Source of the DNA: Catajapyx aquilonaris
Lineage: Eukaryota
Length of the DNA stretch: 64,000 nucleotides
Assembly: GCA_000934665.2 (NCBI GenBank)
Contig: KZ537976.1
Location: forward strand, 124,001 to 188,000
Reading direction: 5' to 3'
Numbering within the stretch: the stretch's first letter is position 1; every line of letters starts with the position of its first letter. Positions 1 to 64,000 of the stretch are shown here, one piece after another. A program made the position numbers and the translations under genes. The notes beneath the pieces were generated by a model that was given only the letters and a program-made list of their open reading frames with translations, searched no databases and was not told the DNA's origin.

Positions 1-3000
1 CGGAAAATGACCTGCGGGTTTTGTTATTGACTTTTTTTAAAATGGAATTTAATCACCTAACTACGTACAGTACATGGGTTTAAACGTTTCTCTGCTTCGT
101 GAATTACTGTAGTCCGATACCCCCCAAAAAGCATGAACACTGAATATATTTCCAATCAACACATGTTAAATACCGTGTAGCCTGTAGCTTACAATAGAGG
201 CAAAAAAAAAAATGCCAGTCTCATCCCGATTTTAATTATCTGCATAGAGCTGTAAGTCCAGTATAGTACCGGTACAGTACAGTACGTAAGTTGACAAAAT
301 AATGGTACAGAAGATCGACTGAGCTTTTATCCTCATAGTCAGGCTTCCCGCCGAACAGGAAAGGCTGTTGGGTGGCCCTTAACAGTTAGGATAAAGAATT
401 TACATATTTTTTGCAAGTAGCCCCCAATATTCCTTTTATACTGCGCAACTTGTAGGCCTCGATTTAAATAGAATCTTGCACCGTATCCTCCCCTTGCGTT
501 TTGGATAAATGTGGTAGGATGGGGCGTGTCCACTAGGCGGAAGCGGCGCTGTCTGCGACACAATGCAAAAAGGGGGTACCCATGCCTGCTAAATAAATCA
601 AACCCGCCTTTTCCCTTTTGCCAAAAACCCCCCCACATCTTGCTATGCATCCCAGGCGCTTTGAAACACCGCATTTCTCCGCCCTCTGATGAAGTTTTAT
701 TACGGGGAATCCTCCACCTTCCCCAGCAGAGAAGACTAAGAAAATCCGGGGGCCATATATACCGGTGTAGTTTCAACCTGTCGGCTTCTTGCCAGATGAA
801 GCGGGAATGTCGAAAAAGCCGGGGCCTGTAGACTAATGACTCCCCTCCCAGCAACAACTTCTAACTTTTTAAAGGGAGGTAAAATATATTTCTCCCTGAG
901 GGTTGTTTCCTGCGTGTTTGCAACAGACGGAAAGTGTAGATATTGGGTTGCTGATGCAGGAGGAACTATGCAAAGGTCGATACTTCTGGAGGTGAGGCTT
1001 CTTACGGTTTTTATTTATTGGAATCAGGCCTCTAACTACGGTACAAATTATATATATCTAGATACTTCAAACCACAGACTAAGGGTAAACTTTGCTGGTG
1101 GGAAGCACAACCGTGAATAATTAATCGCCGATTTGAATTTGAGAGCAGAGTGTTTGCAGTCAAGGCAAGTGAACCGTCGGAGCGTGCACCTTTTTACCGT
1201 CCGGTTCTTCACATGCAGGCCGCAAAATTACTCCGCAGAAGCCCTATACCACACATGCTCTAATTGGGAAAACATTTTCCTTGGGCAGCGTATGTTGACT
1301 CAATTTGCTCTCATTAAAACAAGCCAGCAGTCGGAGTGATTGGTGCTGCTGCTGCAGTCTTTTTCTGGCCTCACCATGGTTAAAGGCAACACTGGTTGAG
1401 TCAACTCTGAGGTTCAGAAAGGGGTATAGGAGGGAGAGAGAAAAGCCGCCGGAGTGAAGTTGAAACAAAGTTTTGAGAAGCATTGGGAGAAACGTTGATT
1501 AGGAATGGAAGGCGGAAAAGGGGGGGGGGGGTTAAAGAGCTCTCGGCGGTGAAGAGGAAAGACAAGGCCTCCGTTCGATATCTATATATCAGAGAAGGTC
1601 GGTTTGAAGGGGGGTGGGCTTTCTATTCTGCCCCCCCCCCCTCTCCAACACTCCACAAACAGGCTTAAGGATTGGCGATGCGAGAACTTACGATTCCCAC
1701 CTTGGAATTGGGCAAAAGCTGCTGGGACTCTACACAGGGTGGTCCGTATAATGACACAATTCGTAAGAGTGAACTCCTGTGAACAAGTTGATCCTGTTAC
1801 TAGACACCCTGTAGGTGGAAGTAGGGAAAATGGCGTCGGGTGTAGGAAAGGAGGAAGCCAAAGGCGATTTGTTTCGGTTCCTACCGTCTACAAGATCCTC
1901 GCACCAACAAGGCCCTGCTGGGGATTTCTTTTCGAGTCGATTGCACACCAAGGCGAGAAGATCCGCCCGAGAAATAGAGGAAGAGATGAGAGAGAGAAAA
2001 AAGCGTCTCAGCAACACTTTTACCAGCCTTGATTCCATTTACAGGCCAGAGGATTTTGAACCTTACTTTTTTCCCCTCTTTCCGCGGGTAGGCGCATTTT
2101 GTGGCCTGTAAATTGAGATCTTTTTTTTCTGTAATCTCTTGCGGAAGTTAATGATCAGTTGCGCGCTATATGGGATAAAATGCTGTCATGGCGGAACAAT
2201 CAGTGCGCAGGAGTTAAACGATATTCGAAAGGGGCCGCAGGGGAGTCCATTAGTCAATCAGTGAATCGCATTAGGTGGCATCGTTTGAAAACGATGTGAA
2301 CTTGTCATGAATACCGGGGGATTTTGAATCACAAAAATCCCGGAACTTCAAACGTAATCGTTAAGCCGATTCGCGTAAAAGTCGCTCCTAGAATTATTTA
2401 TAAAAGGCATTTAGAATGACATATTCAGTCAGTTTTTAGCAGTATAATAGGTTGGATGTATATTATGAGCACGAAGGGATTTACCTGTAAATTCTTACTG
2501 CTCTATAAATTTGAAACGTACCGGTATATCTGCTTAATTAACAAAATGGGGCTCTACCTGATTATCCCAATCAGTCAGGTGTAAATTGTGACTCTGTGAC
2601 GCTAATTATGGCATGTAAGCTATAGGAATGAACCCCGCGCGACACTCCGACCCTTTCATCCAGATTTGCGCACATAATTATGATGCTTAATTTTTATCCG
2701 GTATACTGTATAACCTGTTACCAATACAGTATTTAGACGGCGATAAACGCTACGTATTGAATATACTGTACTGTAGGTATGTACCAAGTATGTACAGTAC
2801 ATTAGTAGGTTAGGGAGGCACTTGGGAAGTATGTACTCGTAATTAACTATCCAGACATTTCTGTGATGCCGAAATTAATGAGAAACAATATATTCAAACT
2901 GATTATAGCTTTTTGTAGAACCCTGTGGTAAAAGGGTAGAGCAGAAATGAGCGGAAGAATTGAGTCAGTCTAATTAAAAGGCAATGCCCGTGAGTGCCAG

Positions 3001-5046
3001 GAGACTTTCATTTCAGATCCGCGCCATAACTAAATTTTAAAAAAACTGGGCTCGAAGTACAATTTTTTGCCAATTAAAATTTTAGGAAATTGGAGGAATA
3101 TATGCGCAAAAATATTTTTGGACCATCCTGGATATTAAAGGGTCATCCGAACTTTTTGTTTAGTGCCCTGCACACACGTTGAGAGCATTTATTTTTACAT
3201 GCTGCAGGGCACACTCTAGATCCACTTTAATCAACGTGAATTAATCAATCAGTAGCGATGCATTCATTCACAAAGTGTTAGCTGCCAAAATATTAATGAA
3301 GGTTAATTAAAGAGTAGTACACAAAAAGGGTTCGGAACCAACAGCAGATAACCTGTGTGCTCTGTACCTACTCACTTGAAGTCGGTACCGCCTTTTCTCA
3401 CAGTTTTTCCAAGGAAAGGAACCGGACTTTTTTTTCGCCTGGTTGGACTCCACTGTGTCATGTCCATCAGCATATGAGCCTTGAGGCCCGTTGGTCAAAT
3501 ATTTAGATCCGGGCCCCCCCTTTGCTTGCTTCCTCTGCAGTCCTGATTCGCGTCGTTGCTCGCGCCTTTTGATCGTCGCTTTCCTGCAAATCCGTTAGCT
3601 CATTAGTCTGCATCAACCTTCTGACGGCCCTGCATTTAGCCGCCTGTCTGCTTTTCCCCTGCCTGAGAGAGAGAAGAGATATGCTCGTTTTGCAGAGCTT
3701 TTCTCCACCTGGGGATCATGGGACCTGAGAGAAGGGGGACTTAACAACTGCAAAACTGCATTCCTTGTCGCAACCCCCCTCTTTTTGGGGGCTTCCATGT
3801 AATTATTGTGAGTCCTGCTGGCTGGATGTGATATTTAAAGTGGGGGAGGATTTGCTGTCACCCAGAGGGGGGTCGTGCATGCCTGGAGCGATGAATGGAA
3901 GTTGGGCCCACCCACACGAAAAGGGATTGCAGATTTGGACGTGGAGAATTTAATCTGTTTCTAGCAGGTTGGGAATGAGGGAGATATTTGATGCTGGCTC
4001 GTGTTATTGCGATGGGCAGAAAGTAGTTTTGTTGGGCAGAATATGGAGGAACAACATCTGTCGAAAGTTCGCGCTAACGATGACCGTGACACACATAATT
4101 GTGATTTGATTAATTAATGCTCGTATTAATTGGGTAGAAGATAAAATCAGAGCCGAACGAACGCTAATTAGCAATGAGCTCGTTTTGAGAAAATGGGGCC
4201 TGTTGCTATTTTCGGCATCAAACCAGACCGGGTTTTGTTCCCTTGTTTGTAGGATGATTGAGATAGTCTGGTGTTTTTTTTGGGAGGGCTCGGTAAATTC
4301 ACCTCCCCCCTGTAATACCTTTCATTTGCCTAACCATTTTCAATGAAACAATGCATATTTCGACCCTTTGAGATGCTAGGAATTTGTAATATTGCATGAG
4401 CAGACTTCTAAGGATGTATGAAATTGAGCAACTCGATATAATCATTAGCGCATAGTTAGTTCTTCACAAACTTGACTTGATTACTGGGAGGGGCAGGGAT
4501 GCAATGTATGTGAAAGATTACTACTTTTTTTCCTTTGATCATTTATTCGCCTCTAGCTCGTGTATTCTGCAATGTTTGCCATTGCGACGTCTCGCTATAT
4601 ATAAAAAACAGCGTTATTATACAAGTAGAGTGCTTCATTTGTACAGACTTTTGGTGGCCTAAAATCTTGCTCATTTTGAAAAGAGGATTTACATGTCGTG
4701 CCATTTTCTCTCACAAATCTGATTAGCATCTGACAATTATTACTTAAACAACTCTCTTCCCCCTCGTGAATTTGCTGCTTGACTAATGTATTGCCTGCCA
4801 AGTTTTGATCTGCTAATTTCATGAACACTCATTTAATTTTATGGTTTCCACAATTTTTTTTGAATAATGGATTATCGACAGGTGAGTTTTTTAACGAGAT
4901 GATCGACAGCCTGCTCGCATTTTCATAAGCTCCAGATTTTTACATGTCTGCATGTCCGGAATAATATTGTATCACGAATGTTCAACCTTTTATCCTCAGC
5001 GTTGATCCGGACATCGGATGTAATTAATGGCCTGGTCCTTTGACAG

Positions 5047-6478
5047 ATTCGGTCGCAGGGTCGGGGCGAGCTGCTGGTGTCCCTGTGCTGGCAACCTGCG
5101 GCCAACCGTCTGACCGTGGTGGTTTTGAAGGCCCGCAACCTCCCAAAGATGGACGTCACCGGATTGGCAGGTGAGACCCGGAACAGGACACATCGCATTT
5201 ACCCGGTCACTGATGCGACACTGTGCGACAAACAACAGGCTTCAGATAAATAATTCATCCGACCTTTTTTTTTGCACTGGTGACAAATCAGTCTCACTAG
5301 ATCGATTTTCTCTAGAGCGTGACTCTTGACTTCCTACTCAGAGAAAAGGAAGCGCCTTTCCTTTACGAGATCCGCCGAATTAAATTCCTCGGGACGAGAC
5401 GGAGAATTCAGAGTTTATTCTCCAGGTTGTCGTTTGTCTCGATGTCGCGGTTGGAGGTTTGGGTAATTGACTCGTAGCACGACCGGGTCCAGAGGATTGT
5501 ACAAGGTGATTCAAAATTCTATGAACCCGAGATGTCGTCATTAGGTAACACACTGTATTATACGGATGCGCTCAAGTTTTCTTTACAAGTTTTGCTCTGA
5601 GATGCGGGTGGAAACCCTTGAGATAGAACGCTTCCGGAAATAAATTATCTTGTATATGCGGAGATTACAGCGCGCGACAAACTCGGGAACGTGCCTGGAT
5701 TTTCCGGAGCGTCATTTCCGAAGCTGAACTTCCCCCGCGAGTTATTTATTTCGAGTTTTAAATGGGCACGCTCTTGGAAGACGTTTAACGAGCAACGCAG
5801 CGGCAAAGGAATTACGATGTAGCCTTGGTATCTTTCTTGACTCTTGTCATTCTTCACTCAAGGAGTTCGTGTTTAGAAACCATCATTGTCTGGTCTCGGT
5901 TTTATCTAGCTGTAGTTTCAGACCCGGTTAGCTCATTCTTGGAATTAAGAGGAGTATAAACATCTCTGTTTCATTTCTGATTTTCCTTTCAGATCCGTAC
6001 GTCAAGATATACTTGCTGTACAACGGACAGCGCATCGCTAAGAAGAAAACCCACGTGAAGAAACGGACCCTGAACCCGGTTTTCAACGAGTCTTTCGTAT
6101 TCGACATCCCTGCAGGCGCCGAAGCTCTCGACAATATCAGCCTCGAATTTCTTCTCCTCGATTGGGACCGGGTCACCAAGAACGAGGTCAGTTGATTACA
6201 AACACACATATAGTTGGCGATTTTGAGTTATTTCCTGGTGGCCTGGTGAATAGTCTTAAAAATTTATAATGAGCCATTAAGCCAGGATTTTCTGTCTTCC
6301 CTAGCATGTACGTAAGTGGATTATTTAGCAAGTTTTTTTTGACGTGTGTCTGTTTCAGGTGATCGGACGTCTAGAGCTGGGTGGTGCCAAGAGCATCGGT
6401 ACCGCGCTGCACCACTGGAACGAAGTGTGCAACTCTCCTCGTCGCCAGATCGCAGAGTGGCACAAGCTAAGGGAGTAA
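5047..6478 (+). CDS. Syt4: Synaptotagmin-4-like protein, last three coding exons (C2B domain); 5' part lies upstream of the window
   Basis: Exons 5047-5170, 5993-6186 and 6359-6478 (TAA), with GT-AG boundaries and consistent phases. Translation: [81 protein letters not shown]...[20 protein letters not shown]...[21 protein letters not shown]. This closely matches arthropod Syt4 C2B as I recall it. Confidence 0.93.
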
Positions 6479-8867
6479 GCATTACCCCCTCCCCAAAAAA
6501 ATACCCGCCTGGTTTATATTATTTTTCCTGTATCAAGCTACACCTCTCTACCTGTAAACTTGGCCTAAAACCTACTCAAAAAAAATAATGGAGCTTTCTG
6601 TCTCACCGTGAGATCTTTCTCTCTCAAAAAATCCGGTGAGAGGTTCATGAGCTCGATTTAATTCCTCTCCGTGTCATTTGGCACCAATTTGTAACAAGGT
6701 GCCGCCCGTGCTACTTAAATATTTTTTAAACAAATTTATTTACTTCATTTACGAAGGTGGCTATTACTTGGACGGTACTGTACGTTCCTGAATGTTGCAA
6801 TTCAACCGGGTGCGTTCAGAACAAAGTCGGTTTCAAAGGTCACTTTTAAGGGTGGTATTAAAAACTTGCAATACCCGACTTAAGGAGACACACTAAATTG
6901 TATAATTATTTGAACAAAATCAGTTTCTGTGATTTAAGCGCAGTGCCAGTGTACCTTATTTCGGGTTTTGTGCAATATTGTAAAACAATTTTTTTTGAGG
7001 CATACATGTACACCGAGTACGTTGTATTACAGGGTCGTGACATTTGATAAAGGTGTTAGCCACAATTCTCAGCAGAGTCGACTCGTTTTCATGACAAAAA
7101 TGTGCGTGGAATTATAATTTATTATGTCCGCGTGTCAATTAGCTCGTACTTAATTCGTGTATATTTTAGTTTTTCACTTCTTGTTTATGGAAGCTTCGCG
7201 TAGATTATGTGAAAATTGTCATAAAACAAGTGGTCGCCACTTTTCGCTTTATTTCCAAGGCCCACCCGTGAGATGTTGTTTACGGTTTACCTTCCTGTGG
7301 AAAGTATAGGACTGTCTCTTGGTGCTGTCGTCTGCCAGATTGAGATTACAAAGAAAAGGAAAGAAAATAATAATATTGAAGCAGCGATTGTACCCTTTGA
7401 TTACAGAAGAAAAAAATCTGCTCCAGTTTTTTGTAATGTCGTAGGTGTCATTTCTTTTTCGTGGCAAGCGAAGGACTTTTCTCGCCGCTTTTTAAAACTT
7501 GGTTTTCAAAAAAAAAAGAAAAAGAAATTTCCGGTTGAAGCTGTACATATACCGGTATAGTCTCCAAACTATTTGGTGAGCCACTACTTAGACCAGTCAT
7601 TTTATTTTTTCGGGTCACTGTGCAGGACTTGCATTTGCCAAAGTCGACTTTGGAGCAACACTTTTTTATTTGGGTTTAAAAATATCCGGCATGATTTGTT
7701 AGATTGCAAATTGCACCTGCGATTCCCCCCACCTGTAACCCTCCCACATTTTGCAAAAAAAACATCACTATGTGACGGCGCGTCCATTTGATTCTAGACA
7801 TGTGTCAAAAAATCGGAATTTAAATGACGAATCGTGCATGGCGTCACAACCGCGTCATAACTGTAGACATCCCCAAACTGCTATAAACGGATTTAAAAAA
7901 ATAAAATAAACACCACCAGACCTTGTCGGCTGGTGTGAGGCGACATGTTCCCTCTTCAACACAACTGTAATAAATATATAGACTTAGCTGGTAACTTAGG
8001 TCATAGGGATGATGCATTCACTAACAATTTAAACCAAAAAGTCATGGGGGATTACTTCATTTTAGAGCTTGGTAATCAGTGTGTCGGGGGTGGTGAGAGT
8101 CCCAAAAAAAATAAAGTCCACAATGATTATTTGCAAAAAAAACCAATAAGAGAATAAATAAATCCGTAACAATTGCGTGTATAAAATGAGAGCGGAAAAA
8201 ATGAAGGTTTTTGGGCTCTCCGACTAAGTTCTTATTGTAGTAGACTCTTTGCTGTACCCGGATACGATTGGTCATTCGATTCCTCCCGGTGCAGTTAGCT
8301 AGTTACTTTCGTGAAATCCAATTTATATACGAAGAAAGAAAAAAGTTTATTTTGCCAACTCTAGTCTATAAGTCAGCAAGTGCAAGGTGTACAGTGAGCG
8401 TTGTACATGGAAAGGAAAAATAAACCTTTGGAACTATGTGGCCCCCTTTTGTGTGATACATCTTTTTCGACTTATACAGGGAGAATTTTTGTTTAAATTA
8501 ATAAATGAATGGAGTTGGCTGCGGTTTCTTCCATGGATACGGTACAGGCAAGTTGGATGCTTGTTCACTGCATATGTCGATGTTGTATGAGAAAAACCCA
8601 ATGACAATGCGTATTTTAAAAGCACTTTATTTTTTTACGTTTGGTTCATTTGGTATATTGTATGAACAAGGTGTAGTATCTGCCTTGTATTGGAAACATT
8701 ACTGCTATTGCATGCTAAGACTTATTTTGAAGACACGAGAGCTTATGCATGATTTTGACAGATTTTTTTTTGTTATACGCGTTATGTGAATAGAAGCTGG
8801 TAATTTGGTTAAATTTCTTATTGTTTCGCTTTTTCTGCAACTTTCGTTTATGATTTTGGATCCGCTT

Positions 8868-11800
8868 TCAGAAATTCTCAGAGTGGTGCTGGAATATGGC
8901 ACCCTGTTCCCTGTTGAGAGCATTGCACGCCTCGTCCACTCCTCTGGTCATTGGTGGAGGACCGCAGCTGAAGACTCCAATGCGATTCACCTACAGGTAA
9001 AAAAAAAGACGAAGTAGTTCACACAAGTCTACTTAACAAATAAACTCAATATACTAACCCCTGGATGGATGAGCTTGAGAGACATGAGGAAACTGTCGAA
9101 ATTCGGTCGTCCGAAATGCGTGACTGAGCGCAGGCCCGTGAACAGAGATCGGTTGGACACTTTCTGGAAGTGTCTCTCGCACACGTACTGTTTGGAGAGT
9201 TTGGAAAATTTGCATAGATAAGAGCAATCGTGGCCATTTCAGGAGTGGACCTGGGCCTCTCAGGTTTCTAACTAACTGGACTGTACACTCACCAGCATGA
9301 CTGTTCGGAGGTCGAATTTGTGGTAGAATTGAGTCACAAAGATGTGCACGGACACAATCCGCTCCCGGTCGTTGCTTTCCACTTCACGGATTATGTCCAC
9401 CAGCCACTCGAAATGCTTCTGGGTTCTAGTCACCCACAAAAAGTACACCTGAAATTGTACGGCTGTCATTAATCTGGAATGACACATTGGTAATACAAGG
9501 TGACGTACCTTTTTGAACGGTGCGGACACCTGATTACGAGTCCGAAAAACAATGTCCTTGAGGATTGAAGCAAATGGGGTGACCCCGATGCCTCCTCCGA
9601 CCAGTACTGCTACCTCGAACTTGTACCAGTCCTGATGCCCCTCTCCGTAAGGTCCGTCCAGATGTATCTTGGGCAAAGGTCCGTCCCGATGCACGCTGGC
9701 GTCGTAAATGCGTCGCAGGTTGGACGTCCATGGTCCGACTGCCCTGATGTGCAAGGTCAAATGCGGTTCGTTCGGGGCAGAGGACAATGTGAAAGGATGG
9801 TACTCGTGTCCACTCATGCCCAGACAGGCGATTCGTACCCACTGGCCCGACTTGTACTCGAAATTTCCCGGCCTCTTGAACTTCAGGAGAGTCACCCCTG
9901 GAAAAGAGAAGTGGATCGGGTGTTCAAAAATGTTTTTTAAAAATCATAGTCTTTAGATTCGGGTTGTGGAAGCCGGAAAAACTCACTGGAAGGTAGCAGC
10001 TCAGCTTTGATGACCTGAATCTCGACCTTTTTCCGACTGATGCTGACCAATCGGTCGAGCGTAAAGAGGACGCAGGGACCCAGGAAAAAGTAGTGGAAAA
10101 ACGGTTCTTGCACCAATCGTCCGCTTCCGTGCAAAATCATCAGGAGGTAGAACACAGGGTACAGATTGTGAGTGACCCAGAACCAGTTGTACAGGTGCCG
10201 ACGGGAGTACTGGGTTGCGAAAGCGTATATAAGTCCACATACGCTGACCAGAAGGATCCCGGTGAAGCCAGTGAGGGTATTGAAGCACCAGTACTGGAAT
10301 TTGGGAATCTCGTGGGACCTGGGAAGAAAGAAAAAAAAATGTCTTGTTACTCGAGAATTACAGCAGGGAATCCTCAGGAAAATCCTTCCTTCAGAATTAC
10401 TGGAAATAGGATTTTACTCTCCTCCCAAGCTCCCCTTCCACCACTTCCAGTTCCTCCCCGATAGATTTGCTCAATAGCACAAAAAGCTTCTTTTCCACGT
10501 CGATTCCATATCGGACCCCGAGTGTCCTCAGAGCCCACCGAGTGACAATTTCAAGCTTGGAGTGTCACTCTTTCAATGGAATCTTTTATTCTCAAGAAAG
10601 CGGATTTTTTTTCTTCTTCTCCTTCTTCCCTCTTTTCCTCCACTCCGAAGAGTAATTAAATTTCTTCGTTGTCACACATGAACGAGCTGGGTTTAATTTC
10701 CGGAGAGAACTTACGCGTGGTAGAAGTTTCTGAAGAGACAGGTCAGGTCGGTCGCAGTCTGCGTTGAGATGTGGTAGAAGTTGATGGCGTGCCCGATGGT
10801 GTGGATCACTGCCAAAAGTAATGCAGCAAATTACACATTGCGATGTATGCACCGGTGTTGTTACTACCGTTGCTTGCTAATGCAAAACAGTAAATAATAC
10901 ACCTGAAAATGAGAGGTTTGCTCTAATTTTAAGGGTGTCTTTTGCAGCGTGCCCGTCAGGCTTTAATTATTCCATGTTCCTATCTGCAGGGTAAGAGGCA
11001 TAATTTATAAATGCGCACCTGACTTTGTTTCATTATTCAGCTATGCATTTGAAATATATCTGAGAGCGAAGAACCGGAGATGTGGTGCCGCCTCTTTCAT
11101 GCCATTCCTTGCACGACTGCTGGAACCGCTTTAAATTTTACAACTAAAAATGATGTAAACCTTTCAGTAATTTGCTTCTGACACTTAACCAGCAGGATTG
11201 TTGGTGAATTTGTGCAAAAGTGAAACTTCTCTTGTATACCTGTACCTCCCAATTGTTGAAGGTATCAACATATTGATCGGTATACACTGTATTGTTTAAT
11301 TATGTTTTGCACACATTCGGTTTTTGCAAAAATGTCAAACTACTGTAACAACTGTCAAACACAGATTTTCAAAACTTGTCAACACGACATAAACCTAGTT
11401 TCAATTTTTTGCACCAAATGTTAGCAACAACTCAACTTTCAACATTTAAAATCCACACATTCACTGCGAAAAACTTTAAATCCATCTTTTTGAGAGAGAA
11501 AAAAAGTCGACTTCTATTTTTCGCCTGAAAAAGCCAGGACTTTCGTCCAATCATGCACTAATTGCCACCATTTCTTACGCCAGCCGGAAAAAAAAGTTGG
11601 ACCACACTATTGTGCGAAATAAATCGAGTTGCAACACTATAATCTCTCTCTCTCTCCCCCTTTTCTCTCCTTGGTCGGGAGGAATCCTTTTGTTGAGGAG
11701 ACAAAAGTGTGCCGTCTCCGTGACAAAAGAATCGGACAGCGAGAGAATGGAAAAGGTGTGACTATACTGGAAAGGGTTAAAGTTGAGCCGACTGGGAAGA

Positions 11801-14800
11801 GTCTTTTTCCACCACCTTCAAAATGGAGAATGTCAATCTGCTTCCATGACGTCGAAAATAAAGAGTGGAAAAAGTGAAGTTACAAGACGGTATAGTCAGC
11901 ATTTCCTTGCACTAGTATGGGCAAAACTGCTTATAAGGATTGCTCAAAAAAATGAAGTCTTTTCATCCGATGCACAATATTATAGGGAGCTTTTTGGAGT
12001 TGGGTTGAAAGTGTGCTGGGGGGATAACAGCTCTTCCTTGTTCTTGGCTCCAAAGCCCGCAGGAGAGGGTATTCGCGACATGGAATTCCTTTCCCTGACT
12101 GTTCTCAGAATGGAAAGGTGAAAATTAAGGCCAGTCGGGAGCAAAGCAGAGGGTTTTATTCGGCGTGATGACCGATTGCTTGGCCTGGCCTAATTGTCGG
12201 ACTCAGTTTGCATAACAGACCAGTTTCCACAATTAAACCTAAGAAACTGCTAAAAATAAGCAGCACATTGCCAACAAATATCCCTAGGAATGAGCTATGC
12301 AGCATTAATATTATTATAAGATTTTGAAGCCGCGCACATACGAATTTTTGAGACCATTTTGTTAATTTATATGTCGCCGAAATGCAGTTAATAGAGTACA
12401 AAGTCATCATAATGTGTATGAATATGCAGTGTTACACAGGAAAATATGAAGGCGGAAGGAAATTAAATATTTAAATGAGAAGCTTTGAAATGGTAATTTT
12501 TGCCTTTTTCCCCCCACTTACCGCAGCTCGCTGATTTAATTTTGAAAATTCCCTTTGTCTCATAACACACTGAGATGATTGGCAGCAAACTGAGTACGAC
12601 AAGCAGATGTGTAGGCTTCAAGTTTATGCACATACAACCAACGATTCCGACACAACCTTTAGACAGCTCTTAATCACGTTTTAAAAGTGCATACAGAATG
12701 TTAGAATGAAATGCAAGAATTACCTGAGAAAAACAGGGCCCAGAATGCGATGTACTTGTGCATGGAGACGGCTGAATCGAATGGTATGAATCGGTTGAGG
12801 AATGTCTCCCTGAGGTGAGTGATGACATTTCTGCACATGGTGACCAGCAGAGACGAGTAGGTGAACATCATGGCCGAGGCTGCCCCTCGGGTCACGGTCA
12901 CTCCATATCCGGCGATTCTTCTCAGGCCACCATGCTCTCGCTCAACCGAATAATCTGCAGGGCAATGAATTTTGCAAATCAAGTTGCTATTCTCACCTCC
13001 CGCAAAAAAAATAGAAGCCACTTACAATAGGCCCTCTCGGCGAAAATGGCCAGAAGGACTAAAGTGTACAGGATGGTCCAGAATATTTGCAGGCTGTAGT
13101 TGTCCAAGTACTCTCGAAGATCTCCCAGGAATTTGTACTTGCTCTGGCTAGGAACTTTATTCTGCACCCTGACCTGAACTTCAGGTTCGGGAACTGCCTT
13201 TTGTTCCTCTGCGTCTGGCTTTGGCTCGCCTAGGCCAAGGTCTTCCCTGGTCCTGAAGTCGAACGTGGATTAATTAATTAATTTTAGTCCTTCACTCATA
13301 TTCACGAGTAAAGATTGGCACGAAATTTCGCATCACTTTAAAAAATTAAAGAATTTACTATTTTGAATTTCTTTTCTGCATTATAGGCACAATAGGGTTT
13401 ATTAAGACATGTCGTACGTACTCGTAGATCTCATAAAGCGTTGTCCTGGCTCGGTCGAAGAAGGTTCGTCGTCCTCCTTCTTTCCGTTGCCTGCTCTGCA
13501 AGTCGTGTGGTACGTTAGATCCGGTGAAGCTGAGGTCTGCTGAACCGATAGTGTCCTTGTAACGTGTCATTAACCGCTGGAAGTCGCTCAGGGTCACGTA
13601 TGCCTGCGGATAATATACGCACGTAATTTAAGACTTGGTTGGATCATGATCGTTAAAGACCTGGTTAAACGTACCGCTGACGAGGATTCTCCCAGGGAGC
13701 TCAGCATTGACGTCACAACAGCATCCACTTCCTTTTGATCCAGTGTATCGCTCGCTGATTCCATCAAGGACCTGCCACATAATCATGTTCACAATAAAGC
13801 GTTTCTGTGCTCGCAAATTATATGTCCCGAGTAATTTAATTAAACCAGGTCCATTTGACTATTGGTCATATTATGAACTCGACATGACTAACCTGATCAT
13901 TTCTGCCAATTCGTTCCTGGTTAGCTTTCCAGTTCGGTTGATGTCGTACATTTCGAACATTAGCTTCGCCTTGTCCTCAGCCGTACCCTTTGAGAATATG
14001 ACCAGCATGTCCAGGAATTCCCGGAATGAGATGTACCCATTCTTGTCCTTATCCACAAGGTTGAACATCTGGAAATTAATGTGTCCAGTGTTAACTTTGT
14101 CCCGTTTTCCACGAGCCAGTTTACATGACACCAAGAAAAAGGCAAAAAGCGATGTAAATATAGACCGCTTCATCCTTGCCTTACAAGCAAGAATATAAAC
14201 TGAAGCGCTTCTAGTTTACTGGGCTTGATAATAATTTACTCGCCTCCAAACTTGTGTTTAAATCGATTCATTTTAAGGCGGATTATTGTTTCAATGCTCT
14301 TTCAAACTCCATTGCAAACTGGCTCGTATTGAGTGAATTGAGCTTACTTTTTGGATGAAAATGGATTCAGTGGGCATCGACAAGGAGTCCGCAAACTCTG
14401 CCTTGGTCAGCTCGGTCTTGATGACCTCGTTGGATTCCGCCGTGTCAGTCGCCAGTATTTCTTCCTCGTTGTGCGCAATGTTGAACGCCTGTGCGAACAC
14501 AACCCTGAAGAATCTCTCCAGCCTCTTCTGCCTGTGCTTCTTGACCACTGCTGAAGCCAAGGCGGCCTTCAGACTCTGAGACACCGCCACTCTCTCTGTT
14601 CCTAATCCGGATAGGAACTCGTCCAATCCTTTAACAAAACCCTCTCTCAGGAAGGATGAGTCAAACTTCAGAACCAGGTCGTACTCCTTGGGAACCTTCA
14701 GCACCAGATGAATTTCATCAGTGACCATGATCATCTCCGACGGCGACTCTCCAGGGGTCATCCGTAGAACCTCGATGCTTCGGAGCAGCCCACCGGTTTG

Positions 14801-17800
14801 ACTTCTGACTTCCAGGCATCTCTTTCGCTTCATCATGATGATGACCACTGGCCGGTAACGGTCCTTTCTGCTGACCCACTCCTTGGCCGCGTATGGGATG
14901 ACCTGCTCGTCCGGATGAAGGTTCCTGAAGGACATCTTGATCTTCTTCTCGAGCATTGTGGCCTCCTCTTTGCTCTTCCTTTTTTTCTTAATGGTGGTTA
15001 GAACCAAGGGCAGCATGATGGTCCCTAAAAAGGATGCAACAGTGCATAATTTCTCAACATAGTTACATATAAGGTGTATGCCCTATTCAGTGACTACATA
15101 TGATTTTTTTACGAGCGTAACCGAGTGCGCACCTACACTCGCGCAAGTCCATTGTTCCGATAACAGCGTTGCCACAGTGCTCAGGGGCGAAATTCACACC
15201 GGTAACCTATAAGGTTCGTTCCAGAGCCTTGGCAACGTCGCAAAAGTCGGCCATACGGTTACCCGCTCAAGCGTAGTGTTGGAAACAATTTACGCGAATT
15301 GTGTTGCGCACTCGGTTGCGCCGATAAAAAAATTCATCTTATTACTAACACTGTGATGCGCAGTGCAAGGATGGCCAAGAATTTTACCAGCGAGGGTGAG
15401 TCCTACGAAAAAAAAGGTCAGGATGTAAGGGATCTCTGACCCTGTGAAGTAGTCGTAAGTTCTCCGTGGGCTGCAATTTTCTACAGGCGCCTCTGCAGAA
15501 CCCAGTTGAGGGAAATGGAAGCAACTCACATCCCTGCAATTGAAGTGGATGGATATTACAGCAAACATTTGTTCATGGTGCTCTGACATGCTTGTTTACC
15601 AGTGCAAAATGCTAGATTGTGTGTAAGACTCGAGAAACTTACCCCACGATATTTCCGGTAATAAAATCTAACTGGCTGCATTGGCTTATCCGCAACGGGG
15701 GGTCCATGTTCTGGCAATTATCGTGGAGGTCACTTACTGTAAAGAAAACGAGCTAATTTTTTGTCATCATTTAAGTATTGAATCAATCTTACGATTTGTT
15801 GGTGCCAGGAATGGATCTGGCTGGATGTCGTTGAAGTCCATTCGCGTAACGGACATTATGACGTCGTAGATGGTCAGACGCTCTATTCTGCTTATTTCCT
15901 CGTTGGTGAAAAGACCGTTGTGCGTATTTCTATACCAGAACCGATCACCGTCTCTGATCCTCTGAAACTGGTCTATGATGATTTTTCGGAAGACCTGACC
16001 TGGTCGATACGTCGTTTCCAGTAGGCCTCCCACCCACAAGTCAATGTTGTCGGTCTTGCCGTCATAAGCACTCGACAGGTTCCTCAGCACCTGAAATGAC
16101 AAAGAAGCCAGCAGTTTGACCTTTGTACTCTTTGCCCTCATAAACTCACTTCATCTGGAACTAGACTCCCGGTCACTCTCTTGAAGTCCTCTGGTATCAA
16201 CGAATTGACTCTTTCGAGACCAAAAGACTCTCGGACTGTGTTGTAGTCCTGCAGACCGTGGTCTCTGGCTCGTTGTATGTTGATCGCCATCAGGTCTCGC
16301 CTGGAGAATTCCAGTGGTCCAAACACATTCCCTGGTAGGGTATCAAAGCGGTCAAGGCCATACAAGGTGCCACAGTATCACTACGAACCTCTCAAGTCCT
16401 CCACTATGACATTGTCTTCATTCTCCGCTATCTGAGTGGCCATTCCCATCAGGAGTCTGTCGATGTCCACTATCTCCTCTCCCTGTCCGTCCACCTTAGC
16501 CAAAAGCGGATCCTGCGGCCTCCAGTATATGTTGCATGTCCTGATTCCAGCGCTGCCGTGTCCGTTAGCAGGGGCTTCTCCAGGGTCAATGGTGTACGGC
16601 ATCGACTTGCATCCTTCTCGTCCGTACTTGCGTATGTACACTCCGGGAGGCACAAGGGTATGTCCGAACCTCATGGCCGCCGATTGAAACATCTGCTCGA
16701 TTTGCGGGTCCACCGATGGGTTGTAACCTGCTCAGAGAGACTTTGTCAGAGGAAATTGTACTAGGATATGCTGGCCTATATTACCTTTATAATCAGGCAA
16801 ATACTCCCCGATCCATCGAGGGAGCCAGGTGTTGAAGGTGATATGCTGCTGGGTTGCTATCACCCACTTTCGGGCCTCTAAGAAGACGCGTTCTCCGGAC
16901 CAATCTGGATGTTCATCTCGGAGGAATGATGCTATGTGGTTGTGCCAGCGGAACCACATGACGCCGAATGTTAGCAAAAATGCGTTTTCGTTGCCTCTAG
17001 GGTTGCCCAGCACTATAGACGGCAACGACATGTGTTACGGCGGATGTTACTACGGACTCCGTAACAAAACAACTTACTCCAGAATCGGTTTACAGGATGG
17101 ATGTGATGCACCTTCTCGAAGAACGAATGGTTGACCGGAGGAGGTGGATTGGCCATTGGAAGTCGAACCAGATTTTGCTCCGGGAACAGTCCGCCGTGAG
17201 AGTAGGCCAGCAAACCGTCTTTGTCTACTGTACCGTTCCTGTACGTCCTCAGAGTATCCGACCATGCCTTTGACGTGCCATACATCAACCCACCGTCCAT
17301 CCAGGGAGTGATTTCGTTCAGCTACGAATAAACGGTTAGTTTGTTCCGTGAGAAATATTAGTCACAAAATATGCCAGACCTGTTGCCTGGGATTGTTGGG
17401 TGAGAATCCAGTCCTCATGTCGTATCGGGTGCGCAGAAGGGGCATTTGGGTGTGGTGCGGATCTTCTCTGAAACGATGACCTTCCAGAATATCGATGTTG
17501 AAGTATTCAGGTGGACATCCGGCACCTTGGGCGTCCAGTATTTCTTCCACTGCCTGTTGACCTGCCATGTCACAACACTGCGTTACATTATTTTGTCTCC
17601 CAGAAATTGATATGCACGGATTGCATGCAATATATTGCGGCTTATTATCTCACCAAAGAAAACCAGGAGAGCTGTCTTCCCCGTCTTGGACCTGTTTCCT
17701 ATGTCTCCGGCCATCATCATATCACTCAGTGTGAATGGATTAGGCCTGGTGTCAATTGGCTCGTACACTCCGTCCTTGTAATTGGCTGGCAGACGTCTAA

Positions 17801-19059
17801 GCAGAGCAGTGTCTGAAATTGGTCAGTGTCGAAAAAAAAAAAATCGAAATTCAGTGGGACATGCACATTCCTATTGTATACCCGTTGTTACCGTTACTAT
17901 TTCTGGTGAAAATGATCTGGAATCTTTGGGAATCTTTTACTGACCGTACAACGTAGAGACTTTTATATTCATTAGTCTAGTTGATAGGAATAAGTGACAG
18001 CTTTAAACATTAATTTTAATACAGTCTGCTATCCATCAGAATATCCAGTGATTGTTTCATGCATTAGAACTGGCGTGATTAATGCATAATCCAAATATAA
18101 TTTTTGGATTATGCATTGAGGATAAGCTTAGGGCAATCAACAATGATTGTTTACTATTTTTCAGTTAATACAATATCCCCGCCTAAAACATGTCCTTCTG
18201 GCAACGCATAAATGCGAGGAAAAATTTGGCACCACTTCAGAGCGGTGTGCAAACATCTGCATAGTAAAATCGCACCTTTGTGAATTTGTGCAATTTCATA
18301 AAAAAAACGACAGCACACAATCTGAAAACCTTAATTAACAGATTTAAATTGACCGCAAAGTCGTGGTTTCACTGTACTGAGAGAAAGTTTTCCCTATCGC
18401 TAAGTGTCAGAAAAAATGTTTCTCCAACTCCTAGATGATCCAGAAAGAGCTTTCTGATAGTGGTACGCGGTACAACAGGAAAACGGACCTGATAATGATA
18501 ATCTTTGCCGGCAAAAGCAGACTATGGACGCCCCTTTTTTATGCAGGGTATGCTGCTAAGTCAAGTAAAATAATGGTCTACAAGAAGTACAATGGTTCAA
18601 ACAGAAGGGAAAGGATGGTATAAGACTGCAGAATTACTTCCACTTTTGACACTCTGACACAATCGAGATAAACCTACCGACTGATCCTAGCTCCGGATGA
18701 GCCGGATTGTTGTACCATCCATCGAACCCTTCGTACTCTGTGAATCGGTACTGGTAATCCGGGCATCCTACCAGGTTGCCTCTGGTGCATCCTTTTAGCA
18801 GCCATCTCAGAAGGCCTCTCTTTCCTCTGGGGTCGTTTCCAATACCAGCCCAATCGCGCGCAGGTGGTTTCTCACCTGTGTGCAGACAGTGCTGTTACAT
18901 AGGCCTGCATAAATATAATGGCCAGATTTATGATTTTATACCTCTGACTGGACGTTGAGGCGGTGGAGTCGGTGATGGTGGCGGTGGAGGAGGAGGTTCC
19001 TGCACCCAAACCAAGTGGGCAGTGCACAGAAGCACACCCAGTGACAGTAGCAGCCTCAT
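8868..19059 (-). CDS. Duox: Dual oxidase (signal peptide, peroxidase-homology domain, TM, EF-hands, ferric-reductase TM, FAD/NADPH domains), about 1666 aa, 23 exons
   Basis: Exons (minus strand, 5'->3'): 18942-19059, 18678-18875, 17654-17812, 17380-17561, 17078-17321, 16785-17012, 16389-16727, 16150-16331, 15793-16090, 15643-15736, 15388-15533, 14348-15024, 13893-14068, 13675-13771, 13422-13603, 13026-13252, 12724-12954, 10715-10808, 9987-10318, 9509-9897, 9293-9448, 9059-9187, 8868-8990. Total 5001 nt, in frame. Motifs: [42 protein letters not shown]-hand [49 protein letters not shown]. Confidence 0.96.
15100..15337. mobile_element. Degenerate MITE-like inverted-repeat element in a Duox intron
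   Basis: Left arm ATGATTTTTTTACGAGCGTAACCGAGTGCGCA is an imperfect reverse complement of right arm TGCGCACTCGGTTGCGCCGATAAAAAAATTCAT. Confidence 0.6.
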
Positions 19060-19772
19060 GCTTCTGGGCACATCAGACCAGAAGTACCATCCCGCAGTCG
19101 ATTGCTCGGTGCACAGACCGATTTGCTATTTTCGACACTTCTTGCCGGTGGTGGCCTATCAGCGGAAACGATGGTTTCCAGCCGTTGGTTGCTCGAAAAG
19201 AAAACCGCAGGCAGGAAAAGGGCGGCTGTGGCATATGTAGCCTGGTTTTCCTCCATGTGAATAAGGAAGACAAATGGAATCGGGGGAAATATTATTAGCC
19301 TGCAATACTTTGAAGAGAAAATTGTGGCCCCTAAGACACACTAGGATGAATCATGGTGCCTTTGCTCGTATAAATGGGCAATGTTTCAGAGAGAAAAAGA
19401 AGGGGCAAGTTTCTGCTTCGTTATCAACAACTACACCATCCTGTAAAAGTACAGTACATTTGGTTTACGTTTCATCCTTGCATGATGCAACCCACAATGC
19501 ACTGTGATATTTTTGTAGTATTGTCACAATCATGACAAGTGAGTGTGATCTTTCCAGAAGTGGGTGTAACTTTTTTTCCCCCTTCTTTGCCTTCAGTTGG
19601 ACTTGGGCAGTGTCGGCCACTTCCAGGGGTGTATATCAGGAGAGTGAACTTCCCTTCTGTGGTTTTGAGACAGGAAAACGGTGGTGGCTACGAGTAAATG
19701 TGATATTTTCCCCCCTCTCTATTAGGATGTGCGGGTGAGGCAGTTGAACTAGCGTGTACCGACCGCCTAGAG
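19060..19772. promoter_or_regulatory. Probable bidirectional promoter plus 5' UTRs of Duox and DuoxA
   Basis: Only 713 bp separate the divergent start codons (19059 minus, 19773 plus). Transcription start sites are not determinable from sequence. Confidence 0.7.
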
Positions 19773-21830
19773 ATGTCTTGGTTCGGTTTTCAGCGTAGCG
19801 AAGGGTACCCGACCCAATATGGCTCGAACAAGACCCCGGTCACAGTCGATGTCCTCATCGCAGGGTTCATATGCTCTTTCATCATCATCGCCATCAGCTC
19901 ATGCGTCCTGCTCTCTGGGTACCGCGGAAAGCAGGTACAGTACACATGCTTGGAAGGGTATATGACTTTGGAGTCTTAATTGGGCTGGTTCACATTGCAG
20001 GTGGTGTGGGTGTCGATTCGGATCTTCACCATACTGTTCCTGGGAGCCGTCATTATGGGTAATGTTAAATGGGTTCTGCTTATGTGTAATTAATTTTGCT
20101 AATTGGTATTGTACGCAGTGGACAATTTTGGGCAAAGCTGGGAGGTAGCAGAAGTGTCAGTTAATGACTTGCTGTACAAGGCTGGAAGCAACGAGACAAT
20201 CAATGCCACTGTCTCCATGAAGTTTGGCTTCCGTGCATTGAACATCACCCTGAAAGGTATGGTACCGGTACTTCTAATGGTACATGCAGTACATGAGCCA
20301 ACTCTTGCAGCTCACCCTGATCCACCAGGTGAGAAGATTGACTTCAACGAGCGCTTCTGGTGGACATGGGATCAAGGCAGGAATGGGTTTGGACCATACG
20401 GTGAGACTTATCTTTATTACCTATTTTGTGGGGCATGCTTACTTTAATTGTGGAAATATTTGCAGCTGGACAATACAACCAGGACTACAGGGCAGCGCAG
20501 AGGAAGGGCCTTCCATTGCCCATACTGTGGGTTGCGGAGTACTTGACATTTGATGGTGATGGCATCAGGTGGGGCAGGCACTACCGGTTAGCAGGCTGGT
20601 TTGCCCACATTGCTCAGTGGGTCGCCTTCCCTCTCTGGATCCTGACGACAATCCTGTTCTTCTCCGTCATCCAGTACGGAGCCTACTGCCTGACCATGAC
20701 CGGGGTGTGCATGGTCATTGCCAACCTCATATGGATGTCGGTGAGGAACTCAATGGAGTTGGCCATACCTCTCGAGAGCCTGGGGAACAGGAGCCACTCT
20801 GCAGAAGACATGCATGAGGAAGTGTTGAGGACCCACTTTGGAGGAAACTTCTGGCTCAACTTGATTGTTGGTGAGGGTGCTCATGTAGTGGCTCGCAGAT
20901 CTGTTTGAGCTTCATGTTCTTGTCGCTTGCAGGGATCTTATGCATCGTGCTGGGAGTGGTCGTCATCATCCTGAACCAATATTGCTCCAACGAGCTGGCA
21001 GACTTCTTTGGCATAGATCCACTGGCTGACTTTGAAGAGTACCACTACAGTATGTATCAGCTGATCAGGAATCAAAACAATTAGGAGTTATCACATAAAC
21101 CATAACAATGCATGAACTATGCTCTAGAGCTCAAATTAGGTTCCACATGCCAAAATATAACTACGTTTATAATATCAATGAATCAACATTCCTACACTGG
21201 TCAAGTCTAATGCATAATTGAATCACTTTTTATAAGAAGGGAACAAGTCCAACGTAAGGTTTTTGGACTTGTTCCCTTCTTATAAAAAGTGATTCAATTA
21301 TGTCAGTGTAACTGCAATGCAAGGTGTAGTGAATCAGCGTACCATCTTGTGCAGGTCCAGATGAACTGCAGAACAAACAAAACAAAAGGGGTGCTAAGAA
21401 AACAAGTGGAAATTATGAGGGGTTGAATGTCCAGAATGATGTGGAATTGGCAGTAGTTGGTGAAGATGGGGTGCCAGTACCAATACAACCGCAGCCACCA
21501 GAACCTCAGGTTGTATGCACACACATTCCATAAGACATGGCCACAGCTGACGCCCTTCCTCTTCATTAGGATATTGTTGTCTTCAAGAGGCGGACAACAA
21601 GTCGCTTTGGACATAACAAGATCCGTAAGCCCATAGCGCCACCGAGGCTGCGCCCAGGACTGCAGGTGCCTGACGAAGATCCTTTGTATGAAAACTTTCA
21701 AGGAGCCGCTGCGTAAGTTGCTATCAGAATGGCGGAGCTGACTGTTTGCTAAGTGTCACTACATTTCAGGGCTGATGATCAAGAAGTGCTGTATGGAAAC
21801 CTACAGCCACCTCCACGACCTCCTCGTTAG
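19773..21830 (+). CDS. DuoxA: Dual oxidase maturation factor (DUOXA / NIP / moladietz family), about 442 aa, 9 exons
   Basis: Exons 19773-19934, 20001-20058, 20119-20256, 20311-20400, 20466-20870, 20933-21049, 21355-21509, 21570-21712, 21770-21830 (TAG), with consistent phases. Family motifs: NITLK, IDFNERFWW, AQRKGLPLPILWVAEYLT, RWGRHYRLAGWF, HFGGNFWLNL, plus five hydrophobic segments. The last three exons (cytoplasmic tail) are less certain than the core. Confidence 0.92.
21213..21302. repeat. Perfect 40-bp inverted repeat with a 10-nt loop in DuoxA intron 6
   Basis: CATAATTGAATCACTTTTTATAAGAAGGGAACAAGTCCAA (21213-21252) and its exact reverse complement (21263-21302). Confidence 0.9.
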
Positions 21831-22066
21831 ACAGTGGCATCATTTTCCAGTCTACTTGCTTCGGACACTTACATCTCAGTCCACATGTAAGAGCGAGCTC
21901 ACAGGACATATACTGGCAGCATTTGCTTAGTTCCAAGTGGTGTCATTTGCCAATCAGCTCTTCTAATTTTACTGACAAGTTATTGCCAATGTCAATATAA
22001 AATGCATGGGACAGTATTGGGAAATGCCACCATTTTGAATGAAAGAAGCGTCACCAATATATGTCA

Positions 22067-22367
22067 TGTGAACCCACTTTAACTGTGTTTTACCTATTGC
22101 AGTTGGCGTATTTCCCAAAGTGTACGACCCACCTTGTATTGCCTTCGTCTCCTGTGTGCAATGTCNGTTATGATACATCAAAAAAAGTCTTACAATAGGT
22201 TACAATATTATGAAACGGACCGATCGGCCATGGGCCCCCCCCGAAAAAATTTCCTGCCTACGCCACTGTGTGAACCCACTTTAACTGTGTTTTACCTATT
22301 GCAGTTGGCGTATTTCCCAAAGTGTACGACCCACCTTGTATTGCCTTCGTCTCCTGTGTGCAATGTC
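22067..22367. repeat. Identical 99-bp direct duplication flanking a single N and a transposon-like end
   Basis: 22067-22165 equals 22269-22367, with an N at 22166. The intervening sequence ends in CCTACGCCACTG, which resembles a hAT-type terminal repeat (CAGTGGCGTAGG on the other strand). Confidence 0.8.
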
Positions 22368-24248
22368 TTGCAGTGTACACTCTTTTGATCATGTGTTTTT
22401 CAATTAACAATCTCTAACTCATCCAACCCTGTGTAATAAAGCTAACATCGTGTTTAATTCAATTACCAGCATGTACGCCATACGTTACATTATTCCTTGC
22501 TTCCTTTCCAAGATCACTAAAGTTTTCTCTCTACATATGGAAACAACACTGCTACCATCATCAGCGTGATCAGCAAACCACGTGGGGCTGCAAAGCATCA
22601 AATGCAAGATTAACCAATGTCCCACATTATGAAGGCAAGTCATTCTTCATGTTTCGATCCCTAAGATATGAAAGCAATTAATTGATGAGCTGCGCAGTGA
22701 TAGATCTACCAACACTTGTTGGTTGAAATGTTACTTCTGCAGTAATTGTTAAGTTTATTTAAGCCAAGCGAGTTGCAAATTTATGCTTGGCTTATGTGCT
22801 ACTAGAAGCACCAGTTTTGTAATGAACGATTCGTACACGCCGCATGGCGGAGCTTTTCCACTACATGAAGCATACATTTCCCAGCATAAGGAAAATGTGA
22901 AGCTAATGTCAATTGATCATCGTTAAAACTGCGGCACTTGCAACCTTCTTATGTGATTGGTTCAGAAAAATTGGGTTACGCTTCACTTCGATGCCATAAA
23001 ATTACTCGAGGGCAACAATATTTCCAAGCAATGCGGAAACCATATAGCGTGTAAAAGCAACCTCTCAAAATAGAGAACTGCATTTGTAGTATAATGTTCA
23101 CCTGGTCAACACCTTATCATGTCGATTCCGGTTAGCAAGTAGTGACGTGTGTGAGAAAAAGAAAAATGGTACAAGTGAATCAGATGCACTTTTATTATAT
23201 TCTCCTGTATTGTCTGCAACTCCACATTTTCTCCAAAAATAGCTCAAGCGACACAGGTTCCAAGCCTTTCACATAATGAAGCAGTCAAATAATAATCAAA
23301 AAAGCAGGCAGTCAGGCTTACCCATGTGGAAATGTAATAAGTAATGAATGAGGTACCAGTAAAATCATGTTCAGTCGCAGTGGAACTTTTAATGCAGGCT
23401 GTATTTTCTTCCAACGGTCCAATTGAAGTACATTGACCGATATAAATCCCTTCAGTTCTCCCACTTTAGCATCATGATTAAGTTACTGAGTTTTACATGA
23501 TGTGAGTTTGTGGAATGCTTGTAGTAGACATGATCTTAAGGAGTGGGAGCCAATCAGGTATCGCCACAAAAAGAATAAGTTTGAAATACAACAGTCTCCC
23601 TGACACCAAGATAAATTACAGCTAGCCATTGCTCAGTATTTGGCACATTTTAAAACGCACTTGTTATTTTATTCCACCTGTGAAATGCAACATCTATAGC
23701 ACATTGCCTATTAATTCGGGTTGAGGTGAGATGGAAGCGAACCTTGAGGAACCAACCCAAAAATTCCTTTTCATAATGTTGCAGAAAGTGTGTCCTGTCC
23801 GCAAAAAATGAAACACCATTGCCATTGTTACAAGTTTTTTTTTCTCTCTCTTTTCTCTGTCCTCTTATTTTACTTCGCCATGATTGCAAATGTACATCGA
23901 TCCAAGAGTCAGTCAAGTTGTGAAGATACACTGGGACCACAACAATCACCAAGATCACATTTGTACATTTAAAAAACAAAGGTGGGAGGGAGGAACAAAT
24001 GATAAAAGTCCTATCTGCCGCATCGCCACAGAAATGAACCAAAATCGACTTTTGTTCATAAAGGAACAAATTAAAAAAAAAAAAGGAAACTACCTAGCAG
24101 TACAAAAAGCGTACAAAACACTAATAATTATTACAATAATTATAATAAAGGAACAAAAAATTCGGGAGAAACCTGCAACCACTCTCTGCAACATTGCAAT
24201 GTTCTCTCGCACTCACCTCCCCCCCCCCCCCCCAACAAACAACCAAAA

Positions 24249-24404
24249 NNNNNNNNNNNNNNNNNNNNNNNNNNNNNNNNNNNNNNNNNNNNNNNNNNNN
24301 NNNNNNNNNNNNNNNNNNNNNNNNNNNNNNNNNNNNNNNNNNNNNNNNNNNNNNNNNNNNNNNNNNNNNNNNNNNNNNNNNNNNNNNNNNNNNNNNNNNN
24401 NNNN
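24249..24404. other. Assembly gap (N run); other gaps at 22166, 30023-30041 and 60235-60245
   Basis: Runs of n in the sequence; the longer ones lie next to poly-C or poly-G tracts. Confidence 0.99.
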
Positions 24405-24741
24405 TCCTAAACACTATTCCCGTAGCCACAGACCAGCAACAAAGTCATGTGTTCAATCTTTTTTCTTTTTTTTTTTTGGTTTTCTTCTCTCCGTTTTTTC
24501 AAATCCCAGCGCTACAACGGAAGGAATGTTTCGACAACCAGTGAAAGACTACACGAAATAACTTAAGTTCCGTCTTATTCCATATACAGAATGATTTTTA
24601 TCCATCTGTTTTAGGCTTGGGAAAGCCAAAAAAAAGAAGACCTTTTTCTTCTTGGAATACAGGGATTGCCTACCTATCTTCTCTCTCTCTCTCTCACAAC
24701 TCTTTCAATTGTTGTTTCTTTTATTTTCAGGTGGAGTTATG

Positions 24742-27700
24742 TCACGAGCTGACCGAGGGCAGGCGGAACTCCCTGCGTATGTAGAAGAGGATGTAGGCCT
24801 TGCACTTGGCCACAGCCGACGCCTCCGTGGGTTTGACTGTGCTGTCGTTGAAGTTGAACCACTGGCCGTCGTTGATGGCATACGCTGTGTAGTGTCCCGA
24901 GGCAGCCCTGGAAAAAAGTACAGCAGCATCAGTACGACCTGTACAGGTGAGTGCAAGAAAGCCAGTTTCAATTATAATAATGCCGATACATCGTAATAAG
25001 GTGACAACTCCATCAGACTACAAAAGTGTGCTTGCACGTAAGGAAAAGTCCACCAGAAAATGTGTTAATATTTAAAAAGAAGCACCCTGGCCTTCGTTAC
25101 TTGTGAATGCTAGCATGCCATAGCCGCTGCTCCAAGAGTTTCCTTGCAACTGAAACTTGCGGAACTATAACCAATATTTAATGAGAGACGAGCCCAGGTA
25201 CATGTCAGCTTCCCACAAACACGAAGGTTATTCCACCACAAAGGGATGTCAAGGGGGCAATGGGGAGGGTAGCGACATGCTTCTGGCAGGCCAGGCAAAG
25301 TCTTAGATTACAAGTATATTTGGCAGAATTTCAAGAATCGCGTCTTTTCAATTTGCATAGCGAAGTGTGCACAGAGGAAGTCAGCGATGAGTACAACTGA
25401 CCCTGATCCGTGATGGACGATGACGGCAGCGAGGTCGTACAGGTTGGTCCCCGTCCCAGAGCGCCTTGTTTCGTGCAAGTTGCTAAGGATGTACTTGGAC
25501 ATGTCAAGGGCTGTGAGTGGGAACTGGATGTAGGCATCCACCTTCGTCCGGAAGTAGTTGTTCCATCGGAAGCGCTTGAGGTGCAGGCACAGCACGTTTG
25601 GCAAGCGCCGAATCCAGAACCTCTTGGTGGAGCGGCGCTTGCTCTTGCAGTTGTTGCAATAGTACAGCTCCGTCTCCGCAAGCTCCTCAATCTCTATGAA
25701 CGAGGTCAGGCAGTCTGCCAGGGTGGAAGAGAAAAGAGCGGAGAGACTGGTTATCTCAACATGTGGTTTCCAACCGGCAATCCCTGCAAAAATGCTGAAT
25801 CGCTCAGCAAAACACTTTAACACCTACAATGGCACGGTGCATTTGCAGTACTCAGAAATCTGTAACAGTAACACAACGAGCCCGGCGCAATCGAGATAAA
25901 CTGTAAAAGCACGGCTCTTTCTTCGTCAAATGGTTGCCTCGTCTCATTGACCATTTACTAGTCAATCACCATGGCTTATTCACCCCATTTACATGCCAAT
26001 GCAACCCAGTTGACTTCACAGCTGTGCCGCAAGGTCCCCCCAATCATAGCCTATTTAGGGAGACCAATGGCAGACACTCGTCACAACAATCAGGTCTTTC
26101 TTGCATTGCCCTTTTTTTGAATGGCATGTTAGGCTGACACTACTGCGCACGTTAAAGGTTCATGCAACGTTATTCAGGCGGAGGTTAATGCACAATCCTC
26201 TCTAGGCCATGGTCAAGGGCGACACCCAAGGCCAAGAGCCAGCTGACTCCCACGCATAAGGCCTTCCAACGCAGTCTCGGCTGCCCACTAAATCCACATG
26301 AAAGCGTCTGCATTTTACATTCAGTTTATAGTTTGTTCAATGGAAGAATGCAACCATGTCACTCTCTGTATCAATGAATGACTCGCAGGTTGCCTTGCGA
26401 CTAATTCCGATTGATACAGAAAGTGACGCCATGGCATTCTTTCACTGAACTACAATGTCCATTGCAGGCAAAACTACCGTTCATATTAGGCCAACTGTTT
26501 GTTTTTTTGGGATGGTGAAGTGCTTTTTCGCAACCAAGTAGTCATATTTGCAACTCTGACAATGCAATCAGTTTTAATAATAAATTTACAACCATTTCAT
26601 GCTGGCTTCAGGTACAATATATAAAGGATAATAGAAATGTCCTCCGTCTCCGTTAGTCATGTACGTTGAACTGATAAGCTTGTCTATAGTACTAATTGAA
26701 GAAGTGCTATCTACCGCCAACGTGGCAAAGTTGATCCATGCAATTGCACAGGCAGCTTGCAAAACCCAACCGTATATTTGCCTAGATTCCAATGTCAATA
26801 TGTGCAAAGTTACAGCTGCCGATGTCGCCGATGGGGTATTCCAAACCCAAGCTGTCTATTTCCCATTAATTCTTCTTACGTCCAAGTCAACAATGCACAT
26901 GGGTCACAACACACTACATCCATAGGCCAGAGGTCGTACAACCACTTGGCCCCGCCACTCACCCGAAAGCGTGCAGGCAGGCGCTACGTCCTCCCCACTT
27001 CCTTCCTTAGACTTCTTTCCGCCCCCATTGCCACTCCCTCCTGACCCTGACCCGCTCCCGTTGGACACCCCAGACCCCACAAACTTCTCCGGTATATCCA
27101 GCGAGAGGTCCAGGAACGGGTCGTGCTTCTTGGACTCCACCCCGCAATGGAGGCAGTGCACTTCGTTCTGCAACGTCCCGCCAAACACGCTGGTAACAAT
27201 GGATGACTTCCCCCTGTGGCCCAGAGATATGTAGGGCGAGTCACGGAGAGTCAAGTCGGGAAGAAGGTGCAAGAGCTCCGTGTGGAGACGATCCAGCATG
27301 TAGCGGAGGAACTCGTGCGCATCCTGCTGCTGGTATCCTCGGAAACGGGGCACAACCTTCCATATGACGTTGAAGAGCGACTCTGGGGAGATGGCCCCCT
27401 TGCCGTTGGTCCCCGAGAGAGTCCCCTGATTCAGGCCGATCAAGATCTTACGCAGCTCTTCGGCCATCATGGCCTCGCTCATGTCCCTCATCCGCGACGA
27501 GTACACCCTCTTCCCGTTGGCCGGCTTAAGCTGGTCCAAGGAAGGAAGCTGCTTGAAGTAACAGCAGAACTCCTGGATGTTGCTGAGCGACTGCAGGACC
27601 GCATTCATGAAGCACGTGTTGCCCAGGTTCCGAAGCCCGACCACACGCTTCTCAGTGCGTGACTGCGGTTCAAGCTTTATGTCGCGCCGCCGCTTCATCC

Positions 27701-30204
27701 CGCTCCTGCCGCGGTTTTCGATCCCAGGGCAGCTGTCCTCTGAACCGGCTCGCTTTCTGACCCGCCGTGGCCTCAGGTTGCGAGCCATGCCCTCCCAGCT
27801 CGGACCCTCTTCGGGCGGCGCCTCTTTACTGGTCTCCTTCTCTGCCTCCTCCGAGATCCCATTTGTGACTCTGCCTGCCTGAAGGACTTCCCTGGCACGT
27901 TGAAGGTCCTCTGTGTCATTGGCAACAAACTCGTCGCATATGTAGCAGTATGCGCACAGGTTCTCGCAGTCCATGCACACGCTGTGATTCCCCCCTTCCT
28001 GCTCCCAGTGCGCTTTCGCATGTCCGTTCACGTAGCGACCACAGTTCACCTCCCCGCAGTGCATGCATATCCACGGGCTCTGTGGCGTCTTGCAGGCTGT
28101 GAACAGACAGAAAAATGCAAGGTCAATGATGCATGACTCACTGCAAAGTGCATTCATTGCAGTCAGGGGGAATGCCCACTTACGTACTGCATGGTGTAAC
28201 AACTAAAGGGTCATGCTGGACCTGATCCAAAGAAGGGTTGGAGCCACTGCTGGCTGGCAATGATTTTGCTCTGTGTCCAAATGCAATTATTTACTACCAA
28301 GAATTACTTTAAATTTATCTGGATTCAGGCCTGCAAATTTTCACTTGTGCAAGAGGCCTCCCGAAGCGCTATGATAATTACAACACCAGATGCCTTGTTG
28401 TTAGGCAAAAGCAATTTGCAGCGAAAAGCTCCACAAATAGAATCTCCTCTCCTGTAATTTTCCCTACAGGCTGCCCTTGACGTAAAACATCTCGTTAAGT
28501 TTCGGTGAATGCTGGAGTTGATTGTCTCTCGTTACGGACGTGGCACCCAGATGTGAGAGGTCTGCACGTGGCAGCAAGTACACCTTTGCGACGCTTCATT
28601 ACGTGGCTGATTCTTCTTGAAATGTGCCCCCATGGCGCCCAACAAACCAGCTAATTATTCTGATATTCTAAGCAGTAAACATCAGCAGTTACTAATGAGC
28701 GGCATCCCATTGATATACTAACGTTCATATACTCTGAGGGGGAAAGACGCATGATAATGATGTCTGGATGACATTATTTTTATTACGTACACCTAATAAC
28801 TATATATATATTTTTAAATATCCCGCACCAAGACAGGTGAATTATCACCAATCCAGACAATATCGTTCTGTAGTTTATTTCATTAGTGAAGCAGCACGGA
28901 GGTCATCAGCATTTAGTCGCTGTCGCTGGAAACAGCATTGCCAATCCTTGACTGGCCACTGACTCCAGGTTGGCAGTACTGTTGCAGTGACAGTCAGGGT
29001 GCCAACTGAATTTTAGTGCCTGCATTGGCAATATTGTCGCAGGGTGCCAACTGAATTTTACATTTTACTGACTCCAGGTTGGCAATAGCGACAGTGACCA
29101 ACAGGGGGGAAGGGGGGGAGAAGTGGGGGGGAGGTGCCATTCATTTACTCTGAGAGGAAGAAGCATGTCTTGATGACAGCAATGATTACGCGAATGATTA
29201 TTATTTGTGTGTGCATTCATTATTGCATTGATTAATAACTAATTAATTTCTGAAGCATCCCACACCAAGACAGGCGAATCATCGCCAATCCTAAAGTCGT
29301 TCTACAAGTTGATTTCATTCGTTAGTGAAGCATCATCAGGACATCAGTAATCACTGGACGCAGCATTGCCAACCCTTCACTGTCCAAGTGACTCGAGGTT
29401 GGCAATACTGCCGCAGTGACAGTCAGGATGCCAACTGAATTTAGTGACTGCATTCTGCATTGGCAATGCTGTCACAGGGTGCCAACAGAGATGCCCAGTG
29501 ACTCTGGGTTGGCAATAGTGTCACAGGGACCATCAGGCTGCCAACTGACTTCTGTCAGCTCGTGACTGGCATTGGCAATACTGCCCTAGTGACAGTCAGG
29601 GTGCCAACAGAGTTATCGAGTGGACCTGTCCATGTCCCCCCCAATGCAAATGACAGACCACTTCTCAACAATGGCCTCCCCCCAACAATGCTCGTATGCA
29701 GATTCCCACCCCCGAATCCTCTTTTTCCCACCCACCCTACCACCCACTCATCCCACCACCCACCTCTCTCCCCCACCCCCTCCCTCTCCTCCTCCCAAGG
29801 CTACATGCTCCAGTATGGATTTTCCTCCATCCCTCCCTCCCCCCTCCCAAACCCCTGCACATCTCTCCCATCCCCAACAGATGTCCACAACACTTGTTTA
29901 TTTTTTTTTCTCTCTCTCCATTGTGACGTAACATATCTACTGCAGCGTCCCGACACCAAAAAAAAAGTGGGTGGGTAGGTGGAGCAGACGGGCCGCAACC
30001 TTGAAAAGGGTCGATTCTCCCCNNNNNNNNNNNNNNNNNNNCCCCCCCCCCCCCCATAATATTCAAAGTAAAAAAAAAAAGTCCAGCCAACTTTTCCAGT
30101 GGGAGGGTCAGCATTGACCTGACCTTACCTGCGCACTGCCATTGTGGTCCTCCCCGTACGATCTGCAAGGACCGCACGCTCCCCTTCAGATGCGGGCATT
30201 CCAT
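24742..30204 (-). CDS. USP3: Ubiquitin carboxyl-terminal hydrolase 3 (ZnF-UBP + USP catalytic domain), about 562 aa, 4 exons
   Basis: Exons 30129-30204, 26963-28096, 25402-25714 and 24742-24907 (TGA). The N-terminus MECPHL matches vertebrate USP3. Also present: Zn[28 protein letters not shown], Cys box [23 protein letters not shown], His box HHGSGAASGHY, and WFNFND. Confidence 0.94.
26335..26450. repeat. Imperfect hairpin (probable MITE relic) in USP3 intron 2
   Basis: GTTCAATGGAAGAATG...GTCACTCTCTGTATCAAT pairs with ATTGATACAGAAAGTGAC...CATTCTTTCACTGAAC. Confidence 0.6.
28731..29620. repeat. Diverged ~420-bp tandem duplication containing an array of TGCCAA...TTGGCA units, in USP3 intron 1
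   Basis: Copies start near 28731 and 29147 (e.g. ATCCCGCACCAAGACAGGTGAATTATCACCAATCC vs ATCCCACACCAAGACAGGCGAATCATCGCCAATCC). CAGGGTGCCAAC and GTTGGCAATAC-like motifs recur throughout. Confidence 0.8.
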
Positions 30205-30817
30205 ATCTGTTTACAAGTAGTGTTGTCCTTTCTCCCACCCAACAATGAACCCCCACACCCAGGGTGTCTTTTTTGTTACATATATATCCAGGAGCCGAGA
30301 ACCTTTCACATGTCAGCTCGGCCCGACCCGGCCCCACTTTTTGAAGCCCAGAAAAAGGGTGAATGCATGAGAGACCGGATCACTTCCCCCCCTCCCCCCT
30401 CTCAACTATACAGTCCGGATTGCGGGTCAACCTCCGCCCGAATAAAGTAGTCCTCGCACTTCTCTGTTGGGAACACTGCAACAAGAGAAGAGAGAAAGAG
30501 AGAGAGAGAGAGGGAGAGAGAGAGAGAGAGAGGGGCGGAGGGATACACGACATGCAACTGCAGTCACAGTTGCCAGACCAAGAAGGCTGCAGACTCCGGG
30601 ACCAATTTTGGTTCCGGATCCCCCCGATAGATGTCGCACTTAGCCGCTGTGCTACATCCAGCTGCTTTTTATTATTATTATCCAGGATGTTTCGAATGTA
30701 GCTGCTGTGCTTTGTTCTAGCACCACCAGCCACCAAGTTCTTTAGTTCTAGTCCTGGTTCGGTTCTTGTGTGTTCCAAGAGAAGGGCGTGTGTGAATGCT
30801 GGTTGACCGGGCCCGGT
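30205..30817. promoter_or_regulatory. Probable bidirectional promoter plus 5' UTRs of USP3 and the MTMR10-like gene
   Basis: 613 bp between divergent start codons (30204 minus, 30818 plus). Contains a (GA)n tract. Confidence 0.65.
30486..30532. repeat. Imperfect (GA)n microsatellite
   Basis: Visible run of AGAGAG... within the USP3/MTMR intergenic region. Confidence 0.85.
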
Positions 30818-33800
30818 ATGACGCACAGCTTCAAGAGCTATGTGGATCTGGACGAGCACGAGCTGTCCGAACTGGACTTCCCACCGGAGGACCAGGTCCA
30901 GTTCGAACCGAGGTTGCTGCCAGGTAAATGGGCAACGCAAAGGGCTGTTCTTATGGAATAGAACGCTGTCAGCTCATGTTGGGTTATTAGAACCAAACTG
31001 AAGCGTACTTGGACAATTAGAACGTGTTTAAGTTACGTACTAGTTGCTACCGGGTAATGGGACGCAAGAGTGCGCTGTTCTTGTAATGGAACACTACGAC
31101 AGCTCATGTCGTGTTGGTAGTAAACTCACAGCGTACTGGCCACATTTAAATTAAAAAGTACATTACATAGTACGCAGAATGTCCACTGCATACTACAATG
31201 TCGAGTTACTTGCTAGAAGTAAAGGCCCGTACACACAGGCCGTCGACGGTTTTGGTTTTTGGTCGCGTTGACGCCGCGGACCAATCATGACTCATGTAAA
31301 CAAGTGCAACCCATTGTTTAGAGCTTGTTTACATGGGTCATGATTGGTCTGCGGCGTCAACGCAACCAAAAACCAAAACCGTCGACGGCCTGTGTGTATG
31401 GGCCTTAAAGGTGCGTTTACATGTGAGTGATTTGATACCGCGATGTCATTGCCGAGTAACCCAAGTCACGAGTATTGTTTTCAGAGGTGAACATCGATTG
31501 TTACTTTCATCTCAAACAATATTGGTTACTCAGGTTACTCAGTGCACCGCTCGGCAATGACATCGAGCAATAAAATCGCTCACATGGAAACGCACCTTTA
31601 ACTCACAGCGTACTTGGGTGATTAGAACACACAGCATTTAATATGCCCATACATTGTTCGCAGCAAGTCTGCTGTACTCGAAAACGTCAAGCAACTTGTT
31701 CCGCCTGATTGGGTCGAAACACATGCACATGTTGGTAATTAATTATTTAATTGAAGTTAATTTCATGTAGTGGAAAAAGTAGCTCATGTTGTGTTGGAAG
31801 TAAACTCACAGCATACTGACTGCATTTGCTGTATTTGATGGCACATAAGACGCACGGGCATATAAGACGCACCCTCATTTCAGCAAATCATGTTCAGGAA
31901 AAAAATGCTTTTAGCATATTTTTGCATATAAGACACAGGACGATTTTTTGAGTAATTTTTGGGGGAAAATAGTGCATCTTACAAGCCGTCAAATGCGGCA
32001 AATAAATAAGTACATTCTCTTACATACGTAACAAGTCCCCTGCACACTGAAATGTCAAGGACCACATGCATCATCTACTAATTTATGTTAATTTATCTAC
32101 AGTGGAAAAAGTATTGTAAAGTTATACTTTTTTCTACAGGTGAGGTGGTGGTTGCGGAAGCGAAGAATGTGCTCAAGTTTGCGTCGCTCAGCGATAAGAA
32201 GCAAGGGGTGTCCGGTTCCTTGTACGTGAGCAATTTCCGGGTGGCTTTCATCACCACGGAGGACCTGGGCAGAGGCGAAGTCAGTCGGGGACAGCAGAAC
32301 CGGGTGCTGGGGGAGAACGACATTTGCTTGCTCAATATAGATCAGGTGTACCAGGTGGTTGGAGATAAGAAGAAGAAGCTGAATCCGGGAGTTAGTGTTT
32401 TTAAGAAGGTCAAGGAGGTTCAGATTATGTGTAAGGTAAGGAAGATATTAATGTAACCTTACAGAATATGGTACTAAATAAGCGTTTTGTGTTTGACAGA
32501 ACTTTCGAGTGCACTCGTTCAGCTTCAAGTTCTCGCCGATGGATGATGGGAGGATATTCACCAATGCTCTGATGCACCATGCCTTTCCGGAGAGACATGA
32601 CCGGATATTCGTGTTTGATTACAGGTTGGAAGATTTAGAGTTGCAGTCATGCATGATGCTAAATTAACGTGTGTTCCAGTGAGCCGCCACCGCCATCCTT
32701 AGGTGGAACACGTCTCTTTTCCTCTGCTTCAGACTGGATGGACGAGCTGGAGAGAACTAAATGCCCTGGTTGGAGATTGTCCAGGGCTAATGAGGCCTTC
32801 CGGTCATTCCCTTAGTAAGTGTTGCTTTTCCAGAATTTTATAGGTTCGCCTTTGTGGACTTTTCATATTTGAATTTTGTAGGGAAGGTGTGCGTGTAACC
32901 TTCCTTGAAGAATAAGATATTCCCTCATAAATTATCTGCAAGTGCTATCTAGAAATTGTAAATAACTTAGTGCAGGAAGTACTCAAGGTTGCAAGTGTTT
33001 ACTGCACACAGGGTAATTCACAGGGATGAATCATTTTTGCCATGTAGGGTTTTAAATAGCACTGTAATAAATGTGAGTAAGTCTTATGGCTGTGGGTTAC
33101 CCTTTATTCATGTGTGCGTTTTTAACCCTTTGATGGCGGAGTTTTTTTGGCCATTTTAGTCTCTTTATGAAAAAGAAATCTAGTAGGAGTAATATTAATG
33201 AAAAACAATATGCTCCAATATTTATCATTTCAACTCGTGGTGGTCCTTTTGAATATAAAATGCCGAAAAAATTCATCTACAGGGTGGTCCAGAAAAAATT
33301 TTAACGTGCAATTAACTTGAAACGTAATTAAATTTATTTAAATTTTTAACGTCACTATAAAATTGTTACTGTGGTTACATAATACTACTAAAACACTGTA
33401 CTTTGAGAAATTACTACGAGTCCAGACGTCGCATGTTGTCAAAAACTTTCAGGTGGGAGGGGGTATGCTTAGCTCCCGCTGGGAGGCGGGAAAACTTATT
33501 AGCATACGCCATGATGGTTGAGCCCCCTTCCACGAGGTGGTAGGAGCAGTTTGAGCCTCAAACTGCGCCATTTTTGTGTAAACTCTAGTGCTCCCCGTTC
33601 AAAAACCAGCAGGACATCATATGATGTCCGTCGCCATCAAAGGGTTAAATATATGCCAGGTGGTGCAAGACGTGCATCTTCCTTTTGCACTTGGGTTTTT
33701 TTTTGCAATTTTCTTTGATATTAATGGAACACCTTAACAATAAATATGATGCCAACACTGCTTGACATATTGCCGATATTGGCGTGACAAATTTTACAGT

Positions 33801-36800
33801 TGCATGTTGGCAGTTCTGTGGAGGGCAATTAGCATGCTTTGTGGGAGGAAATGAAAGAAAACTGTAAATCTCAAGAATGGAATTGCTATTTTGTCAAGGC
33901 ACTGCCACTAATGTGATGCTTACTTTCAGCTGCGAAGTATACTGTCATGAAAAGCATTTATCTCAAAATCGTAGGGCCTCGACTAATCGAATAATAAAAA
34001 GTACACGATGGTTGTTTGTGGAGGAAAGCCACTACTAAATCTCTCTTGGAATGTCACATTCACCTTATTATTTATGACTGAAAATATTTGGCTCCTGTCC
34101 ATATGCTCAGAATAAAAAGCTTGTGTAGGCGGGATGAGTTATTTGAGCAGTCAGGAAGTTCAGTGTTGCTCAATTGGACTCTGTTGAGAAAGCATATGTG
34201 GCTTCTGGTTGGGGTATAAGCTAGGGTAAAATAGTGAAAGGCAAATAAATGTTGGCAAGGGTGTTGGCCATCGACCTGGCAACAAAAACGACAAGTGGTG
34301 GAAGGACATCCTGCATGTATTGTAGGCTCACAGCACTACTCTCATTGCTCGTACATGGTGTTCAAATTGTTGTGTTCATAATGATTAGTGATTTTGTGCC
34401 ACTGAACTTTTATTGTTAAGGTGTTACTTTTACAAGTTATCAAAAATATTAACTGCAACTATTACATGTTTGAGGTCACCATTTTCAGCCAATCACTATC
34501 ACGAGCCAAGGTTATTCTGTATATGTTTGCACCTTTAATATTTAAAGATATGTGGTAGATATAACAGACAAGGTGTTACATGCTTGGAAAAATCTCTGGT
34601 AGAGTACACACCTGCAATGCTTGTGAAATAGGCTCTGAGCCATTAAAATGTGTTGATGGTGCAAAAACTACAAGTGCAAACTTCACATTTGCAGCCTCCC
34701 AGAAGCATTTGTGGTGCCCAGAAGTGTGGTGGACCAGCGTATGGAGGATGCAGCCCTCCATTTCCAAGGTCTGAGGCCGCCAGTCTGGTCCTGGGGATGC
34801 GAGAAGGGGGCCGCCCTTGTGAGAATGGCTCACCTGCACCCGGGAATACCAAATAGGTAGAGCTTTTTGAATGAGTCGGTTATTGCAAACTGGATTTTCA
34901 TAACTGTGTTGCTTTTTTTGTTAATCAGTCCCCATGAGAATGTCATGCTGGAGCTTGTACGAAAATCACATCCAACTGCACAGCCTCCAATCATACTAGA
35001 CCTCCAGGTGTCTCTGCCCAGTCCAAAGGATGTCAACAACAGCTTTCAGAAGCTGAAAGAGCTCTGTACACCAGGTGAGTTTCAGGTGTGCATGTTAATC
35101 TGTAGTGTACAATCTGCATGAAAATAGGCATCCAGTAACGTCATCGCAATAGTAGCTTCGTAATTTTCTTGCCTCCTTCTATATCAAGGTCAAGCATGAG
35201 TGCAGAGGAAGGTTTAGATTAATTTTAGTGCTGCAGCAGTATTGCATGCTACACCCTGTTGTTGTTATGTTATTTCTCCACCTCCTTCCCAGCTTGGTAA
35301 AAAAACATATTAGATAAAGTGGCCTGTGGTGTGATAAGGCACTACTTCTGTTATCATGACTTATGTCACTGTCTAATTTTGGGGTTGAAGAAGTTCATGT
35401 GTTGTCTAGCTCATAGGCAGGTTTACAAGTGTTTGTTGCAGGGAAGGGAATGTGTCTAGTCACAATGCTGCATATCACTGCAACAATAAATTACTTTCCG
35501 TAGAGCTTCTCATGATGGAACATGTTTAATTTTTTGACGAATACAATGAGTGAATTTTTGAGGGAGAAAGCATGGAGTGCATGTGTGTATGACTTCTAGG
35601 TACGAGGTCATCAAAAAAGCAGCAGTCAGCCAGAAAATTCACTTACTATCGCAATGCTTCATGTTTACCTTTGCGCAGAGACCTATATTTGATTAATTTG
35701 CATTCATTATCGACAGAAACTGTACGCCACTTCTGGCAACAAGATGGCCATTTCCTGAGCCACTTGGATGCCACCAAATGGCTTCAGACAGTTTCTTCCT
35801 GCCTGGAAGTAGCTGCACAAGTGGTCCATGAAATTACAGCTAAAAATGCATCTGTCGTTCTGCAAGGTAAGGTTCTGCAGTTGCTTTCAGTTACCTGTCA
35901 CTGATCCTGATTTGCTTCCGCAGAGGGCCAGGCTTGTGACATGAGCACATTGGTGTCCAGCTTGGCACAACTTTTGCTGGATCCCCACTTTCGCAGTTTG
36001 AAGGGCTTCCAAAGTTTGATACAGAAGGACTGGGTAGCTCTAGGGCACCCCTTTGTAGATCGACTGACCAGGGTCAGGGACAAGGAAGCTGAACAGGTCA
36101 GTTCAAACTTTTTCTGACGTATGGACCTTACCTTCTGAATGCTTTTTTTGGTCATGGGATTTCTTCAGCTATTGTTGTTGTGTTTGTGTGTTTGTGATAC
36201 AACATAGTTGCAATTGAAATGGTGTACGGCATATACATCAAGGTTGAAATGGAACTATATGCAAAGTTTTTCATGAGAAACAATCCAAAAAGAGAAAACG
36301 CGGCAATCTCTTTGAGTGGGTGTTCTCATGGATTCAACTCATACTTCCCTAACAACCTGGGAGTAGACACCCTGCCACCAGCCCTGCTTATGCTCAGAAG
36401 AAGGGTGCAACTGTCTCAGAATCTGTCAATAAGTTCTTCCACATATATGTATTTAAATGTTTGGCACATGAGCTTGATGGATGTATGTTCTTGGCACGCA
36501 ACTTCTTGGATGGCTTTTACTTCCTGTCTGCTTGTTACATGCACTGTCATGTATCGTGGATGAGATGTGTTCAGAAGAAATTCATGGCGACTCCTTGTGG
36601 CTTTCTATGCATAGGTCAAGGTATGGTATCCCTCCAGTAAATGGATTTTAAATAATGATAATGCAATATGAAAATGATGTGGCCTTTATTTCAGTCTCCG
36701 TTGTTCCTGCTGTTCCTGGATTGTGTCTGGCAGCTGCTTCAACAGTTTCCAACTGCATTTGAGTTTACTGAGACATATCTGACCACTTTGTGGGACAGTG

Positions 36801-39800
36801 TACACGTCAGCCTCTTCGACACATTCTTGTTCAATTGCGAGAAGGATAGAAAGTTTGCTCGTGATGTAAGTAGCATGTTTAGTCATAATGCTTCAAAATG
36901 CATCTGTTCATCACAGTCCAATGCACTGCAAACAAATAGCTTCAACATCAATTTTAAACATTTCATTACTAGTACTTTAGGTTTAACTTTGAGGTTCCTT
37001 AGTTGCCACCATTTAAAAAGTTTTACATGGCAGCAGAGTTCAGTTGAATGCAAGAAGTTAAGAGTGGGACATGTCATCATAAGAAAATTGCTCAAGTTCA
37101 CGAGAAACTTGGCAAGAGTTTTGAAAAAGACAAACATAATGGTCCGACTAAGATCATTAATGACAAAATTAATTATCCTTGAGAATGTTTTTTAACCAAG
37201 ACTTCTCATCCTGAAAAACTGTATTTTTATTTTTCAATTTCTCTGCCTGGTTGGATAACATTCAATGTGTTAAAATGATCTTTGCATCATGTCATCATCA
37301 GCTGAAAGTCATTACTTTAAGCACGTGTTTTGATAAACCATAATTATGTGTTATGAGCATGTGACAAGAAAATGCAGCAGGAAATATGGATTACTTGGCT
37401 GCAGTCCAAAGATGAATTAATGATTACGACCTTCAACAGAATTGCATTTCATTCTTTCTGTTAAGTCAACCTATAACTCTTATGTGGTGCAGGTGTCTGG
37501 ATTGTGGGCATTGGTTTTTATGAAATGAAATAACTTTTTCGTCCGAAAATAATTATTCTGCCCATCAAACCTGACTGCTAGTTGCTGAGATTGACAAGCT
37601 GGAATGGGTTGCAGAGTAGGAAAATATGCAGGGCTTGACACCTTGGCCGAATTGCCAGAACTCTGTCGTATATCATCACTTTGATATGATGAGACCTTTC
37701 TTAGGTAGTGACTGATAACAGTTTCTATCCAAAATGAAGAGGTTATGACGAGTGTGTTTGCTACCTTCTGACGTTGCGCATCCTTTGGTGATTTTATCAC
37801 ATCGATGCGATAAACTTGATACAGTGTGTAACCACACTAGGGAAGCAATCATGCTTTATTGCGCTCAAATGCTGACCTTGTTACGTTAGTATGACAGTTG
37901 TCATTGCATAAGAAAAATTATATCCCCCCTCCTCTTTAGCTGAGTGGTTATGTGTTTAGCATCACTGGGAGTTAGCAAACATATTCAAGGTGGTGTAATC
38001 TTGGAGGTGTTGACTCACACAGTAAAGATGAGCAATTCGTGGAATGTCACTTGTAGCTTCCTGACCTTTCCCCAACAGGTAATGCCTGCTGTTTTTTTTT
38101 GTAGGCTGTTGACAGGAAAGCTTCTAGGCGTGGTTCTTGCAGCAATAGAAAAAGCAATTCGCAATAGCAGTAGTGTTGCTTTTGCAGATTGAGCCAGGGG
38201 ATTATTGTGCCTGCTGTTGCCACTTGCATCATAAATACCACTTCATCCATATAACAAATAGGATCAATTTGTTTTGCCACATTGATGCATCATTAGAGAA
38301 TGACTTTTTTGCCGTCTTTTGCACATGAAATTATTGGAATATGTAATTCCCATTGAATCAACTAGGATCATCAGTTATTCTTTGCTTGGACTGGCCAATG
38401 AATTTACTGACAAGGTTAAAGTGCACTTGCAGCGAGGCATTAATTTCAGATTGAGGTATTGCTAAAGAAATGTCAGCCTTGAAATTGTGTTTGTAGGTGA
38501 GGGAATAGAAATGCGGTAGGTCAGTTGGCTTTTATTCCTGCCTTTGCAGTGTTACATGACTCTGAAATGCAATTACATAGTCACAGCTCTCAGCTAACAA
38601 GTCAAGCATGCGCCTACACACAAAATATGAACAACGGTCAATGTGGATGTCAGTCCATGGGAAATCTTCATATTCAGATACGCAAAAGAGTGGATGACGA
38701 ATGATGGATGGGGGTTTCACACATTAGGAAGCATTTACATGTTGATGGCACTAATAGTGACTGGCAGGGTGTTTCAGGGACTTAGAATTTAGCATATGTT
38801 ATCTGTTAGTTTAGAAGAGACATGCAGAAAATATTTGACCATCGGCAAGAATCCTTTTCTTTCCTCAACTAAGAAGGGAGTTGCACAATGGGTGGGATTA
38901 TCATATATGAGAAAATTAAATTATGGGTTTTCTTCCTCATGATAGTGATCTGTATAGTTTCTGACAGAGACTATAAGTTACCTGGAACCAAAAGCGATTT
39001 TTCACTGTACATTATTCGTAGTGTAGTCCAGTTTCCCCAAGTATTTAAATTCAATTTTCTGTACCAGGCAAGACTATCCAACATCATTTTAACTAGGTCT
39101 TGCTGTAATTTTGATATGTGTGGTCTAAGGTGCATGGAATGTGATACATGTGCCTCTGAAAGCCAGTTTTAGCTGACCTAAGGTTACTTTGGAGTTGATA
39201 TAATGCCTGTTTTGTAATTGGCAAAGATAGTGCAGGTTATTTTGCACTTACAAAAGAAACTTAATTATTTTTGTTATCTTGTTAGTTCAATTGACCTTTG
39301 GAGTAGCCATTAATGGAGCATCTGTACCTTTCACAGGACTACCGTCGGCCCCTCCCTGTCCGCAGTGTGTGGGAATGGACAGAGCAATTCAGCCAGCAGG
39401 ACATGTCACTCTTCTACAACCCACTCTACACCATTACCAAGCAAGTGCAGCAGCTCAGGGGGTTCAGCAATGGCATAAACCAGCCAGCTCAGACCCAGAA
39501 CTGCTCCGTCTTGGCACACTGGCCATCGAGCAGAGTTTTGAAAAATGTGCGCTATGGCGCTTCTCTTGAACTCTGGCAGCAGTGTTATTTGCGCTGGCTC
39601 CCAGTCCTTGAAATAAGGAGTGGTGGCAGACCTCAGGAGCACTTCCAGGAGCAGTTGTTAGTGGAAGAGGTTGTGCATTTGCAACGCAAAGTGGGGCAAA
39701 TTGAAAAAGGAAGGTTCCCATCGATACCTAATGCAGGAGGGTCCGCATTCAAAGAAGCATCGAGGCTTAAGCTGCATCAGTACGAGACTGTCAATAGCTT

Positions 39801-39939
39801 TTACCCATTCAATCCTGGAGGTGTGAAGGACCATCGGAAGGCATTCTTTTCCAATTCAATCGAGCTGTTGTTGCAGAATAGCTTTTTGTCAGAACTTTCT
39901 GATTCACAGGCTAGGTTTGTGGATGCGGAAGATTTCTAG
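30818..39939 (+). CDS. MTMR10: Myotubularin-related protein 10/11/12-like pseudophosphatase (GRAM-like, myotubularin and 3-PAP regions), about 688 aa, 10 exons
   Basis: Exons 30818-30923, 32140-32435, 32500-32624, 32680-32814, 34695-34856, 34929-35074, 35717-35866, 35924-36096, 36695-36865, 39337-39939 (TAG), with consistent phases. Motifs: [89 protein letters not shown]. Confidence 0.92.
31223..31405. mobile_element. Palindromic MITE, PIF/Harbinger (Tourist)-like
   Basis: Near-complete fold-back, AGGCCCGTACACACAGGCCGTCGACGGTTTTGG...CCAAAACCGTCGACGGCCTGTGTGTATGGGCCT, flanked by TAA on both sides (31220-31222 and 31406-31408). Confidence 0.85.
31409..31597. mobile_element. Second, unrelated palindromic MITE, PIF/Harbinger-like
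   Basis: Terminal repeats AGGTGCGTTTACATGTGAG and CTCACATGGAAACGCACCT, with inner arms CGATGTCATTGCCGAG / CTCGGCAATGACATCG. Flanked by TAA and TTA. Confidence 0.8.
31827..32000. mobile_element. Degenerate Tc1/mariner (pogo/Tigger-type) MITE
   Basis: TGCTGTATTTGATGGCACATAAGACGCAC vs GTGCATCTTACAAGCCGTCAAATGCGGCA form imperfect TIRs. Internal TATAAGACGCAC repeats are typical of this class. Confidence 0.6.
33126..33644. mobile_element. Non-autonomous piggyBac-like element in MTMR intron 4
   Basis: TTAA-CCCTTTGATGGCG ... CGCCATCAAAGGG-TTAA: perfect 13-bp TIRs with CCC/GGG ends and a TTAA target duplication. No transposase ORF. Confidence 0.85.
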
Positions 39940-41813
39940 CAATGGTGGTGTCATGTCGCCCGCATTCGACCCGGTGAGATAAGGCCAAAAAGTATGGATG
40001 CCATAAAGTGTACAAAGGGCCTTTAGAGTGATCCTAGTGCTTCCTGTATGAATCTTTCTGCTGGTATGAGTTAGGCTGGATAAGAAAACTGCATGATGCA
40101 GTATCCTCGTTGAGATGCAAAGGATTAACCACCTTACTGGGTGCGTCATGTTGCATTATTTTATGATTATTATGCCTGGAATACCGTTTCGTTACTTCTG
40201 AAAGTGAAATTACTGGGCAATAATCCGTTAAGATATCCCATATTCACACATGGATTACTGATATTCAGCATTCATAAGGGTACCTGGGTTACAATGAATA
40301 ATGTGCCTCCAAGAAATTCTCAGTAGTTTTATACATATTCATTTGTGCAGTTGTTGGAAGTTGTACAGTATTTACCTGCATGGTTGTCACTTGTTCTACT
40401 GTTTTAACTTTAGAAGAGTAGGAGGTGTGAGGTGGAAGTATTATTAGTAGAAAATATGAAGAGTTTTATCAAGGTCAGGCTAAACTTGTAGCAGAACTAT
40501 GCAGTTGAAGGGGGAGAAAAAAATGAATATAATTCTAATTTTCTAGGATGCTTGTTTTAGTACACATGCAAAATATTAGCAGATAATGAGTTACGGAAAG
40601 CCCTCTCTTCACGTTGTTGCAAAACATGGTGACAAGTGACAGCGACGGCAATTTATTAAGTTGTGCATTAGGTGATTTTAAAATGTTCGAGAGTTGAAGT
40701 GGTGCCGTTGGGAGAGAAGAAAGGAAATTACCATCGACTGATGTGTATTCACTGGATTTGACCCATAATATTTTCAATGATATTAGGTTTTTCTTTGTTA
40801 TTCTAGTTTGTTGTAATATGATAAACTTTTTTTTTCTATTTTGAACACCATTATTTTTTGTCTTAAACTGCTCATCAGTGCGTAACCTGAACCAATTCTG
40901 TGAACAAGTGTGTGCCACAGCTCAAAGGAATGTTGTCTCGTCACCATGTGGCTGTAGATGTGGAATATGGATGTGTGCAGCCGAATAACTGAGTGGGACC
41001 AATGTTGGGAGAAGAATATGCAATAGTGACAAATTTGCAGTATATACCACTATACTGATATGAAAATTTATTTCTGGAATAATCACGTGAAAGTTGTTGT
41101 TCCTTCACGTTTGGAGTTCCAACCATATTTATTTTCATGGTGGCTGCCCTTTTTTCAAGCCATAAAGTAAAAACAGCTGCTACCCAATGATTGTTTGCCA
41201 CCCCCCCTATCACACTTGGCACGTATGCAATCATAAAGACATTGAGGAGAAGTGTTTGTCACAGCGGCATGTCCATTTTCTAGTAAACAACAACAGATTT
41301 GTTTACATAGAGTCATTTGGTTGTTGCACATGAGATTGCTGTCGGTTTTCTTTGACTTTGAAGAAATATCCTTGGTTTTGTAAAATATTTGGGAATATTT
41401 GTAAGGACTGCAAATAATTAGGAGCTATCTGGAATTGATTTTTTTTTTTACTTTCCTAAAATATTCGTTCTTACAGCTGTACAAATTGCCTGAATTGGCT
41501 GGAAAGAGTGCATGAGATCCACACAGGATCCATATTCAGTCTTTAAGTTACATATAAAAATTTCCTCCAACAAAATATCAGGATCGAGAACATGATATAT
41601 GGCACTCGTGCCTCTGCAACACTTGTTATGTAAAATAAAAACTGTACGAGACAAACAGTGCAGTGCAATAGCACACCAACAGTGTACGTACAATGTACAT
41701 AGTCCATTTTTTGTTCAAAAAAAAAATCTCATAATTATGTACAGCAAGTAAAAATACCAAAGGTAGCTAAGTCAATGGATGGAATCATTTCGCACAACCC
41801 CCTTCCACAACCA

Positions 41814-44800
41814 CTACGTGCCGGCAGTCACATTGTTTCCAACGGAACTGTGAGGGTGAGGCGAACCATCATCTGCGTGTCCGTGACCAACTGGAAAGAG
41901 CAAGAAAGCCTGTGGTTAACATCCTCGCTTAATAATAACCCAACCTTCCGTCCCCCCAAGACACATTACAAATTAACTATTGATTGGCAAAATCTGATCA
42001 GCCGGAGAGGATGGGTCTAGGTCTGTAATTCCACTCCACCAGTGACCCATTAATGATCGATCACTATATCAGTGACGCACGACGATCACAGTCGGAATCC
42101 CTCGGAAAAATACGGCATGTGTGCACAGTGCATCAATTGACGCACAACTTGATCAGCAGCGGCTAGCTTCAAAAGCCTTGCGCTTGATTTGCAAGATCAA
42201 AAGGTCGCTTTGAAAGACCTATCGATTAAAAACCACCTGCCTGTTTGAAGGCAGAGTCGATCAAGAGCAAGGTCTTTTTTAGGGAGGTCGGAATAATTTT
42301 CTTTTTCTTTTTCATTTGGTTGAATGACACGTCTGGAGATGTCAGCTGTTTGTCCTTCCCGAGCTGGCTTATCTGGGGCTGTCAGCCAGATAATGGCTCG
42401 CCCTCCGGACGTGAATGCGTAACAGGCGTCTCATTACACGCGTCGTAATGTGAAGTTCAGATTAAGAAACCGGGTGTCCCAAAAAAGCGACTTACGGAAT
42501 ACTTCGGTCATGACCATTATGGTGAAACCGCAGAAGACGGCGACGAACTGGAGGAGTCCGGCGTGGCATTTGGTCCTCTCTCGCTGCAGCACCTCGAAGA
42601 ATGTGACGTACAGCAGCGTGCCGGCAGCCAGACCTTGGAAGATGGCCACTGCCGGACTCTGAAAGTCGTCTTCGTCCACGGTCAGTCCGATGCCGATGGC
42701 CACTCCGGCCGGAGAGGTCAGGGCAAAGACCGCCACGTAGGCCGCGTGGAAAAGGAGCGTGGCACCCGAGGTCACCAGCTCCATACCGATGCAGAAGGAG
42801 ATGACCAGCTTGTGGGTGGCCAACGCTGCGCACAGGTACCACACGTCGGCCGCCGTACGCTGCAAACCGACGGCCATGCCTTCCAACAGCGCGTGGACGG
42901 ACAGCGCCAAGAGGGCCAACAGCGATCTGGAATAGTCCGGACAATTTGTCAGATTAAAAAAAATTAATTAATGGAGACTAATCAGTACCTGAGCCTAGAA
43001 GCAGCTGCTTCTGAGGAGAGCGACTCTGTTGGCTCCTTGGTGACCTCCTCGTGGTCGTGGTGCCGACGCAACTTGGCGCTGACCACCGCCAGTACGTTGT
43101 CGGGCTGGTTGAGCAGCGGTGCGGCTGGGGTGCCATCAGCGGATCGGTCGTGGCTGCTGGAACCGGTGCCAGCCGCGGTGCTGCCGTACGAGCTGTGCTT
43201 GCTGTGCTCCCGGAGAGAGTCAACACCCTTCCGACGAATGTCTCCGTCCAGCCAGTTGGAGCTGCAGCTGTTCATCTGCTGAAAATCAAGGCGCCGACAC
43301 ACCATTTATTAATAGACCTTCATTTTGGCCAGGCTGAAATCCCCTTGCCCTGATTCCAGAGTTGGAAGCTATAACCAGAGTCGAAATTGCGAAACTCTGA
43401 ATTCCGAACGTGGGTATAGCCAGCATCATGACAACATCGGGAGGAATCTGGCCAAGTAAACCTGCGACACATTAAGGCCATTCACACTTCGAGTCACGTT
43501 CCGGACGTGTGTGTACTTATTGTTCGTGAATGAAGCGGACATTCTGCAGATCCGCTGCAGATACTTTTTCTTTGAGGGGCCAAAGGGACCGGCCCTTCGT
43601 TGTTGCTGACATGTACCGTCGGTAATTAGATGCTCTGTTTGTGTCTCTTGGTCTGCTGTATCTCCTAGCAACCAGAGATCGGATCCGGGTTTCTCGGAAA
43701 TATGTTGATGGTCTCTGCAAATCCCGTCCCTGAACCAGGATCATTTTCAGGCAGAAAATGGACAAAGATGTTGACAACCGGTGCTACAAAACAAGTATCA
43801 GGGTTTCAGGCTTGGTATATAATTTAAGCATCATAATTCTTGTTTTCGTCGATTGGCGTATTTCCACTCGTCGTATACGTCAAGACCACGTATGACCAGG
43901 AAGTTGTGGCAGGCAGCAAGGGAATTTATTTCATTCCGGGTGGCATGGGTCGTCTTTACAATCCGATTGTCATCTAGTCCAGCCAGACAATGGTATTATG
44001 AGTATAATGACCGTGCTGGTTAAGAGCAAACAATGCGTCCCGGTGACATTTGCCTTGCTCGTAAATAATTCTCTACCGTCGCACGTCGCAGACAAAACAA
44101 TCGTCTGACAAACTGTGCCTTGTCCATCTCACGCCATTTATTAAAACATGTCAAATCCTCACCACTTATTCGTACAGTCTGTAGGCTAATAATTGATACC
44201 TGCCTCTACATGCCAAGATCACATCTGCAAGAATGGGGTGGGTAAAACATGGATTGCCTCACCAGTGGCACATGCATGATTGTTCCTGCAGGTAGATCTA
44301 GTTGTGCCATATTGTGTAAGGGTAAAGGGCCATGCTGTAACTCGCCCTTGAATTGGGTTGCCTTTATGGCCAGGTGATACGTTGTATGGGAAGCAACCTT
44401 GATAATGATTATTATCAAAGCAGACCGCTCACCTTTCCTCAATTATTGTCATGCCTGCGAATATATGCTCCTGCAGACTGGAACGTTTGCCAATCTTCTT
44501 TATTACTCGGGTGAAGCAAAAGTAACAACTGCTTTTTTTATGCAACGTGTGGGGGCAAACAGAGTAAGACAGGCGGCCAGAATTGAGATATTTTCGCCAC
44601 CTAATTACCCGAAACCATCCCCCTCCCGGAATGTTTGGTTGTTTTCTGAATGGAAAAGGGAATTTCTCCAGCGTAACTGCCAAAATACTTTCTCCGTGCA
44701 CAGGGTGGTCCACTGAGTATAAGGTGACATCAGCAGTGGGGGCGGGGCAACACATGTTGAATTAGCGCATGCGCATACGTACTGGTAGATCCCGATGTGT

Positions 44801-45857
44801 ATGCGGAAGTGTGTTATCCCCCGCCTCCATTGTTGATGACAAATTACAGCGTATTATTCCATAGGAAGGGAATCATAGCGATTTCTTCTGTTTGAACAAG
44901 TGTTCAGTTGAAGGCCTTATTACTTGAGAAGTAGCATTGGCGACCCCGATGAGTGGAGTTGCCACTTCTCAAGTAAGACACCCTTCAAGTGTAACGAAAG
45001 TGGAGCGAAAGTAATCGAGCGTCCCCGGTCGTGTAGACATCGTGGCGATCTCATCAATGGGGTCATGCCGATATAGTTGCCGGTACATAGCGAGATACGG
45101 GGGAGGTGGGAGAAATAGGTTCCTGCTATTGTTTTGTTTATCAGGAACCTCCATCCCACGTCACATGTGCGGCACATTCTTTTCATGCGGAGGGGCCACC
45201 TTCGCAGATACGGAAACAGAAATACCAGCCCCGCATAATCAGAGGGCAAGTGGTGCCGATGACACTTGGCTCTCATTGTGTTAATATTTATAGCTAATAT
45301 ATTTGATGTCATTAAAAGTAGCTGCTTAACTAGCACATGGCCGAATATATCGTCAACTGTTAGATAGAGAGAGTACTGACCTCGTGGTTGTGAGAGTGGT
45401 TGTGAGTGTTCCTGGGTGTCCTGGGGGGCTTGGGAGTGCAGACCTCCTGGTGCTCCTGCTCGTCGTGGTGCTCGTGCAGGTGGTGGTCCTGGGGACGATG
45501 CGTCCTGGCGTACAGCATGTGGTGAGCCAGCTCCTCCACAAAGTACACCAGGAAGAACCCGCCGCACACGAGTATCTCTGACCAGCAAGGAGACTTTCTG
45601 TAGAGATCGGATTCGCCGTATAGGGTGTCCAGCTGCTCCTTGACCTCGGGCATCATGTGGACGAAAGCGGTGGCCAGCAGGACCCCTCCTCCGAAGCACA
45701 GCATGACCGAGAGCACCTTGGTGGCCACCGGTGACCTGTCGCATCCGTCCCTGTCCCACCTGAGCATCCTGGACAGCTTGATGGGCAGCATGCCGCACAG
45801 CATGGACCCGCCCCCGATGACGGTCATGGTCACCACCTTGGCGCTGAGCGGGTCCAT
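41814..45857 (-). CDS. ZIP (SLC39A1/2/3-like, subfamily II) zinc transporter, about 424 aa, 4 coding exons
   Basis: Exons 45381-45857, 42989-43278, 42496-42926, and a probable last exon 41814-41890 (LGHGHADDGSPHPHSSVGNNVTAGT*). Motifs: CFGGGVLLATAFVHMMPE, GFFLVYFVEE, a His-rich loop, ALSVHALLEGMAVG, HKLVISFCIG, GLAAGTLLYVTFFE. A splice acceptor at 45866-45868, just before the ATG, implies an upstream non-coding exon. The final exon was chosen for its strong acceptor and is less certain. Confidence 0.9.
44728..44838. repeat. Imperfect inverted repeat (probable MITE relic) in the first ZIP coding intron
   Basis: CATCAGCAGTGGGGGCGGGGCAACAC pairs with GTGTTATCCCCGCCTCCATTGTTGATG. Confidence 0.55.
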
Positions 45858-47598
45858 CTCGCCGACTAAAAGTAGTGGTACAGTTATGCGCCCAGTCACG
45901 TGACAGGAGGGGAGGTCAAAGCACTGGCATGGGGGCACGAGAGACTGGTGTGCAGGGTTGGAGCTGCCGTGAGCGTGTGTGCCGATCCAGCAACAAGCTA
46001 GAGACGAGATGCAGCAGCAAGTCACGTGGGACGCCGCCTGCGGACATTTCAGGAATGAGGAACATGCCTTCAGTACACTGCGGCTTGTTTGTGCTCCTTG
46101 CCCCTCCCCACCAGAGCCCCCCCTTTTTACACCCCGTGGGGTGGGCGGGTGGGATTTATTACATTTGCTCTACTTGCGGACGACAGAACCCACGTGGTGC
46201 GTCCAATCATCGGCCCCCAGACTGAACGTGTCACACACCAGGAGGGGTTGACATTCGCGTAATCGGGACATTCAGATGAATACCTACGAGATTCACCGTG
46301 ATTCAACGCATGGAGGATTCATCATGATTCACTTATCCTGTGATCCCGTATTTCCTGCATGATTGCCCATTTCTCGGATAATGCCATATGATATAATCAA
46401 GTTTGCTCGAAAAGGACGTCTTAATTACAATCACGATTAACGTGCTTTTTGGATCACCTTGTATAGGTGCAAAAAAGCGCGAAAGTGGAGGCAATAAAGT
46501 GTTTTCTGGGTTTGGTTCGAGCAGGCACCGGGCTGAAGGGGGATTGTAAAATTAAGTCGGATACTTGGTTGACCTATTTTACAAGGATAATGTGTGTGTG
46601 TATGTTATGATGTAACTGGTATGAAGGTCAGAGCGAGGGAAGTAAATCAATGCCAGCAGTAGTTCTGCGGGGTTGGAAAGGAGGGGGGTTGGGACAGGAG
46701 GAGGAGGAGGAGGGGTTGAATTGGCAACAACACTTGCTCTAAAGTGACCGTGGAAATGCACCGGCGCAATGGTAGCGAAAATTTGCACAAAAACTGCTGT
46801 CAAATCGACCGTTTTGTTCGACGATCATATGACGTCGGGGGGGTAAGCAATGCGTTTGATTTGACAAGTACGTCAAACCCCCTGCAGCTATATAGATGCG
46901 TATGAGACACACTGTGGCGTTGCTGATACCATGATTCTTGTGGGTCTGATCGATTTCGCGGAATAGTGTTACGCAAAAGAAAAAAGAGGCTACAATTCGA
47001 TGCCATAATTAGTCATGGAGAGAGTAAAAAGTGCACGTGGTCCATGATGTAATAGCCCCACATGTCTATTTCAGGCTTGGTGAGAAGCAGGCACGTGAAT
47101 GCCAGATTGTTCATCACAGCAACCGGTTTCGAGCGAAGCAAGAGTCACGGAATGCAAGTGTTTTCTGGAGTCAACAATCCGTGACTTCACATGCCAGGTG
47201 GTGGGTGTCGGTTACGTGTAATTTAGCGTAAAATTAGCTCGATTGATATGCTCCAAAAAATCATTCCGTTTCATCCTCTCCTATAGGAAATGAATCCCTG
47301 GAGGTGAGTCCGGTGCTGCCTGGTATGTTGGCAGAAATGGAAGGTTTCGGCAGCAGCCTTGGACCCGTATACGTCACGGTTCCAGGCACTAGGGCCCGAA
47401 CATTATCACGAGCTGCAACATATTTCGGTTCGGTCGGTAATTGGTTTGGGCATGAACGAATCTCCTCACGCATTTTCCCCTCCTGATCAAACCGTGGCCA
47501 ATTTCGGTCTGCCACGGTCCACTTCCGGGAATGAAACATTTTAATGGCCGGCATCATTAGCCTGGACCTCAGATGACACTGATACTTTGTCCGATACA

Positions 47599-47792
47599 CA
47601 GGGTGGTGCAGCATCCAAGTCCGATGGGCCAAGTTACACCGTCGTAAATTTTTTTGCGGTTCTTTAGCTCAATTTGAGTTATTATTCAACGATACAGCTT
47701 ATGAATGATCTTACTCGATATTGAAGTTATTGTTGTGTGAACTATAAATATTTCAACCTCCCTGGTCTCAGACTGAACAATACACCACCCTG
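47599..47792. mobile_element. Putative Tc1/mariner-type MITE relic
   Basis: CAGGGTGGTG ... CACCACCCTG termini followed by TA. Confidence 0.45.
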
Positions 47793-50700
47793 TACATTAC
47801 TGGACATAACCAGTACCTAGAATGTGGTTATCAGTCGCGGTCCAAAATTCAGTGTTATGTCCTTACAGACCAGCTATCGACGCACTTTTTTTTTCCAATG
47901 CGCTATCAATCTGATTGTAATGTTTGCTTACGACCTTATTTTTGCTGCATAATGACGCCACTTTCAAACGAGAGCAAAATTTTTTATGCACAAACTCTCC
48001 ATTTTTTTTATCGATTAGATGATGCAGAGGTATTTAAGCTGGCAGACCATTTAGCCCTTGGGTGATATTGCGTGTTACGCAATGATCGTGTGTGCTTAGG
48101 GAGGCAGGGAGATAAGGCGTGTCACTTTGGCAATGCCCATGAGCCAATTGCGCCCACAAACATTTCATCGAAAGGTTTCGAGGTGTCCATTCACGGCGGG
48201 TTTTTTTCACATAAGAAATTTATTACGCAACCTTAACCATGCGCAAGGCCACGGCCACTTCAAAAAATTACCAGATTTGAAGTCCTTGGCAGACAGGTGA
48301 TCTAGGCTGGATCAATCTAATTTGCATAATTAGATTACACCTGCGGATGGTTACATTATTTGAAACGCCTTATTTTATGGGAGCTTATATGTTGCTATAA
48401 TTGGTGCGGATCGTGCATTTCGTGACTTGAGAGCCGGGAAAAAATTGCTTTATGAGATGTTTATTTGGCGAGGCACCAGTTGTTGGTATAGCAATTTGCT
48501 TCCGGTTATTTAGTCATCCTCTCTGGGGTTTATCAGATCGAAACAAGGAAGTAGCAGGGTGGAAGATGACATTGGCAGCCAGGGGGTGATTTTTACGGAC
48601 GATGCAATAATAGCATCTCCACCCCTTAATCTTTGAACCCCAAGGCGAAAGTGGCCATCATCTCAAAAAACCGCGGCTATTGAAAGAGGCAAAACAAATT
48701 GCGTCACAGTTTTTATAGGCAGCATATAGGACTCACTGGTATATATCCACCGAATTGCCAATTACGGATATCGGATGGTTTGTGCATGGGTTGGGTGGTA
48801 TTAAAAATTGGCGTGCGCTTGCGATTGTATGTAACATTGGTTATAATTACAGGCATTCCAAAGTGGCATCGTGTCTTATATAGTGCGACGCAGGTGTAGG
48901 AATAACCACACCCATCTGCTTTCAACGTCAAGGTAAAGGAGAAAAAAGATTCTGTTTACCTTTTGGTGCTGGGGGCACAGGAAGGAAGTGCTTAGAACTG
49001 CATCACCCACAAATCCGTTCCTTATTGAGAAGCTGGGCATAACAACACGGCTGCTGTTACGTCGCCCAGGTTAATTGTTGTTCGAATGTACCGTTGAAGA
49101 AATTGTTTCTTTTGGCGCACCTTTGCTGTAGGTGCTTGGTTTTTTGAATGGATGTTATTTTGTGTGGGTCAGGCCGGCAATTGTACAGAGCTGCCACCTT
49201 TCACGTATCCGAGGAAACGTGCCAGTTTGTTGCTTGCTCGTCGGATGGCGTGGATGGCATGCCAGAAAATTGGCTGGTTAGGAAAAGTACGAGTCGATGA
49301 TTATATTACGCGTCATGGAATGACTGAATTGTGACAAAAATGTGACAACACCCCGGGGCTACCAATCGCTGTTACTGGACAACATCGGAGCAGCATTGCT
49401 ATGTAATATTTTTTTTTTGGATAGGCCTACCACCAGCCTGATATCAGGACAGACAGTCTATTACACGTTGACAAGGTTTCGAATCGCGAAATGCCATTAT
49501 TATGGGGGTCTGGCTTTTATGGGGTTTGATGATGCAGTGTGTGCTTTGTGACAATGCTGATGATTTGTGGACCCGTCATTGCGGTTATGACCACGGGACG
49601 CATTAAACTATTGGAGCCTCCAGAGGGAATGACTACTTTGCATGAGTCAAGTTACGTATTCAGCCGGCTTATTTTGACGAACAGAAAAGGGCATAGTTGA
49701 AAAGTTGCGGATATGATTTGGGGACACTCAAAAGAAGGCAGTTCCAGCTCAAAGGCAGCATTCACGAAAGCAGTGCAATGAAACATTTCCGGCAGTTACT
49801 TTGCTCTAATGACCGGCGGCGTGCATGTAAATACATATCCACGATCAAAAGGTTAGCCGAAGGGGACTCGAGCTGCTGTGTAAGAGGATTACCGCTGAAT
49901 CGGCCAATATTATACGTTTCGTGCACATTCACTATAGACACCGTTGGAAAGTCTTTGCACTTAATACCCTTTCCCATGTAGCCACATAGTACGGCCATGC
50001 CACTCATCGTATTTATGTCAAACAGAATTAGGGGATGACATGTTGGTGCCCACATGAAACATCCGCTGTCTGGCGAGACTTGCAGCATTATCCGCGCTCG
50101 TCTGTGCAGACATGCATGCACAAAGGAAACAATCGGACAAACTATACAACCCTCCCGAGACTAGTAAATTGCATGAAGTCCAGGGCATATGCAGGACAAA
50201 TTTTTCAACTAAAATAGAAACTAGGTTTTGGCCTTTGAGCTTTTAATGGATCCGCATTGTGCGTCAGACTATCCATACACACACACTAGGACTGCATATA
50301 GAGAGAGCGACCGTATATCAGCACCAAATGTACTGCTCCGGAACCATTATGGCGTCAGTCTTGTGGAGAGGTCGAGCGACAAATCAGGGCCATGATTGGC
50401 GGGGGTTGACCTCCGAGCCAAATCTATCATTGGGAGAAAAGGAGGTGAAAAAGGAGGGGTCCCCAGGAATAAAAAAAAGAGTAAGAAGACAGATGGAGCA
50501 AAGAAGCTGGTAGGGAGAAATTTATTTGGGCAGAGACCACACTCAAGTTTTCCACCACAAAAGCACCCCCACGATTCCTATCTTTCCTCTTCTCTCCCCC
50601 CCTCTGGGCTATAACTTGCAAATTGTAGCCGGGAGTTTCCCCCCGGATAGGTCTATCCCCTGTGGAGACACCGCAACGACCCTCTTATTGATGCCCTTCG

Positions 50701-53700
50701 ATCCCTCCGACCCGATTTGATAGGGTCGTGGCAATCAATTTATTCGCAATCTCATTCAATCTGGTGGAGAGAGTCAGGGTGTGGGGTATATATATATGCA
50801 TAGGGGGGAAAGAAAAGATGCTTTTCTGACTTACGACCCTTTTCGCAGAGTTCTTGCTCCCCCCCTCTTTGTTGTTCGTGTTTTAATGAGCTTTTTCCCC
50901 TTTTGATGGATCGATAAACGAGAGCTAGAGGATTATTAAATGCGAGATTAATAGGTACAAGGAGGGTTTATTAGTTCGGGCGGATGGCCCTCACAAAGGT
51001 TATGTTGCGCTCAGACAAATTCAGGTGATGTGGACACTCATTTCACGTAAGAACGAGCGGATATTATGGGTGTAAGCATGTGAAAAGTGTATGAGGTGTA
51101 AGACGCGACTGAATGAAACCGGCTGTGTTATCATTGGCTGGCCTTTTTTTGTTTTGTATAATAATATTTGAGTATGAAACTGCACGTAGCTGAATGTTAA
51201 GTGGTGCTCGGCTTTTGTGTGTTATTGCACGTAGATTTTTTTTTTGTGGTCCTGTCCTTCCTCCGTCAAAGCTATAGCGTCGGGATGAAATATTACGTTT
51301 GTTCATCACTGACTGCGTTGAAAGAGTCCCCAGATCTCCCATCAGTCATTTATTACTCTCTCTGTTGTTTTTTTTCTCTCCGCCAGGTTGGCATGCAGAT
51401 AAGTTGCGATCTGGAAAATGAAATATTGCGTAGTAGCCAGCCGTCACATCCACTTCAGTGGCATCATTTCGAAGGCAAACGCAATTAATACCTGGTGGCA
51501 CTGTTTCCCACGGGAGCGTTTGAATTGTGATCATTCAGCACTGCATGTGAGCAGGTGATGTTGGCTCACTTTGGACGAATTACAACCGCATGCGCCGGTT
51601 TGTTTAATCCGTCAATTGTCTGCAAATGGTTTCCCCCCAGCAGGATCCAGCTCAAACAAAGCCGGAAAGGAAACAGAAACAGGTGGGGGGACGTGATCAG
51701 CCATTACCGTTGGTTATCACTCATTCGGTGTCTGTCCGGTCCAACCGAACTGCTTACCACACAGAGTCCCTCAGGAAGGATTTGGAGTGTTGTCAAGTTG
51801 AGTTACGGGGACGCCACAGCTAGAGGGCGATACCAGAAAGGGGGGCGACGCCAATGGGAAAACAGTTAGACTTAGCAGAAGGAAGGAGGGATATGCCTGC
51901 TTGCTTGAGCACTTCAATTCGATGACTTTCCTTCCAAAAGAGACATTGGCGATCAATCGGATGGGAGAGACGGAGAATCCGAGGCGCACACGCTGTCTGC
52001 CGGCAATCGAACTATGGGATCTCCTTTGTCTCCCAGGGACGTGCCGAATTAGGTCCAGCCAGAGATTAGGCCCAGGCACAGACTCTTTATCGGATCAATT
52101 CAAGCCCACCCCTTCCCAACCCCACTTCCTCTCCCCGTGACTATATTCCTCTCACTACCCTTTTTTGTAGCTAAATAAAACTAGGGCCGATGCTGCTCCA
52201 ATTACTATGTTTGCTGCAAAAGATCGAACTCTTGCTAATGGATTTCAGCCATTCTTTTCATGGGCCACTTCTCCCCTGAATTTATAAAGGGAAGGCATTG
52301 GATGAGGGGGACCTAGGAAAGAGGTAAAAAAAAAGGGCAGGGGGGCTGTTGTATAGGAATACTATAGTGATAGGAGGCAATTAGGATCGGACTATCAGGC
52401 TGTACAAAGCCAGGTTGCTTTTCTCCAACCTGATGCATTATCTGGTTTCTCCGCAGGTCTTAAGGCTGACGAAAACAAAGGGAGGACCACCGGCATGTTT
52501 AGTCAATTGGAAGGGAATCCTTATTGAGCAGGATGCGTGACAATCCTTGCGTATGTCTCCAGATCTGCGCAGCATCCGGGAAATTAAATTCGAGGGGGAA
52601 GGGGGATGCAGCTGATTGAAATGGAAGTGAACGAGTCTGGCGCAATTAAAAGGGTTGCTCGCTAATTTCATTTCGGTGGGTAAACATGAAACGCATTATT
52701 AATGACGAAGGCCTGTGACAAACCCCTCCCCGTCTTGGCAAGGACCGACACTACATAATGTAATCTGACGATTTGAAAGTAAAGTACTCGTACACTTGGA
52801 GAATCGTGAGCCTATAATATGATGCGGGTTATATTGGCCCCAGGTTTCTTGCAGCTTCACAGCTTGGTAAAACAAATCAGGCATAGTGTCTATTAACAAT
52901 TTAATGTTTGTCGTGTACAAGCTGCCACTTGGATGTATATACTGTAGTACCAGGTGGTCAGAGGTAATTTGAACTAACAGTATCAGGAAGCAATTTTTGA
53001 AGTAATTAATATTGACGAATCCGCGTCACGCAGTATATATCAGTCTACCGCGTCATTGGTTTACATGAGTTATATCTAGGATAATGAAATTTCCGAGCCC
53101 GGTCTTCCATCAATCGATATTTGGATTTAATTTTGAAGCATAAAAATTGCACATGGTACAGGGAATTTATCACGTACAGGACTGCGTGGTATTGGTGGTC
53201 GCCTGCACCACGAATTCGGTAATAACATTATGCCAACGCAATTTTTGGTCCTTTCAGGCTCGTGGACAAAAAAGCAAACCGAAGACTTTGGTACACTCTT
53301 AGGCCAATAGCTGGATAATTTATTATTGAATGTAATTCACTGCAGGTGCAAGTACTACTTTGACCCAGATGGTACCGATCAATCACGGATTTTTTTTGTC
53401 CCCTTTGTTTACAGTCAGCGGGTTCAGTGGCAGTCCAATGAGCCTTGAACTCATCCGGTCAAAATGAGACGAGCCCGGATGAGATTTGGGACGCGCACTG
53501 ACCTTGGATACTTGTAAAAAAGTCAGTAGAGCGGGGTCTGTACGGTTTTGGAAACTCGTCGCGTCTGTTTTTGCTTGCGTTTTGATCCCCGCCTGGAACA
53601 CTTGGCTGGAGTGAACTGTCTGGAAGCATGACGTCAATACAAACAACGAGGCACTTGTGGCACTGTTTGCGAGTGACGTTCAGGCCAGTACAGGCTCTGG

Positions 53701-54269
53701 CTGCCGAATTACGTTTAGCCTAAATTGTCAAATGGCAGCGTGGCAAAGTAGGCCCGTTTGTTCACACCCATAACCACAAATGGCAGCAGTGGTGACTCCC
53801 ATCGGTGGTACTGCCATCTCAATCGCTAAAAAGATTTCGAAGCAAAGCATCGCATATAGGTGGAAGTGGAGCACAATCCTATAGTCGTGTCCGATTTTGC
53901 AAGCGCTGCTTCCTGCAAGCGTGTCCGGGACACTTGGTCGTAAATTGGCAAGGCAGCGTCCCCCCCACCCTCCTCTCCCGGCATGTCCGGTGCACTTGGT
54001 CGTGCAGTGGATCACCGGAGGACTGCTGGCTCCGGGTCTCTCCATATCCCCTCTTTGCTGCTGCTTGCTGGTGGGGGCTTGTGCAAGGGGAGTTTGCAGG
54101 ACGTCTGCTCCCATCCCAATCCTCCCGCTTCGGCCTGCAAATAGAATGAAAAAGGAAGATTGGGCCTGTCGCAAGCGCAAAGTGCAGAACGGAGATTGTT
54201 CCTGGCGTGGCTGCAAAGCTTACCGGGGAAAAACGGGCCGGGAGGAACCAGGACTTGTCTGGGAATATA

Positions 54270-54508
54270 CAGGGTGGGCCAGGAACACTGCGGGCATCAA
54301 TTCGGGGAGAATGTACTGCTTGTGCAGTCCTTGCAGTGGTCGATTTTGTGGCGGTTTCATATCGGTAAAAATACGGGAACTGCGCACACTTTTGTAGTAA
54401 ACTGGCACTTGCTGCAGGTTCACACAGGGAATGAATGGCAAATAACTTTCAGCAGCTACACGAAAGAGCTAAACAAGCAGAATGACTAAGTGGCGTCGGA
54501 GCACCCTG
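54270..54508. mobile_element. Possible Tc1/mariner-type MITE relic
   Basis: TA-CAGGGTG ... CACCCTG-TA; only 7 bp of terminal identity. Confidence 0.35.
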
Positions 54509-57500
54509 TATATAGAGTTTCTCCCCGGATTTCTATCTCTCCCTATACCACTAGCAGAACCATAAAGCGTGTGCTGCGTGCATCCAGAGGACGACCGAGG
54601 AGGAGTGCGAACTCATTTCCTCCTTTTCTCAATCAGCACTAGAGGAAGTTTACAGTCTAATTATCTGCCTCTACTTCGTTTTGGAGTAGGGGAATGGAGG
54701 ATGGGGTGGGGGAGAAAACGGGGAGGAGAGAGAGAGAGCGGGAGGGGGGGTGTTTTTGCGTCCGGAAGAATAGGTTTCGACCCAATTTGGCTGAGAGTCT
54801 GAGCAAGTCATTGTCTGTGGCCATGGTTTCCACCCAGGGCTCGTTTCATTTTCGCGCCCAAACTGCCTTCCCAATTAAGACTAGTTCATGCCAACTTTTT
54901 GGAAGTCAGTTGTAGCAAGCAGTGAAAGACCTGCTGGGATTGTATATCCAAGCTGCGCGATGCTACAACATGGCCATCACTCTGCAATCAGCAACAAAGA
55001 AAACTTTTTTTGGGAGGGAAGTCACTGAGCTTCTTTTATGAGCACCATGGGCGGACCTGTAATATTGATGCGAATAAATGCGGGCCTCATAGAGCGAGTG
55101 CCCGTGGAGTGAATATCCCTTCGAGGGAGGTGCCTGGCATCTGGCATGGGGGACACGTATCAAGAAAACTGTATTATTCAAGTAGAGGCGCGGAGGTGGG
55201 GATAGACGGAGGAGGATGAATAGCTCGCCATCAATCACAGGGGCCTCACAGCAGTCGCAAGATTTTTTGGTGGGGGACGATGGGGGATGTCCTTCTTGTA
55301 TATATATACACAGGATGAGACGGGCATTGCAATACGAGGCGATATGTAATGCGAGCCAGTGTAGGTTGCACATTTTTGTTATGCGGGCTAGGGGATGCGA
55401 TATCCTGAGGATGAAACTGGCGGAGGGAGGAACCCCCTCTATTGGAGATGCGAGTCAAGTGAGGGCCTTACGGAAATAAGGGTCCCCTAGTCCGAGACCC
55501 ACCGAGGGATCAGCTGTGAATAAGGGCTTCTCCGTGAGAAGGATGACTTGACTGCACACGACTACGACACCGACAAACACAAAAAATTTCGGTGTTTGGG
55601 GGGGGGTTGCAGAAGCTGCTCAGGGAACACAGAAACTGGGGGCATTGCATTTATGCTGCTTTACCAAATGTTGCTTCCCACAAACACACCAGAGGAATCC
55701 AGACTTGGTTTGTTTCCTAACCAAATAAAATCTGTAAAACTGTTTTTAAAAATAAGTATCTGATGGTGAAGTATACTGTATACAATTATCCTTATTGACT
55801 TATTCGAATATAAGTACTGGTCCAACATGGAGAGAAACTTTCTCATATCATAGGATGGCAATGCTTATGATGGACATGCATAAGCCAAAGTAGGATACAA
55901 GAATAAAATTTGCTATGCGTATGGTATACAGGGCTTAACAGGTTGATGATGCTATGATACAGTGGTGATATAGGGTATATCACCGGCGTTTGTTGCAAGT
56001 ATTTCATTTGTGGTGGTCTATTATTAACAAACAACAATATTAATATTGATAATAACGCGAGTAAATTGGTTCGTTATTTACAAATTGTTGTAATATTGAT
56101 AATTTTGGTTTATTGGGAAATTGCCCTTCCTGTGTACACTACGTAATTGAGGCTATAACTTGGTCAACTGAAATATAATTTTCCATATTTTGTACAGCTA
56201 ATTACGTAATTAACCGGGTTTCTCTAAGCGCATTGCATGGCAGAATTCTGACCTTCCATTTTAATAATGGAAAAATCGTGTAATTTAATTTAAAATGGGC
56301 TGTGCTACCGACGACGTCAGAAAAGATTGATACCATTGCTCTGGAGACTTCCTCTATGTCGATGAACTTGTCGTTGGAATAAATTGCAAGCGACAGGTTA
56401 TACGCAGAGGACTAGGAGATACCCTTGATTGATGATGACTATCTGTCTCGACGATAACATACAGTGTAGTCCACTTCAACTGAAAACACTTGCAAGCAAG
56501 CAAAGCAAACTAATTAGTCTTTGTTTCAGACAAAGACTTCCTGGACTTGCAGAAAATGCCGAGTTTCACTTTGGCTTTGCTTATTATAGTTGTTGTTGCA
56601 AACGAGAGCACATCGTTACTTGGGCGACTTGAATAGTTCACCGAGCACTTCAGAGTACTGTAGGCCCGTGCAATTATCGAGGATGCGCGATCGATTACCT
56701 GATGGCAATAATAACCAGCAGGTTATTTCACGGAGGCTAGATAACTTGTTGTCCATAATTACAGCTCTACGGTGCCCGAACTTGACAATTTCCTCTTTGA
56801 GAGCTGCACTCGCGTATTAGCTGAAGAGGAAATTTTAATTGCGCAATGTAATAGCATCAGTACCTTGTCGATAAGCCTCTTACAACTTTTCAACATCAGC
56901 GGTGTAACACTGTCGAAAGTCCTTTTTGTATATGTACGTGCCTGCCTTTTCAAGAGTTAAATTTCGCAATGGAGAGCATACATTCATCGCTAACCCTCAA
57001 AAGAGGATGTATGCAGAGCAGGATTAACCAAGGAGAGAGCCATGCTTATTATTTTGACATGAAGGCTTGACGATTACGCCTCTAGCAAGAGTACACTGTA
57101 CTGAGCCGGTGTCATTTTGTCGAGTGAAAGTGCGTCTTCTTTACACTTGAAGCAAGAAGCAGCATCAAAATGCCTCTACATGCTGGGAAACTAACCGATC
57201 GTGGCTCTCGCGTATGGCTACAGGGTATGTAATTAGAGCATTGAATATCATCCTACCTCTTGTTATCTACATGAGATATCTGCAGCTTTAAAGGAACAGG
57301 GCTTTAATAGCAAGTCCACTGGGCTGACTCGCTCTGCCGTGTAATGGAGAGAAGCGCAAATTTAAATCCGTGTACTGTGCACGTGTGATGAGGACTGCAT
57401 GTGAATGACCCACTCATAGCACTGCAGGTTTTACTGACTCCCTGTGAAAAAAAGGAAACTTATAGTCTACATGACTGCACATACCATCAAGGAGCAAACC

Positions 57501-60500
57501 TCTCAGGAAAGCGCATAAAAATTCGAACATGATCACTTTTTTTTGAGAAAAAAAAACCCGGAGTTTATATCGCATTCCCTCGTTTATCAATGTCACTTGG
57601 CAGACAGGCTGGTACGTCATGAACGTGAGGAATAATGAATGATATGGGATTATCCGGATCCTTTTTGGAAAGCGATTCGACCCTATGTGTATATATGTGT
57701 GTGTGTGTGTGCACGCGGGGGAAACTAAAGCTCTCGACAATAGTTTGGAGCCGTAACTGGGGCATGTAATTGATGCACTCTGTTTTTCACAAAAGCCGAA
57801 GGGAGCGTAGGGGGAACATGACACAAGTATATGCAGAACTGACAGTGGCGAGCAACAAACAAGAGTAAGGCAGGTCGTCGACTCCGTTGCTAATGATATT
57901 GCCATTGTGTTGATGCGTCCGATATAATTTATATCCGTCTAATGGATGCGTGTTGTCTGATCAGGGGCAGGAAAAATGGCTTGCTTGACTAACGCTGCTT
58001 TAAGTATGTAAGGCTGTTTACACTGTGGTATATATGTGATGGAACTTTTGCTGCCAGTCTTCCTAGTTTGATTTAGTATGGATAAGCTCACTTTTCTATT
58101 GCGTAATGCCGTACTGTATGTTGCAAGTAAATCACTTCTGCGCCTAAGATAAATTTTGTGCAAAATATGTGCACTTTTATAAATACATGTGCGTGTAATT
58201 TATTCAGGTTGTATCTCACGTATGAACGAATGACTCGAAAAAATGTGAATCAATTACGCAATTTTCACAAATACAACCGACCTGATCGTAGATGTACGTT
58301 GTAAATGGTGCAACGAGTTATTGATTGTAGACATATCGGGCGGTTATCGATAGGTTTGTAAATGATTTAGGCGTGCGGAATATTGATGCACTATGAACTA
58401 CTATGTGCACCTGTTAATTTTTGATTTATTTTGTCGGGAACCCATCCAGGCTGCATAATGCGATGCACTAATTAGTCGACATCGGTAAACAAAGCGAGTC
58501 GCGCCTGTTAGCACAAGTTACTGCATGCCCTGTCGGAGGAAACAGCACAAAAATACCAGCCGATTTAGAGGCTCTGGAATATTCAAACCGGCCTTAATGC
58601 AATTAGACATTAAAATAAACGATGTTTTTCTGGCAGTCGTGATGAGGGTTTATAGGACTCTGTCTTTTTTATTATTATTATTCCAAGTGTGAATGGCCTT
58701 CCCCCCATGGCAGCAAAACCAGCTCTGTCACGTCTTTACCAAATTGGCTTGACCCAGTTGGAGAATGTAAGGGCATTACCCGCATTTTGTGGTGGCCGTA
58801 CCCTCCCCCGAAACTTTTTCGCGAATTACTAGAAGTCTTCACGCCGGGTTGAAAAATGAGGCCGACGACACTAGGATTCGCAACAAAAAGAGGGTGGCTA
58901 TTTTTTTCTCCCTCCCCTCCCCCTCCCACCTCTCATATAGCGGTGAACTCCCAGGAAAAAGAATGTAACAGGACTGGGAATGCACTTCAACAATAGAGAC
59001 ACCGAGGACGCCGCCTGAATTCTTTCGGCTCCGGATCGCCAAATTGTGCTGGCCAACAATCTGCAATAGTTTACAGGGTGTCAAACTTTTGCACAGTTTT
59101 TGCGTTGGTGCAAATACTGTACTTGGGAAGTAAGTTACCTGCAAGTCCGGATTAGCGTTTGGAGCAGGAACCTTTGCGGGTAGGCGTAGAGTAGAAACAT
59201 TAGTCCCGAGGCCTTCCATAATCTGGTGTTGACTAGGTAGGACGCTTGGTTCTGGAAGTTAATGAAAACACCCTCGGCAATATGTTGTGCGGGGGGAACA
59301 AAGGGGGGAAAAGGGGGGTGTCTAGTAGACGCCTATCCAGCCAATAGGGCCTGGAGAAGAAAGATTGCTCGATCTCGGAGTCGTCTCCCGCTCTCTGGTT
59401 CTGCTGGAGCTTTCAGATAAGACGAAGGAAGAGGAATTTCCGTCTCCTGTGGGTGCCAGAAAAAGTAAAGAGGGGAACCCGCTCTTCCTTATTCAGATGG
59501 TTGGGAGGGGGAGCGCCATAAAAACGCACAATAATCCGCCCCCCAACAAACTTGGCTCTCCGGAGATATAGAGGCTGTATCATGAAGCGCGAAGAAGAAA
59601 AAAATAAAAGGGGAAAAAAAGAGGGTTTCAAATTGAAATGCCAGGGATTTTTCCGGCCGTCTTTCACTTCCAAGGGAGGTGCCCCCACCGAAATTGGTAT
59701 TCCTTGTTTATGATGCCGGAACGTATGGAGAGGGTAATCGCGTAACCGGATCCCCTCATTTGCATTCCTGGAGGCATGTGGAATTCCATTTCTACGATTA
59801 TAGGTAAGAATACACCTGGCTGTTGGTCATGAAATCGGACAGGATTACAGGCTAGATCAAACAGTCAGGATGCTGCAAATATAATTCGGAAAATAAAGTA
59901 CGTAAACCACCAGAAGAAGAGATTAATGAAAAGTGTCCAACTTAATATCGTAATGTCAAAGTGTCAAAATATTTCTTCAAATTTAACAGCAGTGTAACAC
60001 GACGGGTGAACAAGGAACAACATGTGCTAGTTTCATAAATTTTGATGAAGCCAAACCTCCATGGTTTCAACAGTGGTTGTAGCTCTAACCCCTACGGATT
60101 TTTACGTCCGGTGCAAATGCTGCGTGATCCGGAATACTGCACATGGGCAGTATTCCTGCCTCCTTTTCACGTCTTTCTCCTCCGGTTTTCTCTCCTTACT
60201 AGGATGTAGAGGAAGGATGAACAAGGATGGGGAGNNNNNNNNNNNGGGGGGGGGGGATTTATGGCGGTTTTTGTCGTGTGTATCGTCTCAAGGGCGCTGC
60301 AACGAAGAGGAACCGTCTGGAAATGTTTCCACGTTGACTGTCAGGTCTCGTTCTTCTCGCGTCTTGTCCTCGTATTTTCCACCAAAGTACCGGGGGACCA
60401 CATTAAAAGGAAGCGAGGATAAAAACTGGATAGGGGGGGAAAAAAAAGAATGAACGGAGGAGGACATGTGAAGGACGATGTGTCGCCAGTTGGGAAAGTT

Positions 60501-60640
60501 GTTTGAAAGACTGGAACCCTTTCTAAGGGGGAGGAAAAGAAGCTTCATATCCTCGGGAATAAAAACTATAAATATTGTACGATGTATTAGGTTCAGCTCC
60601 ATGGGAGAGAATCCGCAGCACTTTACAGACTATAATGTTA

Positions 60641-60696
60641 CAGGGTGAGTCTGAAGTTATGGTCATCCGTGGACACAAATGTTTTGACTCACCCTG
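60641..60696. mobile_element. 56-bp mini-MITE, Tc1/mariner-type ends
   Basis: TA-CAGGGTGAGTC ... GACTCACCCTG-TA: 11-bp perfect TIRs with TA flanks. Confidence 0.55.
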
Positions 60697-62855
60697 TAGA
60701 GTGCACGGAGGCCTGAGCGTTTGGAGAGAAAATATGGCGACGGCAATGATCCCCACGGTGCGTTTGCAGGGAAGGAATTGACATAATTTGTACTTTAGAG
60801 ATTATGCAGAGTACCCGGAACTACCTAGGCCTGAATAGCAGATGAAGGGAAGACAAGCGACATCAGAGTTGGAGGGATCCGTCTGTCGCCGTGGAATCCC
60901 GTATTTTATACGGAGGGGCTCTTTCTGCTAAGTGCTTGAAATCAGCGTGAAAACCGACGACTGGATACTGTCTTCTCCGGATGTTGTGCTTAGAATGTGA
61001 GCAGACAGAGACATTCGCCAAAATTGAATAGCTTTGTTTGGCTAAGACGCTAGATGGCTTCATATTAGCCCGACATCTACCGGGCCTGGGTGACGTAACC
61101 TCTGCTCAGACGACTCCTGGCTCACCTTGGGGATCAATTTACCTCATGCAACATGTTGAATTTTTCCCCTCCCCTACGTTGTCAATAATTTAGGCTGACG
61201 GTTATTACGAATTTAGGTCGCGCCCATTATGTGGAGAGCACTTTGTGAAGCCAGAGTCAAGTTCCTATCCGCCTGTTATTAAAATTGAGGAATGCAAGCT
61301 AGTATCTGCTGCTGGCTTGAACGAAGCAGGCTCACCTTGATGCGGGGAAGCGTAACAGATATGCAAAACCTGGATTGATTTCTGCTTCGGGTTAATTATC
61401 GGGAAGTTTGTACATAGGTTCGGGAAGCCCCCGCAGAGACCTTCCCAGTATTGCAATTGTAACTCGTCTCCTCTTTTTTTTCCCCCTCCGTCGCTCCGTG
61501 GGAAGTAATGGCAAGCTCAAATGAATATTTGATTCCGCGAGACATAATTACACGGTGGAAATTCCATCAGCGCCCAACTATTGGGGGATAGGGGGAAAAA
61601 AACTGTCCATTTTTCTTCCACGAGTGTGATAGAGCTCGAAGCAGCCCATTTTTGCATATTGCAGAAAAAAAAGTGGTAGGCTACTGGAATGGCATAATCG
61701 CAGTGCGAATTTTTCCTACGCCCAGTCATGTACGTGTGTTGTTTCAGTTCGCCTGAAAATGTACATTCTTTTTAGCATTCGAATCATTTTTTTAGAACAT
61801 TGCTATAGCTGACCAAATGCATCACTAACAAACCCAGCTTCAAAGCTATTGCGCGATGGAGCAATTCGCAAATCACAATCGTCACCATATCTGCTTCTCC
61901 CCCTCCCCCTCTCTTTCCTTTTCTCCTGCTGTCAAGTTTGCGAAATGAACCAAGTGGCGTGGCTTGCTGATGAGGATTTCTCCGTTCGATTGCCGAGATC
62001 GATCTTCCACTCGGGGATTCAAATTGGGGAGGAAATACAGGAGGTAATGAGAGCGGGTATATCAACGCCGAGGACGTGACGGGACTTGACTCCGAAATGT
62101 ACTGCGAATTCCTCACTGCTAATCCGCCGGAGGAAGAAGCCCTCTTTAGACAAGGGAGGAGGAGGGGGTGTTATAAATGACTGTCTCCAGGCATTAGGAA
62201 TAAGGAATTCAGACAGTAATGTGCATTCTGCTCCTACGTTTATAAAGCCGATTACTTCGCTTCTATGTGGATGTAACATGCAGTGTCTGTAATTATTATA
62301 GCTTTGGATTCAGGTGCAGGACAAGGTGCACTAATGGTGGGTCTTGTCGTGGTCTTAATTTAGAGCTTTCGACTTCACCTGGTTTGGCAAATCAATTGTT
62401 GTCAGCCCCAATCACCGAGGCCCTGCTGGAAACCCTGAAAGCAATCATCAGTCAGATGTACCGCAGCCCCGCAGTAGGCCTCTCTCGACCTCATAACCAC
62501 AACGCATCACAGTTTCATTATTGTTTTGCACACGCAGTAATCCCCTCCAGTACCCGCAGCTCTTTCCACCTATTCATTGCACAGCGCTAGTGCTATACTG
62601 ATGTAGTAAAATCCTCTTCAGACCCAACTCTCACTTCACGCAGTCGGGAACATGTGCTTGCTGTTTTCATTAATTATACACTGTACTGTGCATTCAGAAT
62701 TACATGGTGTACCGCTTGTTAACTGCTGTCTTGCACAGTGTACGTGCACAGCAGTTAGAATGTTGCAGGTGCAACTGACGTGGTACAGACAAGTCATTCA
62801 CAGTTGAGTAAAAGCCTTACGCACAGTACCTTTTGACGTAAAGGCCAAGTCGGTT

Positions 62856-62929
62856 TACATTTATTACCATTACCATTACCATTTATTACCATTACCATTA
62901 CCATTACCATTACATTTATTTACCATTAC
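62856..62929. repeat. (TTACCA)n / CATTTA compound microsatellite
   Basis: TTACATTTATTACCATTACCATTACCATTTATTACCATTACCATTACCATTACCATTACATTTATTTACCATTAC is directly visible. Confidence 0.85.
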
Positions 62930-64000
62930 AGCTTCCTCCACAAAAAGTTTTTAAAGTAAAATCTTCCACTAGTGGTTTAGCCTTAATTCGCAACAACTTT
63001 CAGTTGAAATTGCTGCTTGTAATATCTATACTTAGAGAGTTTATTAGATTTTTGTTGTTGTAAAACTCGCGATGTTGCAATATTCTTGTTGGACGTAATT
63101 TTCTCCAATTTTTGTGAACTTTTTCTAGCAGACAACTATATGTAGTGAAGTCATTAAAGTTACGAAATTTGGAGTAACCAACAATGATTGCTTCCACTAC
63201 ATCACCAACCGAAGCGACCAACATTATATAATTTTTGGATGCCATATCTCATTATCTCAGCCCACTTTTACGCGACGAGTAGCAGTTACTTTTAATTGCT
63301 ATATTAGAATCAAAGTAACTAGCAGATTATCTGTTGTTGTTACTTCACCTCCGCTTTCAAATTATATCCCTGTCCACATGAATCCAATACTTGTCTTGAA
63401 CGTGTCAGCACCAACTAGGGCTCCCGTGAAAGTCCACACGTGATTACCACTTTTGCAAATAACGTTCGTATAAGCCACACAGCAGCGACAGCAGACTTGA
63501 GGCCCGTATCAACCTGCTGCAGCCCTGCATTTTTACGACACTGACCATAGAAGCGGACCCCACCCCCCACCTCCATCTCCCCACACGGGTCTATAGGAGA
63601 AGGAGACCCGTTTTCCTGGACGCAAATTAGCTCATAAATCCGAGTTACATTCCCACGGTGAAAAGTTTAAAGGGAATAACGGCGATAGTAATCGTTGCAA
63701 GTGGGCCCGTAGAGCCTCGGTTACCGACAGTTACGGACGATAAGTGGCTTCGGGGTGTGAAGTCTTGGTAAGCCTTGCCAACCAATGCCATTCAGACCTG
63801 CTTTTTTATATTTAAAAAAAGACCGTTTTTGAGAATCGCCAATCCGAAAAAAGGGTTCTAAATGATACGACATTCTGTAGCTGTTTGCGAGCATTACACT
63901 AACGACTACTGGTGGTGTGTGTATAAATAGGAACCCTTTTGCTACTAGGGGGGGTTCGGTCTACTTGCGCATTTTAGGTGGACGCTAATGGCTAGGCCCG

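Follow-up and report, generated by a model that had tools for sequence, protein, structure and literature searches.

The window analysed here, a stretch of 64,000 bases of the Catajapyx aquilonaris genome, is part of contig 28 of an assembly of 285.6 Mb. It contains a dual oxidase gene (Duox) on the minus strand, with its ATG at 19059 and its stop codon at 8870-8868, and the gene of a Duox maturation factor (DuoxA) on the plus strand, with its ATG at 19773 and its stop codon at 21828-21830. By direct reading, the two genes diverge and their start codons are separated by a spacer of 713 bases, free of N. With divergent starts less than 1 kb apart, they have the layout of a bidirectional gene pair. 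The features of the locus are:

8868..19059, minus strand: Duox, a B-type dual oxidase of about 23 coding exons (direct reading, tblastn coverage, Pfam, tree of two exons); product with signal peptide, peroxidase-like domain, transmembrane segment, two EF-hands, six-transmembrane ferric reductase, and FAD and NADPH sites
9512..9895, minus strand: FAD- and NADPH-binding exon of Duox, with HPFT and Gly-rich motifs intact (reading, Pfam)
14336..15022, minus strand: largest linker exon of Duox, grouped with pancrustacean B-type Duox in its tree (100/99)
16393..16728, minus strand: peroxidase-like domain exon of Duox, used as query; His where human DUOX1 has Ser
19060..19772, no strand: divergent spacer of 713 bases, candidate bidirectional promoter (direct reading)
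19369-19375, plus strand: TATA-like word within the spacer, found by eye, without statistics
19539-19725: possible 5' UTR intron of the maturation factor, within the spacer, found by eye, without statistics
19773..21830, plus strand: Duox maturation factor (DuoxA/DuoxMF), probably of B type, about 9 coding exons (reading, tblastn, Pfam; type by eye against Tribolium XP_971705)

All of these exons were read by eye, and one of the small exons could formally carry a frame error. When three full-length Duox proteins were compared with the window by tblastn, 1473 of 1634, 1430 of 1564 and 1439 of 1620 residues were covered (about 90%), in matches that are collinear from the amino- to the carboxy-terminus; judged by eye against three-frame views, the in-alignment stops sit in hits that bridge introns. 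Three maturation factors were covered over 320 of 407, 313 of 434 and 325 of 441 residues (72-79%) by the window DuoxA. Pfam searches of separate exons returned An_peroxidase, EF-hands, FAD_binding_8, NAD_binding_6 and DuoxA, the last (PF10204) scoring 144 bits against a curated cut-off of 23.3. An amino-terminal peroxidase-like domain, EF-hands and a NOX core, the combination that marks a Duox, are thus present within one gene. In the translations, four haem histidines, the FAD motif, the Gly-rich NADPH motif and two EF loops are intact, the identity of these motifs being established knowledge. Reading, tblastn and Pfam therefore confirm the complete, diverging Duox and DuoxA that the preliminary description had placed here. 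Both genes look complete, functional-looking and ancient, with activity predicted from their motifs, and in a genome of 286 Mb, a distance of 0.7 kb between the starts of two specific partner genes is unlikely to be due to chance.

The tail of the window DuoxA is proline-rich and contains acidic Tyr-x-Asn motifs. Among full-length DuoxA relatives, such motifs are found in 69 of 85 tails and a proline-rich stretch in 58 of 85. Adaptor binding by the Tyr-x-Asn tail is a guess from general motif knowledge. The Duox product has a short poly-proline stretch of its own, after the signal peptide (window 18938-19059, minus strand).

The 66 cuticle-protein matches in the assembly identify the genome as that of an arthropod, as the preliminary description had supposed; the Duox exons group with pancrustaceans. 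An odorant-receptor search of the assembly gave one weak match (29 bits), which probably indicates a non-insect arthropod and is not proof. Four neighbours were identified by their Pfam domains:

about 1.8-6.5 kb, plus strand: C2-domain gene, which we take to be Syt4
25311-30210, minus strand: zf-UBP/UCH deubiquitinase
32082-39936, plus strand: myotubularin-related protein
42437-46169, minus strand: ZIP zinc transporter

Just 3' of DuoxA, a directly repeated sequence of about 95 bases was seen by eye (22073-22375); its first copy has an N, and the repeat may be an assembly artefact.

The reference tree, made up of 33 Duox proteins over 1484 columns and chosen from the 64 of a first FastTree run, falls into two clades. 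The first (A) holds whale, amphioxus, limpet, nematode and fly-type arthropod Duox (100/99). The second (B) holds nine other arthropod Duox (100/100), together with priapulid, annelid, chiton and tunicate proteins (95/97), and with ambulacrarians included it is supported at 88/97. A single clade for all arthropod Duox was rejected (p-AU 0.0013), as was a grouping of whale Duox with the B type (p-AU 0.00017), and the whale also joined the fly type in a mixture-model quick tree (SH-aLRT 99); the whale Duox is unusual in its residue composition, and branches in the A clade are long. When all the fragments, which do not overlap, were analysed jointly in the first FastTree run, three of five window exons were placed away from the arthropod B group, and two of these were not within the B clade as a whole. 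This mixed-fragment tree with its unstable placements was replaced by separate trees for two of the five exons. Both lie in the pancrustacean B group (100/99 and 100/96), one as sister to the hexapods (100/96). For each of the five window exons tested, mean identity is higher to arthropod B (0.36-0.77) than to A references (0.25-0.57), and by eye the window Duox matches a Platynereis transcript labelled DuoxB.

A search with the peroxidase exon yielded 74 proteins from 113 candidates, led by entries from stick insect, springtail, damselfly, beetle, termite, locust, barnacle, wasp, tick, scorpion and priapulid. No dipteran name occurs among these 74 proteins, the search being word-indexed and many entries unnamed. 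Since the maturation-factor tree, which contains no fly-type reference, gave the factor no resolved placement, its probable assignment to type B is based on best hits, which are molluscan, and on its match by eye to Tribolium XP_971705, both of which favour B.

The window Duox is a member of the Duox B clade and not of Duox A, to which, on the present trees, fly and vertebrate Duox belong. It is highly probable, judging from the sequence comparisons, that the locus is a Duox B/DuoxMF B unit, one of two pairs derived from an ancestral head-to-head unit that was duplicated at or before the base of the bilaterians. The parallel drawn earlier with fly Duox/moladietz and vertebrate DUOX/DUOXA concerned the wrong paralogue, since the trees and AU tests place the window Duox in B. 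Nor does the proposal hold that this pair was broken up in flies, which appear to be without it: Drosophila has one Duox, according to the available parts of PMC4833078 and of the PMC11721785 files.

The fly-type pair is located elsewhere in the Catajapyx genome, where a second complete Duox is accompanied by a second multi-exon factor:

Contig 19, 68800-165800, both genes on the same strand: fly-type Duox and factor, in tandem, 45 kb apart

Genes for ABC-2, BTB and ion-channel proteins lie between the two. This Duox shares 73% identity with a Penaeus Duox in the exon tested, an exon of it was treed with the fly type (95/98), and three of three exons show the reverse identity pattern, closer to A than to B references. 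Its factor resembles moladietz by eye. In Tribolium the A pair has consecutive accessions, and the Drosophila genes Duox and moladietz are not known to be neighbours. The break-up story may fit the A pair instead, which would be adjacent in Tribolium, is in tandem and 45 kb apart here and would be separated in the fly; the arrangement on contig 19 is a possible intermediate.

Further, divergent copies of both genes are scattered over the assembly. At least eight Duox peroxidase-domain exons were found on seven short contigs, and at least nine extra DuoxA-domain loci on others:

C5623, C2062, C5764 (two), C3471, C4589, C3423, C2148 (pieces L020-L028): derived Duox copies
C1280, C2314, C1527, C3659, C4071, C541, C1582, C4822, C726 (pieces L001, L004-L006, L008, L030-L038): extra DuoxA-domain loci

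No contig is common to the nine DuoxA matches and the seven derived Duox contigs. The Gly-rich NADPH motif is absent from all eight NOX ends examined and kept in a ninth, Nox5-like locus. A pancrustacean B-type insertion is common to the window Duox and to four of four aligned derived copies, and it ties these copies to B, against a peroxidase-domain tree in which four derived copies, on long branches, are placed with weak support (85/67) beside the fly type. With the insertion trusted over the tree, the window Duox may be the parent of at least eight derived copies without the NADPH motif. Several extra DuoxA loci are nearly intronless and some have long Ser/Pro-rich repeat tails, one open frame having 1242 amino acids. 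The DuoxA of C1280 looks moladietz-derived by eye, and four other extra loci form one clade (100/99). Beside two of the derived Duox copies, chemosensory-receptor-like genes are located at L023:129-1100 (minus strand; 7tm_7 by Pfam) and L022:8468-9556 (minus strand; by eye).

Linkage of the B pair was surveyed in the six ecdysozoans for which both partners were retrieved, and accessions are consecutive or near in five of the six, a proxy for adjacency that is silent on orientation. In these five (Amphibalanus, Priapulus, Ixodes hexagonus, Ornithodoros and Timema tahoe) they are consecutive or within four, and Duox and factor share a scaffold wherever scaffold length is given. In Oratosquilla, the sixth, the genes are on different scaffolds, as they are in the chiton Liolophura; linkage is therefore dispensable. 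A second Amphibalanus copy has both genes on a shared scaffold, 103 accessions apart, and in the crinoid Anneissia they share a scaffold, 114 apart. In the openly accessible literature searched, no prior description of a linked second arthropod Duox/factor pair was found.

The divergent layout most likely means that one short promoter would supply enzyme and chaperone together. The pair might instead be real and ancient, with its adjacency a mere relic, and the two genes served by separate promoters without co-regulation. Such a reading is encouraged by the lost linkage in Oratosquilla and Liolophura, by the loosening of the A pair to 45 kb in Catajapyx itself and by the derived Duox copies, whose contigs (seven of seven) carry no factor match. 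However, both 5' UTRs and the promoters must fit within 713 bases, and the accession proxy suggests that linkage has been retained in priapulid, ticks, barnacle and stick insect. The human DUOX/DUOXA pairs, head-to-head as had been stated for vertebrates, are <0 and 135 bp apart and count among the most conserved bidirectional pairs in the portion of PMC2871058 at hand. Independent promoters are thus considered unlikely, and a shared one is the preferred reading.

It is considered improbable that the fly and vertebrate pair has its orthologue in the window, with the head-to-head layout preserved here and the pair disrupted in flies. The architecture and layout of the window pair are those of the human pairs, and the accessible part of Massari et al. 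(PMC9421330) groups human DUOX with the window type, which would make the pair the vertebrate orthologue and still not that of the fly. Against this orthology stand the trees and AU tests and the presence on contig 19 of a distinct Duox and factor of fly type, this Duox having the 73% identity to the Penaeus Duox over the exon tested; the fly half is already contradicted. An arthropod-specific duplication, or a contig foreign to the animal, as the molluscan rather than arthropod best hits of the factor might suggest, is scarcely credible and, unless references are mislabelled, ruled out by the AU rejection of one arthropod Duox clade, by the nesting of the window exons among pancrustaceans with a pancrustacean-only insertion and by the occurrence of this insertion in derived copies that lie on further contigs. 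The Duox B/DuoxMF B assignment is retained below.

Part of this picture has been published. As far as the available text of Vullien et al. (PMC11721785) goes, head-to-head Duox/DuoxMF pairs occur in sponges and non-metazoans, a duplication in bilaterians produced A and B, the layout was kept at A, the B genes are apart except in ambulacrarians, and ecdysozoans are off the two-clade pattern. The accessible part of the preprint (10.1101/2024.07.25.605162) has B lost in ecdysozoans and vertebrates, and B without the head-to-head layout. The expectation that the layout predates the protostome/deuterostome split is borne out, yet for sponges and non-metazoans it is already in the part of PMC11721785 available, and the antiquity of the arrangement is not a novelty. 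What is new, modestly, is a B pair that is intact and head-to-head in an arthropod, against the loss in ecdysozoans given in the preprint; the finding amends a published scheme and adds no new system. Those PMC11721785 files that were obtained contain a Tribolium B Duox and factor, so that both Tribolium pairs are present, and interleaved Riftia gene numbers, and for these reasons the figure of Vullien et al. may already show part of the B-pair result. In the same set of files, the A/B labels for the factor are inconsistent: SupFile9 and SupTab3 name Platynereis EVm008981 'DuoxMF A', and SupTab4 names it 'Duox MF b'.

A second arthropod Duox has been visible before, in the scorpion (PMC9421330) and in Tribolium (PMC11721785 files), within the parts of these sources obtained. 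The available portion of Massari et al. divides DUOX into two subclades, with scorpion in both, and places human DUOX in the annelid/arthropod-type subclade, against the present trees and Vullien et al. In the sections at hand, Palmer and Jiggins (PMC4833078) count 1 to 3 Duox per arthropod without classing them, Gandara et al. (PMC5372347) do not subdivide Duox, and a 2025 cricket study (PMC12687331) reports arthropod genomes with a single DuoxA and insects with only Nox5 and Duox.

A scheme consistent with these observations can be proposed. An ancestral head-to-head unit would have been duplicated at or before the bilaterian base, giving two pairs, both of which arthropods would ancestrally have kept; here B would have remained head-to-head and A would have loosened. 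Flies would have retained A only, and vertebrates likewise on present trees. The head-to-head layout could persist in both daughters of the duplication, with the pair that stayed linked varying by lineage. In the Duox family, the factor is required for delivery and activity of Duox, and calcium triggers the output of H2O2. The maturation factor, a membrane protein, would bind Duox, take it to the cell surface and stay as a subunit. Calcium on the EF-hands would set off an electron transfer in which NADPH is the donor, FAD and two haems are the carriers and oxygen is the acceptor, with extracellular H2O2 as the product. With all core motifs present, a calcium-dependent H2O2 output is predicted for the window Duox, and a short promoter presumably shared within the 713 bases would drive enzyme and chaperone together.

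We tentatively suggest, with more doubt than confidence, that most non-fly arthropods carry a second, unstudied, co-transcribed B module with its own job, and that here it seeded a parallel expansion of at least eight Duox without NADPH site and about eight divergent factors, which may pair with one another in non-catalytic complexes that regulate or anchor the single active B enzyme. In that case, what has been found for 'Duox' in beetles, locusts, wasps, ticks and crustaceans would describe only half the system. Shrimp work on a 'Duox2' reportedly exists (PMC11872611). Should the B pair be widespread, knockdown and expression work on arthropod reactive oxygen species (gut immunity, cuticle, wound healing) may miss or confuse a second enzyme.

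When the locus is compared with known systems, the pairs DUOX1-DUOXA1 and DUOX2-DUOXA2 of human and mouse (PDB entries 7d3e and 6wxr) are alike in domain order, core motifs, obligate factor and divergent layout of less than 1 kb. Human DUOX is, however, paralogous to the window Duox on present trees and has Ser where the latter has His in the peroxidase-like domain, and human and mouse DUOXA differ from the window factor, with its Pro-rich Tyr-x-Asn tail. Drosophila Duox/moladietz (the fly type, 'Type 1' in the accessible part of PMC9421330) belongs to the same family, with its orthologues on contig 19; Drosophila-type Duox is the other paralogue, with 25-57% mean identity to the window exons. 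The direct orthologues of the window Duox are arthropod entries annotated automatically as 'dual oxidase 2-like', from Tribolium (XP_008200778), Timema, Ischnura, Orchesella, Amphibalanus, ticks and scorpion. Duox B/DuoxMF B of PMC11721785 falls in the same clade, with Platynereis DuoxB and Owenia, Capitella and echinoderm sequences. Duox and factor are alike in both, and the ancestral head-to-head layout is known from sponges and non-metazoans; in that scheme, to the extent available, the B genes are reported apart, whereas the B pair of the window is intact and head-to-head.
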